A DNA stretch of 47,708 bases, from NCBI GenBank assembly GCA_043718025.1, contig JAYSWN010000194.1, forward strand, positions 1 to 47,708, read 5' to 3'. The DNA is from Pseudomonadota bacterium (GTDB lineage: Bacteria; Bdellovibrionota; FAC87; UBA2466). The notes beneath the pieces are model-generated. The model saw only the letters and a list, made by a program, of their open reading frames with translations. It ran no database searches and had not been told where the DNA came from. How positions within the stretch are numbered: the first letter of the stretch is position 1; every line of letters starts with the position of its first letter. The translations under genes were made by a program, and so were the position numbers. This document shows positions 1-47,708 of this stretch, piece after piece.

Positions 1-135
1 GTGAAGAGGGACGTCGACAAAACCAAGCAGGCCAAAGGTTGCCGCGCCTGCTACGCAGGCTCGGTAATGACAGGAACGCGGCTCTACATAAGGTTTTGAG
101 ACACCCTCTCAGGAAACCGCCACGCTCCCCACACT
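1..135 (-). ncRNA. candidate structured RNA, possibly 6S RNA, 3' end cut by the window edge
   Basis: Nested helices 5-10/104-109, 13-15/100-102, 18-24/92-98, 41-46/77-82 and 47-50/71-74, with an asymmetric internal bubble (25-40 vs 83-91). No convincing ORF. Strand and identity are inferred. Confidence 0.35.
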
Positions 136-385
136 TTGCCATTTCCACAAATACTATTTGACGCCTTTTTCTATGCTGAGAATCTAGTGTTTCTTTGTCA
201 CCGTCACCACCGCGCGCTGCATGGAGCGAATCACTCGCCGTCATAAAGAATCCCGACCCCAATCAGTGGGGCGACATTTTTGGGCGACCGCATATTGTTT
301 TTTGTCTTTCGCGTCCACACCCCCGCGCCGCATGAGCTTAATCTTGACCGCTTGAGGTGGCCGCTCAATTGCACACGCCACGGGT

Positions 386-676
386 GTGAAGTTCGCGTTT
401 TTCATTTTGGCGGCTAGTTTTCTGGGATCAGCGGCCTTGGCCGTGGAATCTGAAATTATTTCGTGCAAATCGCCGCGTATGGCTGACGAAACACCGGTAT
501 GTTGCTTAAAGCGAAACGATAGAGAGTTTACGCTTTTCGTGGGTCATAAAGAGTTGAAGCGCTATACCCACTCCCTTGGCGCCAACATGATTGACGCCCT
601 TCCCATGCACGATAGTGCTTTAAAGACCGCCCTAGAAACGCTTGTGCTCCTTCGCCAAACCGGCGTTTGTAAATGA
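386..676 (+). CDS. small secreted hypothetical protein
   Basis: GTG start, signal-peptide-like MKFAFFILAASFLGSAALA, four Cys. Confidence 0.6.
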   Translation: MKFAFFILAASFLGSAALAVESEIISCKSPRMADETPVCCLKRNDREFTLFVGHKELKRYTHSLGANMIDALPMHDSALKTALETLVLLRQTGVCK

Positions 677-678
677 GT

Positions 679-1152
679 CTATCCAAACGCAGAGACTAAC
701 CACAGCCCAAGTGCCCACGAAGTTAAGTTTGCCAAAAACGAGCTAACTGCGGCGAGTGCAAGCGGAATTCTAAATAGAAAAACCAAAAGAATTGTTTCAA
801 CCAAGGGAGCAAATATTTCGGCCGCGGTAATGTAGCCCGCGACACTCATTTGCGCCTTTGCGATTAGCAAGGGAAACAAAAACGTTACCAGGGGATGGGT
901 CGCCAGATTAAGAAAAAGATTGACCCGCACCACTTTAAAAAAAACGAACCGCTTTTTCAAAAAAAGGAAATAGACGACAAATTCTAGAGCGAGGGTAATA
1001 GCAATTAAAGCGAGATACTCGCCTGCCCCTGGGCTAGTTGGGTCCATCTCAATATTTAGGGCAGACCAACACTCCAAGCGAAGCGTTTGTGGAGCAAACC
1101 AATACTCAACGAGACTTAGCGGCCCAAAACATGAAAAATTCACCCCGCCCAC
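679..1152 (-). CDS. small integral membrane protein, about 4 TM, with intramembrane Glu/Asn/His residues
   Basis: Motifs TLALE, NLATHP, AEIFAPLVE and ANLTS. The true start may be internal, e.g. MDPTSPG. Confidence 0.7.
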   Translation of the reverse strand: MGGVNFSCFGPLSLVEYWFAPQTLRLECWSALNIEMDPTSPGAGEYLALIAITLALEFVVYFLFLKKRFVFFKVVRVNLFLNLATHPLVTFLFPLLIAKAQMSVAGYITAAEIFAPLVETILLVFLFRIPLALAAVSSFLANLTSWALGLWLVSAFG

Positions 1153-2246
1153 TTATTCGAGGCCAGGGCCAACCCGGCAACCTCCACGTAGCCGTGATAG
1201 GCGGCGAAGGCAAAATAGATGAGGCGGGCCAGCGGCTGCGCATTCAATAGCCAAACCCCTAGGCCGCCCACCGCAAAAACCGCCACCAAGAAAAATAGAC
1301 TGCCGTAGTCTCGCTTTAGCAAAGTGAGGCTGGCTTGAAAGGTAGTGGGCACGTTTCGCTGGTGACATTGATCGGGAATCGCCTTTAGCCACACAAAATA
1401 GTGTAGCGATTGCCCAAATGCGTAAGCAACCACGCAGTGAAACCAGAGGGAGTAGGTTTCTTCTCCAGGCGCAATTTGTTTTCCTATTTCCCAATACCTA
1501 AGATCCGCCCAGGGAAGCTCAAACGTGGGCACAAAATATTTGTGCACCGGATCAAAAAAGCCCCCGAAAATGGCGACCGTAATCAGGCCAAAGGTAGCGC
1601 CCGCTATCAAGGCAACCTGCTTTTCTCTTCGGGTTTTAGCGACGACTACCCAATAGACAAAGGCGATGGCGTTGTGAATCAAAACCATGGCTCCGGCAAA
1701 ACGCAGCGGCTGATACCAAGCCACCAATAAAAAGGGGGTCATCACCACCAGACAACGAAACCAACGTCGGGTTGAGGCGCGGGTAAGCGTCAGGCCAAGA
1801 ACCACGAGTGTGAGGGCAATGGCTATTTCTACTACCAAAAAACTTTGCGGCAGGTAAACATCTTGGTTTCCATTTAGATCTTCGAAAACCCGCAGTGTAG
1901 CCAAGACCAAATACCCTAGCGTCACCACGCCGAGTAGTAGGCGTTGCCGGGAAATTTTCAGTTTAGATGAGTTCGCCAGGTCAGGGGAAGAATCGCTAAC
2001 TACGACAGAAAAGTAGCGAAACGTCGCCAGCAAATGAGGAAAACCATAAACCATCGGCCCAATCACCAATACCCAAAGTGGAAAAAGCAGCGAAGTGACG
2101 AGGGCTAGCGAAGCCGCCAGACTGAACAAAACAGCGAGCCGAGAGCTACGGTCGAAAAAAACGCGATGAAAAAGTGGCACGCCCAAAGCACGGCGCAGTA
2201 AGCCGCCGCGGGCATAATCAAACGAATGGGCGATAGACATCAGCAT
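1140..2246 (-). CDS. multi-pass membrane protein with four His motifs
   Basis: Many hydrophobic helices; GFPH, IHNA, QSLHY and YHGYVE motifs. Confidence 0.75.
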   Translation of the reverse strand: MLMSIAHSFDYARGGLLRRALGVPLFHRVFFDRSSRLAVLFSLAASLALVTSLLFPLWVLVIGPMVYGFPHLLATFRYFSVVVSDSSPDLANSSKLKISRQRLLLGVVTLGYLVLATLRVFEDLNGNQDVYLPQSFLVVEIAIALTLVVLGLTLTRASTRRWFRCLVVMTPFLLVAWYQPLRFAGAMVLIHNAIAFVYWVVVAKTRREKQVALIAGATFGLITVAIFGGFFDPVHKYFVPTFELPWADLRYWEIGKQIAPGEETYSLWFHCVVAYAFGQSLHYFVWLKAIPDQCHQRNVPTTFQASLTLLKRDYGSLFFLVAVFAVGGLGVWLLNAQPLARLIYFAFAAYHGYVEVAGLALASNKWAG

Positions 2247-2254
2247 GTTGAGGC

Positions 2255-2285
2255 TCGGCCCGGGCGATAAAGGCGCCCGGGCCGA
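2255..2285. repeat. 12-bp perfect GC-rich hairpin inside an operon
   Basis: TCGGCCCGGGCG-ataaagg-CGCCCGGGCCGA; no U-tract follows on the transcribed (-) strand. Confidence 0.75.
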
Positions 2286-2294
2286 AGCAAAGAG

Positions 2295-2663
2295 TTACCC
2301 GGCAATACGGCGGGGAATGTATTTGGCGAGTGGTTGATTGTCTTTCGACTTCTCCAACACACAAGTTCCCGTGGTTTCTTTAGCTGCGCGGCTGACGACT
2401 TTGTGGCACACCATCTGAGTCAATCCCGACTCCGCACGAAACACCTTTACCGAGGTGGTCGAGGTACGCAGGGCCGCTTCGACAATTTGCACCACGTCGA
2501 GGGCGTCATATAGGTTCACGGCGTCGGCACCCGAAACAGTTACTTTTTCGCTGCGCGGATGCGGCAACACCAGATCGGCATTGGCAAATGGAGACAACGA
2601 TAACAGAGCGAGAAATGCGAACTTCAGCTTCATAAAAAAATACTCCCAACCCTTGCTTAACAA
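2295..2663 (-). CDS. secreted hypothetical protein
   Basis: Signal peptide MKLKFAFLALLSLSPFANA followed by DLVLP; two Cys. The start is probably the ATG at 2633. Confidence 0.7.
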   Translation of the reverse strand: MLSKGWEYFFMKLKFAFLALLSLSPFANADLVLPHPRSEKVTVSGADAVNLYDALDVVQIVEAALRTSTTSVKVFRAESGLTQMVCHKVVSRAAKETTGTCVLEKSKDNQPLAKYIPRRIAG

Positions 2664-2749
2664 TTAAACAAAGTGGGTCAGTTCTACCGAGATTTTTCGT
2701 GAATGACGCGTGTAGCCAGCGCGAAGCCTTAACTTTAGTATTCGTACGG

Positions 2750-4912
2750 TTACCATTTGATCACCGACATCACGTTTGAATAAACGTCGGTCCAGCGCGC
2801 CTTGGGGCCGCCAGCGGTAGGAATTTTCCAGCGCGGGTCTTGACCAAGCAGGCCGAGGTCCGCCTCGTCTTTTGCCATCACCAACCACTCGGTGGCCGCT
2901 AAGCCGCGTTTTTCTTCGTCGTTCGTCAACTTATCGTCATCGCGAAAGCGCGCGACCAACGCTAACTCTTGGGCCAGGCGACCCAACACCGGTTTGAGAT
3001 TCAAGTGTCGGTTTGAAATGTGAAAGGCCAGCATTCCGTGCGGTAAAAGTTTTTTGACGTAGAGTTCAAGCGCCTCTTTCGTGATCAGGTGCACGGGAAT
3101 GGCGTCGGAGCTAAACGCATCGATCACGATAAGATCGTAACGGTGATCCGGAGCTTTCTGCAGCTCGAGGCGGGCGTCGCCCAAAATGAGTTTAGCTTGC
3201 GGGGCGCAGTGATAGAGAAAAGTAAAATGCTTTTGCGCCACCTCGATCACCGCCGGATCAATCTCGAAAAAAGTCCAGTCTTCGCCGCGTTCAGCGTAGC
3301 AAGCCATTGACCCGGTTCCTAAGCCAACGGTGGCCACGGGCCCTTTTCGGTTAAGCGCTCGGTAGGCCGCAAAAAGGTGGCCCACCGGTCCAGAGCGCGA
3401 AAAATAAAGAAGGGGTTCGTGGCTCAGTTTGGGATCGGTGCTTTGCCGTCCGTGTAGAGTATTGCCGTGCACGAGCTGAATGAAAGGCTGACTGGGGTCG
3501 TGAGTTACGCGGAGCACACCAAAAAAATTTCTCGTCGCCGCCAGAGGCTTCCCCGCGGCACTTGGCAAAAGGCTTCCCGCTAAGGCCACCGCCCCTAATG
3601 CCACGGCAAACGCCCAAGGGCGGGCCACCAACCGGTAACAAAGAATAGCCGGAATACCAAACGCCAATAGCGTCGATAAGCGTCCCGTCGAAAGCAATCC
3701 GCCACGAACCGCCAGCGCTACCCCCAACGGAAGCAAACCGACCAACGCGCCTAACCCAAGTTCCCGCGGCCAATCACGGTGCGAATTGTTTTGCTTGCCT
3801 GGCATCGCCTCGCGCGCCAAGCAGGCCAGCCAAAGAAACAGGGGATACTCGATGATGCGTTCGAACACGAAGGGAAACACCAGCGTATTGAGCGCCCCAC
3901 CCAAAGCGCCGCCGATCGAAAGGCAGAGATAAAAACTGGTCAAGGCTTGCGGCGCCGGTCGGGTTTTGGCTAAGGCCCCGTGGCAGAGCACGGCGGCGAT
4001 AAAAAAAGCAACTAAGTGAAGCGGCACGAGCAGAAGGGGCAATTCAGTAGCTTCCATTACAATCGCCAACATGAGTGGCAAGACGAACAAGCCGTACCAA
4101 CGACTCGAAAATGAAAATAGGTTTGGCCATCGATCGGAGAAGACCAAAACAAACGAAACTAGATAAAGCGCCAGGGGAATCACCCACAGCAAAGGCACCG
4201 ACCCAATTTCAGTGGAGAGGTAAGTCGTAACCCCCATCAAAAGGCACGACGGCACCAGAGCTAAAGCAATCCATTTAGCCCAGGTCTTTGGTGGCGAAAC
4301 CAAGACGACGCTAGACTCAGCCGCATCCGATCGCCAACAATACGCACCGCAGCCCACAACAAATAGAACCCACACCCCGTATCCCCAACTCCAGTAATGG
4401 CTCTGAATCGGAAGAGGGAAAAGTGGCTCGAAGAATAAAGGGTACGCCAACAATCCAAGCAGACTTCCTAAATTACTCGCCGCGTAAAGCACATACGGGT
4501 TTTTTGCGGCCGGATGCCCGGTGCGCGAGAGCCAACCTTGAAGCAATGGCGCTGACGTGGCCACCGCCATGAACGCCGGACCCACCGTTAGCAAAAGCGT
4601 TTTTAAAAGCCATGGAACTGGCGAAGATACTTCCGCGCCCAAATCGATGGGAAACACGAAGGGCAGTGCCAATAGCGGAAGAAAGAGCAAAGTGCAGTGA
4701 AGAACAATCTGTCGTCGCTGCGCAAGCCGCCCCACCAAAAGGTGGGCATAGCCGTATCCAGCCAGCAAAGTCGTCTGAAAGAAAAACAGGCACGTGTTCC
4801 AGATGGAAGGCACGCCGCCCAGCAGGGGTAGAAGCCATTTACCGACAAGCGGTTGTACGCAGAACAACAGAAACGAGCTTAAGAAAAGCGTCATCACAAA
4901 AAGGATCTGCAT
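2750..4912 (-). CDS. fused MFS-like membrane domain / spermidine synthase-like SAM-dependent transferase
   Basis: About 12 TM N-terminal region (LYAASNLGSLLGL); C-terminal VGLGTG, FEIDP, GDAR and DAFSSDAIPVHL. Start moved to the ATG at 4912. Confidence 0.9.
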   Translation of the reverse strand: MQILFVMTLFLSSFLLFCVQPLVGKWLLPLLGGVPSIWNTCLFFFQTTLLAGYGYAHLLVGRLAQRRQIVLHCTLLFLPLLALPFVFPIDLGAEVSSPVPWLLKTLLLTVGPAFMAVATSAPLLQGWLSRTGHPAAKNPYVLYAASNLGSLLGLLAYPLFFEPLFPLPIQSHYWSWGYGVWVLFVVGCGAYCWRSDAAESSVVLVSPPKTWAKWIALALVPSCLLMGVTTYLSTEIGSVPLLWVIPLALYLVSFVLVFSDRWPNLFSFSSRWYGLFVLPLMLAIVMEATELPLLLVPLHLVAFFIAAVLCHGALAKTRPAPQALTSFYLCLSIGGALGGALNTLVFPFVFERIIEYPLFLWLACLAREAMPGKQNNSHRDWPRELGLGALVGLLPLGVALAVRGGLLSTGRLSTLLAFGIPAILCYRLVARPWAFAVALGAVALAGSLLPSAAGKPLAATRNFFGVLRVTHDPSQPFIQLVHGNTLHGRQSTDPKLSHEPLLYFSRSGPVGHLFAAYRALNRKGPVATVGLGTGSMACYAERGEDWTFFEIDPAVIEVAQKHFTFLYHCAPQAKLILGDARLELQKAPDHRYDLIVIDAFSSDAIPVHLITKEALELYVKKLLPHGMLAFHISNRHLNLKPVLGRLAQELALVARFRDDDKLTNDEEKRGLAATEWLVMAKDEADLGLLGQDPRWKIPTAGGPKARWTDVYSNVMSVIKW

Positions 4913-5034
4913 GGGAGAACGATACCATAGGACGCAGCACTCCAGAACCAAGCCGCCGCGCAAAAAACGTAAAACCCAATTTGAAACTTTGCCCTAACTC
5001 CTCTACTGTCTCCCCTTTGGGAATGGGGCAATTC

Positions 5035-5805
5035 ATGAAGACTTCGGGAAATACGATCTTAATCACCGGTGGCACGAGCGGCATTGGCTTAGAGCTAACT
5101 AAACAACTTTTACAGCGCGACAATACGATTATTGTTACCGGACGCGACGCCAAGAAAATGGCCGAGGTAAAGAAAAGGTTTCCCGCGATACATACCTTGG
5201 TGAGCGATGTAAGCCGGAGTGAAGACATTCAAAAGTTGGTGTCCCAACTGACAAATGAATTTCCAAAGTTGAATTGGGTCATCAATAACGCTGGCGTGAT
5301 GAGCACGATCAATATGCATGATGACACCGAACTCGAAACACTCACTAAAGAGATCGAAATCAACTTGATGGGACCCATCCGTATGGTGCGGGCGTTTCTG
5401 CCCCTGCTAAAAAAACAGCCGCACGCCGCCATTGTGAATGTATCGTCTGGCCTCGCATTTGTGCCGTTACCTACCTCGCCCGTTTACTGTGCCACCAAAG
5501 CTGGTTTGCATTCCTTTACCTTGTCTCTGCGCGTGCAACTTAAAAAAACCAGCATTAACGTTTTTGAATTGGCTCCGCCGGCCACCGAAACGCCTCTGCT
5601 CGGCGAATTCGACCCCGAAGACATGAAGGGCATTTCTGTAATGAAGGTGGAAGCGATGGTTCAGGAGGCAATCAAAGGCTTCGAATCCGATCGTCTTGAA
5701 ATTTGCCCTGGGCAGAGCAAACAGCTGCGCATGATGAGCCGCATCGCCCCTTCATTTATTCTGGGCCAGATGAGCAAACCGGTCGACCGCATGTTGTCGC
5801 AGTAA
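5035..5805 (+). CDS. SDR family oxidoreductase (DltE-like)
   Basis: TGGTSGIG, NNAG, VSSGLA and YCATK. True start MKTSGN at 5035. Confidence 0.92.
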   Translation: MKTSGNTILITGGTSGIGLELTKQLLQRDNTIIVTGRDAKKMAEVKKRFPAIHTLVSDVSRSEDIQKLVSQLTNEFPKLNWVINNAGVMSTINMHDDTELETLTKEIEINLMGPIRMVRAFLPLLKKQPHAAIVNVSSGLAFVPLPTSPVYCATKAGLHSFTLSLRVQLKKTSINVFELAPPATETPLLGEFDPEDMKGISVMKVEAMVQEAIKGFESDRLEICPGQSKQLRMMSRIAPSFILGQMSKPVDRMLSQ

Positions 5806-5973
5806 GTCTCACCAAAAGCTTAGCTTGCCACTAAGAGGCGCGAGGGTCTTCAAGTCCCCCGGGCGTGACAAATTTTCTCAAAAGTAAAACGGTGAGCGTC
5901 GTCTGACTTGGCTGTTATTGGCCTAGCGCTTGCACACTCCACCGTTTCAATACGAAAAAAGGGTAGGGGAAAA

Positions 5974-6720
5974 ATGTATAAAATTGTTTTTGCGATAGCG
6001 TTACTTTCCGTTGGGGTTCAAGCCGAAGAGCAAAAGGGGAAGGCGGTGGAGTTAACTCCAAGCAAGGTCTACCTCCCCGCTAAAGGCTTTGACGACAACG
6101 ATCGAATTGAAGCCGTGATCGAAGGTGAGTTGCCTAACCCCTGCTACACCCTCACCGACACACTCGTTGAGAAGAGCAAAGACAAAAAATCGTTTTTAGT
6201 GCGACAGATGGCGTGGCGACGGTTGACCGGCGCCTGCGACACCGATGACCTGGTTGATGACCCCATTCCGTTTACCACCGTGGCCCCGCTTGGGCGTCTT
6301 GATTCGGCCGACTACAGCGTCACCTATCGCAAACGGGGGGGCGAAGTCGGCGAGCGAAAATTTCAAGTCGACGAGGCGAAGAGTGAACAGATCGACAACT
6401 ATTTTTATGCGGTAGTTACCCAGATTGATGCCGAAGATTTTTATCCTGAAGGAAAAGAGATCACCCTCGCGCTCAAGGGCTTTATCCCCTCGACATGTCT
6501 AGAGCTGGAGCGGCCGATTAAGACCGAGATTCAGGATGATCTCATTTTGGTAATGCCAACGCTGATGACCAACCCCGAAGACTGTAAAAAAGCGAAACAG
6601 CCCTTCTCAGACAGCCTGACTCTTAAACCACTCAAGGCGGGCAACTATCTTTTGCACGTTAGGACAAGGGGCGGAAGTGCCCTCTATCGCCCCATCACCG
6701 TTTACAAAAAGGGGCGGTAA
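5974..6720 (+). CDS. secreted protein with two tandem homologous Cys-containing beta-domains
   Basis: Signal peptide MYKIVFAIALLSVGVQA; repeats GELPNPC and GFIPSTC. Confidence 0.75.
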   Translation: MYKIVFAIALLSVGVQAEEQKGKAVELTPSKVYLPAKGFDDNDRIEAVIEGELPNPCYTLTDTLVEKSKDKKSFLVRQMAWRRLTGACDTDDLVDDPIPFTTVAPLGRLDSADYSVTYRKRGGEVGERKFQVDEAKSEQIDNYFYAVVTQIDAEDFYPEGKEITLALKGFIPSTCLELERPIKTEIQDDLILVMPTLMTNPEDCKKAKQPFSDSLTLKPLKAGNYLLHVRTRGGSALYRPITVYKKGR

Positions 6721-6747
6721 CCGTCATCGGTTTTCGCACCCCGCGGT

Positions 6748-7119
6748 TTAGGATATTTTGGCGAAGTTCTTAAAGAATTTTTTACCTAGGGCCACAATCT
6801 GCCCCGGGGTGGGGTGATCGACCGTTTCAACGCCAACCACTTTTTTATCGATTTCAGCGTGGTGGTGCTCGGTAAGGTGGTGTTTGAACTCAGTCTTTGC
6901 CAGCCCCGGGCCCACCAATAAAATCTGATTTGCCGCCTTAAGGTGAACAATCACTTCGTCAAAGAACCCTCTCTCGTCTTTGTGCTTGTTTCGCTCTTTT
7001 TCCACGTCTCCATGTTTACGCACTTCATGGCGAACCAGCTTGTGTTCGTCAGTGTGGTCGGGATGAAGCTCAAAAATATTGGCGTGGGCGTGGTCAATAA
7101 AAACAACAAAGTTTGCCAT
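6748..7119 (-). CDS. eRF1 domain-2-like / host-attachment family protein
   Basis: VVFIDHAHA, ILLVGPGLAKTEF and VETVDHPT motifs; no GGQ. Confidence 0.75.
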   Translation of the reverse strand: MANFVVFIDHAHANIFELHPDHTDEHKLVRHEVRKHGDVEKERNKHKDERGFFDEVIVHLKAANQILLVGPGLAKTEFKHHLTEHHHAEIDKKVVGVETVDHPTPGQIVALGKKFFKNFAKIS

Positions 7120-7306
7120 CGTTTAGGTCTCCGATACGGTTAGTGCCTTTAAACTAAGCGGTAAGTAGCATTATGATCGTGAAACGTCACGTTTTGGCCT
7201 GCCGGGTTGCTACCGGGGCAACCCGGCGTTATAGAACCCATTCATGTGGTTTGTGCCAAAGGTTGGGGCTTGCCTGGCCTTTTGCTTTTTCATTACGGGG
7301 TTAGCT

Positions 7307-7966
7307 GTGAAATTTGCATTAAACTTTCTATTGGTCCTTTCCTTTTTCTCTTTTTCTGCCCACGCCGACGTCCCTTCGGATGTCATTTCGGATGGTATCG
7401 AAAGCGATTTCTTTGCTTGGGAACGCTTTAACGAGGAGACCGCACAAGCTAAGGACAATTCGGTAAAGAGCCTTAACGAGGCATGCACTAAGTGGAAGAG
7501 TGAGGTTCGGCAGTCGATGGGGGCAAAGCTTCGCTACCTAGAGTGTGGCACGCGCTACGACCAAAAGGGAGGCGCCTACCTTTCAACCGGAGGGCCAGAA
7601 CTTGCGAAATATTTCATCGGCAGTTTTGCTGTTTCGGTTGGTACCATTCTCGTGAATGTGCCTAGCGGGGAGTCGCTCGTAGAGTGGAAACGGTCGATTA
7701 CGGGAGATGCGTTTAAGTTTCAAATGGGCGATTTCAGCAGCATGCTAAAGGCCTTTGGCCAAGCCAAACAGAGTTACTTAGCTAAGTGCGAAGAGTGGAA
7801 GCAAGAGGCTAAAAAACAATTTGATAGCTCTCTCGTACTCGCCTCTTGCGGTAGATTCGTCGAAGGCGACACTGTGACGCTGTCTAATCGACCTCAAGAT
7901 GCCTGGAAGTCGCGCTTTGAGTTTAGCTCGAAAGCCACGCTCTACTATTTTAGAAAAAATCCGTGA
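7307..7966 (+). CDS. secreted hypothetical protein with an internal duplication
   Basis: GTG start and signal peptide ending AHA-D; repeats ACTKWKSEVRQSMGAKLRYLECG and KCEEWKQEAKKQFDSSLVLASCG. Confidence 0.7.
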   Translation: MKFALNFLLVLSFFSFSAHADVPSDVISDGIESDFFAWERFNEETAQAKDNSVKSLNEACTKWKSEVRQSMGAKLRYLECGTRYDQKGGAYLSTGGPELAKYFIGSFAVSVGTILVNVPSGESLVEWKRSITGDAFKFQMGDFSSMLKAFGQAKQSYLAKCEEWKQEAKKQFDSSLVLASCGRFVEGDTVTLSNRPQDAWKSRFEFSSKATLYYFRKNP

Positions 7967-8017
7967 GTTGGTGGTTTTAGGCACGGCGTATGCATCGCCG
8001 ACCTTATATGAGGAGCG

Positions 8018-8497
8018 ATGCGCATGTTTAATTTTTTTAGTAAGACCGACCAACAGCTTCAACACGATGTGATCAACGAACTAAGCGGCGATCCCCGAAT
8101 CACCGAAAATAAAATTGCTGTTTCTGCCAGTGATGGGGTCATCACTTTGCGCGGAACGGCTCCTCACTATTTTGAAAAGGTGGCCGCTGAGCAGGCCGCC
8201 CGTAGAGTGGGCGGGGTGCGGGCGGTGGTTGATGTGATTGAAGTGAAGCTGTTGGACTCATGTCGGCGTAATGATGACGACATCGCTCGCGCCGCACGAT
8301 TGGTGCTTGGCTGGCACTACGCACTATCCGATGGAATAAAAGTTACCGTAAATGACGGATGGGTTTCGCTAAACGGCGAGGTCTACTGGGAATACGAACG
8401 GCTTGCGGCGTACGATGCCGTTAGCGCGCTCATGGGAGTGCGCGGCGTCACCAACGGAATTACCCTCATACCCAAGATCGTCCGGGTTGCCGCCTGA
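8018..8497 (+). CDS. BON domain protein (2 BON, OsmY-like)
   Basis: DGVITLRG...VGGVRAV and DGWVSLNG...GVRGVTNGI; SD GAGGAG upstream. Confidence 0.9.
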   Translation: MRMFNFFSKTDQQLQHDVINELSGDPRITENKIAVSASDGVITLRGTAPHYFEKVAAEQAARRVGGVRAVVDVIEVKLLDSCRRNDDDIARAARLVLGWHYALSDGIKVTVNDGWVSLNGEVYWEYERLAAYDAVSALMGVRGVTNGITLIPKIVRVAA

Positions 8498-8579
8498 GGC
8501 TACAATCGTGGGGGCAAATTTTTATCCGTCTTGATAACTAATAAAAGATTCAGCGCGGTAAATCAGTTATTCTCTACCC

Positions 8580-8945
8580 ATGAATGCTGAATATTTTCCG
8601 GGCCCGCTGTTCTATTTGCTAATTCATTGGGTGGTTTCGGCCGCGGCCCTCGTGGTCACCGCCTATGTGGTTCCAGGATTTCGGGTTAAGAATTTTGGCT
8701 CTGCCCTTTTTGCTGCCGCGGTGCTTGCGCTCATCAACACAACCATTCGTCCGTTACTGCTTTTTCTAGCGCTTCCCTTTACGATTCTCACGCTGGGTTT
8801 GTTTATCTTTGTGGTCGACGCCGCGCTGCTGAAATTGGGTTCGGCTCTGATGAAAAATTTTAAGGTGGAAAGTTGGTTCGCCGCGATTTTAGGGGCCTTG
8901 GTACTGTGGGTAGTGAGTAGCGTTTTGCATCAGTTGGTGATTTAA
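8580..8945 (+). CDS. 4-TM phage-holin superfamily IV / YvlD-like membrane protein
   Basis: VPGFRV...IRPLLLFLALPFTILTLGLFIFVV signature. Confidence 0.85.
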   Translation: MNAEYFPGPLFYLLIHWVVSAAALVVTAYVVPGFRVKNFGSALFAAAVLALINTTIRPLLLFLALPFTILTLGLFIFVVDAALLKLGSALMKNFKVESWFAAILGALVLWVVSSVLHQLVI

Positions 8946-8967
8946 ATCTAAACGGTTGGGTCTGCTC

Positions 8968-10578
8968 ATGAAACGTCTGGTTGCGTGGTCGTTTGCTCTG
9001 TTACCGCTCTGCTTTATCGTCACCTGCTCGCTCAATGCATTTCGTCCGCTGGTTACGGTGCAGGTAAAATTACCTGTTTCTGCTTCGCGGACGGTCCGCG
9101 CGGGTCGGGCCCCTACGTTGCCAAAGTGCGTGGCGTTTAGCTTTACCGCTCCGGCGCTGGCCAATTCACTTTCGAGCGGTGAATTGCAAGGTTACTCCCC
9201 CACTTGCCTAAAATTGGTTGGGCTCGTCTCTTCTGCGGCGGCCGTGGGCACGGTGACCACCACCGGGGTAAGTTTAACCCTGCCCGCCGGTCAATATACG
9301 GTTACGCCAATTGGCATTGAAACCACCGCTGAGTGCAGTGATTTAACCAAAATTTTTGCGTCCGGCGTTCCCGAAGTTTACACGATGGGAGTTGCCACCA
9401 GCTTTGATACTGCGCAACGCGAGCACCGGGCGGTTTCTAATTATGATCCACTAACCGCCACCAATCTCGCCGCCGGCTGTGTGCCCGGTAGCTCCATTAA
9501 TGCAATTGCCGCGGGGGGCAAAACAACCTGCGCGGCGGTTGGGGGTGCTGCGAAATGCTGGGGGAACAATGAGTTCGGGCAACTTGGCAACAATTCCGGA
9601 GCAAGCTCACCTTCGCCTGTACCGGTCGTCGGTTTAACCTCGGGGGTTACGTCTTTAGCAACCGGTTCTTACGTTGGACACAGCTGCGCAGCTCACAACG
9701 GCGCGGCCAAGTGTTGGGGGGCTAACGGTAAAGGGCAACTGGGTATTGGCGAAATCTCCACCGTGCGGCTTACCCCGGTTCAGGTGCAGGGTCTCACCGC
9801 CAATGTCACTAGCGTGGTGGTGGGTTCTTTCGCCGGCCATTCGTGCGCCATTCAAAATGGGGCAGCTTACTGTTGGGGGGAAGGCGCCTTGGGGCAGCTT
9901 GGAGTCGGTGCCGGCGCCGACTCAAATATTCCAATCGCAGTTATTAACTTTGCATCTCAGGTCACCGCACTGCTAACAGGTTCTCAATATGGGCATACTT
10001 GTGGGGTTCAGAACCGCATTGCTTATTGTTGGGGAAGCAACGTGGCTGGGCAATTGGGTGATGGTTCGAACGTCGCCGCTTTTTCCCCAATTGCCGTAAA
10101 TGGACTGATGTCGGATGTGATTGGAGCGGCGAGTGGGTCAGGCTCGGCGCATTCCTGCGTAATTATGGACGGCGGCTTAGCCACGTGCTGGGGCGAAAAC
10201 ACTAGCGGCCAGCTTGGTAACGGTAATAATTACAGCCTAAATTATCCATCTAACGTTACGGGTTTGAATTCCGAGGTGACGGCCATGGCCTTAGGTTCGC
10301 GCGGTTTTACGTGCGCTATTCACCAGGGCGCCGCCAAGTGCTGGGGTGCCAACTCCTATGGCCAGCTGGGAAATAACTCGGGGGTCAATTCAAACCTAGC
10401 GGTTCAGGTGATTGGCCTCACTTCCGGAGTCACCGCGATTACGGCCGGTGAAGATCACGCCTGCGCCGTTCATAACGGCGCACTCAAGTGCTGGGGCGCC
10501 AATGACTTCGGGCAGCTCGGCGATGGCACTACGAACGGTTCGTCAATCCCAGTTTTAGTGACCGGCCTCAATCGGTAG
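8968..10578 (+). CDS. lipoprotein with an unnamed N-terminal domain and a 7-repeat RCC1/BLIP-II beta-propeller
   Basis: Seven CWG repeats (consensus CWGxNxxGQLG); signal ending IVT-C. Confidence 0.88.
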   Translation: MKRLVAWSFALLPLCFIVTCSLNAFRPLVTVQVKLPVSASRTVRAGRAPTLPKCVAFSFTAPALANSLSSGELQGYSPTCLKLVGLVSSAAAVGTVTTTGVSLTLPAGQYTVTPIGIETTAECSDLTKIFASGVPEVYTMGVATSFDTAQREHRAVSNYDPLTATNLAAGCVPGSSINAIAAGGKTTCAAVGGAAKCWGNNEFGQLGNNSGASSPSPVPVVGLTSGVTSLATGSYVGHSCAAHNGAAKCWGANGKGQLGIGEISTVRLTPVQVQGLTANVTSVVVGSFAGHSCAIQNGAAYCWGEGALGQLGVGAGADSNIPIAVINFASQVTALLTGSQYGHTCGVQNRIAYCWGSNVAGQLGDGSNVAAFSPIAVNGLMSDVIGAASGSGSAHSCVIMDGGLATCWGENTSGQLGNGNNYSLNYPSNVTGLNSEVTAMALGSRGFTCAIHQGAAKCWGANSYGQLGNNSGVNSNLAVQVIGLTSGVTAITAGEDHACAVHNGALKCWGANDFGQLGDGTTNGSSIPVLVTGLNR

Positions 10579-10583
10579 TGCCA

Positions 10584-11408
10584 TCAAAAATCAAAGTTGA
10601 GCTGGTCTTGCCTTTCGCCCACCGCTCTTTCCGTAGCGCCGTGCAACGTCATTATGTCGGTAGCCGCCTCGCGGCTGGTGACCTGAATGGAAAGTTTTTT
10701 TCCTAAAACTTTTCGGTGCAGCGCAAGCGCTTTGCGGGGCGAATTATTTTTGTCGGAAAGGTGCGCCAAGCTCAACCATTGCAGTCTATCGGTGGCGCTG
10801 TTTTCCACCAGCTCCGCCGCCTCACGGTTTGAAATGTGGCCGCGAGATCCGCTAATCCGTTCTTTGAGTCTGGCCGGGTAAGGGCCGCGGGCCAGCATGT
10901 CAGGATCGTAATTGCTCTCGAGAAATAGGCCGTCTACGCTTTTGACCACGCTCTTTAAGTCGTCAAACACATGGCCTACGTCGGTACAAATCGCCAACCG
11001 CTGAGTGCCATCATCCACCACAAAGACAACGCCATCCGCTGCGTCGTGCGGAGTGCGAATGGTTTCTACGGTAAGGTGCTGCACTTTCACCGATTGCCCC
11101 GAGCGAAAAGTTTGCAGATCAATGTTTTTAGTAGAGTGGATTGCCCGGCGCGACGCGTAGAGCGTGGGCTCAGTAATAAACAGCGGCACCTTAAATTTTC
11201 GAGCGTAAACACCGGCGCAGCGAACGTGATCGTAGTGGTCATGCGAAATAAAAAGGGCGTCGGCGCCATCGGCACTGCGGCCGTAGGTGGCCAGCCGTTC
11301 GGTCACCCTCAAGGCGCTAAGGCCGGCGTCAAATAGCAGGCGAACCCCTTGGCTTTCTACGTAAATGCAGTTGCCGCTGCTGCCCGATTGAAGTGAGATC
11401 AAAATCAT
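10584..11408 (-). CDS. MBL-fold metallo-hydrolase (YycJ/WalJ/PhnP-like)
   Basis: SGSSGN, HDHYDH, LESNYD, GHISN and AHLS. Confidence 0.9.
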   Translation of the reverse strand: MILISLQSGSSGNCIYVESQGVRLLFDAGLSALRVTERLATYGRSADGADALFISHDHYDHVRCAGVYARKFKVPLFITEPTLYASRRAIHSTKNIDLQTFRSGQSVKVQHLTVETIRTPHDAADGVVFVVDDGTQRLAICTDVGHVFDDLKSVVKSVDGLFLESNYDPDMLARGPYPARLKERISGSRGHISNREAAELVENSATDRLQWLSLAHLSDKNNSPRKALALHRKVLGKKLSIQVTSREAATDIMTLHGATERAVGERQDQLNFDF

Positions 11409-11462
11409 TGGATCGTAAGATTACTTTCAGCGAGTTTGCAGAACAAAGGCAAGCCCGTGCGC

Positions 11463-12206
11463 CTACTTTTGCGATCGCCGCGCCGACTCATACATGAGCA
11501 CCGCGGCCGATACGCTTACGTTGAGCGATTCAATTTTACCCAGCATGGGAATGCGCACGCGCACATCGCATTCCGCCGCCAAGCTTTGGCTAATGCCATC
11601 GCCCTCGGCCCCCAGCACAAAAAACACCTTTTCAAAGTCGGGCATCTTCGCAAGATCGGTAGAATCAGCGGCCAACATGGTGGCTACACTCCAAAATCCT
11701 TCTTCCTTTAACTTTCGAACGGCATCCTTCAAATTAGAAACGCGCACGATTGGCACCGTCTCCACGGCCCCTACCGAGGCTTGGTAAACTGCCGGAGTGA
11801 CGGCCACCGAACGCTCTTTGGGAATCAAAATCGCCGAGGCACCAAACGCTTCGGCCGATCGGCAAATGGCGCCAAAATTCTGGGGGTCTTGTAAATGATC
11901 AAGCCCCAGCACTACCGCGCGTTTCTGTTTATGCAGTTTGGGCAAAAGGGCGGCGAGCTCGGTGTACTCAAATTTTTTAACCCAGCCTTTGGCGCCACCG
12001 GCCTCGTTGGGAAGGCGATCGAAATCAACCTTTATTCCGTTTGCCGCGGCCACCTGCGCTAGGCGCGCCGCTCGACTTCCTCGGTCACCGCTTTTGACGA
12101 TTGTCAGCCGAATGATGCGGTCGGGGCGGTGTTGCGCAATGTGCTCCAGCGCCGACAACGAGGTGACGGCGGTGACGTCAATTTCACCCCTTTCTGCCTT
12201 GCTCAT
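11463..12206 (-). CDS. rlmB: 23S rRNA Gm2251 2'-O-methyltransferase (TrmH/SpoU family)
   Basis: LQDPQNFGAICRSA, GAEGDG and IPMLGKIESLNVS. Confidence 0.88.
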   Translation of the reverse strand: MSKAERGEIDVTAVTSLSALEHIAQHRPDRIIRLTIVKSGDRGSRAARLAQVAAANGIKVDFDRLPNEAGGAKGWVKKFEYTELAALLPKLHKQKRAVVLGLDHLQDPQNFGAICRSAEAFGASAILIPKERSVAVTPAVYQASVGAVETVPIVRVSNLKDAVRKLKEEGFWSVATMLAADSTDLAKMPDFEKVFFVLGAEGDGISQSLAAECDVRVRIPMLGKIESLNVSVSAAVLMYESARRSQK

Positions 12207-12892
12207 CCGAGAAGCTGCTCAACCGCGGCGCGAGGTTCGCGTGCATTTAAGATGGGCCGGCCAACGATCAGGTAGTCGGCTCCCCACTCAAGGGCCTGCT
12301 TGGGGGTGGCGACGCGCGCTTGATCTTCTTCCTCAATAGCCTTGCCGGCGGGGCGAATACCGGCCACCGCAAATTGAAAGCCGGCTACCGTATTTGGTTT
12401 CACGGTTTTTAATTCGTTGGGTGAACACAATATCCCCGACAAGCGGCTTTCGATCGCAATTTGTGCCAGCCTCTCCACCGTGACTTGATGAGACTCTTGG
12501 TGACCAAAAGTCTCCATGTCCATTTCCGCCATGGAGGTGATCAGCGTAATACCAAACAGGCGAACATTGGTTCCGCGGCAGCCCCGGCCCGCGGCCTCAA
12601 GCATTTTGCGGCCGCCGATGCAATGTACCGTGGCGCAGTCAACGCCCAAGTCACCGTAGCTTCGCACCGTACGGTAAACGACGTTAGGGATGTCTAAGAT
12701 CTTTAAGTCTAAAAAAATCTTTTTGCGCCGTTTGTGAAGGTGGCGAATCAACTCGACCCCTTCCTGCGCGTAACTCATCGGCCCTAGCTTGTACCATTCG
12801 ACCAGGTCGCCCAATTCATCGACCAAACGAAAAGCTTTTTCGTGGTTTTCGTAGTCGAGAGCTACGATCAGTTTGTCTTTAATGGATTGCAC
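12203..12892 (-). CDS. pyrF: orotidine-5'-phosphate decarboxylase
   Basis: IVALD, DLKILDIPN, DQARV and IVGRPI; 4-bp overlap with rlmB. Confidence 0.9.
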   Translation of the reverse strand: MQSIKDKLIVALDYENHEKAFRLVDELGDLVEWYKLGPMSYAQEGVELIRHLHKRRKKIFLDLKILDIPNVVYRTVRSYGDLGVDCATVHCIGGRKMLEAAGRGCRGTNVRLFGITLITSMAEMDMETFGHQESHQVTVERLAQIAIESRLSGILCSPNELKTVKPNTVAGFQFAVAGIRPAGKAIEEEDQARVATPKQALEWGADYLIVGRPILNAREPRAAVEQLLG

Positions 12893-12893
12893 G

Positions 12894-13931
12894 TCAGTTT
12901 ACTCCCACTCGTTTGGCCAGCACTTCACTTTCGGTCAAAGTGCGTGCCGCCGAAAAAACAAAGGCGCCATCGGAACTTTGGCCAGCAAATTTGTCTTTGG
13001 GGCCAATCTCAACTTTGCTGTAATACGCGATGAGCCCCGCCACCCACTCTTTTGCTTCGGGGGTGGTGTCGCCGAAGAGGCCCGCCTTTGGGCCGCGCCC
13101 GTCAATCATTTCGATAAAAATACCGCCGGCCTCCAGCGCCTTTTCTTGGAGGGTCGTGTTTTCGGTATGATTGCGTCCCAGACTCACTCTGGTTTTTGCC
13201 GAGATCCGGAAGTAGCGACCAAGGCCTAAGATTGCACTCTGTTTCACTTTTTGAATTTCGTTTTGAAAGGTGGGCTGATCAAAAAAGTCTTTGAGCCGTT
13301 TAGAAAAATTGGCGTCGGTGAGCAGGCAGCCGCCACCGGGCGAGGCGTACTCTTCAATCCCAAGGCTCTTGGCCAGGGCAATCTGTTCGCTGCGCCCACG
13401 ACCACTTATCTTTAAGAACGCATCGCGCTTTACCCAACCCTCTTTTTCCGGAATGGTTTCGTCGAGCCGACCGGCCGAAAGCGGGCGCACCACTAACCCT
13501 TCGACCGGGCTTTGGTGATCGATCATCGTAAACGCGTGCCGGTGTTGCGACATCGGCCGTTGGCCCAGCACTTCGCCCGTAACCAAAAAATCAGCGCCCA
13601 ATTCATGGCGAACCACATCGGCAAGTTGAAACATGAAGACGCGGCAATCGATGCACGGATTCATATTTTTGCCGTAACCAAACCGGGGATTTTCAACTAG
13701 GTCTAAATAAGCGGGCCCTTTTTCTTTAAAGATGAGTTCAATACCAACCGCATCGGCCGCTTTTTGTACGTCATCGCGGCAGCCGAAAGGCGAGAGCAAA
13801 TGCAGGCCGATGACCTCAATGCCTTGGTCTTTCACCATGAGCGCGGCAAGTTGGCTATCAAGTCCGCCCGAAATCAGAGCGATCGCCCGGCGTCGCGGAG
13901 AAGGCGTTTGGGGAAAATTGGCGCTGTTCAT
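12894..13931 (-). CDS. PP-loop tRNA sulfurtransferase-like protein (ThiI/MnmA-like, DUF814-type)
   Basis: SGGLDS, NPCIDCR, GEVLGQRPMSQ and GGGCLLT. Confidence 0.8.
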   Translation of the reverse strand: MNSANFPQTPSPRRRAIALISGGLDSQLAALMVKDQGIEVIGLHLLSPFGCRDDVQKAADAVGIELIFKEKGPAYLDLVENPRFGYGKNMNPCIDCRVFMFQLADVVRHELGADFLVTGEVLGQRPMSQHRHAFTMIDHQSPVEGLVVRPLSAGRLDETIPEKEGWVKRDAFLKISGRGRSEQIALAKSLGIEEYASPGGGCLLTDANFSKRLKDFFDQPTFQNEIQKVKQSAILGLGRYFRISAKTRVSLGRNHTENTTLQEKALEAGGIFIEMIDGRGPKAGLFGDTTPEAKEWVAGLIAYYSKVEIGPKDKFAGQSSDGAFVFSAARTLTESEVLAKRVGVN

Positions 13932-14174
13932 TTACCCAGAGTCATACTTGGGTTCCCTTGTCATATCAACGACTTCTGATCTTAAGGGCGAAAGTGTATA
14001 CCGCGTAAACACGCTAAGTCCATGAAACCAAGCGGTTAGTTGTGGTTTCGTAAAAACGGCTGCCCAAAGCTTGGGCGACGGTCAGGCTCGTGACCGGTGT
14101 AAACCCGCCAGAAAAGTGGGCACCGCGTTTGCAAACTTTAATAGTCAGGAGAGGTGTCGGGCGACGCCTTCAAC

Positions 14175-14693
14175 ATGATTATGAACACCAAGAATTTTCT
14201 CATCGCGATGCTACTTTTCTTAAGCCTTGCGGCCCAAGCCGAGAACCGGCCTACTTCGGGCAATCCGCTCCAATTTATTTCAGACTTGGGCCCCCCGGCA
14301 TTTAGCAACGCGGGTGGCGTGTTCTTACCTCTTTCAGTCGTCGACGGATTGAAACAGGGTTCAGTTTCTCCAATCATGCAATTTGTTTTGGTTCAGCACA
14401 CCATTAATTCGTGCACCAAAAACGTACTTTCGAAAACCCCGGGGATTCGCGATCCCTATACGGTGGCCTTGGCCACGTTTCAGTGGGGTGTTTGCTTTAT
14501 GACCTCGTGTTTAAAAAACGTTTTGCTTCTGCAAATGATTCCTCTGCTCTCCCAAAACTACGGTGACGCCACCGATCAGGCTTCGGCAAAGCAACAAGGC
14601 CTAGTGATGGCTCAGGCGTTTCAACGGCAAGAAGGCTGCGGCGCGCAGGGCGACGCCGGGATTGACCCCGCTATCCTCCAAGCCTTTCAATAA
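14175..14693 (+). CDS. secreted hypothetical protein
   Basis: Signal peptide ending AQA; four Cys. Confidence 0.65.
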   Translation: MIMNTKNFLIAMLLFLSLAAQAENRPTSGNPLQFISDLGPPAFSNAGGVFLPLSVVDGLKQGSVSPIMQFVLVQHTINSCTKNVLSKTPGIRDPYTVALATFQWGVCFMTSCLKNVLLLQMIPLLSQNYGDATDQASAKQQGLVMAQAFQRQEGCGAQGDAGIDPAILQAFQ

Positions 14694-14801
14694 ACGCAAA
14701 TTAATGCAGTAAGCCACCTACGTGGTAGCGGCTTGGCAAGCGCATGAACTTGCGCGCTGCGTGGTGAGCCAAGTTGTGGGATAATCGCGGGAAAGTAACC
14801 C

Positions 14802-15377
14802 ATGCAAAACCCACTCACCAAATTTCCTATTCAGGCGGGAATGCTTTCCTTTATGCTTCCCGGTTTGGGCCAGGTGTACCAGCGCCGTTTTGTCTGGGCG
14901 TTTCCTTTCTTCATTGCCCATGTCACCGCGCTTTCCTTTGCCAACTACCGGGTTTGGATTTTTGTACCGATGGTGATTTCGGCCTGGGACGCGCAACGCC
15001 AGCCAAACCAAAAGGCGGTGGAGTGGAACACGCGTACTTTCACCTATTTGGTGGCCGGGGGGATCGCTTTCTTTTCGGCATTTTCGCTCATGATCGATCG
15101 GGTGTTGCCTTTTCCGGCAATTGGAAAAATGACGGCCGTCGCCGACTTGCTGAGTGATCAAATTATTTCTTGCGCATTGGTGCGGGGAACCATGCCCAGC
15201 GCATTGGCACAATGTCCGGAAGTGGAAGCCAAATGGCGAAAAGATCCGTGGGGCACGCCGTTTCGATACGTGATTGTGGCTACCGGTTTTGAAATTCGCT
15301 CGGCTGGCCGTGACGGGCTGGATCAGACTGACGACGATTTTATATTCCACTTTCGGACACCGAGGTTCGAAAAATGA
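14802..15377 (+). CDS. membrane protein with a C-terminal T2SS GspG-like pseudopilin head domain
   Basis: KDPWGTPFRY...RSAGRDGLDQTDDD; N-terminal PGLGQVY TM region; no class III signal. Confidence 0.7.
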   Translation: MQNPLTKFPIQAGMLSFMLPGLGQVYQRRFVWAFPFFIAHVTALSFANYRVWIFVPMVISAWDAQRQPNQKAVEWNTRTFTYLVAGGIAFFSAFSLMIDRVLPFPAIGKMTAVADLLSDQIISCALVRGTMPSALAQCPEVEAKWRKDPWGTPFRYVIVATGFEIRSAGRDGLDQTDDDFIFHFRTPRFEK

Positions 15378-15419
15378 AGCGGTTTTTTGCTTTCTGGGGA
15401 AAAGAGTGAGGGGTAACTG

Positions 15420-16691
15420 ATGCCTAAAAGTGGCTACCTAACTATCGTTATCCTCGCGGGGCTGCTCTCCACGACGTGGTTAACCAATGGCATTTTGGCC
15501 CGTCAGCCGGACTTTATTTACCTTCCGCTCGCACTGCGTTTTTTATTCGGGGCCGCCACTCTATTTTTTCTGCCGCTAATCTTTTTAAAACGTTTGCCAC
15601 AAAGCTCTCTTCGCCTTCTGCACGCCGCCCTTTCGGTTTCAAGTCTCACGTATTTTTTGGCGCCTTTACTCCTGCAAATGTCGCTCGCCACGTTGCCCTC
15701 TGGTTTTGTGGGGTTGGCATTTTGCACGATTCCGATTTGGCTCACCATTGTGGTGAAGGGGTTTAGCAGCGAAAAATTTGCCGACTATTTTTTGGTGATA
15801 TTGGGGCTCGTCGTTGCCATGGTGGGCTGTTGGACCATTGCCGCGGACCGGGGAAACCCGCTAATGGCGTTGTTGTTTTTGACCTTGGCCTGCACTTTCC
15901 AGGTTTTTGGTATTTGGCTAAGCCGCCGTCTGTTTTGGCTACACTCGGCCCTTGATCTCAATTTTTGGGCAATGGTTTTAGCCGGCCTAGCGCACTTACT
16001 TTTGTCGTTAATTCAGGGGGAAGTGGTATCGGCCCGCTTTTATCTGCTACGTCCCGAAGTGGCGGTGCTTATTCTGTGGACCGGTTTCATTGGTACCGGC
16101 GTGTCCGCCTACCTATATCGGGTTGAGTCGATGACCCGCAACACGTTGGTGCTGCTCACCTTGCTGGTGCCAGCATTAAGCTTAATTCTTGGTTCTCTCG
16201 CGCTCGAAGAAACCCCGCTCAATATATTTACCGGTTCGGGCCTATTGATGGTTTTGTTTGTGTTAGGCAAAGAGTCGTTGCGGGGGATTCCCGCTTACTG
16301 GATGACGTTGCTGCTCAACAATGATCGGCGCCACGGCGATCGTCTCGTATGCTTACTCGACGGTTACTTGAAGCGACCAGGGGATACTCAACCGGCCCGG
16401 GTGCAAGTGATTAACCTCTCGATTGGCGGTATTGGCTTTCGCATGGACCGCGAACTGCCGGCGGGGGAGCGCATTATTCTTACTCTACCCATGGGACAAA
16501 ATTGGACTTCATTTACGCTAGAAGGCCGTATTGCCCACATTGAAAAAAGGGGGGTGAAAGATTTCCCCTTCTCGGGCGGAATTGAGTTTCAGAACCTAGC
16601 GGGATTCCGCCTGCAGTGCGTGGTGGAATTTCTGGCGCGCGTCTCCCGGGCCGAGGATGAGAGCGTTGGCATGTTTCAAAATCAAGAGTAG
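15420..16691 (+). CDS. EamA/DMT transporter fused to a PilZ domain
   Basis: About 10 TM with an LRF motif; C-terminal RHGDR (RxxxR) and NLSIGG. Confidence 0.85.
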   Translation: MPKSGYLTIVILAGLLSTTWLTNGILARQPDFIYLPLALRFLFGAATLFFLPLIFLKRLPQSSLRLLHAALSVSSLTYFLAPLLLQMSLATLPSGFVGLAFCTIPIWLTIVVKGFSSEKFADYFLVILGLVVAMVGCWTIAADRGNPLMALLFLTLACTFQVFGIWLSRRLFWLHSALDLNFWAMVLAGLAHLLLSLIQGEVVSARFYLLRPEVAVLILWTGFIGTGVSAYLYRVESMTRNTLVLLTLLVPALSLILGSLALEETPLNIFTGSGLLMVLFVLGKESLRGIPAYWMTLLLNNDRRHGDRLVCLLDGYLKRPGDTQPARVQVINLSIGGIGFRMDRELPAGERIILTLPMGQNWTSFTLEGRIAHIEKRGVKDFPFSGGIEFQNLAGFRLQCVVEFLARVSRAEDESVGMFQNQE

Positions 16692-17225
16692 CTACTTTTT
16701 GGGCCAGCCCTTGATATCCTTTGGTAGCGCGATCCATTTTTTTTCAACGCCGCAGTCGAGCATTGTGGTGCCCATGTAAGCGTTGGCCATCTCTTCGTCT
16801 TTCGGCTGCGTCCAAAAACCCTTTACCATCGGACAGTAGTAGAGTTTCCAGTCGGCGGTGAGGATAGCGTCTTCGCGAATTAATTCCATCAATCCGGCCT
16901 GAAGTTCAGCCACCATCGCGCGCCACTCCTTTTCCGTCTGCTTTTTCACCAAATACCCGAGCCCCTTTTCCAGGCGTTTTACTGAAAGAATTTGTTTGTG
17001 TTCGGGATTTTCCTTCAGCCATTCTGCCGTCGTCTTGAGGGCGTCGGAGGCGCTATTTTGCATTTCGTTAAATTTGTCGAACGCCAGGGCCGTCGAGGTG
17101 GCGTGTGCTTTTTCTATGACGCTTTTGAGCGCCACCGGCTCGGCTCGGGCAACGCCAGAAAATATTTCAATTGTCGATGCGATGAGTATGGCCAAGAAGC
17201 GCGAGGTACGTTTAGTTAGAATCAT
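16692..17225 (-). CDS. secreted DUF3347-like putative metal-binding protein
   Basis: YYCPM...WTQ...NAYMGTTMLDCG; start ATG at 17225 after GGAG. Confidence 0.75.
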   Translation of the reverse strand: MILTKRTSRFLAILIASTIEIFSGVARAEPVALKSVIEKAHATSTALAFDKFNEMQNSASDALKTTAEWLKENPEHKQILSVKRLEKGLGYLVKKQTEKEWRAMVAELQAGLMELIREDAILTADWKLYYCPMVKGFWTQPKDEEMANAYMGTTMLDCGVEKKWIALPKDIKGWPKK

Positions 17226-17288
17226 GTTGTCTCCTAGAGCGAAAGTTAACTTGAAGACCCCTTGAGGGTGCACTAGTTTAGCGGCGCT

Positions 17289-17843
17289 ATGCGATGCGCG
17301 ACACTCTTGATTATTCTTTTTGAATTGGCAAGCCCGAGGGGCCAAAATGCCCACGCGGCGGCGGCTGATTTCGTACGCCTCAACCTCATTGATTTCTCAA
17401 TCAAAATGCAGTTACCGCCAGACGCTGCGAAAGAATGCGTTCTCTTGAAGAGCACGGCCGAGGCCCTCTCTCGAGCCCAACAGGCAGCCAAATTGGTGGG
17501 GCATTCCCTCAAAGTACTCAGCTGCTATCGCCCCTTTTCCTCGACCCCCAAAATCGATGAAAATCTGCGGCGCGACTGGGCCCGCGGCAATACGGTAGAG
17601 GTGATTCTCACTGAGTCTGGCGGAGGGCCGGTGGCGCTTCCCGAGCCCCATGATCACGCCATTATGCTTTCGGCCAAGCAGTATAAAAAAGTGGAAGCCA
17701 AAAAGAATGTAGCTAAGCTTAATGCGCTGATGAATGCCGAGGGATTTGCGCCCGATCCCAAGGTGTGGTGGCGGTTTAGTTGGCTAAAAGCGGCCCAATC
17801 AGCGATCGAAGATTTTGCACCCGACTCTTTGCCCAAACGTTGA
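17289..17843 (+). CDS. VanX/DdpX (M15D) D-Ala-D-Ala dipeptidase homologue with lost zinc ligands
   Basis: LKVLSCYRP, WARGNTVEV and MNAEGF...VWWRF align with the family scaffold. Confidence 0.7.
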   Translation: MRCATLLIILFELASPRGQNAHAAAADFVRLNLIDFSIKMQLPPDAAKECVLLKSTAEALSRAQQAAKLVGHSLKVLSCYRPFSSTPKIDENLRRDWARGNTVEVILTESGGGPVALPEPHDHAIMLSAKQYKKVEAKKNVAKLNALMNAEGFAPDPKVWWRFSWLKAAQSAIEDFAPDSLPKR

Positions 17844-17906
17844 TTCCTAACTCAAATTCAATAAACTTCTCAATCGCTTCGGTTTGGGCGACAATCACCT
17901 AACATC

Positions 17907-19199
17907 GTGAATTGCTCAGCGCGCCATTTTAATTCTGCCGCCATCCTCTTTATAGTTATCGTGGTTTTTTTTCCGTGCCTAATGATGGCCGAAGAGGCAA
18001 AGACCAGCGAAGCCGTACCCCGAACCAATCGCAAAAAGAGCGGGGGCATGGGCAATGAAATAATCAGGGTGGGCGAGCAGGTGGCAAACCGAATCGACCG
18101 CATTGTAAAAAAGAAGACCTTCGAGTTGTGGGGTGACCCGTGGCAGATGCAGGGGCTGCCGCTTATCTTTCCGAGCAGCACCAGCGGTTTTAACCTAGGC
18201 CTAAAACTGGCGTTGCAAAACGTGATTCGTCAGGACCCGCATCAGTTGGAGCTTGAGGCGCAGATTCTCACCAGCGATCGCGGAAGGTATAAACACTTTT
18301 TTAGGTTCGACGCGCCGCACGCCTTTAAAGATCGCCTGCGGCTCACGTTTCGCTTTGGCTACGATCGCGACATTGCCTTGCCGTATTTCGGTCTGGGCAA
18401 CGAGACCTCGATCGACTGGAATGCCTATAATAACGACAATCCCCTCTACCAAAACGTTCGAGTGGGTCCGAGTGTGGATCTGCAGGCGCTTTACCGCTTC
18501 GCCGACTTTTGGCGCGTTGGTCCGGTGGTTCATCTACGCTGGACCGACGTCACGGCGCCAATCACGAGTTTGCTAACTACTGAACAGCCGGTTGGTACCA
18601 ACGGCGGGCGAACGCATGGCGTTGGCTTGGCATTGGTTCGCGATCAGTTGGATTGGGAGCCTTATCCCTCGCGCGGGAGTTACCATGAACTCATGTTTCT
18701 TACCCATGGGCCATTTACGGGCAGTAATTTCAATTTTAATCGGGGCACCTACACCTACAAGCGCTTCTTCTTAATCCATCGCCGACTAATTTTCGCTCAC
18801 CGCACGCTGTTCGAATTTCTAGATGGCGAGGTTCCTTTTTTCGAAATGAGTTCAGTGGGCGGCATTAGCCCGTCGCTGGCCTTCGGCGGCGAGCGGTTTC
18901 TGCGTGGATTTGAAGGGGCCCAATTTTTAGACAAAATTCGTGTCGCCATGGGCTTTGAGCTGCGTTGGGACCCTTTGTTTTTTGCCTTCGCCAAGCAGGA
19001 TATAACGATGGGTTTTGTGCCGTGGGTGGACTTGGCCCGGGTGTGGCCCAGTGTTTTTCCCCTGCGTTTGGGTGGCTGGCACGTGGCCGGGGGCTGGGGC
19101 GTTCGGCTGATCTGGAACAGCCGTCTGGTTATCCGCGGTGATCTTTCGTTTTCTTCCAACGGCATGGACTTCTTAGTGACCTTGGGCAATGCATTTTAA
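17907..19199 (+). CDS. Omp85/BamA-TamA family outer membrane barrel without an obvious POTRA domain
   Basis: YFGLGN, YPSRG, FLRGF, GWGVR and a C-terminal Phe. Confidence 0.8.
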   Translation: MNCSARHFNSAAILFIVIVVFFPCLMMAEEAKTSEAVPRTNRKKSGGMGNEIIRVGEQVANRIDRIVKKKTFELWGDPWQMQGLPLIFPSSTSGFNLGLKLALQNVIRQDPHQLELEAQILTSDRGRYKHFFRFDAPHAFKDRLRLTFRFGYDRDIALPYFGLGNETSIDWNAYNNDNPLYQNVRVGPSVDLQALYRFADFWRVGPVVHLRWTDVTAPITSLLTTEQPVGTNGGRTHGVGLALVRDQLDWEPYPSRGSYHELMFLTHGPFTGSNFNFNRGTYTYKRFFLIHRRLIFAHRTLFEFLDGEVPFFEMSSVGGISPSLAFGGERFLRGFEGAQFLDKIRVAMGFELRWDPLFFAFAKQDITMGFVPWVDLARVWPSVFPLRLGGWHVAGGWGVRLIWNSRLVIRGDLSFSSNGMDFLVTLGNAF

Positions 19200-19221
19200 C
19201 TCAATCAATGCAATGTCGTGC

Positions 19222-19264
19222 CTACTAAATAATTAGTAGACACCTACTAATTATTTAGTAGAAT
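19222..19264 (+). promoter_or_regulatory. twin palindromic operators over the sigma70-like promoter of blaI
   Basis: CTACTAA-N4-TTAGTAG at 19222-19239 and 19244-19261; -35 TAGACA 19237-19242, -10 TAGAAT 19259-19264. Confidence 0.85.
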
Positions 19265-19283
19265 GAAGTGATTGGGGGCATTT

Positions 19284-19673
19284 ATGACGAAGAAAAGCAC
19301 TCTGGCTAAACCGCTGACGCCGGTTGAGCTAGAGATCATGACGGTGGTTTGGACGCTGGGGGCTACGACCGTAAAAGAAGTTCAAAACGCGCTGCCAAAA
19401 GATCGCGGTCTGGCCTACACCACGGTGGCCACGATGATGAAGATTCTCGAAGGCAAGAAGATCGTAAAAAGTAAAAAGACCGACAAGGCCCACGTTTTTA
19501 CACCGCTGTTAACTCGCGAAGACTATGGCCAGGCTAGCCTTAAGGCTTTGGCCTGCGGTGTCTTTAAACAAAACCCCACCTGGCTGGTAAAACAGTTGCT
19601 CGAAAAAACGGACCTTAGCGAAGCCGAGCTAAAGGAGATTCGCCAATTGGTGAACGAAAGGCTTAGCGAATGA
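19284..19673 (+). CDS. BlaI/MecI/CopY family transcriptional repressor
   Basis: LTPVELEIMTVVW, LAYTTVATMMKILEGK and LSEAELKEIRQL. Confidence 0.92.
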   Translation: MTKKSTLAKPLTPVELEIMTVVWTLGATTVKEVQNALPKDRGLAYTTVATMMKILEGKKIVKSKKTDKAHVFTPLLTREDYGQASLKALACGVFKQNPTWLVKQLLEKTDLSEAELKEIRQLVNERLSE

Positions 19674-21259
19674 CGGCGCTCACTTTTCTCTCAAAATTTC
19701 TGCAGGCCAACCTGTTGATTGCCCTGGGCGCCACGGTGGCCTTGAGTTTTTCAGCGGTCAACGGCAAACGGCGAGGCCTTTCGTTTCGTAGCGAGCTTGG
19801 GCTTCATTACGGTTTGATCGCTTGGCTTCTGGCCACCTTTTTTATTTCCGCCTGGCTTCCGCGCAGTCAACCCTGGCTACCGAAGGCTCAAGTTTGGGCC
19901 GCGGCTACGTCTACAGACTGGACAGGGGAAAAAGTACCTACCGCCAATCAGCTCGTGGTTTCGGTGGACGAGCACGCTTCATGGCGAGCACCGAATGAAG
20001 CTCCACGCCTAATTTTTGGTTTGATCGCGGCGGTATTAATTTGGGGCCTGCTGATGCTCTTACGCGATAGCTGGCGAATGTTTGTTTTGCGACAAAACAG
20101 TGTGTCCATACGTCATATAGGGCGATTACGAATTCTGGCGGTGGGTGGCGGGGGCAGTCCGTTTTCATTTTCTGATCTTTTTGGCTCCTGGATTGTGCTG
20201 CCCGAAACCATTTTGAGTGACCACGCCTTAAGGAGGGTTTCACTACTTCACGAATTTCAGCACCTGCGTCATCACGACACCGTGGCGGTTTACGGTCTGG
20301 CATTTTTGCGTTGGGTGTTTTTTCTCAATCCGTTCTTTGCCATATGGCACCGACGGATTTTGGAGCTGCAAGAGTTTGCTTGTGACGAAACCCTGGTTGA
20401 CCAACGAGGCGTTTCGGCAAAGGCAATGGGTGGCTGCCTGTTAAGGGTGGCCGAATTGAGTGTGCCTGGAATCCATAGTCCGGTCTGCGCAACCGGAATG
20501 TGCTTTTCAGGCCGCTCTTCTTTAAAAAGGAGAATCATCAAAATGTCGAAAATTGATAAAAGGCAGTTTAACCGGCTTGGGCTGTGGTTTGGCTCGGCGC
20601 TGGCGTTAGTCCTGGGGGGAGCCACGGCGTGGGCCTCGCAGGAATTGGTGCAGGATCGCCGAATCACTCTCGAAGAGGCGCAAGGATTAAAGCGCTTCTC
20701 CGAAAGTGATTTTCCCTTGGCGATTAATGAGCTGGTAGTGAAAGAGCTTAATGTTTACGTGGGCACGCCCGACGGACGAAAGTTTGTGCGCGAGAGCCTT
20801 ATTCGCATGCGCACATTCAAGAAACCGGTGCTCGATAAAATGGAAACCTATTCGGCGCCGATGGATTTATTGGCGGTGCCGTTGGTTGAATCGGGTTTTC
20901 AAAACCTAACTCAAGAAAACAACCCGGTGAAAGGGGCCGGGCTGTGGCAGTTTATTCCCACCACGGCGCGCAACTACGGGTTAAAGGTAAACCCTCAGGA
21001 AGATCAGCGGCTGGATGTTGAGCTGGAAACCGACGCGGCGATGCGCTACCTGCTGTCGAATCGCTTACGTTTCAAAAGCTGGGAATTGGCGCTCTTGGCC
21101 TATAACTCGGGCGAAGGGGCCGTGCAAAAAGCCATTGATAAATTCAAGACCCGCGATGCGTGGGAGCTGGCCCGAAAGGGAGCGGAAGTGTATCCGCGGT
21201 ACCTGGCCAAAGTGGTAGCGGTGGCGTTGATTCTCAGAAACCAAAATCTGGTGGATTGA
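19670..21259 (+). CDS. BlaR1-type M56 metallopeptidase fused to an SLT/MltD-like lytic transglycosylase
   Basis: HEFQH, QEFACD and LKRRI; C-terminal VESGF, AGLWQFIPTTA and AYNSGEG. ATGA overlap with blaI. Confidence 0.9.
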   Translation: MTALTFLSKFLQANLLIALGATVALSFSAVNGKRRGLSFRSELGLHYGLIAWLLATFFISAWLPRSQPWLPKAQVWAAATSTDWTGEKVPTANQLVVSVDEHASWRAPNEAPRLIFGLIAAVLIWGLLMLLRDSWRMFVLRQNSVSIRHIGRLRILAVGGGGSPFSFSDLFGSWIVLPETILSDHALRRVSLLHEFQHLRHHDTVAVYGLAFLRWVFFLNPFFAIWHRRILELQEFACDETLVDQRGVSAKAMGGCLLRVAELSVPGIHSPVCATGMCFSGRSSLKRRIIKMSKIDKRQFNRLGLWFGSALALVLGGATAWASQELVQDRRITLEEAQGLKRFSESDFPLAINELVVKELNVYVGTPDGRKFVRESLIRMRTFKKPVLDKMETYSAPMDLLAVPLVESGFQNLTQENNPVKGAGLWQFIPTTARNYGLKVNPQEDQRLDVELETDAAMRYLLSNRLRFKSWELALLAYNSGEGAVQKAIDKFKTRDAWELARKGAEVYPRYLAKVVAVALILRNQNLVD

Positions 21260-21285
21260 GAACGCCGCGGTTATTGCGCAGCCCG

Positions 21286-21344
21286 AGGCCGAAGCAACCC
21301 TCTCTCGCCTTTTGGTAGTCGAGCGGCAAAAGTTGCTTCGGCCT
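21286..21344. terminator. inverted repeat between convergent genes, possible terminator
   Basis: AGGCCGAAGCAAC (21286-21298) and GTTGCTTCGGCCT (21332-21344). Confidence 0.5.
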
Positions 21345-22416
21345 ATTCAGCGCGAACGATTATGCTGTTTAAATTGAAGGTTCCGCATTGAGTACCATTG
21401 CCAAAACCGCTGGTTCTAAAGCTGACTAATAGGTTGCCGTCCGCTTGCAGAAAGTCAGAGAGGCTCCCTCCTCCTGAGCTACTGACCGAGTATCCTTGGC
21501 CGCCGGACAACGAGTTTGGTATCCCTACAATCCAGCTAAATCCTGTCCGTTTAAAGGCCCTAATTTGAAACGCGGGGCCCAAATTTGAAAGGTATGTACA
21601 GAGACCTTCGCCGTCTTCCGGGGTAATGCCAGACTTTCCGTAGGCTTCCACTTTAAGGGAGTTGTAAGCGTTTAGATTGGCCGGCGGGGTAAAAATGCCG
21701 TCCAATCGCATGTGATTTATTCCAAGCCCGGTTGAATTCAGCTCATGCGCTCCGATCAGGCTCGAAATTTCCGACATCGTAGATCCGGTCACATTCACCG
21801 GAGGAATTCCGGCTTCCCCAAAAGTAAAGGAGAGGGAAGAGCTACCTGAAACTCCCGAGAAGCCTAAGTACGCACTTTTCAGCGTAAAATCTCCAGGGGC
21901 GGGGGCAGGGCACGCCTGCAACCTGTCACCGCTGTTGGAATCGAATTCAGAGGTGAGTGACACTTTTCCAGAGGCGGTATCGGCCGTACCCCGGGCAACA
22001 AAGTACTCGGCCGGAATGGTTGCCTGATTAAACAAAGCCGCCAAAGTGGTTTGGCCGGAGGGCGGAGTGTCAAACCCGACGATGGTAAACCGAAAAGTGC
22101 CGGTGGGTAGGTTGATTGAAAAACCGCTTTCGGTTAGTTGCTTATAGCTGACGGGATAAGTCACCTGCCCATCGAGATAAAGGCATTGTACATTTCGCCC
22201 TTTTACGGTGGCCGAATCGACCGTAGGCGCCACATTCCCCGTGGCAATCACCGCAAAACTAAAATTACTCAATTCGGGCGGTCTAGAAGGGAGGCCATTT
22301 AGGCTATCAGAGTTAGCAAGGTGGATTCGAAGCGCAGGCCGGAAGGTGTTTAAGCTGCAGCGAGCTAAAAAAAATCCGGTGCTACTGACTAAGAACAGGA
22401 CAACCCAGGCCTTCAT
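21343..22416 (-). CDS. lipoprotein sharing its N-terminal domain with the RCC1 protein; Ser/Gly-rich beta C-terminal domain
   Basis: Signal MKAWVV...LAR-CSLNTFRP. Confidence 0.75.
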   Translation of the reverse strand: MKAWVVLFLVSSTGFFLARCSLNTFRPALRIHLANSDSLNGLPSRPPELSNFSFAVIATGNVAPTVDSATVKGRNVQCLYLDGQVTYPVSYKQLTESGFSINLPTGTFRFTIVGFDTPPSGQTTLAALFNQATIPAEYFVARGTADTASGKVSLTSEFDSNSGDRLQACPAPAPGDFTLKSAYLGFSGVSGSSSLSFTFGEAGIPPVNVTGSTMSEISSLIGAHELNSTGLGINHMRLDGIFTPPANLNAYNSLKVEAYGKSGITPEDGEGLCTYLSNLGPAFQIRAFKRTGFSWIVGIPNSLSGGQGYSVSSSGGGSLSDFLQADGNLLVSFRTSGFGNGTQCGTFNLNSIIVRAE

Positions 22417-22459
22417 CGCGAAAGCGTACCACTGCCATCTCATTTCGGCAGCGGTAAAC

Positions 22460-23641
22460 TCAACCCGCTTTTACAAAGGCTTCGATGCGATCAAATGCCT
22501 TTTCTAAATTGGTCATGCTGGTCGCATAACTTAAACGAATTGAGTTTTCTTTTCCAAACGTCGAACCCGGTACTAAGCCAACGTACTGTTTGGTCAGCAG
22601 CGCCTTGCAGAATTCAATGTCGGTCATACTGCGCTCAGTAAGCCAGGGCGCAAAATTTACGTAAAAGTAAAAGGCACCGGTAGGGCGCACGTAGCGACAG
22701 GCACCCTTTAACTTATCTAAACGCTCCATCACATAGCGACGGCGTTTATCAAATTCAGCTACCATCGTGGTTACGGTGGTATCAGGCATCTTGGCGGCGG
22801 TTAAGGCGGCCCATTGAACAAAGGAGGTGACGTGACTATTGCACTGGCTCTGCAAGGCACTCATACGCTTCACCAGCTCTTTGTCGCCGATAGACCAGCC
22901 TAGCCGCCATCCGGTCATGGCATGGCTTTTGGAAAAACCGCTGATGGTGACGGTGTGCTGCGCAATCTCCGGCCCCAGGGCCGCTACGCTGACGTGCTCG
23001 GCGCCGTCATACAAAATCTTTTCGTAAATCTCATCCGACATGATCCAAAGATTGCGCTGCATCGCCCAGCCAACGACGCGGGTCAACTCTTCGCGGGTAT
23101 AAGTTACGCCGGTTGGATTATTGGGAGAATTGATGAACATGCCCGTAGCGTTAGGGGGCAGCGATAGGTTTTTCCACCGTTCAACATTGGGTCGGTATCC
23201 ATCTTCTTCAAAAAGCGGCAACGGGTAAATTTTTGCGCCGCAGAGCTCGATCATCGGTCCGTAGCTAACCCACGCGGGAGTAGGCACTAAGATTACGTCG
23301 CCCGGATCAACCATCGTTTGCAACATTAGGTAGATGGCGTGCTTGGCGCCGCAGGTGATCAACACCTCTTCGGCCGAAACCTTAAAACCATTTTCGCGGG
23401 TGACTTTATCGGCCACGGCTTCACGTAGCGCTAAAAAACCTGGTGCTGGCGTGTATTTGGTAATGCCGTCGGCCATGGCTTTGGTGGCCGCCTGCTGAAT
23501 GGCCTCCGGGGTATTAAAGTCAGGCTCGCCGGCGGCGAGTGAAATAACGTCGTGCCCTTTGGCTTTAAGATCGGCCGCTTGGGCTGAGATCTCCATAATT
23601 GAAGATGACTTTAATGCCTGTACTCTCTGCGCGAACTTCAT
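22460..23641 (-). CDS. PLP-dependent class I/II (aspartate) aminotransferase
   Basis: GEPDF, NSPNNPTG, SDEIY and SKSHAMTGWRLG. Confidence 0.93.
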   Translation of the reverse strand: MKFAQRVQALKSSSIMEISAQAADLKAKGHDVISLAAGEPDFNTPEAIQQAATKAMADGITKYTPAPGFLALREAVADKVTRENGFKVSAEEVLITCGAKHAIYLMLQTMVDPGDVILVPTPAWVSYGPMIELCGAKIYPLPLFEEDGYRPNVERWKNLSLPPNATGMFINSPNNPTGVTYTREELTRVVGWAMQRNLWIMSDEIYEKILYDGAEHVSVAALGPEIAQHTVTISGFSKSHAMTGWRLGWSIGDKELVKRMSALQSQCNSHVTSFVQWAALTAAKMPDTTVTTMVAEFDKRRRYVMERLDKLKGACRYVRPTGAFYFYVNFAPWLTERSMTDIEFCKALLTKQYVGLVPGSTFGKENSIRLSYATSMTNLEKAFDRIEAFVKAG

Positions 23642-23645
23642 GCGT

Positions 23646-24161
23646 TTACCCTTTGATTTTAAATTTTTTGCGGAGCGCGGCCTCAACGTGGGTGGGCACC
23701 AGCTCAGCTACGTCACCGCCATGGGCGATCACTTCTTTTACAACCGAGGAATTTACAAAAATAAAATTTTCAGACGCCATCAAAAAAAAGGTTTGCAGCT
23801 CCGGTAGCATGCGGCGGTTCATGGTGGCCATTTGAAACTCATACTCAAAATCAGAAACGGCGCGTAGCCCGCGGATCATGGAATAGATTTTAGCCTGCTT
23901 GGCGTAGTTCACCAGAAGACCTTCGTAGATTTCTACGGATACTCGAGGGTTATTTTTAAAGCAGCCCTCGACGAGTTTTTTTCGCTCTTCGGCTAAAAAC
24001 AGGGGCGTCTTTTTTCCAGTGTGCGCCACGAGTACGATAAGTTCATCGAATACGGCGAGAGATCGTTCAATTAAGTCGACGTGACCCCGGGTGATGGGAT
24101 CAAACGTGCCCGGATAGATAGCGCGCTTCAGAGTTTTTTCGTTTTGAGACTTCTTAGCCAT
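23646..24161 (-). CDS. coaD: pantetheine-phosphate adenylyltransferase
   Basis: YPGTFDPITRGH and RGLRAVSDFEYE. Confidence 0.97.
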   Translation of the reverse strand: MAKKSQNEKTLKRAIYPGTFDPITRGHVDLIERSLAVFDELIVLVAHTGKKTPLFLAEERKKLVEGCFKNNPRVSVEIYEGLLVNYAKQAKIYSMIRGLRAVSDFEYEFQMATMNRRMLPELQTFFLMASENFIFVNSSVVKEVIAHGGDVAELVPTHVEAALRKKFKIKG

Positions 24162-24732
24162 CCACTTGCTTTACGGCGAAATCGGCTTCTCCCCTAAAGA
24201 AAAACAGATGGGATTCGCCAAACGCTTTTTCTTTCCAAATTGGGTAGCCGGGAAAACGAGCCGACAGTACCACCCGGCTCGGATGTTTCACAAGCAAAAT
24301 ACCGTCAGAATCAGCCAGCTTAATCATGCCTTGAGTCAATGAATTTACTTGGTTTTCTTCCTGCCAAAAAGGGAAGGGTGGGTCGCAAAAAATGAGATCA
24401 AACTTGGCGTCTTTAGGCGCTTTTTCTAAGTACGAAAAAACGTCGCCGGTATGCACCAGAGCATCGGCGCCTTTAGGTAAATTTTTGCCGAGCAATCGGG
24501 CGGCCTCTTTGTCTTTTTCTACAAACCGTACGAGCAGGGCGCCTTCGGCCAAAGCCGAAAGGCCAAATCGACCTTGTCCCGCGAATAGATCTAAAACTTT
24601 GGCGCCGTAAAGGTAGGGGCGCAAAATATCGATGGCGCTCTTTAGGGCGCGCCCACCCACCGGCCGCACTTCGCTTTTTGTTTCATTGGCAGCTGGTTTT
24701 GGGGGCGAAGGAGTGCGGCGTTTGGTGCTCAT
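24154..24732 (-). CDS. rsmD: RsmD family RNA methyltransferase
   Basis: LDLFAGQG and FCDPPF; typical position upstream of coaD. Confidence 0.85.
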   Translation of the reverse strand: MSTKRRTPSPPKPAANETKSEVRPVGGRALKSAIDILRPYLYGAKVLDLFAGQGRFGLSALAEGALLVRFVEKDKEAARLLGKNLPKGADALVHTGDVFSYLEKAPKDAKFDLIFCDPPFPFWQEENQVNSLTQGMIKLADSDGILLVKHPSRVVLSARFPGYPIWKEKAFGESHLFFFRGEADFAVKQVDG

Positions 24733-25316
24733 GAAGTTCGTTTTACCTTCAGGGGAAGGCCCGACACAAACACCCGGCCGCCGTCGGAGGCCACCTTCCA
24801 CTGAAAGCCAACTATGGCGTTGGCGCCTTGGGCTTCGGCTCGCTTCTTGAGTAATAAAAAGGCTTCTTTAAGGGGGTCTTGCGCGCCCGAATCAATGGTG
24901 GCCTGAACCGATACCGGCATCAAATACGCTTCGGTTCGGTAGCCTTCTAAATGAGGGGCCGAAGAGAATACAAAGTTGTCGTCATTCGTCGCATTCAAAA
25001 TCTGCGCCGATAAACCCGTGTCGGGCATGCCCATCGCTAACTCACCGGCTCCGGCACTCAAGTCAGAAAAGCCCGAGTCTTTGACCTTGGCTTCAGGGAT
25101 CGACTCTTTCATAGTCTCCCCAAAACTTTGAATGTCTTTAAAGGCGTTTTGGCTCTCTTGAAAAGAGTCGCTCACCGCGTCAGTGATATCGCCGGAGTGA
25201 TCAGCAGATTCTAAACCCATAAACGGGTTAAAGCGCGACCCGCAGGCGCACTGCACTTCGAATAGAAAATCTTCGTGGGTAATCAGCTTTTGGCACTTAG
25301 GACATTTGGAATCCAT
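24729..25316 (-). CDS. zinc-ribbon plus YbjQ-like domain hypothetical protein
   Basis: CPKC...CACG at the N-terminus; C-terminal AEAQGANAIVG. Confidence 0.65.
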   Translation of the reverse strand: MDSKCPKCQKLITHEDFLFEVQCACGSRFNPFMGLESADHSGDITDAVSDSFQESQNAFKDIQSFGETMKESIPEAKVKDSGFSDLSAGAGELAMGMPDTGLSAQILNATNDDNFVFSSAPHLEGYRTEAYLMPVSVQATIDSGAQDPLKEAFLLLKKRAEAQGANAIVGFQWKVASDGGRVFVSGLPLKVKRTS

Positions 25317-25322
25317 AGGGCG

Positions 25323-27848
25323 TTAGTCTTTTCCGTGGCATTTTTTGTATTTCTGTCCGCTACCGCAAGGGCAAGGATCGTTCCTGCCCACCTTTTCGTC
25401 AACGCGCACTGGCTCACGTGAAACGGCAGACTCATCGCCGTGGAAGAAATTCATCTGCTGCTCTTTAGGCTGCAGCTCTTCCACTTGTTCTTCGCGCGTA
25501 ATCTGCACGCGGAAGAGTTTCGTCGTGACGTCGCTCTTTACCTGCTCGTCCATCAGTTTAAAGAGGGTAAACCCCTCTTTTTTGTATTCAACCAAGGGGT
25601 CTTTTTGCCCGTAACCACGAAGGCCAATGCCCTCTTTCAAATGGTCAATATTCAAAAGGTGGTCTTTCCACAGGGCGTCAATTGCGCCAATGTAAACGTA
25701 CTGTTCGAGCTGCCGCATCACCTCAGCCCCCATCGAATTTTCGCGGTCTTCGTACAGGGCCGACGCACTAGCCACCAAAATATCGTCGAGTGTTTTTTTG
25801 GTGCCCGCTTTATCAAAAAAGCCGGGATCAAGCGTGCCCAAAGCGTTGTCGAATAAAAACACCATGGTGTCGCTCATGGCTTTGTGGTCCCACTCTGAAG
25901 GGCGCGGGGCGGAAGCAAAATTGGCGGTAAGCCCTTCGATCTGCTCACGAATGATATCTAGAATTAGATCTTTGGTATTTTCGCCACCTAAGATTAGCTT
26001 GCGCATTTCATAAATCACTTCGCGCTGTTTGTTCAGCACGTCGTCGTACTCAAGCAAGTGTTTACGAATGTCGTAGTTATGGGCTTCAACTTTTTTCTGA
26101 GCGTTGGCGATGGCACGGTTAATCAGCTTGGAGACGATTGGTTCGTCTTCGGGCATGTTGAACTTGTCCATGTAAGATTTAATGCGCTCGCCCTGAAAAA
26201 TGCGCAGCAAGTCGTCTTCAAGCGATAAATAGAACTGAGACGCCCCAGGATCGCCCTGACGGCCGGCACGACCGCGTAGCTGATTGTCGATACGACGCGA
26301 CTCATGCCGCTCGGTACCGATAATGCAGAGGCCCCCGTTAGCGGCCACTCCAGGTCCTAGGACGATGTCGGTTCCACGGCCCGCCATGTTGGTGGCAATG
26401 GTCACCGCACCAGCCTGACCAGCATTGGCCACAATCTCGGCCTCTCGTTCGTGCTGCTTGGCATTTAAAACGTTGTGGGCAATTCCCTTCTTCTTAAGGA
26501 GACCGCTTAGCAATTCAGATTTTTCAATCGAGATGGTTCCCACCAGAACCGGCTGCCCTTTTTCGTGCAGCTCTTTGATGTGGTTGCATACGGCTTCGTA
26601 TTTACCCTTTACCGTCTTATAGACGACATCATCTTGATCAAGGCGAATCATGTCTCGGTTGGTCGGCACCATTCTGACTTCAAGCTTATAAATATTATTG
26701 AATTCTGACGCTTCGGTGTCGGCGGTACCGGTCATGCCCGCCAATTTTTTATACATGCGAAAGTAGTTTTGAAAGGTGATGGTCGCCAGCGTCTGGTTTT
26801 CGTTTTCAATCACCACGCCTTCTTTAGCTTCAATCGCCTGATGGAGGCCGTCGCTCCAGCGGCGGCCCGGCATCAACCGACCCGTGAATTCATCGACGAT
26901 GATCACTTCACCCTCTTTGACCACGTAATCGACGTCGACGTGGTACATCGCGTGGGCGCGTAGCGCTTGGTGCACATGGTGCACGAGCTCAATATTTTCT
27001 GGTTCGTAAAGATTTTTTACGCGGAGCGCTTTTTCAACCTGATTCACGCCCTCTTCGGTCAGCGCGGCGGTTTTCGACTTTTCGTCGATGGTAAAATGCG
27101 TCTCTTTTTGTAGCTGCGGAATGATCGCATTGATTTGGTAATACTTTTCGGAAGAGTCGTCGGTCGGGCCGCTGATGATGAGCGGGGTGCGGGCTTCGTC
27201 GATCAAGATGGAGTCAACTTCATCGACGATCGCAAAGTTTTGTTCGCGCTGCACATAATCTTGCAGGCGAAACTTCATGTTGTCGCGCAGGTAATCAAAG
27301 CCGTATTCGTTATTCGTGCCGTAAGTGATGTCGGCGCCGTAATTGGTGCGGCGTTCGTCGTCATTTAGCCCATGAACGATAATTCCCACCGTAAGGCCCA
27401 GCGCTTTATAGAGCTGGCCCATCCATTCGCTATCGCGTTTGGCCAAGTAATCATTCACCGTCACCACGTGCACCCCTTTGCCTTCGAGGGCATTTAGGTA
27501 GCAGGGCAGAGTGGCAACCAAGGTTTTTCCTTCTCCGGTCTTCATTTCTGCGACGCGGCCTTGGTGCAAAATCATGCCGCCGATAAGCTGCACGTCGAAA
27601 TGGCGCATATTGAGAACTCGGCGCGACATTTCTCTACAAACGGCAAAGGCTTCGGGAAGAATATCATTGAGGGTCGCGCCTTTAGCTAGCTGCTCTTTAA
27701 ATTCAATAGTTTTGGCGGCGAGTTGTTCTTGGGTAAGCGCCTGCATGCCAGCTTCTAACGAATTGATCTTGGCAACGATGGGACGAAGTCGCTTAATTTC
27801 GCGGTCGTTGCCGCTGCCGAATATTTTTTTAGCTATGTCCTGAATCAT
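25323..27848 (-). CDS. secA: preprotein translocase subunit SecA
   Basis: [41 protein letters not shown] and SEC-C motif [13 protein letters not shown]. Confidence 0.99.
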
Positions 27849-27889
27849 AACGCAGGACTATATCAGGAAATAGGCAGAAGGCAGCTGTT

Positions 27890-28606
27890 TTAGCTAGTGG
27901 TTCTGGCGTGTTGGAGAAGTTTTTGCAGGCTTTGCTGGAAGGTTTCTATTGCCAAATGCAGCTCAGTATCGTTCGCCACGAAAAGGGCTTTTCCTATGTT
28001 TACCGTCACCCTATGCCCGCGGCCCGAAAAGAGAATTCCGGGTGGGGCAATGTCGAAGGTTCCGCTGATCCCAATTGGCAAAACCGCCGCTCCTGAATTT
28101 TGGGCAATACGAAAGGGCCCCTTTTTCAGCGGCAAAAGTTCCCCATTGCGGGTGCGACTGCCTTCGGGAAAGACCATGACCGAGCGTCCTTCTCGCAGCC
28201 CGTTCTCGACCTCGCCCATGACATTCACATCGCGCTTGGAGTTGCCCCGCCTTATGAAGTGGCAACCCATCGCCCGCATGGTGCTACCCAAAAAAGGTAC
28301 CTTGCCCACCTCGGCCTTGGAAATCCAAACAAAATTGCGCGGCAGTGAGGCCAGCACGGCAATGTCCCAAATGCTGGAATGGTTTGAGGCAATGACGTAG
28401 GCGCGATTAGATTCCCAGTTCTCTAAACCGAGGGTTTTGATGTGAATGCCCATCAGGCGGCAGAGGCCACGGGCCCAAGCGCGGTGACCGTCGAATCCAG
28501 CTTTCTGGCTAAACTTAAACCAGAACCAGGTGTTGATGGCCCCATAAATAGTCCACAACGTGCCTAGAAAAATAAAAAAGTAAGCGGTAAGTTTGCGCAC
28601 GGTCAT
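27890..28606 (-). CDS. plsC: 1-acyl-sn-glycerol-3-phosphate acyltransferase
   Basis: NHSSIWD and FPEGSR. Confidence 0.88.
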   Translation of the reverse strand: MTVRKLTAYFFIFLGTLWTIYGAINTWFWFKFSQKAGFDGHRAWARGLCRLMGIHIKTLGLENWESNRAYVIASNHSSIWDIAVLASLPRNFVWISKAEVGKVPFLGSTMRAMGCHFIRRGNSKRDVNVMGEVENGLREGRSVMVFPEGSRTRNGELLPLKKGPFRIAQNSGAAVLPIGISGTFDIAPPGILFSGRGHRVTVNIGKALFVANDTELHLAIETFQQSLQKLLQHARTTS

Positions 28607-28814
28607 TTTCTCGTCTCGGCGAAGCCGGAGGCAAGTTTCATTCCTTCAACAGGAGTAAACCACAGGGACATAGGGCGCGCCATGAGAACTAAACTTTCAC
28701 GGGATTACGGCGCACTAAGAATAGGGAAGGCATCCAAACCGACTGGACCTCGGCATGCTGCTGCGCAGCGTGTGCGCACCTCACTAAGTTAAATTAACCG
28801 TTTATAATAAAAAG

Positions 28815-30002
28815 ATGCAAAAAAATGGGGAATGGCGCGAGCTCAATGGCTTGCGCGGAGTCGCGGTCTCGATTGTGATGCTGCACCACTTTGTTATGGC
28901 GCTGACCGCCTCCCATTCTTGGGAGAGAGGACTCTTTACCCTCTTGTCCGCCGGATGGCTCGGCGTGGAAATATTTTTCGTCATTTCGGGCTTTCTCATC
29001 ACCAAGTCGCTAATCGAAACTCGTGACCGCGCTCATCATTTTCGAAACTTCTACGTTCGTCGGGCGCTCAGAATACTGCCGCTATATTTCTGCCTGCTGA
29101 CTTGCTATTACCTTCTCCTTTTTCTGTTTCCGCGGGCCATCTCGGACAACTTGGCGTTTCCGATGAAGCGGCATTGGTACCTATTCTGGTTCAATCTTTC
29201 AAATGGGTTTGCCTGGGTGGAGACGAGGGGGTTGGGCTCGTTAGCTCACTTGTGGTCAGTGGCCATCGAAGAGCAGTTTTACCTAGTCTGGCCATTGGTC
29301 TTGTTTTACGTTTCGAAGCGCCGGCACCTCACCCTTAGTCTTACCCTTTTTGCTTTCACGTTGTTGCTTCGTGGTTACGCCATTTGGGCCGGTATAGATT
29401 CTTGGGCAATTTATGTAACCACCCCGCTTCGTTTAGATGGGTTGTTGCTCGGGGCCACTCTTTTTTTACTTTTTTCCTCGGACGAAAAACGTGGGCCTCA
29501 TTTTCTGTTTCATCCCCTCATTTTGTCGACGGCGGCTTTAGCGCTGGGGTTTACTTTCTACTTCGAAGGGCCCGAAGCTCGAAGCTGGGGAATGCAAACT
29601 TTTGGGTACCTGGCCTTGGCCCTGCTCAGCACCGGTTGGATTTATAATCTGGTTACCCAACGCGAAAAAGCCATTGGCGCTTGGTTTTTGAATGCGCGGC
29701 CCTTTCAATTAATTGGAAAGTATAGTTACGCTTGTTACCTGCTTAACTACCCACTCTGGTTCACGGTGAATAAAAGCGGTGCTTCACTTTGGTTGCAAAG
29801 TCTATTGGGTGGCAACAACGTTACTTTCCGCGTGCTTTATCTAACGGTGTTGTTTGCCACGACGATTTTAATTTCCCACTTCACTTTCGTTCTCATTGAG
29901 CGACCGGCACTGGGTCTGAAAAAATTCTTCTCCTCGCCAAAATTGATTATGCCCCAGGCAGACGTCAATGCGTCGGCTTTACCCCAAGCCAAGGCGCGAT
30001 GA
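28815..30002 (+). CDS. acyltransferase family 3 (OafA-like membrane domain)
   Basis: LNGLRGVA, FFVISGFLIT, RRALRILP and HLWSVAIEEQFY. Confidence 0.92.
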   Translation: MQKNGEWRELNGLRGVAVSIVMLHHFVMALTASHSWERGLFTLLSAGWLGVEIFFVISGFLITKSLIETRDRAHHFRNFYVRRALRILPLYFCLLTCYYLLLFLFPRAISDNLAFPMKRHWYLFWFNLSNGFAWVETRGLGSLAHLWSVAIEEQFYLVWPLVLFYVSKRRHLTLSLTLFAFTLLLRGYAIWAGIDSWAIYVTTPLRLDGLLLGATLFLLFSSDEKRGPHFLFHPLILSTAALALGFTFYFEGPEARSWGMQTFGYLALALLSTGWIYNLVTQREKAIGAWFLNARPFQLIGKYSYACYLLNYPLWFTVNKSGASLWLQSLLGGNNVTFRVLYLTVLFATTILISHFTFVLIERPALGLKKFFSSPKLIMPQADVNASALPQAKAR

Positions 30003-30945
30003 CCGGGGTTACCAAGTTAGCTACTTCGGCATGAAAGGCCGTATCAGGATGAGGGTCATCGTAGAGGCAGCGATAGGGCGCCGCCGTGACAAAGGGGATG
30101 CCACGTTCTCTCATAAAAGGGATGTAGGACCTAGAGCCTTCATCCATGACGATGACCAGTAGTCGGCTCGATCTTGTTTTGATCCACGTGTTCATCTGGT
30201 CAAGAAGTTGCGTGGTGATTTTTTCATTCTCCTCAATTCCGGCGTCCGCAGCATTCGGCTTGCCATAGAATTGAGCGTAGTACGTTCCGCATAAGAAAGC
30301 GGAGTAGCGGCACCAAAAGGGAGGGTATTTCCCCTCCGGGGGGAACTCTACAAGCTCACTCCCCTTGAGCCTGACGTGGGGAATTTTAACGTGGCCACGT
30401 TGGCCGTAAATATAGACAATTCCTCGCCAGTCACGATTTGCTGAATTGCGATCGTCCTGATGCTTGCCCATTGCGAACAGCACCACTTTGGGTAAGGCGC
30501 GCTCTGAGTACAGATCCTTCAAGGTTAAAAACGACTGATAAGTTCCGTAGCCGCCCACTCCATGATTATAGAACTGAACATTTGGATAGCGCTTTGAAAT
30601 CAAGGCGGTAAAAGTTTCTGCATTGCCTACGCCCCAGCCGGCCGTAATCGAGTCGCCGACGGCAATAACCTCCGTTAGTGCCTTTTTTATTGGCGTTGGG
30701 TGGTCGGAAAGGGCCCGGTCCCCGGCCGGCAAAACATCAAAATAAAACTCTCGCAAGCCTGATTTACTAAGAATTCGAAAACGGTGATGACCGGGAAGAT
30801 TCTTCCATCCACGCCGTTCATCGTCCTGCATTATTCGCGGATGCGGGTAGCGAACATTTGCGTAGAATCGATAGACTCGATGGTGAAAAACCGAGAGACA
30901 AACTCCGCACAGAGTTACGCAGACCAACAATATTTTCCTATTCAT
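29965..30945 (-). CDS. membrane-anchored SGNH/GDSL hydrolase-like protein
   Basis: VGDSITAGWG, GVGGYG and DPHP; N-terminal TM helix. Confidence 0.75.
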   Translation of the reverse strand: MNRKILLVCVTLCGVCLSVFHHRVYRFYANVRYPHPRIMQDDERRGWKNLPGHHRFRILSKSGLREFYFDVLPAGDRALSDHPTPIKKALTEVIAVGDSITAGWGVGNAETFTALISKRYPNVQFYNHGVGGYGTYQSFLTLKDLYSERALPKVVLFAMGKHQDDRNSANRDWRGIVYIYGQRGHVKIPHVRLKGSELVEFPPEGKYPPFWCRYSAFLCGTYYAQFYGKPNAADAGIEENEKITTQLLDQMNTWIKTRSSRLLVIVMDEGSRSYIPFMRERGIPFVTAAPYRCLYDDPHPDTAFHAEVANLVTPVIAPWLGVKPTH

Positions 30946-31012
30946 TGTGCGATGGATCGTAGTCCAGCCTTGCATTTGCCGCAACGCTGGAGAGGTGGGC
31001 GCGCGAGATCCG

Positions 31013-32089
31013 TTAAAAATCGATCGCATCTTCAAGAGGAATGCGCCCGATCCAATGGCGCAGAGTAGGAATGGGCCGCTCGGCCTTCGAAGGGTAGTCG
31101 ACGCGTACGTAAGTTAGGCGAACGCGGCGTCCAAAACTCTCGAGATCCATTGAAACAATGTCGGTCCAGGTTCCGGTGTTTAAGTACTGTTTGGTCTCGC
31201 CGATAGAAACGTGCTTGTAAACGTGAGTGTGGCCGAACACCACGGTGTGAACATCGGGAGTTTGCAAAATTCGTTTTGCCGCGTCGGTCAAGTCTGGAAA
31301 CACGCTCGCCTCGCGCAGCATCTTCAAGGTCATGCGCAGATTGGTGTGGCGATAACGCGACCGGCTCAGTTGGGTAGAGATGAAAAAGGTTACCAGCCGC
31401 AACAAATTTATGACCGCAAACCAAGTGTCGTGAATCAATAGCCAATGAATCACCGCGCGAAAGGGGCGAACTTTGTCGATGAAGGGCCGCGACATTTTGA
31501 AGCGGATCAAATAATAAAGCGTAAAAAGCGTGCCCCAGGGCAAATTCAAAATCGGTTCCGATAGATTTTCAGTGAGAAAGAGGCGTGCCGGATCGACGCG
31601 GTTAATGGCTTCGAACTGGTGGCCGTGCTCAACGTGAATGCCATCAGCGACATAAAAAAAGTTTTTCCAGTTTACGTCATAGCCAACCGCTTTATCGAAA
31701 ACGTCGCGCGAGGCTTTCCAAACCAACTCTTGATCGTGATTGCCCACCACGAAGGTCATCGAATGCTTTGGGTTATTCAAAAATGTTTTTAGCGCTTTAA
31801 AAAAGATGGGGTGGCCCTTTATCACCGCCTGGGTTTTTGCCTTCGAGATGGTTTCGGTAATCGCGGCCGGGTAATGGCCATGGTAATCAACTTGAATCAG
31901 GTTGAGCATGTCGCCATTAAAGATCAGCTCCACTTCGTAATCAGCGTATTCCTCGGTGGAATAGTAATCGAGAAATTCTTTAAACCGGGCGTCGAACGGA
32001 AAATCTTCCATCACGTTAGGGGCGCCATTGGGCATGCGAATGCCGGTGCCCAAGTGAAAGTCTGAAACGATTAGTTTAATCTTCTTCAT
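31013..32089 (-). CDS. calcineurin-like metallophosphoesterase
   Basis: SDFHLG, NGD, GNHD, HGH, GHTH and NTGTW. Confidence 0.9.
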   Translation of the reverse strand: MKKIKLIVSDFHLGTGIRMPNGAPNVMEDFPFDARFKEFLDYYSTEEYADYEVELIFNGDMLNLIQVDYHGHYPAAITETISKAKTQAVIKGHPIFFKALKTFLNNPKHSMTFVVGNHDQELVWKASRDVFDKAVGYDVNWKNFFYVADGIHVEHGHQFEAINRVDPARLFLTENLSEPILNLPWGTLFTLYYLIRFKMSRPFIDKVRPFRAVIHWLLIHDTWFAVINLLRLVTFFISTQLSRSRYRHTNLRMTLKMLREASVFPDLTDAAKRILQTPDVHTVVFGHTHVYKHVSIGETKQYLNTGTWTDIVSMDLESFGRRVRLTYVRVDYPSKAERPIPTLRHWIGRIPLEDAIDF

Positions 32090-32107
32090 GGTAAATAAGG
32101 CGGCGCA

Positions 32108-33109
32108 TTAGCCAGCTTTACGCTGATTTTCATCCGAATTGGTGTATTCGTCAGTGCTGTCGATTTTTTCCAAAAGAGAAATGGCGAGACGCATCGTCTC
32201 AATGAGTCGCTTCTTTTTCGAGTCAATCGAGGAGAGCACAAAGGTGGACCGGCGTAAGCGGTCTTCAAGCGTCTCTTGTTCTAGCTCCAGTGCATCGGTT
32301 TTTTTACGAAGCTCAAGTAGGTGTTTGTCTTTTGAGTCGAGCAGCGCTTGCATGTCGCGCTTCAATAGTTCGTGTTTGGTTTCTAGCTCGCGTTCTTTGA
32401 GCTTTATTTTCTTTAGGTCTTCGCGGATCTTCTCTTTCCACTCTTCTTTTTGCTTCAATAGGGCTTCAACGTCGGAATCGAGTTTTCCGGTGTTGCGCAA
32501 ACGTTCTTCAAGTTCGGCGCGAACTTGGGCCACGTCGCCGGCGTACCGATCTTTTAACTCCTGTAGCTCTCGTTTATAACGCTCGCGTTCAGCTTTTAGT
32601 GAGTCCAACTGTCCGCCGCGCTCTTGTATGGCGCTGGAGGCTCGGTTCATCTCCGCGGTCATTTTATTCAAAATCGCCTGATGCTGTTTGAGCTGTTCTT
32701 TCAGATCTTTGGCTTCGGCCTCTTTGAGCGAAATGTATTTGCGCAGCACTTCGACTTGATTGGTTGAATCTGAATCAACGCTGGAGAGTCGAGAAATGCT
32801 GTCTACCTGTGGCTTGATCAGATCCATTTGCACTTCTAAATTATTGCTGCGTGCCGGAGCCTTGGTTGCGGTGTTATCGGGCTGGGGTTCTGCCTCAAAG
32901 ACTGTTGCCGGCCACTCGTTTTTCAATGGCTTTGAGGCGGGCGATTCCGAGGTTTTGGAGGCTTCTTCTTCGGTGGGGAAAAACGGCTCCAAACGGGAAA
33001 GGCTGCCTTCGCTGTCGGGAAACGCAGGCGAAATTTCGCCCTCGCTATCGATGCGAAAAAAGTCAGATTTGTTCGAGTCTTTCTTATCTTTGGGATCGTT
33101 TGAAGACAC
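32108..33109 (-). CDS. coiled-coil protein with a disordered acidic N-terminus
   Basis: E/K/L heptad-rich C-terminal region; SD AGGAGG before the GTG start. Confidence 0.8.
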   Translation of the reverse strand: MSSNDPKDKKDSNKSDFFRIDSEGEISPAFPDSEGSLSRLEPFFPTEEEASKTSESPASKPLKNEWPATVFEAEPQPDNTATKAPARSNNLEVQMDLIKPQVDSISRLSSVDSDSTNQVEVLRKYISLKEAEAKDLKEQLKQHQAILNKMTAEMNRASSAIQERGGQLDSLKAERERYKRELQELKDRYAGDVAQVRAELEERLRNTGKLDSDVEALLKQKEEWKEKIREDLKKIKLKERELETKHELLKRDMQALLDSKDKHLLELRKKTDALELEQETLEDRLRRSTFVLSSIDSKKKRLIETMRLAISLLEKIDSTDEYTNSDENQRKAG

Positions 33110-33176
33110 GATTGCCTCCTTCTTGATGTATCGGTAAAAACTAGATTTTTCTTTAAAGGACCATTAGTTAGGGTGA

Positions 33177-33857
33177 ATGCTTAAAGTCCGTCCCGAACGT
33201 GATGATGCACTGCCGTTTACCGCAAAGTGGATGCGCGGGGAAAAGCGTTACCAGCTTGCGCTGGCCTATCGCGTTAAAGCCTTTCCCCTTGTCCAATTGC
33301 CGAGCGGGGTGAAATGGGACCTTTGGTACGACCAGCCTTACTTTATGCTGCTGGCCAGTGTGCTTTCGCATCGCAAATGGCTGGGTAAAATTCCTTTGGG
33401 CAATAAATTTGCCCCGCAGATGGAGGGGCTGGCCCCGGTGCTTTCTCCGGACGGCAAACGGGGCTGGTACCGTTTTTTTCTAAAGAACGAGGGCCTTACC
33501 CACCGGGTGCAGTTTTTTCCCGAGTTAGATAGCTCGCGATCGGAAGTTGAATTTCATTGGGGAGAAAGTCATTTGAAAGCGGAAACTCACGGGGGGGCCC
33601 TGGCGCTTGAATCTTTTCCGGAACCGGCGTTCTTATTTCGGCGTTTCTTCGTGTTGAGTGGCTCGGGCCGAAAAATGAAACTCCACGCCTTTGAACATCA
33701 GAACCGAATGGCTTGGGAAGCCGAAAACCTGGTTTCGAGCGGGCTACCCGCGCTTTTCCCCACGGGGATAGTATTAGAGACCGCGGCCCCCGAATTTGCG
33801 TACGTGGGCAAGGGGTCGCCCTTCGCTCAAAGTAGGGCGTCCGTGGTACAGTGCTGA
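33177..33857 (+). CDS. hypothetical protein, possibly a divergent DUF2071/YqjF-like fold
   Basis: Weak resemblance only (LPSGVKWDL, DGKRGWY). Confidence 0.5.
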   Translation: MLKVRPERDDALPFTAKWMRGEKRYQLALAYRVKAFPLVQLPSGVKWDLWYDQPYFMLLASVLSHRKWLGKIPLGNKFAPQMEGLAPVLSPDGKRGWYRFFLKNEGLTHRVQFFPELDSSRSEVEFHWGESHLKAETHGGALALESFPEPAFLFRRFFVLSGSGRKMKLHAFEHQNRMAWEAENLVSSGLPALFPTGIVLETAAPEFAYVGKGSPFAQSRASVVQC

Positions 33858-33866
33858 CACCTCACT

Positions 33867-34277
33867 ATGAAAATAAGCAAATCTGCCAAGCGGTCGGTCA
33901 GTAAACTTGCCGCGGTTCTAGCGGCGGCTGGGCTTTTAGCCTTGGCAATTTTCCTTATTCGCGATCACCAGATTAAGAATGATGAAAGAGTTTTTAATTC
34001 TTTAGATCCTGCCGTGCACGAATTGCTCGACCGGGCTCGGCTGATTCAATCTGAAAAAACATTGGCCTGTTTTATTTATGCGGGTGAAGAGCTCGAGACC
34101 AAGTGGCTTAGGCAATTCGGAACTAAGTATGGGGATCCCCGATTGCGCGAGTGCGAGGGGCTTTATAGTCATCTCATTTTTTGGGGTGACCTCTCAAAGA
34201 CCGATTACACGCGAACCCACGTGATCGTATTCCAAAAGCATAAAGGGTACCTGCTGGCCCCCGCGCGCGGCCGTTAA
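33867..34277 (+). CDS. membrane-anchored hypothetical protein
   Basis: Single N-terminal TM helix. Confidence 0.6.
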   Translation: MKISKSAKRSVSKLAAVLAAAGLLALAIFLIRDHQIKNDERVFNSLDPAVHELLDRARLIQSEKTLACFIYAGEELETKWLRQFGTKYGDPRLRECEGLYSHLIFWGDLSKTDYTRTHVIVFQKHKGYLLAPARGR

Positions 34278-34309
34278 CCCAATCGCTCTTCGTTGTCGGT
34301 CTAAATAGT

Positions 34310-34999
34310 TTAGTGGGCCGGGGGCGGTGCTACCGGAAGGTAGAGCTGTTTCACCATGACTAGCTCTTCAACATCGGGTTTTTGCACCTGACGGCGGATG
34401 GCCTCAATGGTGTGACGGGGAATGTTTTTTTGCACTAAATTTACTAGCCAGCGCGGCACGCCTCCTTTGGGATCAACGTGAACGGTGTATTCCAAATACG
34501 TTTTGGTGGGCGATTCTTGCCGAAGCACGTAGCGGCTGTTGATCACGCGGCCACGAATCATATTGGTTGGCGGCATCCCGGCATCTTCCACCGACGAAAA
34601 ATGAAATATTAAGTCGCGCGTAGCTTCCACGAATTCGGCTTTTGCGTGCAGCACAAAATCACGGTTAGCGGTAAAAGGGGGGGTGGCAATGCTGGTGTAC
34701 TCAATGCGTTCTTTCTCTGAAATTTGGCGGATGATCTTAGCTTCAATTAAACTCGGTACCCATTCTTTGCGGCGGCTGGTATCGGCCAGCACTTGCGCCA
34801 CTTTGGCAATCGAGGCGTCGATGTGGGCCTCGCCTTTAAAGGCGAAAAGGGGGCTGTCGGCCGTTTCCCACCTAAAAACTTTGATGCCATCGCGTTCGCT
34901 TAGTGGTTGCCATGCCACCTGAGACAGATCGGCCGAGGCCAGAGATTGGTTGCCGGAGATTAAGCTCAGCAGAATGAGTAGGGGAAAGTAAAATCGCAT
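34310..34999 (-). CDS. secreted START-domain lipid-binding protein
   Basis: RDGIKVF, RKEW, NRDFV and DPKGGVPRWLVN; signal peptide. Confidence 0.88.
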   Translation of the reverse strand: MRFYFPLLILLSLISGNQSLASADLSQVAWQPLSERDGIKVFRWETADSPLFAFKGEAHIDASIAKVAQVLADTSRRKEWVPSLIEAKIIRQISEKERIEYTSIATPPFTANRDFVLHAKAEFVEATRDLIFHFSSVEDAGMPPTNMIRGRVINSRYVLRQESPTKTYLEYTVHVDPKGGVPRWLVNLVQKNIPRHTIEAIRRQVQKPDVEELVMVKQLYLPVAPPPAH

Positions 35000-35072
35000 G
35001 GCTGATTTTAAACCGCCCCGCCCCTTTATTGCACTCTAGATCTGCGCCGATCGGGTTCTTAATCGAATCTTG

Positions 35073-38000
35073 TCAGTGAAAGTCGTGCGATTGGTTTCGT
35101 AGGTTGGAGGCCGGGATTAGGCGCTCCGCTCCATCGACAATGACATGGGTGACGTTGGTGCCCTGCGTTTTTTCTACGCGCCCCTTCACGCGCAGCAGCG
35201 CCTCGTTCGACATCAGCTCTCGGTACTTTTCAAAAACCTTTCTCCAGATCACCAGGTTAATGAAGCCCAGTTCATCTTCTAGGGTGATAAAGAGGACGCC
35301 CTTGGCGGTGGGGGGCATCTGCCGGCAGATGACCAGCCCCGCGGTTTCGACGCGAGAGAGTCCCTTCTTTTCGAGCAACTGCTTTGAGTCCAAGACCTTC
35401 TCGGCCTTTAAAAAGTCACGAAAACAGCTCATCGGATGAGCGGTGAGAGAAACGCCCTTAGCGCTGTAATCTAAGGCCACACTTTCCCATTTGGTTTCGA
35501 GCGGCAGCTCTAGCTTTTCTTCATGCGGAGAAAACGGCTCGCTATCTTGAATGAAGGCCCCTTGAATTTGCCACATGGCTTCCCGTCGGTTCAAACCGTA
35601 GCTGCAAAAGGCATCGGCGCCGGCCAGTAAAAAAAGGTCGCGCTTTTTCAGTGGGTCAGGGGCGATTTCGGTTTTCAAATTTTCAAAGAGCGAGAAAAGC
35701 GTGGTGGCGTTAAGGCGGGCCTTTTCTACCGCCCGGCCCACCTTTTCAGTTAAGCCCCGCACTTCGCGAAAACCCATGCGCACTTCGTTGCGGCGTTCAA
35801 CAAAATGATCCCAGGTAGAAAGTTTGGCGTCGAGGGGTAGCATCACCACGCCGTGGTTCACGGCGTCGTACACCAGCGTGCTGGTCTGATAAAAGCCCAT
35901 AGGCTGGGCATTTAAAATGCCGACCAGGTAGCAGTCGGGGTAATAGTAGCGAAGGTAGGCGCTGGCGTAAGCCAGCAGCGCAAAAGAGGCGGCGTGGCTT
36001 TCGGGAAAACCATATTCGGCAAAGCCTTCGATCTGTTGAAACACGCGATCGGCAAACTCTTGGGAAATGCCGCGGGCCATGAGACCCGTCTTAAATTTTT
36101 CGCCCAGCGGCGATAGGCGGTTGCCGCCGTGATTTCGCCACGTGCCCATGGCGCGCCTGAGTTCATCGGCCTCTCCGGCGCTAAAGCCCGCCACCCTCAT
36201 GGCCATTTTCATGATCTGCTCTTGAAACAGCGGCACTCCGTAAGTCTTTTTTAAAATCGCCTCTAATTCGGGGTGGGGGTAGGTGACTTTTTCTAAACCC
36301 GCTCGTCTCCTTAGGTAAGGGTGAACCATTTCGCCTTGAATGGGGCCGGGGCGCACCAGCGCCACCTCCACCACCAGATCGTAAAATACTTTGGGCTGAA
36401 GGCGAGGCAACATGTTCATCTGCGCGCGTGATTCAATTTGAAACACGCCGATGGTGTCGCCGGTGGCAATCTGCGCGTACACTTTAGGGTCTTCGGCCGG
36501 AATGGAGGCTAGGGTCAGCGTGATGCCGCGGCTCTTTTCAACTTGCGAAAAAGTTTTTCGAAGGCAGGTCAAAATGCCTAATCCTAAAATGTCTACCTTC
36601 ACCAGGTTTAAGGTGTCGAGATCGTCTTTGTTCCATTGAATGATGGTGCGGTCTTTCATCGCGGCTTTCTCCACCGGAACCAAGTGGGTGAGCTTGTCTT
36701 GACACAGAATAAAGCCACCGACGTGAGTGCCTAAATGGCGGGGGAAACCCGAAATCTCATCGGCAAGCTCTAGGTATTTGGGTAAGAGTTCAGCCGGCAT
36801 GCGATCGTGAAGTTGCTGTCTTTCGGCCGGCTTTAACGGGTCGAGCTTTAGATCACGGCGGTGAGTGAGGGTCTGAATGGTGTCAATCGCGGCCGACGGT
36901 ACGCCAAACACCTTGCCCACTTCACGCAGGGCCGAACGGCGGCGAAAGCAAATGGTGTTGGCGGTAATGGCGGCGCGATCGCGGCCGTAGCGTCGGTAAA
37001 TGTACTGAATCACCTCTTCGCGTCGCTCGTGCTCAAAATCAATGTCAATGTCGGGCGGCTCTTTGCGTTCACGTGAAACAAAACGTTCGAAAAGTAAATT
37101 CATGCGCACTGGATCGATGGCGGTGATGCCTAAAAAATAACAGACCACCGAGTTGGCGGCTGAGCCGCGCCCCTGAAATAAGATCTTCTCCCTCTGCGCA
37201 AACTGAATGATGTCCCAGATGGTGAGAAAGTAATGGCCGTAATCAAGCTCGCTTATCAACCCTAACTCGTGTTCTACCTGTTTTTTTACGTCGGCGGGAA
37301 CGCCGTTAGGGTAACGAAATAGCGCCCCCTGCCACGTTAGCTTTTGCAAAAAACTACTTTGCGTTTCTCCCGGCGGCAGCCACTCGTCTGGGTAGCGGTA
37401 ATGCAGTTCATTTAGGGAGAATAGGCAGCGCTCCGAAATTTCTTTGGTGCGCGAAATCCATTCTGGAAAATCATGAAACAGCTCGGCTACGGTGTGGGGA
37501 GATTTTAAATGGCGCTCGTCGTTAGGCAGCAGTTTAAAGCCGGCTTGGTCTAGTGTGCAGTTGTGGTGAATACAGGTGAGCACGTCTTGTAAGGCTTTGC
37601 GGTGAGGCGTGTGGTAGAGCGGCTCTAAGCTTGCGATCAATGGGATGTTTAAGCGCGTGCTGGCGGCTTGGGCCTTTTTAATTCGCGCGCCGTCGCTGCC
37701 TTCTGCGTAGAGAGTGGCGCTGAGGTAAATACGGCCGTCGTAGGCTTCGCGCAAATCCGGCGGGCAATCGTAAGGGTAGGGGAGAATTAAGCTGAGCCCT
37801 TCATTATTTTCGGCGGCCACGTTCCAGGCGAGGCGCGGGTCATCGCGCTCCTCGTGTGCGAGTGTGAGCGACTCTCCCAAATTGGCGTACCCTTTTTTGT
37901 TTTCGGCTAAGAAGCAGAGTCGTTGCCCGGTGGGGGATAGCGTTTCGGCGCCAACGATAAGTCGCGCGCCTTTTAATTTTTCGGCGGCCTGATGCGCTTG

Positions 38001-38168
38001 CGGTAAACCGTAAACTCCATGGCGGTCGACCAGCGCAATGGCACGGTAGCCCAACGCCGTTGCGCTGTGGATCATTTCGCTGGGATGAGAGGCCCCGTGC
38101 AAAAAAGAAAAGCACGTCTTGGCGAGCAACTCGACAAAATCACTTCGTAGCCGAGGGTGCGCCGTCAT
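35073..38168 (-). CDS. dnaE2: error-prone DNA polymerase DnaE2 (ImuC)
   Basis: FSFLHGASHP, GRGSAANS, PPDIDIDFEH, GFPESHA and C-terminal SHDFH. Confidence 0.97.
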   Translation of the reverse strand: MTAHPRLRSDFVELLAKTCFSFLHGASHPSEMIHSATALGYRAIALVDRHGVYGLPQAHQAAEKLKGARLIVGAETLSPTGQRLCFLAENKKGYANLGESLTLAHEERDDPRLAWNVAAENNEGLSLILPYPYDCPPDLREAYDGRIYLSATLYAEGSDGARIKKAQAASTRLNIPLIASLEPLYHTPHRKALQDVLTCIHHNCTLDQAGFKLLPNDERHLKSPHTVAELFHDFPEWISRTKEISERCLFSLNELHYRYPDEWLPPGETQSSFLQKLTWQGALFRYPNGVPADVKKQVEHELGLISELDYGHYFLTIWDIIQFAQREKILFQGRGSAANSVVCYFLGITAIDPVRMNLLFERFVSRERKEPPDIDIDFEHERREEVIQYIYRRYGRDRAAITANTICFRRRSALREVGKVFGVPSAAIDTIQTLTHRRDLKLDPLKPAERQQLHDRMPAELLPKYLELADEISGFPRHLGTHVGGFILCQDKLTHLVPVEKAAMKDRTIIQWNKDDLDTLNLVKVDILGLGILTCLRKTFSQVEKSRGITLTLASIPAEDPKVYAQIATGDTIGVFQIESRAQMNMLPRLQPKVFYDLVVEVALVRPGPIQGEMVHPYLRRRAGLEKVTYPHPELEAILKKTYGVPLFQEQIMKMAMRVAGFSAGEADELRRAMGTWRNHGGNRLSPLGEKFKTGLMARGISQEFADRVFQQIEGFAEYGFPESHAASFALLAYASAYLRYYYPDCYLVGILNAQPMGFYQTSTLVYDAVNHGVVMLPLDAKLSTWDHFVERRNEVRMGFREVRGLTEKVGRAVEKARLNATTLFSLFENLKTEIAPDPLKKRDLFLLAGADAFCSYGLNRREAMWQIQGAFIQDSEPFSPHEEKLELPLETKWESVALDYSAKGVSLTAHPMSCFRDFLKAEKVLDSKQLLEKKGLSRVETAGLVICRQMPPTAKGVLFITLEDELGFINLVIWRKVFEKYRELMSNEALLRVKGRVEKTQGTNVTHVIVDGAERLIPASNLRNQSHDFH

Positions 38169-38189
38169 TTTGTTAGTTCCCTGATTTCC

Positions 38190-38303
38190 AAAGGTGCCCA
38201 TCTACTTTTCAGCTGAAAAGGTCGCGGGTGCATCTCACAGTTTTGCACCTGGCACCTTTTCAGCTGAAAAGTAGATGGGCACCTTTTTGGGCACCTTTTT
38301 GGG
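38190..38303. repeat. REP/MITE-like element with 33-bp perfect inverted repeats
   Basis: 38190-38222 is the exact reverse complement of 38254-38286; each arm holds the palindrome CTTTTCAGCTGAAAAG; tandem GGGCACCTTTTT x2 at the right end. Confidence 0.85.
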
Positions 38304-39542
38304 TTAGCAGAATTCGCCATGTAGGTACCACTGGTCTTGGGTTTGAAAGAGCCATAATTTTTCGTCGTTGGGGCCGTGGGCCAAATAGTATTGTCGTGGT
38401 GGCTCGCCGCTCCACCAGCTGGTGGTGAGCTTCTCGGTGGGGGTCAGCCGCCACACCGCCGCGTTAAAGACAAAAGGTCTGGGTGAAAAAAGGTAAAGCG
38501 GCCGGGCCGGATAGAAGTCGCGCTTCTTTAGTGGCAGCACCGGCTGCGAAACCATCTCCCAGGTGCATTCCGGTAGGTGGCTCTCTTTTAGTTTGATGAA
38601 GCCCGCTTTGTCTTGCCCCAGCCTGTGGCGTAGCCGTTCTAGATAAGTTTGCAGGTCTTGTTGCCTGGTTTCGTCGTCGTCAAAAAGGTGTAGCTGGCGT
38701 GAACCCTGGGCAATGGCGTCGGTCACCTCCACGCCCACTTTTCTTAGTGGCGAATCCCACTTCAGCCCATTGACCCACTCCGAAAAAAGTTTAAGCAAAG
38801 CGGCGGAGTTGCGCGATGGTTCGGTAAGAAAAAGATCTTTTCGCTTAGTGCCACTCTCCAAACGAAAGGTGAAGGTGATTTTTTTGGCCAGTGCTGCGCG
38901 CCCTAATAGCCGCGCTTCCATTTTATTGAGCGTGCTGTTCATGAGGTAGATGAGACTCTCTTGGCTGGATGCCTCTTCGGCATCTAACGATTCCACCAGC
39001 CGGTGGTCGGGTTCAAATATTCGTAAGCAGAGCGGCCGTTGGCCCAGCACCATGTCGTGGAGAGGCAGTATGCCTTTGCCAAAACGGCGTACTACCGCAT
39101 CATTAGGTAGCCGGGCAAAATCACCCACCGTGTTTAATCCCACCCGTTTCATGAATAGAATGAGCTTCTCCCGCAGCGGTTTTTCTTCTTCCAGCTTTTG
39201 CGGGTCGCCGCAGGTGAGCAGGGCCGTAAGCCCTTTGGCGAAAAGGGCGGCTTGGCTCTGCCCTTCGGGTAGAATCAAAAGGCGACGGGCTCCGGGAGAG
39301 AGTGCGGCACCCCACTCTGGCTTATCGACCACCACCCCTTCAAAGGGAATTTCATTTTCGTAGAGCGCGCGCAGGGCTTCGAAACGGGCCATCCAGCCTT
39401 CAAAACCGCCAAAATATTTTTCGGTGGCGGTGATCTCCAGATACAGATGTACGCCCACACAAAACACCTTGGGGGTGAGCGCCAAGCAGGCTTCGGCAAA
39501 GTCTGGCCGAGGCTCGGCCAACATCAAATACAAAAATCGCAT
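38304..39542 (-). CDS. imuB: ImuB, inactive Y-family polymerase accessory subunit
   Basis: LYLEITAT, GLNTVGDF...RRFG, SHLPE, WW...RQYY and WYLHGEF; lies upstream of dnaE2. Confidence 0.85.
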   Translation of the reverse strand: MRFLYLMLAEPRPDFAEACLALTPKVFCVGVHLYLEITATEKYFGGFEGWMARFEALRALYENEIPFEGVVVDKPEWGAALSPGARRLLILPEGQSQAALFAKGLTALLTCGDPQKLEEEKPLREKLILFMKRVGLNTVGDFARLPNDAVVRRFGKGILPLHDMVLGQRPLCLRIFEPDHRLVESLDAEEASSQESLIYLMNSTLNKMEARLLGRAALAKKITFTFRLESGTKRKDLFLTEPSRNSAALLKLFSEWVNGLKWDSPLRKVGVEVTDAIAQGSRQLHLFDDDETRQQDLQTYLERLRHRLGQDKAGFIKLKESHLPECTWEMVSQPVLPLKKRDFYPARPLYLFSPRPFVFNAAVWRLTPTEKLTTSWWSGEPPRQYYLAHGPNDEKLWLFQTQDQWYLHGEFC

Positions 39543-39568
39543 AGAGCAACCATCCGCTTAGGCCAGTT

Positions 39569-40258
39569 TTAACTTCCAAAGGAAAAGCGAAATAACCAGT
39601 GCGGCAAGGGCCGTGAGCACAAGATGAAGGTCCGGCAGTTTACTTTTTCGGACGCCAGTTGAAGCTTGCGTAAGAAGCTGGGTTCGCACCCTTCAGAAAC
39701 TTTGATAAAGGCCCACCGGAACAGGCCGGTTTGAATCGACTCTAGACCCGTACGCCACACCTCGCGAGGCGTGGGCGGGTAGGCCACAATTAAATTTTGT
39801 AGCGGAAAGCATTCGAGCTGATGGAACGCCTCTGCATTTAAGGTTCCCGTATCCGAAACCCACACCGCGTACTCTTTGGCCTCTTTCCAAGCAGGCCTGT
39901 GGGGGGGAAGAGGAGCAGAGTGCAAGAGTCTAACCATGGACTCTGCTCCTCGGGGGGAACCAGATTGCGCCAGGCCACCTTTTTCCATCCACTGCAACGA
40001 CCGGTGCAGAAAGGCTGACGTGGCAGCGTCGCCTTTGCCTTCAGCATCCTTGACTGAAGGGGAGGTGGCCTGGGGCTTAGCAAGAAAAGAAAGCCCCTTT
40101 AAATTTTTGAGACGCTGCGCTTGGCTAACCTTAGCTAGAGGAAGGGAAAGGGGGAGAGCGACCAACTCTCCCCCTCCGGTCCTTACTTCTTTGCCATCGG
40201 CTGTGTCTGCCGATTGAAGCTCCGGGTGAGAGCTTTTTGATTGGCAACTACGTCTCAT
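39569..40258 (-). CDS. imuA: ImuA-like degenerate RecA-fold protein
   Basis: RKLQLASEK and AVWVS, no Walker A; first gene of the cassette. Start chosen from the promoter position. Confidence 0.7.
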   Translation of the reverse strand: MRRSCQSKSSHPELQSADTADGKEVRTGGGELVALPLSLPLAKVSQAQRLKNLKGLSFLAKPQATSPSVKDAEGKGDAATSAFLHRSLQWMEKGGLAQSGSPRGAESMVRLLHSAPLPPHRPAWKEAKEYAVWVSDTGTLNAEAFHQLECFPLQNLIVAYPPTPREVWRTGLESIQTGLFRWAFIKVSEGCEPSFLRKLQLASEKVNCRTFILCSRPLPHWLFRFSFGS

Positions 40259-40265
40259 TTCCAAT

Positions 40266-40283
40266 ACCATACATGTGTATGGT
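40266..40283. promoter_or_regulatory. palindromic operator, candidate LexA box, over the imuA -10 element
   Basis: ACCATACA-TG-TGTATGGT; minus-strand TAGATC-N17-TATGGT-N7-ATG. Confidence 0.65.
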
Positions 40284-40453
40284 TCATCGATCTAGCCCCT
40301 ATGAGTCAAGTTTTCTTAAAAATAAGCGCCAAGCTCGGTTTCTCTTGCCTGACTTGCTTCTTCAAGAGAGCCCCGCTTTGGTACTCATCCCCAGGAGGTC
40401 CCTTTTTCGACGGCTACTGAAGGCGGGCGAGTTTATTTTTTTCTTCCGCTTTC

Positions 40454-40482
40454 TAGACAGCGAAGTGCGCCGTGATTAATCT
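40454..40482 (+). promoter_or_regulatory. sigma70-like promoter of lexA
   Basis: TAGACA (40454-40459), N17, TAATCT (40477-40482), then 7 nt before the ATG. Confidence 0.6.
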
Positions 40483-40489
40483 TTTTAAT

Positions 40490-41107
40490 ATGGAATCAAG
40501 GCAACCGCTCACCTCGGCCCAGGCGGAGGTTTATAAGTACATCAAACAGTGTTGCGCCGAGGGACAACCGCCGTCCTACCGCGAAATTCAAAATCACCTG
40601 GGTTATAAAGCCGTGGGCACCGTTCAAGACCACATCAAAGCGTTGGTAAAAAAAGGGTGGCTTGAAAAAAATGAATTAAAAAAAACGGGTAGAAAAGCGC
40701 GCGGCCTAATGCCAATAGGGCAGCGCCCCGCCAACGCCAAGTCGATTCCTATCTACGGAGAAATCGCCGCCGGCTCTTTGCGCGACAATCCACAGGTTGA
40801 GCTAGGGCAGCTGCCGGTGGCCGGAGATTGGGTGAAGGGCGAAAGCTTTGCCCTCAGGGTAACGGGAAATAGCATGATCGAGGTGGGCATCTTCGAGGGT
40901 GATTTTGTTATCGTGGCCCGCAGCGTAGCGATAAAGAGCGGCGATATTGTCGTGGCGTTGTACTGTGGCGAAACCACCGTCAAAACCTATGAAAGAAGAA
41001 AAGACGGTATCTATTTAGTTCCGCAAAACCCAACCATGAAGGCCTTTAAAATTGATGGCCCTTTTGAGCTTCAGGGAAAAGTGGTTGGCCTGCAGCGACG
41101 GTTCTAA
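40490..41107 (+). CDS. lexA: LexA repressor
   Basis: PPSYREI winged HTH, IAAG cleavage site, GNSM and TVK catalytic dyad. Confidence 0.95.
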   Translation: MESRQPLTSAQAEVYKYIKQCCAEGQPPSYREIQNHLGYKAVGTVQDHIKALVKKGWLEKNELKKTGRKARGLMPIGQRPANAKSIPIYGEIAAGSLRDNPQVELGQLPVAGDWVKGESFALRVTGNSMIEVGIFEGDFVIVARSVAIKSGDIVVALYCGETTVKTYERRKDGIYLVPQNPTMKAFKIDGPFELQGKVVGLQRRF

Positions 41108-41131
41108 ATGGTGGGGCGGAGCGCTCTCCTC

Positions 41132-41160
41132 TTAGCTTAATTTTGCTCCACTGGTATAAT
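41132..41160 (+). promoter_or_regulatory. extended -10 promoter
   Basis: TGG-TATAAT at 41152-41160, with a weak -35 TTAGCT 17 bp upstream; GGAGG SD follows. Confidence 0.55.
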
Positions 41161-41179
41161 TGCGGGAGGGGGCAGGGTG

Positions 41180-41749
41180 ATGAGCAAAGGGCGACTAGAA
41201 GCATTTAGCGATGGAGTGATCGCCATTATTCTCACCATCATGGTGTTAGAATTAAAAGTTCCGCACGCACCCGACATCGCCGCTCTAAAGCCACTGATGC
41301 CCGTGTTTTTGAGCTACGTGATGAGTTTTGTGTTCATCAGCATCTACTGGAACAACCATCACCATTTATTGCAAACCGTAAAGTCTGTGAACGGCGCGGC
41401 CCTTTGGGCCAATGCCCACTTACTTTTCTGGCTCTCCCTTATTCCTTTTACCACCGGGTGGATGGGCGAAAATGATTTTCCACCGTGGCCGGTAGCGATG
41501 TACGGAGTGGTTCTGTTCTTTTGCGGAGTGGCTTACTACCTCTTAACTCACACTCTCATTGCTCATCATGGCAAGCGCTCAGACTTAGCCATGGCAGTGG
41601 GCCGCGATGTAAAAGGTATTCTCTCGCTAGTGATTTACGTCGTCGCCATTCCCTTTGCCTTCATTAACTCTTGGGTCTCTTACTCCCTTTACGCAGCGGT
41701 TGCCTTAATTTGGTTCATTCCCGATCGGCGACTAGAAAAGAAGCATTAG
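41180..41749 (+). CDS. TMEM175 family K+ channel (DUF1211)
   Basis: RLEAFSDGVIAIILTIMVL and YWNNHH. Confidence 0.95.
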   Translation: MSKGRLEAFSDGVIAIILTIMVLELKVPHAPDIAALKPLMPVFLSYVMSFVFISIYWNNHHHLLQTVKSVNGAALWANAHLLFWLSLIPFTTGWMGENDFPPWPVAMYGVVLFFCGVAYYLLTHTLIAHHGKRSDLAMAVGRDVKGILSLVIYVVAIPFAFINSWVSYSLYAAVALIWFIPDRRLEKKH

Positions 41750-41817
41750 CTCGTGTATTGAGCCTAGTGCGGTTCATAGAATTTTGGCAAAATAGGGGTC
41801 CCTTAGAGGTGTGGTGG

Positions 41818-42519
41818 ATGCGGTATCTGTTCATAATTCTGCTGTTGTCGGCTCCGCTAATCGCTGCGCCTTTTAAACTCATTGCGCTTAGCACAGAAAA
41901 AGAGCTTCTCCCCGACGCCAGCGGGACAACCACGGTCACCACTACGACTTATCAGGTTGAAAATTCACCGTACGAAATGATGGTAAAAGTTATCGAACGC
42001 AAACAAACACAAATAATCGAAACCAGAGTTTACCGTGGGGCTCAACGGCAAAAAAAAGCCGCGTTCAGCCGCTCGTTCGTGGATTTAAAAAGAGGGCAGC
42101 CCGAATTGGGAACGGTTGGCCAGTACGTTAAATGGGAGCAAGAACAGAATGGCGACGGCGTCGGCAAAGGGTTGGGAGAATTGGTGCTACAACCGCTGCT
42201 TCAACTCTCTTCGCTAAAATCGATCACCGCCGAATTGGGGATCTCCAACACCGCGGAAATGAGGAGGGCTTTAGTAGAGCAAGGGCGCGTCGAGAGCAAC
42301 GCTGATTTTAGCCATGTGGTGATGGATCATAGTCATTTTGGCCGAACGCTTGCCACCTATGGTTTTGCCGTGGACCCGTTAAAGACCAGTCTCGATAAGT
42401 TGCGCGGTGATGCTGTCTTCAGTTTTAATCGAGTGGCCGCTACAAAACCCGATAGGGGGTGCTGGAAGTTTTTGCCCAGTTTCTCTTCCCTTGGCCACGA
42501 GAATACGCTCGTACAATAA
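41818..42519 (+). CDS. secreted hypothetical protein
   Basis: Signal MRYLFIILLLSAPLIA; GVGKGLG motif, possibly GNAT-like. Confidence 0.65.
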   Translation: MRYLFIILLLSAPLIAAPFKLIALSTEKELLPDASGTTTVTTTTYQVENSPYEMMVKVIERKQTQIIETRVYRGAQRQKKAAFSRSFVDLKRGQPELGTVGQYVKWEQEQNGDGVGKGLGELVLQPLLQLSSLKSITAELGISNTAEMRRALVEQGRVESNADFSHVVMDHSHFGRTLATYGFAVDPLKTSLDKLRGDAVFSFNRVAATKPDRGCWKFLPSFSSLGHENTLVQ

Positions 42520-42553
42520 AGAAGAGTGGGGCCTTTTATGCCCCACCCTTCTT
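42519..42553. terminator. probable bidirectional terminator
   Basis: AAGAAG-a-GTGGGGC-loop-GCCCCAC-c-CTTCTT between convergent genes. Confidence 0.7.
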
Positions 42554-45500
42554 AATTTCTGACGTCTCCAATGAGCTTTGAACACGTCTCCACTGCCGCT
42601 ACCGCTTGATCGCTCACTACGCCTACTCCAGCACCAAATTGTTTCTGCAGCCCTTCTATAAGCTGTTTAAAGTCATCGGCGAAAAGCAGCGTGGGAAAGG
42701 TTCCCCAGAAACTCGCCCAGCTATAAAGAAAGGCGTAGAAGGCCATGTCCTTTACCCCGCCCATCGCTTGCAGCCCCTGCATACGGAAAAATCGAGTGAG
42801 CCACTGCGCCGGGCTCACCACGGTGAAACGTGTCAACATCGCCAAAATCCAAATTGGTACGGGTAGTGACACCCCCCACACCAGGTAATTAAACCAATAA
42901 ACCGAAGTCCCCATGGTGATGGCGGCGCGGTAAGTACGCAAATTTCCGATCCAAAAATCGTACAGCCCGGGCACGTTTCGCATCACTGCCGAAGTCAGGC
43001 CGGTTTTGTGGTGTTCTATGGGGAAAAACGAATCTAGGGTTCGCCAAAATCGCGTGCGCGTGCGCGACGTTCGGTTTACCAGCTTTTGGCGACGCCATTG
43101 AAAGCGGCCAGGCTGTACGGTGGATAGCGCGGCCTCTGCGTAGTGCTTTCTTAATTCTTTTTTCTCCGCCTTCGTTGCCGTAACCGGATTGTATGGCGTG
43201 CCACCGTTTGCCGCCATAAATGCTTTTTGAGCTTCGGCGTCGACGATATTAGGAACGATGTCGCGATACGCGGCAATGATGTTTTCGGCGTAAAGGTTTG
43301 CCGTGAATTGCACTCGATCCGCCTCGGTAAGTTCGGCAAGGTGGGATTTAAGTTTAATGTCGCTCAGCTGCCCATCCGTCAGCAATTTGGCTTTTTCCTC
43401 AATGCGCTCTTTCAGCGTCTCGCCGGGATTCGGATGGGGAAAGGCCGCGGCCGCATCGGCTAAGGCAATTCGATAAATTTCGTCCCACAAACGGCTGTCT
43501 TCTTCCGTTTTATTAGGAGCAAATTCGTAGCCGTGATCTGACAAAAACTTTTCGTTCGAAAGTCTCACCAGCTCTGCCCTAATCTTTTCGTCTCTTAGCA
43601 TGAGGGCCTCTTTATCAACGCTTTGAGCTGATGACTCCCCTCCATTGTAATCAGGATAGATGCCAACTTGATTCATCAACGATGCCGCGTATGCGTCGGT
43701 CCACAGCTTGATGTCGGCGGGTGAAGCTACGCTCACATCGAATACGGCCCCTTTGGCCTCCGCGTATTTACGATCGGCAACGGTTCTGGCCCGTCGTTGT
43801 TGCATTCTTCCGTACCAACTGGTGCGCGGCAGCTTATAGGGGGTGACCGCGTCCACATCGGCCAAAGCTCGGGTGTGAATCTTTTCGTCCATGATGAGGC
43901 GAAATTCAGCGCGGTGGTTGTGGCGCAGATCGCGCAGGGTTTTTTCGGCGTCCCCTTGGTGCTGGCCAATAATAAGTTCGTATTCGGTAGAGTAGCGAGT
44001 TCTCAAGATCAGAAGCGCCTCTTTTTCAAAGTCAGGGTGCAACGCTTCAGTGGCTTGAAAGTGATTTTTGGTGGGGCCGAGGTAGACTTCAGCCTCTCCG
44101 GAGAGAGTGCCCGAAAATGCCCGGCGAAAAATCTGGCCAGCCACTTGGCAGCCTGGCTCTTTGTATTTCTCTCCCCAAGCTCCGGGTATAAATTTAAGCC
44201 CTTCGGAAACCGGGCCGTCGTAGGTTAAGGCCACCAAAGTTTGGCGGGCCCGGCGCATGCGCGAAAGCAAATCGGCGACACCGGGTGGACTCTTGCCGGT
44301 TAGTTTTCCCCAGACCCACTTCATCGGCAATTTTACAAAATTACTGGTTACGGACAGATCGGCCACCACCTCTTCGAGAATCGCCACCGCGCTTACCAAA
44401 GATCGGTCGCCCGGATCGTTTTTCAGTCGGCCTTTGGCCTCTTTGAGCGCGGCATTTAAGGCAGGCACGATGGCTCCCGGCCGATGTTCGGCTAAGAAAC
44501 CGCTACCCAATGCCAGCCCCGGAACCGAACCGGTAAGTTTATTGCCCAATAGTTGATGGCCCATTGACCAGATTGTGGAGGCATCGAACAAAAAGTCTTC
44601 TTTACCGGGCAAGCCCACCTGTTTAGCGACGAGTGCGAACAGCTCTTCGAACTTTTTATCGCGTACGGTTTTCACTTCGGCGGAGTGCGGATCAAGGCCT
44701 AATTTACGCAGCTCTGAGTCTACTTCGGGCCCAAGCACCGTAATCAGTTGTGCCTTAAGATCGGCGCTTACCATCGAGGCGCCCTGGCTGGTGTAGGCGG
44801 CCAGATTTCGCGCGGTTTCATTTCGGTTAAACGTTTCGACGTCGGGGTTGTTTAAATCAAATGCGGCGTTCAATTTTTCTTGCATGCTAGGAAAGGCCCC
44901 GGCGATGCCTTCGACCATCCACGGCACCACAAAATAGACTTGCAGCGCAACCAAGGCGGTGTCGGTGAAACCCATCGGCCCAATTCCCAACGCGGCGGTG
45001 CGCCAGTTCACGGGAATATTTTCGGTCATGTCGCGCGCTTGATATACGGTTTGATTTAAAAAACGGCGGAGCAGGGTGTTTTTTCCGGCGCCAAGTTTGG
45101 TGAAATAGCGATCAACGATGTATTCCACCGAATTGCCCAGCCAGTTACCGGGAATAGTGGCGAGAAAAGTGAGGTTGTGGGCGAACACGTCTCCCGTATT
45201 TCTCACCTCTTGCGTCAATCGACCCCACAAACCGCGAGCCGGCTCGGCGCCATTTTTTTTGCCAAAACGCTCGCGATACACCGTGTAGCGCAAGACTACG
45301 GCGGCAATCAGCGACAGGCCGACAATGGCCCCCACCCGAATTAAATTTTTAACCAGTTTTTGGTCCGGACTGTCTTCTGCATAGGCCGTGGCGCCAAAGA
45401 CGAAAGCAAAGGCCTTGTCGATGAACGGAAGCATCGAGGTCAAAGACGGGCCAGTAAATAGATTGAGTTCGGGATGTTTAAGATTCAGCCCCGTAAACAG

Positions 45501-46379
45501 CATGCCAAAACCCGCGGTAGAACCGGGTAAGGGAAGGGTGGCTAAGGTGTCGTCAGCAACTAACGCCTTTGATCGGGCGGCTGAGCCCAAAGACAGCAGC
45601 AGGTTGATTTTTTCGGCAAAGACCACCTTTTCGATGTCTGACTCACTAATCGGAAGCGTGTCGCCTTCGGCATCGGTCATCATCACGGTATCGGTAAATC
45701 CCACGGTGTCGACGTCGACATTACCGGTCCAATTTCCGCCCGGCAGGGGGAAGAAAAAAACCGGAACCCGATCTTGCGCCTTTTTTGCCGCAAAAAGTTC
45801 GGTGATAGAAATTAAGAAAATACCTTCACCCGCCGGCTCGTCCGGTGACTTGGCTTGGAATAGATCTTCGGATTGAGCGGCCAAGTAGATCCATTGGTCG
45901 TCGGTTGATAGTGGACGCAAGGGCGCTTGTAGCCGGAAGACTCTCGACGTCCCTTTCAGGGCGATGTCGAGCGAGTTTCCCTTTTGACGAAAGGCAATGT
46001 GATCTTGGTCGGCGTCGCCGGGTTCCGTAGTGATCTCGGCCTGAGACCAGCTCTGTGATCGCAAAAAGAACGGATCCGAATCTAGCGCCGGATCACCGGC
46101 TTTTAATCCCATCGTAAACGGGATTTCGGGCATGTCGGTAAGCACTTCCACAATTGGGGGGGCGAGCAGCGCGGCCACTTCGGGACTTAATTTTACTAGG
46201 CGGGGGACGGCTTTAAAATTGGCGTCAAGATTTGTGCGGTTGGCCGTGCGGGCGACCGGAAACACGGGAGCTTTAGGAGACTCGGCCCGAAGGGTACGGT
46301 AGCCCATCGGCGGTAGCATCAGCTCGAAAAACACAAGAAATAGAATAGCCTTAGTCGATAAAGACGGCTTTAATTTCAA
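42552..46379 (-). CDS. large (1275 aa) secreted or membrane hypothetical protein
   Basis: Uninterrupted ORF, TTG start after GGGGGA, signal-like N-terminus, two clusters of hydrophobic helices. Confidence 0.8.
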   Translation of the reverse strand: MKLKPSLSTKAILFLVFFELMLPPMGYRTLRAESPKAPVFPVARTANRTNLDANFKAVPRLVKLSPEVAALLAPPIVEVLTDMPEIPFTMGLKAGDPALDSDPFFLRSQSWSQAEITTEPGDADQDHIAFRQKGNSLDIALKGTSRVFRLQAPLRPLSTDDQWIYLAAQSEDLFQAKSPDEPAGEGIFLISITELFAAKKAQDRVPVFFFPLPGGNWTGNVDVDTVGFTDTVMMTDAEGDTLPISESDIEKVVFAEKINLLLSLGSAARSKALVADDTLATLPLPGSTAGFGMLFTGLNLKHPELNLFTGPSLTSMLPFIDKAFAFVFGATAYAEDSPDQKLVKNLIRVGAIVGLSLIAAVVLRYTVYRERFGKKNGAEPARGLWGRLTQEVRNTGDVFAHNLTFLATIPGNWLGNSVEYIVDRYFTKLGAGKNTLLRRFLNQTVYQARDMTENIPVNWRTAALGIGPMGFTDTALVALQVYFVVPWMVEGIAGAFPSMQEKLNAAFDLNNPDVETFNRNETARNLAAYTSQGASMVSADLKAQLITVLGPEVDSELRKLGLDPHSAEVKTVRDKKFEELFALVAKQVGLPGKEDFLFDASTIWSMGHQLLGNKLTGSVPGLALGSGFLAEHRPGAIVPALNAALKEAKGRLKNDPGDRSLVSAVAILEEVVADLSVTSNFVKLPMKWVWGKLTGKSPPGVADLLSRMRRARQTLVALTYDGPVSEGLKFIPGAWGEKYKEPGCQVAGQIFRRAFSGTLSGEAEVYLGPTKNHFQATEALHPDFEKEALLILRTRYSTEYELIIGQHQGDAEKTLRDLRHNHRAEFRLIMDEKIHTRALADVDAVTPYKLPRTSWYGRMQQRRARTVADRKYAEAKGAVFDVSVASPADIKLWTDAYAASLMNQVGIYPDYNGGESSAQSVDKEALMLRDEKIRAELVRLSNEKFLSDHGYEFAPNKTEEDSRLWDEIYRIALADAAAAFPHPNPGETLKERIEEKAKLLTDGQLSDIKLKSHLAELTEADRVQFTANLYAENIIAAYRDIVPNIVDAEAQKAFMAANGGTPYNPVTATKAEKKELRKHYAEAALSTVQPGRFQWRRQKLVNRTSRTRTRFWRTLDSFFPIEHHKTGLTSAVMRNVPGLYDFWIGNLRTYRAAITMGTSVYWFNYLVWGVSLPVPIWILAMLTRFTVVSPAQWLTRFFRMQGLQAMGGVKDMAFYAFLYSWASFWGTFPTLLFADDFKQLIEGLQKQFGAGVGVVSDQAVAAVETCSKLIGDVRN

Positions 46380-46489
46380 TCACTTCCCCCTGCACCCAAT
46401 TCTGCAATTGAAAAACCTAGCATGAGTTTATACGAAGTGTCATGAAATGCTTCAGTGTGTTATAGAAAAAAGACAAGACGGGGGGCAAA

Positions 46490-47593
46490 ATGATCAGAGG
46501 TTTTCAGTCTGCATCAGCAACTTCTTCTCCAAATTCGCTTCGGGTTTGGCCGGCCGCGCTTTTTTTACTTCTCGTTTGTTTTGGGGTGAGGGCAGAAAAT
46601 GGGCCCTTTGGTGTTCCCACCTATAGAGACTACCAAAGCCTTTCTCAATCGGAGCGCGCCGCCTACGAGAAACGCCTAGACGAGTTAAGTTTTCCCAGTT
46701 TCGTCTTAAAAAGCCACTTTCAGAGCGCGAGCTATTTTGCCACGCCAGAAGGTGCACTCGAGTTTCGCCGGGTGGCCCATCTCCTTAATAAAGATTTGGA
46801 ACAGTACGGGCGGTTGGTCTCAATCGGGAGATCGGGTACGGGCCTATTGGCCTATGTTTCCGGATTTACTAAGGGAGGAAAAAAAAATGCACTTACGGAC
46901 CTTCCCTTTTCCTATCCCGATAAGTGGAATGCGATTACCGACGAGCAGCATGCGGGTTTACGTCGGCATCTAACGAGAAACGGTCTTGATCCTCAGTCGA
47001 TCGCCGCTGCTGAATTGCCAATTTTATTTTATGATTTTGTCTATTCGGGAGGCAGCGCTTACAAACTGCTGCTGGAGATCCACACTTGGGCCAAGGAATT
47101 AAAAATCGTGGCAAAAGTGAAAAAGAAAATTCATTTCATCGGTTTTTTTCCGGCCGAGACTAAAGCCCGTGAAATTCTTTTTTCCCTGCACTATCAAACC
47201 ATAAAAGAATTTGGGGGCAGTTATAAGCCGGAACCGCCGTCCGAGAAGTACATTTCGGAGCAGGCTACGGGGCTTACGTCCTCAAGTTTTTCAGATATTC
47301 AGAAGATCGTGGATAAAGCCTCCGAGCCCCACGTTCTTTCAAGTTTCTACAATTACCTCGGCACCCACGGACCCAATGCCCATGAAAGCCTTAGGCCCGA
47401 AAAGTGGACTACCGATGTCTCTCTCCTGCCCCCCAATTCCCTAAAAGGGCAGGCGGCGAGTGATGGTCACCTTGAGCTCTACTACCTTTTTAAAGAGGGT
47501 GAGCTCGACGCTTTAGGGGGCTGCCAGCGGTGGGTGGAAAAACCCGCGGCCGCCGCTTTTGTTCCAGCTTCCTCGCGGCCTCGCGCAGATTAG
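46490..47593 (+). CDS. secreted hypothetical protein with a PRTase-like motif
   Basis: Signal ending VRA-E; SIGRSG and LFYDFVYSGGS. Confidence 0.65.
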   Translation: MIRGFQSASATSSPNSLRVWPAALFLLLVCFGVRAENGPFGVPTYRDYQSLSQSERAAYEKRLDELSFPSFVLKSHFQSASYFATPEGALEFRRVAHLLNKDLEQYGRLVSIGRSGTGLLAYVSGFTKGGKKNALTDLPFSYPDKWNAITDEQHAGLRRHLTRNGLDPQSIAAAELPILFYDFVYSGGSAYKLLLEIHTWAKELKIVAKVKKKIHFIGFFPAETKAREILFSLHYQTIKEFGGSYKPEPPSEKYISEQATGLTSSSFSDIQKIVDKASEPHVLSSFYNYLGTHGPNAHESLRPEKWTTDVSLLPPNSLKGQAASDGHLELYYLFKEGELDALGGCQRWVEKPAAAAFVPASSRPRAD

Positions 47594-47708
47594 GCTCAGC
47601 TAAAGTCTTTGTGTGATTTTTGAGCGATACGGTCGCCCTAATTCCCCAGCGACTTTGTCGCCCCGTTGGTAATTTATCGGTTGTTTAGCAAGCTTTGCGG
47701 AGTAACGG

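Follow-up and report, generated by a model that had tools for sequence, protein, structure and literature searches.

Two lipoproteins, P0001 and P0002, belong to a large, unnamed lipoprotein family of Bdellovibrio-like bacteria in which many different tips are mounted on one base, a shared N-terminal domain of ~150 amino acids. Both are encoded in the window, which is the whole 47,708-nucleotide stretch of DNA that was analysed. From these two proteins the initial annotation had proposed a modular family that combines one conserved N-terminal domain with variable tips; this is what we find, and the family is far larger than the pair, with the domain present in 13 ORFs of the window's genome and in 118 of 301 Bdellovibrionota genomes.

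One N-terminal domain with many tips

Both ORFs are present at their annotated starts, 8968 (+) and 22416 (−). The P0001 gene (8968..10578, + strand) encodes 536 aa comprising a signal peptide, Cys20, the shared domain (Cys20-Cys171; 9025..9480, +) and a cargo (9490..10575, +) that had been read as a seven-blade RCC1 propeller; it is matched by RCC1 repeats, and we count seven [CW]WG blade motifs. The P0002 gene (21343..22416, − strand) encodes 357 aa, with a signal peptide, Cys20, the shared domain (Cys20-Cys169; 21910..22359, −) and an unnamed beta-rich cargo (21346..21891, −); an upstream ATG at 22443 gives a 366-aa form, which is the database version. The two proteins, previously aligned by eye, are homologous by pairwise alignment (BLASTP, 48/163 identical, 29%, E 1e-11), and their local score of 147 compares with a mean of 45 (sd 7, maximum 88) for 2000 shuffles. 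All five motif pairs quoted for them occur in the translations, and the shared stretch covers 9025-9480 and 22359-21910, the extents that had been given. The claim of atypical lipoboxes stands for these two proteins, whose −1 residues are Thr and Arg (1/130 and 4/130, respectively, of the heuristic lipoprotein signals in the window's genome), but it fails as a family trait: position −1 is mostly canonical (Ser 34, Gly 32, Ala 22, Thr 13, Arg 11, other 7 in 119 members).

Throughout the family, the domain sits directly behind the lipoprotein Cys. This Cys, the putative site of lipidation, is invariant in 55/55 and 119/119 aligned rows; in all 150 of the homologues listed, the domain starts no more than 70 aa from the N-terminus and is never internal or in tandem repeats. 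The cargos that follow it are swapped: 141 of them fall into 30 BLAST clusters that are unrelated to one another, with RCC1, Kelch and other propellers, LamG, IPT/TIG, Ig and unnamed types, and four cargo types are mixed within a starred clade of the domain tree. Cargos reach 2000 aa, and the large ones resemble adhesins in their IPT/TIG and Ig stalks. The P0002 cargo belongs to the commonest type (cluster K0, 27/141); it has zero Pfam matches and zero PDB sequence matches, and at 0.9 or more in the Atlas it meets unnamed clusters only. One cargo-less family member, of 191 aa, sits within an operon. We predict that these lipoproteins are exposed at the cell surface, where the tips may serve as adhesins or in prey recognition.

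The domain itself is unnamed, as had been suggested. Sequence searches of Pfam, NCBIfam and the PDB give it no name: no NCBIfam family occurs in more than one of 28 domain members, and the PDB sequence search gave a single match, at E 0.06. In the Atlas it falls with unnamed clusters at 0.90-0.93, one of them mostly Myxococcota, and has named leads at 0.8 only. Word-indexed homologue searches, an insensitive method, returned 5 and 3 matches, and a single-protein collection scan matched its own locus only.

Predicted fold, cysteine pairs and the loop after strand A

The shared domain of P0002 is predicted to fold as a seven-strand beta-sandwich (pLDDT 89) whose first strand, strand A, spans residues 28-34 (− strand); strand A of P0001 spans residues about 28-35 (9049-9072, +). 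The least confident part of the model (63) is the loop after strand A. A conserved disulfide had been put forward, and it is supported by two covarying Cys pairs in the family alignment; in P0001 the pairs are 54/123 and 80/171, and in P0002 there is 78/169 only. Foldseek with the domain model found nothing at E 0.001 or better; its ranks 1-4 are the Bacteroides adhesins 3gf8 and 4qdg/3pay (weak, best E 6.7e-3), which we take to be type V pilins. VIA, whose scores for the domain model all fall in that tool's range for a common arrangement, places model residues 2-138 onto 4qdg 35-175 (Z 5.8, rmsd 4.5, 106 aligned) and 6-142 onto 40-183 of the fimbrial anchor Mfa2 (Z 4.9, rmsd 4.5, 105 aligned); in both structures the match thus begins at the first strand. 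The best VIA score in this common-arrangement range, Z 6.0 for the pilotin ExsB, is tied with 4qdg, DUF4876 and fibronectin III, and the scores for type V pilin-type structures (Z 4.5-5.8) are tied with those of unrelated sandwiches.

The loop after strand A is Arg-rich. Arg occurs there in 108/119 close homologues and in both window proteins, as Arg41, Arg44 and Arg47 of P0001 (9088-9108, +) and Arg45 of P0002 (22284, −), the last within the low-confidence loop; it makes up 12.4% of this loop versus 2.2-3.3% of five other loops and is mostly followed by S/P/A/G. Cleavage falls at Arg46 in FimA, Arg49 in Mfa1 and Arg43 in BfrT, and we suggest that the loop may be a cleavage site in the present family. 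The enrichment is confined to the window's bacterial family (11.4%, 11/12); outside that family Arg stands at 3.2%, with any Arg in 32/55, and there is no enrichment. In P0002 the residue after Arg45 is Pro, and Arg then Pro is a poor site for gingipain-type proteases. The window's genome has five gingipain-family (C25) domains above cut-off. Co-occurrence with C25 was considered as phylum-wide support and discarded, because, over the 301 genomes, C25 does not follow the domain (36/82/62/121, p 0.61).

A TPR barrel and a FecR protein beside the domain

The initial annotation had also called the shared domain an anchor or export domain, and this receives strong support from a conserved neighbourhood of TPR-barrel and FecR genes. 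The barrel proteins have TPR matches and are predicted to form an outer-membrane barrel of 14 strands (pLDDT 93), with CymA (Z 22.8) and OmpG (Z 21.2) as the best structural matches. FecR and barrel occur together at 23/75 loci selected by the domain, with FecR no more than 34 bp from the domain ORF at 22; FecR is nearby at 48 and a domain gene at 34 of 52 barrel loci; and the 301 genomes divide into 109 with domain and barrel, 9 with the domain only, 43 with the barrel only and 140 with neither. These counts, like the p-values, are overstated because loci linked to the domain served as seeds for the FecR and barrel profiles and because the genomes are related. Tight linkage of domain, barrel and FecR is found in many families, complete genomes included, and FecR and barrel are separate genes at every locus examined. 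No FecR is nearby at 51/75 domain loci, both window genes among them; neither the P0001 nor the P0002 gene adjoins a barrel or FecR gene. In a same-genus genome, one locus (L181) has a barrel, two domain genes and FecR together. The window's genome itself has one or two barrels for its 13 domain paralogues and a single barrel-linked FecR (G000:C224). At several barrel-only loci, the gene beside FecR encodes a Cys lipoprotein with a weak domain-profile score (E 4e-5 to 0.1). A CHASE2 plus cyclase gene lies within 4 kb at 11/52 barrel loci, in several families, some loci being cut by contig ends.

In the barrel-linked FecR protein, a long flexible linker of 45-200 residues leads to a lone terminal beta-strand that resembles strand A of the shared domain. 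On a strand-A profile, which can score any amphipathic strand, FecR tails have a median of 5.2, where 2406 C-termini from the genome give −1.8 and shuffled tails 0.1, and 14/27 exceed the background 95th percentile. The match between tail and strand A is 13.4 for the same locus versus 11.6 for different loci (n 34; permutation p 0.003, subject to the same overstatement). Across five genomes, 6/6 barrel-linked FecR proteins end in linker and strand, a feature that the two small ones without such linkage lack. On the profile, two long FecR proteins without barrel linkage reach 6.9 and 7.3; for two barrel-linked tails of other families the scores are just 0.8 and 0.0. Among domain-family members, whose tails have a median of −1.3, no linker-borne donor tail was found.

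Proposed strand exchange, its rivals and known systems

We give an even chance to the idea that the domain is joined to a barrel-held FecR tether by a strand exchange like that of type V pili. The lipoprotein, lipidated at its Cys, would reach the cell surface and undergo cleavage within the loop that follows strand A, and the C-terminal strand of the FecR-domain protein would replace the lost strand, with the shared domain as acceptor. The FecR protein would be held by the TPR/14-strand barrel, through which its linker would thread; P0001 and P0002 would be orphans that use the G000:C224 FecR in trans. As in the type V pili of Bacteroidia (Fim/Mfa; Mfa4, BT2657, BfrT), there is a lipoprotein precursor in which a candidate anchor strand follows the lipid Cys and an Arg-containing loop comes next, and as in type V tip pilins, a beta-sandwich N-terminal domain bears a variable, putatively adhesive C-terminal head, with many paralogues per genome. 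Type V pilins have two sandwich domains with the donor groove across both, whereas there is one sandwich here: the second (CTD) is absent, the RCC1 propeller of P0001 following the domain directly. The Bdellovibrionota domain also differs in its two predicted disulfides and in its candidate donor, a FecR-domain protein with TPR-barrel linkage. Looking for a classical stalk pilin in the window's genome and in the family tails gave nothing; searches of the genome (G000, 92% complete) for stalk or Mfa2-type anchor pilins (PF13149, PF08842) were negative with a positive Bacteroides control, and Mfa2 and Mfa_like_1 had no match in it. Type V pili have been called unique to Bacteroidia (PMC13655056), whereas the present family is from Bdellovibrionota; our literature search found no paper joining type V pili and Bdellovibrio.

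A wider proposal, which we hold to be doubtful, is a phylum-wide, one-subunit type V-like organelle with exchangeable adhesin heads fixed by strand exchange to a FecR tether through the barrel, prey binding reported to the CHASE2 adenylate cyclase, and short members acting as MAT-fibre adaptors. The domain lipoproteins resemble Bdellovibrio MAT fibres (Caulton et al. 2024, PMC10769870) in their conserved N-terminal domain, their mosaic of swapped, possibly adhesive tips and their phylum, and 6 loci have a short family member immediately upstream of MAT-like fibre genes. MATs differ from the domain lipoproteins in being trimers that are not lipidated and in their N-terminal domain, and a profile of 7 MAT N-termini found none in the window's genome. 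Short adaptor-type members were not found in the 5 genomes searched, G000 included, so the MAT link is not general.

Alternatively, though we think it unlikely, the domain could be an export handle by which a Slam-like (type XI) barrel flips the intact, lipid-anchored lipoprotein outward; there would be no cleavage, and FecR would act as a chaperone in the periplasm, its tail binding the unfolded domain transiently or adding to the sheet edge. Slam proteins consist of TPRs and a 14-strand barrel, a layout that the present barrel matches with its N-terminal TPRs, and as in Slam/DUF560 type XI secretion it is encoded beside surface-lipoprotein-like genes. An export role also fits the presence of the barrel in 109/118 domain genomes, the one or two barrels available to 13 paralogues, an Arg enrichment that is not phylum-wide and weak SlipAM (PF04575) matches, marginal in score, in 2/26 barrels (best E 0.025). 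BBP2_2 matches as often (3/26, best E 0.00039). No Slam entry is among the top structural matches of the barrel model, an absence that carries no weight against Slam. The C-terminal 8-strand barrel common to known T11SS cargo is not seen here: the conserved cargo module is an N-terminal sandwich, and Pfam scans of family members contain no TbpB/lipoprotein C-type 8-strand barrel. The Bdellovibrionota module further differs in its constant FecR partner; FecR is unmentioned in the main text of the T11SS cargo survey, and our literature search found no paper joining DUF560 and FecR. Export would leave unexplained both the likeness of the FecR tail to strand A of the adjoining gene and the variable loop after strand A.

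Rather less probable is trans-envelope signalling like that of rhizobial NsrA-CyaK, in which the lipoprotein would be an exchangeable surface sensor and barrel and FecR would relay to the CHASE2 adenylate cyclase. NsrA is reported to signal via CyaK (PMC7529298), and PMC9239204 describes CHASE2 cyclase-FecR-TPR clusters in Campylobacterota. The Sinorhizobium system and these clusters share with ours a FecR domain, TPRs and an outer-membrane barrel and, at the 11/52 loci from several families noted above, the cyclase. The only plasmid matches of the FecR protein are the N-terminal FecR domains of ~1230-aa rhizobial proteins beside a cyclase; these proteins (1226-1232 aa), probably NsrA orthologues, are matched by the FecR profile and missed by the barrel profile. 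Against signalling, 41/52 barrel loci have no nearby cyclase whereas 34 have a domain gene, and the stalked cargos of up to 2000 aa are adhesin-like. Unlike NsrA, in which FecR and barrel are fused in one large outer-membrane protein, the present system has them in separate genes, a FecR with a free tail strand and an attached family of cargo lipoproteins. Signalling of this kind is compatible with strand exchange and would make adhesion secondary.

A generic spacer or pilotin-like sandwich, stabilised by disulfides and lifting cargo off the membrane, is a very improbable role for the domain; the linkage would then be historical, and the FecR tail would complete some other fold. The tied scores of ExsB, FN3 and DUF4876, the 51/75 domain loci (both window genes included) that have no nearby FecR and the 43 genomes with a barrel in which the domain was undetected would suit a spacer, but the domain is never internal or tandem in the 150 homologues listed, linkage is tight across many families and in complete genomes, the operon includes a 191-aa member that lacks a cargo, and several barrel-only loci have a weakly scoring Cys lipoprotein beside FecR. 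The ExsB pilotin (2yjl), DUF4876 and DUF4458 are likewise lipoprotein beta-sandwiches of similar topology (Z 5.4-6.0, within the common-arrangement range; Atlas leads 0.8); they have no sequence match to the domain, and ExsB has no cargo. We know of no FecR-barrel linkage for any of the three.

How predators display prey-recognition proteins on their surface is an open question, and the surface element that holds MAT fibres is stated to be unidentified (PMC10769870). Our finding names a three-part module of barrel, FecR-domain protein and domain lipoprotein, of which a literature search found no description. Bdellovibrio bacteriovorus, a genetically tractable species, has the module on record too (CAE80434, CAE80435, CAE80437), so the idea can be tested genetically. 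Strand exchange, if true, would place type V pilus logic outside Bacteroidia, with a new kind of anchor, and would give FecR domains a tether role. A lineage whose genomes each have 13 or more heads would then be a catalogue of candidate prey-range determinants, and there would be a testable route by which predators display their prey-binding proteins.

A shared lipoprotein domain with variable cargo

Two lipoproteins in the window, P0001 (536 aa; 8968-10578, +) and P0002 (357 aa; 22416-21343, -), had been proposed in the initial annotation to share an N-terminal domain, and both ORFs are present as described there. Pairwise BLASTP aligns them with 48/163 identities (E 1e-11), confined to residues 16-173, and their local alignment score of 147 compares with a maximum of 88 among 2000 shuffles. 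The proposed difference in cargo, the part following the domain, is borne out: P0001 continues into seven RCC1 blades and P0002 into an unnamed beta-rich domain. The claim of atypical lipoboxes holds for these two proteins, whose -1 residues, Thr and Arg, are seldom seen in the 130 heuristic lipoprotein signals of their genome, G000, but not for the family, in which the -1 residue is Ser, Gly or Ala in 88/119 homologues.

The P0001 gene is immediately preceded, in the same orientation, by genes for a BON-domain protein and a phage-holin-like protein with 4 TMS (8018-8945, +). The P0002 gene is convergent with genes for a penicillinase repressor and an M56 peptidase fused to an SLT lytic transglycosylase (19272-21259, +); 2 kb away is a 430-aa Omp85-family protein (17907-19199, +), which did not recur at other domain loci in the neighbour comparison. 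Elsewhere, DNA polymerase III alpha adjoins an IMS_C protein (35073-39542, -), a pair that we take to resemble an error-prone imuB-dnaE2 cassette. Six ORFs gave nothing in Pfam at E 0.01: one of 1275 aa (42552-46379, -), the longest, and five at 46490-47593 (+), 1140-2246 (-), 5908-6720 (+), 7244-7966 (+) and 14154-14693 (+).

Running profiles against the genome and its relatives confirmed a domain family, with 13 ORFs in G000 by iterated profile (one interrupted by a contig end). A single-query search found the domain in 3/3 same-genus genomes and 0/27 others, and two profiles, A1 and A3, matched 51/301 and 117/301 genomes of the phylum (union 118). Relatives within this phylum go by the names Oligoflexia (L084) and, in protein records, Bdellovibrio/Bdellovibrionales, which makes it Bdellovibrionota. 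Searching the library at E 0.001 yielded 403 representatives; in all 150 that were listed and analysed, the domain begins no more than 70 aa from the N-terminus. Small Cys lipoproteins lie directly 3′ of FecR genes at L154:9194-9757, L155:3704-4288 and 6959-8908, and L164:8928-9800; their weak profile scores, in genomes scored domain-free, suggest that the family may be wider than counted.

Cargo of at least 80 aa follows the domain in 141 of the 150 homologues and falls into 30 BLAST clusters. Pfam names propellers (RCC1, Kelch, DUF5122, SBBP, NHL, lactonase-like) and LamG, IPT/TIG, He_PIG, Big_7, FN3, Calx-beta, GLUG and DUF1554; many cargos go unmatched in Pfam. A quick tree was built from 113 domains, leaving out 37 of the 150 that were partial or lacked cargo; on it, cargo types are grouped yet swapped. 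The P0002 type takes 10 changes to explain, of which starred branches force 2, and four types occur within a single starred clade of five rows. Paralogues with related cargo stand in tandem pairs or triplets (G000:C2, L074, L077, L078, L079, L081, L072), a pattern that fits local duplication with diverging tips. At L070:5355-5357 (TGA) and L071:3534-3536 (TAG) the domain ORF closes at an in-frame stop with a long open frame directly after, encoding RCC1/TIG at L071; these may be split genes, errors or readthrough.

Short members of 233-267 aa (L176:1-699, L177:7634-8338, L178:6853-7560, L179:7699-8499, L180:7077-7778, L076:3255-4004) end in a Gly-rich beta segment of ~50 aa, and each sits immediately 5′ of a gene for a fibre whose N-terminal domain is MAT-like (one with S74, one with collagen). 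PMC10769870 reports the surface anchor of MAT fibres as unknown, and the short members are candidate adaptors; none of this type occurred in 5 genomes searched.

Fold, disulfides and the loop after strand A

An AlphaFold2 model of the domain (alignment A2, 55 rows) has seven strands (pLDDT 89), with lowest confidence in the loop after strand A. Foldseek gave no match to it at E 0.001; ranks 1-4 were 3gf8, 4qdg (twice) and 3pay, with 3t2l, 4dgu, 3up6, 4h40 and 5cag lower, all presumably type V pilin structures. VIA-align scores were middling throughout, for ExsB (Z 6.0, rmsd 3.4, 100 aligned), 4qdg (5.8, 4.5, 106), DUF4876 (5.7, 3.4, 88), fibronectin III (5.5, 2.8, 77) and Mfa2 (4.9, 4.5, 105), and the modelled fold therefore hints at pilin kinship, short of establishing it.

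Cysteine covariation was assessed over 119 rows (117 of 150 full-length matches plus the two window proteins). The pair joining strand B to the loop after strand E has both cysteines in 87 rows, neither in 30 and one in 2; the corresponding counts for Cys78/Cys169 are 114, 3 and 2, and cross pairs show no association. Where a conserved disulfide had been predicted, this pattern, with p-values inflated by kinship among the rows, indicates two; P0001 has both pairs and P0002 one.

The loop from strand A to a conserved Pro spans 2-29 residues. Arg in this loop (108/119 rows) stands at 12.4%, with Arg/Lys of 3.8; five other loops have 2.2-3.3% and the N-terminal linker 7.1%. Cleavage of FimA, Mfa1 and BfrT falls at the equivalent place, according to PMC13655056 and 10.1101/2024.11.15.621889. 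Among fetched loci with a parsable loop, the enrichment is confined to the window's family: Arg stands at 11.4% in 12 proteins of that family but at 3.2% in 55 proteins from others, whose loops are longer and of low complexity. C25 proteases occur in 32/33 genomes of the window's family, and five times in G000, but show no association with the domain across 301 genomes; C25 and the Arg loop are one lineage-level coincidence, not a correlation. Giant open frames of 2367 and 3329 aa (G000:C15:21802-28902, -; G000:C173:28472-38458, +), with similar frames phylum-wide, close with a C25 domain of the gingipain type plus a hydrophobic anchor at the C-terminus.

Linked barrel and FecR genes

When the genes flanking 81 domain ORFs (63 loci) were compared all against all, FecR-domain proteins recurred most (8 loci), followed by TPR proteins. 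In wider flanks of 75 domain loci, FecR occurs at 24, a TPR barrel at 24 and both at 23, the FecR and barrel profiles being seeded from 8 and 2 of the counted loci; the FecR ORF is ≤34 bp from the domain ORF in 22. The barrel model has 14 strands (pLDDT 93), with CymA and OmpG among the closest structures in the matches listed and marginal BBP2_2 and SlipAM scores. Barrels occur in 152/301 genomes (109/118 domain genomes, 43/183 others). Complete genomes of family f8 retain the trio (L147, L148, L167, L168), and proteins identical to those of L167 are recorded for B. bacteriovorus: CAE80434 (TPR), CAE80435 (FecR) and CAE80437 (891 aa, RCC1). On the far side of a CHASE2 cyclase and the barrel sits another lipoprotein, CAE80432 (943 aa; L167:93-2993, L168:31-2988), which is strongly diverged and matches the domain in part. 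In the window, the P0001 and P0002 genes are without barrel or FecR neighbours; G000:C224 carries a barrel-FecR pair with no domain gene adjoining, G000:C164 a second barrel, and in L181, from a genome of the same genus, one cluster holds a barrel, a FecR gene and two domain genes. One barrel-FecR operon contains a 191-aa cargo-less member ending just past the last Cys (L068:2891-3463, G169:C1).

Linked FecR proteins begin with what looks by eye like a non-lipoprotein signal peptide; the FecR domain is followed by a linker (45-204 residues, rich in P/S/G/T/A/N), and the chain finishes in a single strand of alternating hydrophobic residues. On a strand-A profile (8 columns, 108 rows), 27 such tails score a median of 5.2, compared with 9.0 for native strand A, -1.8 for background C-termini (n=2406) and 0.1 for shuffled tails; 14/27 exceed the background 95th percentile. 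Tails match strand A of their own locus at 13.4 versus 11.6 for other loci and 10.9 when shuffled (p 0.003; 34 loci, with kin non-independent). Among 16 control FecR matches from five genomes, all 6 barrel-linked proteins end in linker and strand; of the 10 unlinked, 2 are small without an end strand, 1 has a Cys-rich tail, 5 are cut by the locus edge, and 2 long ones have an equally high-scoring end strand (6.9, 7.3), which resembles the end of a folded repeat.

Proposed strand exchange and its alternatives

We favour, at about even odds, a scheme in which the lipoprotein would be exported and cut after strand A, the FecR tail would take that strand's place, and the head would be displayed on a FecR tether held by the barrel; the disulfides would keep the domain together once strand A is gone. 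Strand exchange accounts jointly for the invariant N-terminal position, variable loop, disulfides, tail and gene linkage; it leaves unexplained why a second pilin domain is missing and why no cut site is conserved beyond the window's family. In operation the module would resemble an anchored type V tip pilin, but without the second domain of those pilins or their stalk and anchor pilins.

Cleavage is not required if the domain is instead a handle for export by the barrel, with the FecR protein a periplasmic chaperone, a reading that we consider unlikely. The barrel does resemble Slam, but the domain lipoproteins depart from the Slam cargo rule as given in 10.1101/2024.09.26.615229. More doubtful still is an NsrA-CyaK-like relay to a CHASE2 adenylate cyclase: this cyclase lies ≤4 kb away at 11/52 barrel loci (four of the 11 seeded the profile), rhizobial FecR-barrel fusions stand beside cyclase, PMC9239204 reports cyclase-FecR-TPR clusters and PMC6717892 gives bd2640 of B. 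bacteriovorus, presumably the gene beside CAE80434, as an annotated cyclase, yet the module, despite parts in common with NsrA-CyaK (PMC7529298), is a separate system.

No description of the module was found in full-text literature, a scope largely excluding subscription papers; its genes may appear in Bdellovibrio proteome, transcriptome and Tn-seq tables. The domain family is real, unnamed and phylum-wide, and the mechanism proposed for it, whose key steps we infer, is concrete and cheaply testable.

Follow-up and report, generated by a model that had tools for sequence, protein, structure and literature searches.

A BlaI-linked M56 protease-transglycosylase fusion gene likely encodes both a tethered sensor and an exported cell wall enzyme

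What a BlaI/BlaR1-type pair senses and controls when its receptor carries a cell wall enzyme in place of a penicillin-binding sensor is the question raised by one locus in a 47,708-nucleotide contig of a Bdellovibrionota bacterium (the window). A recent preprint puts the share of BlaR-like proteins without a penicillin-binding domain at about 94% and notes that what they sense and regulate is mostly uncharted (bioRxiv 10.64898/2026.04.08.717257). An earlier note on this DNA had described a blaI-family gene coupled to a one-protein sensor-effector. The coupling and the domains are borne out here, but the second gene probably has two products. We put the probability at roughly 60% that this is a two-gene cassette whose repressor likely controls only the cassette itself and whose second gene likely yields both a tethered sensor-protease and an exported transglycosylase effector.

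The repressor gene (19284 to 19673, forward strand, ATG start) encodes 129 amino acids, matches PF03965 (E = 4e-30) and aligns to the MecI and BlaI structures. Its stop codon overlaps the start of the next gene as ATGA (19670 to 19673), and that gene (19670 to 21259, forward strand) has a full-length product of 529 amino acids in which Pfam, profile alignment and a structure model recognize a BlaR1-type membrane zinc protease (M56) joined to an MltD-type lytic transglycosylase domain. All of the motifs described earlier are present: HEFQH (residues 194 to 198), EFACD (235 to 239), LKRRI (285 to 289), a hydrophobic helix at about 302 to 322, and VES with E407. PF05569 (Peptidase_M56) matches residues 170 to 290 (E = 2e-13) and PF01464 (SLT) residues 395 to 499 (E = 3e-21), both above cut-off, and since both domains occur in 120 of the 120 best homologues, the fusion is not due to chance. 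By profile alignment the protein matches residues 4 to 325 of S. aureus BlaR1 as well as P. aeruginosa MltD, and the model of the 529-residue protein (pLDDT 88) gives Z scores of 17.6 to BlaR1 (8EXS) and 21.9 to MltD (8RHE).

The protease part retains the motifs of a gluzincin, HExxH and ExxxD (20249 to 20386, forward strand), with H194, E195, E235, D239 and R288 found in 265/265 homologues and H198 in 264/265. With the equivalents of BlaR1 Asp210 (D203) and Arg294 (R288) included, conservation is 263 to 265 of 265. The equivalent of Tyr261, which is near-essential in BlaR1, is absent from the window protein and 4 relatives, which have Met at this position (Met253), while 260/265 homologues have Tyr. 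The P1' residue of the autocleavage loop, F279, aligns with BlaR1 Phe284 and is Phe in 110/120 homologues, and cleavage there is only predicted; the P1' position of the repressor is an invariant Leu105 where BlaI has Phe. Met253 and Leu105 both count against the reading preferred here. Hydropathy peaks near residues 6 to 30, 41 to 64, 108 to 135 and 302 to 322, with basic inner loops, predict four membrane helices as in BlaR1, which would put the C-terminal SLT domain in the periplasm rather than in the cytoplasm. Both the topology of BlaR1 and its direct cleavage of BlaI have been described (PMC9834060).

The SLT domain stands where BlaR1 and MecR1 have PF00905, as the earlier note had recognized. 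PF00905 is missing, the NF000326 score is 29.6 against a cut-off of 400, and there is no linked operator-bearing β-lactamase or PBP2a gene, so that the locus is a BlaIR pair in the broad sense of an adjacent PF03965 repressor with palindromic promoter operators and not a canonical BlaR1/MecR1 system. The catalytic domain (residues 343 to 529; 20696 to 21256, forward strand) superimposes on 8RHE with an rmsd of 2.0 Å over 180 residues. The claim that it keeps its catalytic Glu holds throughout the family: E407 (20888 to 20890) is present in 265/265 homologues, W426 in 264/265 and Y511 in 263/265, and the domain matches E144, P141, GLWQ and Y249 of PaMltD. The catalytic ES motif, GLWQ, the orienting Tyr and the N-terminal helices assign it to family 1D; LysM domains and the lipoprotein anchor are lacking, the protein ending after the catalytic domain with no LysM match, and the NF008050 score is 86.6 against a cut-off of 508. 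A search for relatives with the SLT domain as a separate ORF gave none, with internal stops in 0/38 full-length matches and 0/41 metagenome genes, two sets that were both chosen by full-length similarity. Stand-alone relatives of the enzyme domain do exist, at L111 and L110.

The only target that we can see for the repressor is the cassette itself. Two predicted BlaI sites, each found as an inverted repeat shared with the other, lie upstream of blaI: operator 1 (19222 to 19239), a CTACTA-N6-TAGTAG palindrome, and operator 2 (19244 to 19261). The stretch singled out earlier starts, at 19222, on the first base of this perfect 18-nt inverted repeat pair. Both operators are overlapped by a σ70-type promoter (TAGACA-16-TAGAAT, 19237 to 19264, forward strand), the single promoter-like site between 19100 and 21450; because shuffled sequences give 1.5 such sites, it is its position that supports the promoter, and relatives have TTGACA-like hexamers at the equivalent place. 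At least two operator-type sites precede blaI in 66 of the 68 relatives with full upstream DNA, spaced by 22 or 23 bp. The core common to relatives is ACTA-N6-TAGT; it supersedes the form of the window itself, CTAC-N10-GTAG, which was found in 2/73 relatives. In the 4.14-Mb genome the operator pair constitutes the only such sites, with the next-best PWM score at 14.4 compared to 30.3. Of the exact sites in two sets of 5 genomes (one genome apparently in both), 9/10 and 14/16 lie at blaI-M56 cassettes, and in five further genomes a loose operator pattern did not exceed control counts except at cassettes. Extra operator pairs in G044 and G272 proved to lie at blaI genes.

blaI is directly 5' of the fusion gene in 73/80 related loci, and in 6 of the other 7 a contig end truncates the locus. 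Beyond these two genes nothing is conserved: leaving out antisense and alternative-frame ORFs that overlie the cassette, the most frequent neighbour family is present at 6/80 loci. With no further conserved gene and no operators elsewhere in the genome, the cassette appears, from sequence, to be the only target of its own repressor. CenIR of C. difficile has a 12-gene regulon, and no inducer was found for it (bioRxiv 10.64898/2026.04.08.717257), and motif scans can therefore miss weak or indirect targets. The neighbours here are an Omp85-family gene, an M15 peptidase gene and an unassigned ORF. The absence of a linked β-lactamase, noted earlier, thus holds among the neighbours, and the sole metallo-β-lactamase-fold gene of the window (10584 to 11408), 8 kb from the cassette, lacks an operator. 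An inverted-repeat scan also picked out a 13-nt repeat (21286 to 21344), located between the cassette and its convergent neighbour, as a possible terminator.

The fusion architecture as such is already known. It had been suspected to exist in databases, and a domain-architecture check found it at NCBI as "M56 and MltD domain-containing protein"; given this name and its presence in 38/301 genomes of the phylum (12/28 of the family of the organism), the architecture alone is a modest variant. What is new is the apparently self-only regulon, with its twin operators, and the predicted internal start described below. Among the record titles of 80 loci, 58 are Bdellovibrionota and 8, by title only, are Desulfobacterota, Gammaproteobacteria and Acidobacteriota. 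There was no cultured isolate among the 80 named loci or 10 clusters looked up, 0/56 plasmid matches covered 80% of the protein, 93 pattern matches in viral contigs gave none that was confirmed, and 1359 candidates contained no longer fusion, which is weak evidence. Literature searches on Bdellovibrio, M56, lytic transglycosylases and internal starts in BlaR returned nothing on this architecture, and M56 and BlaR terms are absent from the readable supplements of PMC10127604 and PMC12546842.

Evidence for a second product lies in the codons of the catalytic Arg287-Arg288 pair, which read as a Shine-Dalgarno motif, AGGAGA (20528 to 20533, forward strand). GGAG is present at these codons in 77/83 genes, compared to 1/83 for a control Arg pair, in 42/46 clusters where 3.0 were expected, and in only 55 of the 2478 Arg-Arg pairs of long ORFs in the same genome. 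Columns 287 and 288 are the two most codon-biased of 511, and in L072 an Arg has changed to Trp with GGAG kept. The motif is followed by Met292, present in 120/120 homologues, at a spacing of 9 nt in 67/77 genes and 6 nt in 9/77. Anti-Shine-Dalgarno energy is the best of the gene at columns 291 and 292 (-8.7 and -8.5; median, -1.3), and the internal start also has the deepest GC3 dip and the weakest local mRNA fold. The internal site is predicted to surpass the coupled start in strength in 59/71 genes. The family thus has a conserved Shine-Dalgarno motif at a conserved distance from a start codon, in an open mRNA context, although the motif of the window itself is predicted to be mostly paired (0.21 unpaired, against a family mean of 0.46, with 15/46 above 0.5).

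From Met292, a nested in-frame gene of 238 amino acids (20543 to 21259, forward strand) is predicted to encode a signal peptide followed by the transglycosylase, with a mature enzyme of about 207 residues. The signal-peptide-like stretch (20543 to 20635, forward strand) has a basic n-region, a hydrophobic helix that is TM4 of the long form, and A-W-A then S323. A net charge of at least +1 (81/83), an AxA-type site (76/83) and a length of 29 to 40 are common to the family (also 238/262), the call resting on simple rules. The second gene therefore likely makes two proteins, judging by these sequence signals, and the earlier description of a one-protein sensor-effector is probably wrong because of this strongly selected internal start. 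Annotation pipelines give the long product only. Short database proteins beginning at the Met292 equivalent were not counted as support; they come mostly from short contigs and are a gene-caller effect. A single-sequence structure prediction of the short form had a pLDDT of 37, too low to be of use.

Immediately upstream, three mRNA hairpins are predicted within the coding sequence (20386 to 20416, 20431 to 20453 and 20458 to 20517, forward strand), the region ending 10 nt 5' of the internal ribosome-binding site. It folds with a z of -3.9 relative to shuffles and better than synonymous recodings. The second and third hairpins covary over 46 sequences (81% paired compared to 72% when shuffled and at most 48% when slid; 79 double changes versus 32); the first has no fixed register, and these figures do not concern it. 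The default RNAalifold consensus contains a stem of only 4 pairs, and 5/10 single folds have a z weaker than -2. An Rfam identity for the second hairpin was rejected, the one match falling far under the gathering score.

Shine-Dalgarno-like motifs can cause ribosome pausing, and GGAG and the hairpins might instead time the insertion of TM4, with a single tethered enzyme serving as both sensor and effector and any soluble enzyme arising by signal-peptidase shedding. Signal peptidase does release BlaR1 in this way, at Gly331 (PMC9834060), the family studied here has a conserved AxA site, and 22 of the 77 genes on the tree, a clade of 20 and two single genes, have no internal ATG. These genes retain the fusion and mostly the operators, which means that the short form is not obligatory. 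We nevertheless consider a single product unlikely. Pausing requires no ATG, yet an ATG follows 6 or 9 nt downstream in 76/77 motif genes; the motif was lost in each of the 3 ATG-less lineages, L206 of the large clade excepted; and the A/T-rich unstructured stretch extends beyond the ATG, as at a start site. In a fresh set of 41 metagenome genes, motif and ATG occurred together in 20, were both absent in 19 and were discordant in 2. The Fisher p value of 2e-9 overstates this association since there are only 3 independent losses, too few for a sign test to become significant. Motif and ATG are only loosely linked in 26 other M56 genes, with an AGR codon in 7/11 with ATG and 3/15 without (p = 0.04).

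With two products, the cassette could work as follows. BlaI dimers would bind the two observed operators, which cover the -35 and -10 boxes. The 529-residue form would hold its protease in the cytoplasm and its enzyme domain in the periplasm, judging by BlaR1 homology and hydropathy. By analogy, and as the weakest step, when abnormal glycan strands, most plausibly uncrosslinked ones that accumulate under wall stress, come into the enzyme groove close to the inner membrane, the protease would cleave BlaI. Translation of the derepressed mRNA would begin at two places, the weak coupled start and the stronger internal one, and the helix that is TM4 in the long form would act as signal peptide in the 238-residue form, to give a free periplasmic enzyme of about 207 residues. 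This enzyme would remove the strands and end the signal; transglycosylases clear uncrosslinked periplasmic strands (PMC8820737).

A different division of labour, which we find quite unlikely, is that the enzyme is cargo and that M56 senses by its extracellular loop, the membrane or cysteines, the fusion only exporting the enzyme under BlaI control. An invariant catalytic Glu is what an enzyme, rather than a module that only binds, would be expected to show; M. tuberculosis BlaR has no sensor domain (PMC9834060); elsewhere in this M56 clade the tail is a class B PBP domain or a different one; and no clear coevolution was found between the loop and the enzyme groove (N-terminal half against enzyme, effective depth 196; top pairs noise-like). 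As leads only, the pairs W76-R331 and W76-P367 reach z of about 4. Stops before Met292 should be tolerated if the enzyme were cargo, yet the two sets above, picked by full-length similarity, have none, and SLT-type proteins share a conserved extracellular loop (P71, W76, A78, G93) that looks unlike its PBP-type counterpart. That the cassette senses prey peptidoglycan and releases a prey-wall-cutting enzyme, as the earlier note had allowed, fits the Bdellovibrionota titles and the transglycosylase that B. bacteriovorus secretes to cut prey walls (PMC10127604), but is very improbable and unsupported, because the cassette is patchy even within the phylum and the family and some loci are titled from other lineages, while a sensor placed in the inner membrane faces the wall of its own cell, the genome already has 12 other SLT matches and a sister cassette bears a wall-building, β-lactam-binding domain.

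Compared to known systems, the two-product cassette resembles S. aureus BlaR1/BlaI and MecR1/MecI (PDB 8EXP-8EXT, 1SD4, 1OKR; PMC9834060) in its four helices and re-entrant segment, HExxH, ExxxD and the D203, R288 and F279 equivalents, extracytoplasmic C-terminal domain, peptidase site after TM4, adjacent repressor and twin operators. It differs in that a transglycosylase replaces the class D-like sensor, there is no blaZ or mecA target and the repressor gene comes first; BlaR1 has no Met after KRR and hence no equivalent of the internal start at Met292. The CenIR-type systems likewise have blaI 5' of an M56 protein with another extracellular domain, in some cases a wall hydrolase, and no β-lactamase. 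An InterPro survey lists 254 M56 architectures, including M56-M23 and M56-Amidase_3 (bioRxiv 10.64898/2026.04.08.717257; PMC9662197), and M56-TonB is also known (10.1101/2023.07.07.548152). SLT or transglycosylase is not among the common architectures named in that preprint or in its main text, though its supplements may list it; as far as that text goes, CenIR controls separate genes with no internal start described, whereas here the only visible target is the cassette. P. aeruginosa MltD (family 1D; PDB 8RHE; PMC11327851) shares ES with Pro three before, GLWQ, the Glu-orienting Tyr and the N-terminal helical extension, but the enzyme here has neither LysM nor lipobox and would be anchored by the M56 protease or exported by the internal signal peptide. 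In-frame internal starts also give long and short products with different roles or locations in SpaO/SsaQ, CheA, ClpB, IF2 and SafA (PMC13515050). Relative to those described there, the short form here would be produced under the control of the long one, the codons that spell the motif are for Arg residues needed in catalysis, and a helix that spans the membrane in one form would be the signal peptide of the other.

The sister M56-transpeptidase cassettes (L093 to L105, L112 and L028) have blaI, twin ACTA-N6-TAGT operators and a close M56 domain, with GGAG and ATG in 15/15 and a long hairpin upstream. At the C-terminus they carry a class B (FtsI/SpoVD-like) transpeptidase, its SxxK motif present in 15/15, and neither a transglycosylase nor the class D-like sensor of BlaR1. 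On the M56 tree, the SLT and PBP types lie on opposite sides of a weak branch (68/82), and we claim no order of events. We give somewhat better than even odds to the wider proposal that a widespread BlaIR branch encodes its effector as a nested in-frame gene, in which the catalytic Arg-Arg codons are the ribosome-binding site, the last helix is the signal peptide, conserved mRNA hairpins set the output, and the wall enzyme, which can be swapped between a transglycosylase and a class B transpeptidase, acts at once as tethered sensor and as exported response.

A silent change of two codons would remove the Shine-Dalgarno motif and leave the protein as it is, which makes the proposal open to a direct test. 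If true, some 170 nt of one ORF would hold three overlapping codes, for catalytic residues, a ribosome-binding site and RNA hairpins, and a receptor would read the state of peptidoglycan through an active wall enzyme. Sensor and triggered response would come from a single gene, and many orphan BlaIR cassettes without a target gene would be explained: what they switch on would be their own C-terminal domain, made from an internal start.

The cassette consists of a BlaI-family repressor gene (19284-19673, + strand, PF03965) and a 529-aa ORF (19670-21259, + strand) carrying an M56 protease domain (PF05569) and an SLT domain (PF01464), and the stop codon of the first overlaps the start of the second as ATGA. 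The M56 and SLT motifs named in an earlier note on this DNA were all found in the window, with Pfam confirming the domains, and the ATGA coupling it described lies at 19670-19673. The genome has no other M56 or BlaI match. A 120-homologue profile aligned with residues 4-325 of Staphylococcus aureus BlaR1, spanning its entire membrane and protease part, and after that with the Pseudomonas aeruginosa MltD catalytic domain, and the structure model (pLDDT 88) resembled both MltD (Z 21.9, rmsd 2.0 Å) and BlaR1 (Z 17.6, rmsd 3.3 Å). Hydropathy indicates four membrane helices and basic inner loops, and since BlaR1 is N-out, C-out according to PMC9834060, the transglycosylase domain of the long, 529-aa form is predicted to be periplasmic and not cytoplasmic.

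Both domains are present in each of the 120 best of 612 homologues. The fusion occurs in 38 of 301 phylum genomes and 12 of 28 family genomes, and none of the 38 has a stop inside it that would make the SLT domain a separate ORF. By record title, the 80 named loci (best of 187) comprise 58 from Bdellovibrionota, 14 with vague titles, and 8 from other lineages. Four copies (L035, L040, L060, and L109) are broken by frameshifts, by loss of the N-terminus, or by truncation of the M56 beside an ISL3 transposase, which may reflect assembly error. H194, E195, E235, D239, R288, and E407, the last being the catalytic Glu the note had thought retained, are invariant across 265 proteins, a set picked by similarity that favors intact proteins. 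E407, P404, GLWQ, and Y511 align with E144, P141, motif II, and Y249 of PaMltD (PMC11327851). The tyrosine at BlaR1 position 261, near-essential there, is Met253 (codon 253, 20426-20428) in the window protein and four relatives only. The repressor P1' position is Leu.

Two palindromic operators, both predicted BlaI sites, lie at 19222-19239 and 19244-19261 and cover the sole promoter-like site of the region. blaI is immediately upstream in 73 of 80 loci (six others end at a contig edge and one, L035, is disrupted), the ATGA overlap is conserved in 58 of the 73, and at least two ACTA-N6-TAGT sites precede the cassette in 66 of the 68 loci with full upstream DNA. A search of the cassette's own genome (92% complete) found no operator sites beyond this pair. 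Exact sites in two sets of other genomes, one genome apparently being counted in both, fell at blaI-M56 cassettes in 9 of 10 and 14 of 16 cases, and the remainder were single sites at or below the control level. Among the neighbors of the 80 loci, no third gene was conserved. The window's cassette has no linked resistance gene, in agreement with the earlier remark that no β-lactamase is linked. Because the operators sit at the cassette alone and no third gene is conserved, the cassette very probably regulates itself and has itself as its only visible target, so its output becomes the question. Upstream of the operators, on the same strand, are M15 peptidase-like and Omp85-family genes (17289-19199), a pair also found upstream in a genome of the same genus (G044) and absent from the wider locus set. 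Elsewhere, a PilZ domain is fused to an EamA-like transporter (15420-16691), and at 35073-41107 a LexA gene faces away from a DNA polymerase III alpha-like gene accompanied by two unannotated ORFs, an arrangement we take to resemble a lexA-imuA-imuB-dnaE2 mutagenesis cassette.

Many short database proteins start at the equivalent of Met292, and the codons there were therefore examined. Arg287 is encoded by AGG or CGG and Arg288 by AGA or AGG, giving GGAG in 77 of 83 genes, compared with 1 of 83 at the likewise conserved Arg330-Arg331 pair. Across the long ORFs of this genome, 12% of Arg codons are AGA or AGG, and GGAG arises at 55 of 2478 Arg-Arg pairs. When each 55% cluster was represented by a single gene, GGAG occurred in 42 of 46 against 3.0 expected, and columns 287 and 288 show the strongest bias among 511. 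The spacing between the motif and the in-frame ATG that follows is 9 nt in 67 of the 77 genes, 6 nt in nine, and 3 nt in the remaining one. The best anti-Shine-Dalgarno energy of the gene falls at columns 291-292, the deepest GC3 dip (-0.20) at codons 290-299, and the weakest fold in the start region (about -4 versus about -9 kcal/mol). By simple rules, residues 292-322 resemble a Sec signal peptide. In the window, the internal Shine-Dalgarno AGGAGA (20528-20533, + strand) precedes a predicted nested gene of 238 aa (ATG at 20543 to 21259, + strand). In 59 of 71 genes, the coupled start is the weaker of the two sites (internal -8.4 versus coupled -3.2 in the window). On sequence grounds, use of this internal start is likely.

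Metagenomes gave 80 loci (best of 168), of which 76 were usable, 54 were <70% identical to the first set, and 41 remained without near-copies. Motif and ATG were both present in 20 of these, both absent in 19, and discordant in 2, with GGAG at the control pair in 1 of 41. The ATG is missing from 22 of the 77 genes placed on a tree, 20 of them in a single clade and two standing alone; the motif was lost with each of the three ATG losses, too few for a sign test, and one gene (L206) retains it. The existence of the 20-gene clade shows at the sequence level that the long form can work by itself and that the protein does not dictate the codon bias. The first point is compatible with a single product combined with shedding and a ribosome pause, an alternative we consider unlikely. 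Two observations count against an internal start: the window's own motif is predicted to be mostly paired in the mRNA, and a second AGGAGG, at about 20231, has no start codon. A single sequence therefore proves little, and the case for the internal start rests on conservation.

Synonymous constraint was also found at codons 243-274. In the window, three hairpins are predicted, the last ending 10 nt upstream of the motif (z -3.9). In hairpins 2 and 3, pairing holds in 81% of 684 cells, against 72% after shuffling and no more than 48% after sliding, and double changes number 79 versus 32, in a test favored by deriving the structure from folds of the same sequences; RNAalifold alone gave 4 pairs. 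Against synonymous recodings, the region had a mean z of -1.9 (18 of 46 below -2), compared with -1.0 to +0.8 for eight other regions. The hairpins may protect a processed 3' mRNA, insulate the start, or slow upstream ribosomes. Cysteines C238, C256, and C273 in the cytoplasmic protease part are kept in 259, 244, and 155 of 265 proteins, and hairpins overlapping codons 256 and 273 may partly account for this.

Longer proteins whose M56 part is closely related also came from the homology search, and 15 of them carry PF00905 nearest to class B PBPs (SxxK in 15/15). These sister cassettes (L093-L105, L112, and L028:1610-3592, where SLT and PBP cassettes stand back to back) have similar operators, blaI upstream in 14 of 15 (a contig end truncates the remaining locus), GGAG plus ATG in 15 of 15, and a fold signal like that of the SLT type (mean z -1.6); no linked β-lactamase was found among the neighbors scanned. 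The short form made from these cassettes would be a penicillin-binding domain free in the periplasm. Another cassette, with an unannotated tail, also has GGAG and ATG.

The model we favor, with a probability of roughly 0.6, has two products. BlaI would repress its own operon, the long product would be a tethered sensor-protease, and derepression would mainly let the internal start produce a transglycosylase free in the periplasm, which would clear the glycan and stop the signal. That the enzyme domain is itself the sensor we hold somewhat better than even; that it is cargo only is improbable, slightly more so than the single-product alternative. The signal is the weakest step: our best guess is uncrosslinked glycan strands, because transglycosylases remove these (PMC8820737) and the sister bears a β-lactam target domain, but wall stress as the trigger is tentative, at a little under even odds. 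Prey sensing is very improbable.

In the broad sense the cassette is a member of the BlaIR family, and its mode of action probably resembles that of BlaR1. In contrast to canonical BlaR1, the window protein has no penicillin-binding domain or linked resistance gene, and BlaR1 has no Met aligned with Met292; unlike full MltD, it has no LysM or lipobox. M56 proteins with a variety of tails, M23 and amidase among them (bioRxiv 10.64898/2026.04.08.717257; PMC9662197; bioRxiv 10.1101/2023.07.07.548152), and internal-start proteoforms (PMC13515050) are already published. As the earlier note had supposed, the architecture exists in databases, as "M56 and MltD domain-containing protein" at NCBI and as a 139-member ESM Atlas cluster, and no characterized example turned up: among open PMC papers and bioRxiv, none was found that deals with M56-SLT or with internal initiation in a BlaR gene. 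The architecture is a variant within a known kind, and the surprising part, the proposed nested effector, is well supported by sequence. In 26 more distant M56 genes, the GGAG/ATG feature occurs sporadically (p 0.04), and the hairpins are missing. Nine distant M56 genes (L113, L123, L124, L129, L131, L132, L137, L138, and L145), several from high-GC genomes, have a Shine-Dalgarno-like motif at the conserved Arg, a Met 3-5 codons on, and a signal-peptide-like stretch, and nested starts may hence recur across the M56 family.

Follow-up and report, generated by a model that had tools for sequence, protein, structure and literature searches.

Three adjacent genes and a terminal cysteine

Why would three adjacent, unrelated exported proteins each carry a solitary cysteine beside hydrophobic residues close to the C terminus? 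The question arises from ORF1, ORF2 and ORF3 in the window (the whole stretch of DNA analysed, 47,708 nucleotides) of an uncultured organism that is likely of Bdellovibrionota type. The cysteine codons lie where the preliminary description placed them, at 42460 (GCWKFL), 42584 (TCSKLI) and 47522 (GCQRWV), and the tails behind them are indeed short, polar or amphipathic stretches of 10-23 residues, the cysteine standing 19 aa (ORF1), 10 aa (ORF2) and 23 aa (ORF3) from the protein end. Genes and signal peptides in the genome (G000) were called by our own heuristics, the signal peptides of the window also from homologues; the automatic gene caller had overlooked the starts of ORF2 and ORF3. These two genes are divergently oriented, an arrangement retained in G001 and G003.

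The isolation of these cysteines, likewise claimed at the outset, holds. ORF1 (41818..42519, plus strand; 233 aa, predicted signal peptide at ~aa 1-17) has its sole cysteine in the tag C-W-K-F-L (the cysteine and four residues, 42460..42474, plus strand), within a disordered tail. ORF2 (42552..46379, minus strand) is an orphan of 1275 aa with a TTG start, a purine-rich ribosome site and an atypical predicted signal peptide; besides Cys1266 of its tag C-S-K-L-I (42570..42584, minus strand) it has one extra cysteine, Cys744 (44148..44150, minus strand), conserved in just two of six family members, so the tag cysteine is the only conserved one. ORF3 (46490..47593, plus strand; 367 aa) has a signal peptide with a long n-region, predicted to be cleaved after ~aa 35, and its second cysteine, Cys30, falls inside it; C-Q-R-W-V (47522..47536, plus strand), in a disordered tail, thus holds the lone cysteine of the predicted mature chain.

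None of the three proteins matches Pfam at E<=0.05, and NCBIfam gives no credible match (one row for ORF1, E=0.04, is far under the cut-off). ORF1 matches nothing but itself in the protein database; its one homologue, in G001, is 31% identical and also has a lone tail cysteine. The AlphaFold model of ORF1 reaches a pLDDT of 63 (residues 208-233 <50), and with this model the top Foldseek rows are mainly GNATs (E>=0.006, none at E<=0.001), as are those of VIA (Z<=7.6); ORF1 may have a divergent GNAT acetyltransferase fold. The ORF3 model (pLDDT 80.5; residues 345-367 <50) finds nothing in Foldseek at E<=0.001 and aligns with 8a0c (Z 12.6, rmsd 3.9, 206 aligned) and 7shg (Z 10.8), the next row scoring 6.6. 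By this model ORF3 is a type I PRTase-like fold nearest to glycan ribosyltransferases, with a predicted activity of this kind; a conserved hydrophobic-D-F-V-Y-S-G stretch resembles a PRPP loop. ORF2 had no usable ESM Atlas match, no hit below E 0.06 in a PDB sequence search and no relative in named genomes; with three hydrophobic segments, at ~aa 342, 475 and 1165, it is possibly a membrane-inserting cargo.

Motif enrichment and tag anatomy

The motif proposed at first, C-x-x-hydrophobic-hydrophobic in the last 30 aa, does not stand out genome-wide: it occurs in 21 of 723 signal-peptide proteins and 51 of 1790 cytoplasmic proteins (Fisher p=1.0), shuffling attains the observed 21 in 17 of 200 rounds (mean 15.2), and neither lipoproteins (lipobox proteins were classed separately) nor membrane proteins are enriched in it. 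Its hydrophobic +3 position is unenriched (p=0.85), and among 27 ORF3-family tails just 5 have a hydrophobic residue there. The form C-x-x-x-[L/F], instead, was found 40 times against a shuffle mean of 21.7, none of 200 shuffles being as high, with p-values in G000 that are optimistic since the motif was refined on this very genome. Lone-Cys signal-peptide proteins hold 15 C-terminal and 20 N-terminal tags where ~1.9 are expected each, the position just past the signal peptide being at least as frequent as the C terminus. The tagged class, defined among proteins without a transmembrane segment, amounts to ~70 of the 723 signal-peptide proteins, roughly one exported protein in ten. Its genes are scattered: 11 of 84 have a tagged neighbour no more than two genes away (7.9 expected, p=0.2). 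Hence what remains of the original proposal is a terminal cysteine signal on effector-like exported proteins, enriched genome-wide, conserved despite variable linkers and borne by cytoplasmic-type enzymes; its exact motif, its restriction to the C terminus and its single effector cluster were given up.

To describe the tag, 60 examples were compared with 1072 internal cysteines that have a hydrophobic residue at +4. Leucine occupies +4 in 42/60 tags and 379/1072 internal cases, +7 is hydrophobic in 33/60 and 361/1072, the hydrophobic moment is higher in tags (0.37 vs 0.31, p=0.001) and proline is more common upstream (13% vs 4%). Helix formation is read from periodicity only, because AlphaFold leaves the tails unstructured. 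The tag is C-x-x-x-[L/F], probably within a short helix of amphipathic character preceded by a Pro-rich linker, and occurs at either terminus of the mature protein. Its degeneracy defeats profile HMMs (a tag HMM regained 0-1 held-out tags at E<=1), which may account for the absence of a Pfam or NCBIfam model.

Mature chains favour even numbers of cysteines (two in 159 proteins, three in 63, four in 94, five in 18; 136 have one), a preference that suggests an oxidising envelope. Tagged proteins with an odd cysteine count numbered 62/723 among signal-peptide proteins against 14.2 expected and 102/1790 among cytoplasmic proteins against 93.0. Excess tags number ~43 on odd-Cys and ~28 on even-Cys proteins, and on the latter an intramolecular bond is possible. 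These ~28, together with the 3 of 160 proteins tagged at both ends, would suit a cysteine whose one role is protein stability, through a homodimer disulfide or a bond with a second cysteine of the same chain, and with no common receptor. We regard this as very unlikely, as C-x-x-x-L is shared by unrelated folds, monomer-type and ring-forming enzymes among them, the tag swaps ends inside one family and it was not seen in the samples of G041 and G036.

The preliminary description had made its reading depend on homologues keeping the cysteine, and they do. In the ORF2 family it is present in 6/6 members, including one only 30% identical whose linker is ~65 aa longer, and in the ORF3 family the tail cysteine is found in 28/31, with a hydrophobic +4 residue in 24/31. 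The two full-length ORF3-family members that lack the tail tag, P0029 and P0040, have an N-terminal tag instead. Exported Clp-M41 fusions are tagged in 6/6 cases, drawn from four genera, and family f4 adds one more. Among 117 distant ORF3 relatives a signal peptide is predicted in 3 and absent from 114, and 16/117 of these mostly signal-less relatives have a tail cysteine with a hydrophobic +4 residue (several as W-C-R-x-L), so that the ORF3 tag may go back to a helix already present in the ancestor. Tag and signal peptide have been added together onto cytoplasmic-type enzyme families. Could all this be chance, compounded by artefacts of the gene and signal-peptide heuristics? The motif as first worded is unenriched, its refinement was post hoc and the tag rule also picks ordinary proteins (YajC, histidine kinases, HtrA, TolC, S46); yet the tag was confirmed independently in three protein families and in samples of relatives, and such an explanation is scarcely credible.

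Cargo and distribution among relatives

Among 95 G000 proteins scanned with Pfam, 24 have matches, half of them (12) to cytoplasmic-type families: two Clp AAA+ proteins, a helicase, two SAM methyltransferases, a GNAT, two ATP-grasp proteins, a PKS dehydratase, a NIF phosphatase, a ParB-like protein and an M20 protein. Taken together, the unrelated cargo proteins count AAA ATPases, a helicase, kinases and methyltransferases among them, and in NCBIfam no family matched more than one of 73 cargo proteins (best 25 of 91 families by member count). In position-picked samples from five relatives, NTPases or kinases made up 3/14 tagged and 0/92 untagged signal-peptide proteins (p=0.002), or 2/14 tagged at a stricter cut-off (p=0.016). 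One exported Clp-like ATPase of G000 (C232:17703) is without the tag.

The tag is patchily distributed, being present in samples from five families. No tag was seen in the samples of G041 and G036, nor in Bdellovibrio sp. HCB-162 or G036 (0/178). That Bdellovibrio proper carries such tags is not supported by the HCB-162 sample (400 kb), whose 93 signal-peptide proteins include no lone-Cys tag. A search of the openly accessible main texts in the literature found no description of the tag, and it goes unmentioned in the accessible portions of PMC2797640, PMC3526173, PMC10792529, PMC12419801, PMC12622784 and 10.1101/2023.11.21.568195.

WD40, HEAT or TPR repeats in some cargo, and the small genomes of some tag-positive relatives (G030, 2.0 Mb), would fit a eukaryote-associated organism whose host palmitoyl-transferases modify the tag after delivery. 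Cargo folds are mostly bacterial, however, and one targeting signal on ~10% of exported proteins over five families would be unlikely in such a setting, which makes this reading highly improbable.

Proposed docking and delivery, and other readings

We propose, with confidence evenly divided for and against, that the tag is a disulfide docking signal loading ~70 unrelated exported proteins onto a shared carrier for effector delivery. Cargo would leave the cytoplasm through Sec by virtue of its heuristically predicted signal peptide; in an oxidising envelope an unpaired tag thiol would need a partner, and the short helix and a disulfide could together dock each cargo on a shared candidate envelope carrier. 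Reduction of the disulfide in the cytoplasm of prey or host would then free the cargo, in a lifestyle that may be predatory or parasitic. ATP, acetyl-CoA, SAM and PRPP are cytoplasmic cofactors, and it is for this reason that we infer delivery into another cell.

Acylation sites typically have a lone cysteine beside an amphipathic stretch, as the tag does. The cysteine might accordingly be lipidated (S-acyl or diacylglyceryl) by some enzyme, helix and lipid anchoring the protein to the outer membrane or vesicles, and Cys-bearing sorting signals have been proposed to be lipidated (Haft, 10.1101/2023.06.07.544157). We consider lipidation of the tag unlikely. Like lipobox lipoproteins processed by Lgt/LspA, about half of the tagged proteins have a cysteine close to the mature N terminus; unlike them, that cysteine is not at +1, lying 2-28 residues beyond the predicted cleavage site and behind polar spacers (a long one in the G002 ClpA-like homologue), and the motif is also C-terminal. 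Lgt duplication was rejected as the cognate, as two copies occur in all five genomes compared, tag-positive or not. So was the CPBP protease (PF02517), which among five genomes is in G000, G025 and tag-negative G036 and was not found in G041 or in G034, a genome 99% complete whose tag-positive status comes from one clear example. Surface display would, moreover, leave ATP-, CoA-, SAM- and PRPP-dependent cargo unexplained.

The closest sorting signals, the MYXO-CTERM class of Cys-containing tripartite signals (Haft, 10.1101/2023.06.07.544157), share with the tag an invariant cysteine in a short terminal signal, many unrelated signal-peptide proteins per genome and restriction to a lineage. Membership was rejected: no transmembrane helix follows the motif, no C-terminal Arg-rich cluster was seen by inspection in the window proteins or most listed tails, the tag is not strictly C-terminal and its ends swap, CPBP does not track it, an NCBIfam match is lacking, and tagged cargo consists of cytoplasmic-type enzymes whereas MYXO-CTERM cargo consists of surface proteins. 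Sortase-type C-terminal processing, one of the initial suggestions, is unsupported: a membrane helix and a basic tail are both lacking, copies at the N terminus could not be so processed and CPBP does not follow the tag.

Alternatively, the tag could pack enzymes into an extracytoplasmic assembly made by the producer (a scaffold, vesicle or condensate), with no delivery to another cell. The design is that of BMC encapsulation peptides (PMC4594438), namely a short amphipathic helix at either end, with a variable linker and little or no sequence conservation, added to enzymes that have tagless relatives and capable of moving to the opposite terminus between members of one family. Tagged proteins differ in having predicted signal peptides (the enrichment is limited to signal-peptide proteins, whereas BMC cargo is cytoplasmic and signal-less) and in a shorter tag with an obligatory cysteine, and no shell is implicated. 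Partial genome comparisons gave no shell or scaffold candidate, the cargo makes up no pathway, and cofactors outside the cytoplasm would be unaccounted for, so that packaging is distinctly unlikely.

For the proposed docking and delivery, the same PMC4594438 offers a precedent for amphipathic loading peptides at either end, and PMC6469816 one for disulfide-tethered cargo freed by reduction: the A subunits of AB toxins (CdtB-PltA of typhoid toxin) are held on a delivery platform by one cysteine and released reductively in the target, an analogy that extends no further than the proposed mechanism. AB toxins have one or two dedicated cargos, as against ~70 unrelated ones here, whose target is unlikely to be an animal cell; for the tagged proteins neither a B subunit nor any sequence relationship is known. 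Two-step secretion by T9SS or T2SS likewise pairs a signal peptide with a second targeting element; in T9SS this is a folded C-terminal domain, found in Bacteroidota, in T2SS substrates it is conformational, and neither system is known to use a Cys helix at either end. Type III secretion effectors were rejected as a class for the cargo, which has predicted signal peptides, and a search for the SctV/FlhA export gate (PF00771) drew a blank in G000 (92% complete) and in its congeners G001-G003.

Partial comparisons, which took in ~30% of G030 and, for the other relatives, 4-8%, gave no receptor or carrier candidate with a partner cysteine; since ~600 of 2000 kb of G030 were sampled, the carrier could sit in the remaining part. 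Secretins are found in 41/41 genomes and PulE-type ATPases in tag-positive and tag-negative genomes alike, and thus no known machine tracks the tag. The preliminary description had put forward co-occurrence with a transporter or sortase-like gene as a check; none of Lgt, CPBP, secretin number, PulE-type ATPases and SctV/FlhA follows the tag, and all were dropped as cognates. Also set aside were the GspG major pseudopilin as disulfide partner (a lone cysteine in G000 and G026, a different cysteine pair in tag-positive G034), a DUF7910 protein adjoining a cargo gene (only 9/41 genomes) and an order-wide membrane lipoprotein family (29/41 genomes, not found in G030, G034 and G037). Type II secretion as well as type IV and Tad pili occur in the organism, and by default they are the candidate machines for the outward step; no route through the prey inner membrane was identified.

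It is conceivable, if somewhat short of an even chance, that much of the uncultured Bdellovibrionota has an undescribed two-step pathway, Sec followed by a common carrier bound through the position-independent Cys helix, that would release dozens of repurposed cytoplasmic enzymes (unfoldases, kinases and acetyl-, methyl- and ribosyl-transferases) by reduction in prey cytoplasm, and that HCB-162 lacks or has lost it. It is an open question how enzymes get from predatory or parasitic bacteria that lack type III secretion into another cell, and delivery, if true, would account for signal peptides on ATP-, CoA-, SAM- and PRPP-dependent folds. The novelty lies in the signal; a carrier that turned out to be a common T2SS or Tad pilus would make the whole a variation on a known kind of system, and the tag is a bait for finding this machine. 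The either-end tag also offers a way to pick out candidate effectors from orphan genes and, if our reading is true, would give a simple readout of the effector repertoire in any such genome.

The terminal cysteine motif

The Cys codons of ORF1 (41818..42519, forward strand, 233 aa), ORF2 (42552..46379, reverse strand, 1275 aa) and ORF3 (46490..47593, forward strand, 367 aa), and their contexts, lie exactly where the preliminary description placed them, and none of the three proteins has a Pfam match or a credible NCBIfam match. A TMEM175-family potassium channel (41177-41749) lies immediately upstream of ORF1, and an SOS mutagenesis cassette occupies 35073-41107 (LexA and IMS_C domains found), lexA being divergent from an imuB-like gene and what we take to be imuA-like and dnaE2-like genes. 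The genome (G000; 4.14 Mb, 92% complete) is likely, on sequence, that of a Bdellovibrionota member far from Bdellovibrio, with a SecA 75% identical to that of an uncultured Pseudobdellovibrionaceae and 58% to that of Bdellovibrio sp. HCB-162. Genes were predicted with a purpose-written hexamer gene caller (3731 genes, 89% coding) and signal peptides with a purpose-written heuristic, and every count below depends on both; the caller placed the starts of ORF2 and ORF3 wrongly, so that neither protein enters the signal-peptide counts.

The motif first proposed, C-x-x-hydrophobic-hydrophobic, is not enriched in the last 30 residues (21/723 signal-peptide versus 51/1790 cytoplasmic proteins), and 17 of 200 shuffles attained the observed count. 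This test fails because the informative positions, according to position profiles, are +4, +7 and +11 rather than +3. Leu or Phe occupies +4 of a single terminal Cys of the mature chain in 57% of cases at the N end (n = 35) and 56% at the C end (n = 27), compared with 11% of 798 internal Cys. Among lone-Cys signal-peptide proteins, the resulting tag, C-x-x-x-[L/F], has 15 occurrences at the C end, in keeping with the placement originally claimed, but also 20 at the N end, where none had been proposed (ca. 1.9 expected each). Cytoplasmic controls gave 8 versus 5.9 expected (C end) and 11 versus 5.7 (N end), the latter count probably including missed signal peptides. Divided by Cys parity, the motif was seen in 50 odd-Cys (6.8 expected) and 37 even-Cys proteins (9.0 expected), an excess of ca. 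70 in 723. Set against 1072 internal Cys with a hydrophobic +4, 60 tags more commonly have Leu at +4 and more often a hydrophobic +7; their hydrophobic moment is greater, and the linker upstream of them is rich in Pro. As the motif was refined on G000 itself, p-values obtained there are optimistic; the independent tests are conservation, the cargo (i.e., tagged proteins) of relatives, and distribution. We have very little doubt that the tag is a real signal. The suggested effector-like cluster did not hold up, since tagged genes show no genome-wide clustering in G000.

Conservation and movement between ends

The expectation that homologues keep the tail Cys was largely borne out. In ORF2 it is invariant (6/6 sequences, one of them 30% identical and with a linker ca. 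65 residues longer), whereas the internal Cys is present in only 2/6, and the one ORF1 homologue, from the congener G001, has its single Cys in the tail with Phe at +4. The divergent arrangement of ORF2 and ORF3 is conserved in the congeners G001 and G003. The ORF2 signal (46319-46379) is atypical, with Glu or Gln in the hydrophobic region followed by prolines, features kept in the four members of the homologue alignment (A3) that include the signal region; this signal type also occurs on another large exported protein in the congener G002. Elsewhere in G000, an exported fusion of Clp-type AAA+ modules and an FtsH-like M41 protease domain (1300-1550 aa, with signal peptide; L192:1-4668, contig C36) is tagged at the C end in 6/6 sequences of family f1 and also in G030 of family f4 (L151:1911-5894), i.e., in all seven copies seen. 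It resembles an ATP-dependent protease exported as one self-sufficient unit.

Searching with a profile built from the ORF3 alignment yielded 222 matches, of which 150 were listed. On score and coverage, these comprise 31 close relatives and 117 distant ones (two short fragments omitted); the following counts refer to the matches listed. A Cys lies within the last 45 residues of 28/31 close relatives, +4 is hydrophobic in 24/31 (Leu in 15), and the signal-peptide heuristic accepts 17/31; several of the rest are N-terminal fragments. Among those without a tail Cys, the full-length P0029 and P0040 carry the tag directly after the signal peptide, and the third, P0038, is apparently N-terminally truncated. 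Signal peptides are present in 3/117 distant relatives, and one member of this tier is assigned by name to a Propionibacteriaceae bacterium. With close relatives tagged at either end and distant ones mostly devoid of signal peptides, a cytoplasmic ORF3-like family appears to have acquired both a signal peptide and a tag able to occupy either end. However, a tail Cys with a hydrophobic +4 is also found in 16/117 distant relatives, in several of them as part of a W-C-R-x-L helix; the ORF3 tail may therefore be ancestral.

Tagged proteins and their distribution

The ORF3 model (pLDDT 80.5, tail unstructured) returned nothing significant in Foldseek; its structural matches are PRPP-using glycan ribosyltransferase domains (8a0c, Z 12.6, rmsd 3.9 over 206; 7shg, Z 10.8; next row 6.6). 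ORF1 (pLDDT 63) is GNAT acetyltransferase-like, below significance, and the orphan ORF2 contains three hydrophobic segments. The G000 proteins scanned for domains numbered 95, i.e., 90 of 103 motif matches (13 dropped without a credible signal peptide) plus five added by hand. Pfam matched 24 and left 71 without a match; by our own classification the former comprise 12 cytoplasmic-type enzymes, five repeat or VWA proteins, and seven ordinary envelope-like proteins that look like chance captures. Families shared among 73 cargo proteins reach at most two members in Pfam and one in NCBIfam. In a fairer test, the rule was fixed and applied to samples picked by position from five relatives (14 tagged and 92 untagged proteins). 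Domain matches among the tagged proteins comprised two AAA ATPases, an ABC1 kinase, a 2H phosphoesterase and a RamC N-terminal domain, whereas the 37/92 untagged matches were nearly all to ordinary envelope families. NTPases or kinases thus made up 3/14 tagged versus 0/92 untagged proteins (p = 0.002; with the more stringent threshold of the untagged set, 2/14 and p = 0.016). An exported Clp-like ATPase without the tag, on G000 contig C232, is a counter-example. Its operon (C232:13151-22378) encodes VWA and Clp-like proteins with signal peptides, all lacking the terminal Cys tag, and possibly uses a second export route.

Lone-Cys tags occur in 9/160 signal-peptide proteins of six relatives (G007, G025, G026, G030, G034, G037; families f1, f2, f4, f8, f11; 120-200 kb samples), some by chance, e.g., YajC, versus 0/178 in G041 (Bdellovibrio sp. 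HCB-162) and G036 (400 kb each), a difference (p 0.001) that is descriptive only because the groups were defined after the counts were seen. Controls outside the phylum gave 1/88 in SecA-flanking loci and 1/14 in a Geobacter sample; 600 kb of G030 gave 5/71 versus 1.6 expected.

Export machinery and the proposed role of the tag

By assignments made partly by reading of sequences, G000 encodes a T2SS (canonical cluster on C41), type IVa pili, two Tad-like loci and an extra T2SS-like cluster (C175:6929-14277; secretin, GspF, partial ATPase, PilM-like). Co-occurrence with a transporter or sortase-like gene, as once proposed, was not seen for the candidates compared: secretins are present in 41/41 genomes, the tag-negative G036 included, and the presence of CPBP, rejected as tag machinery, does not track the tag across five genomes. 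Lgt duplication was likewise rejected, two paralogues being found in all five genomes tested (G000, G025, G034, G036, G041). No FlhA/SctV match was found in G000's genus (0/4: G000-G003), whereas each of the family's remaining 21 sampled genomes has one, and the genus is likely non-flagellated. G030 has a reduced flagellar export cluster (L145:4397-9699; short FlhA of a 517 aa frame, short FliF-like protein), which may have degenerated or been put to another use. Partial genome comparisons gave no convincing carrier. In G000 and G026, GspG, the major pseudopilin of the T2SS, contains one Cys (C41:11027-11464 of G000, and L127:6751-7182), and GspK carries a Cys-rich C-terminal extension; G034 deviates. 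An unannotated lipoprotein-like membrane protein (L154:5860-7275 in G025; C99:53951 and C101:2399 in G000) occurs, mostly in two copies, in 28/29 sampled genomes of the order and 1/12 outside.

Exported proteins of G000 prefer even Cys counts, which points to oxidising conditions in the envelope; a lone conserved Cys there, such as that of the tag, probably bonds with a second molecule. Lipid anchoring we consider unlikely. The tag lacks the defining features of the lipobox, as well as those of the Cys-containing CTERM signals as described by Haft (10.1101/2023.06.07.544157). The recurrence of the motif on folds of unrelated kinds, its mobility from one end to the other and the linker that separates it from the rest of the protein make docking to a single partner the best reading, and the tag Cys would dock exported cargo by disulfide onto one shared, putative partner. 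Microcompartment encapsulation peptides (PMC4594438) offer a parallel in design. That the tag packs enzymes into an assembly made by the producer seems to us somewhat less probable even than lipid anchoring, and the remaining rivals each less so again. Enzymes that use ATP, acetyl-CoA, SAM or PRPP are of no use in the periplasm, and the destination of such docked cargo would therefore be the cytoplasm of another cell, where the disulfide would be reduced and the cargo freed. The disulfide tether of typhoid toxin (PMC6469816) is a parallel for this proposed release.

No published description of the tag was found within the openly accessible main texts that our search covered; secretion in B. 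bacteriovorus was termed largely unexplored in 2025 (PMC12622784). From the evidence assembled here, we infer, with roughly even confidence for and against, that the tag would function as a disulfide docking signal for delivery into another cell.
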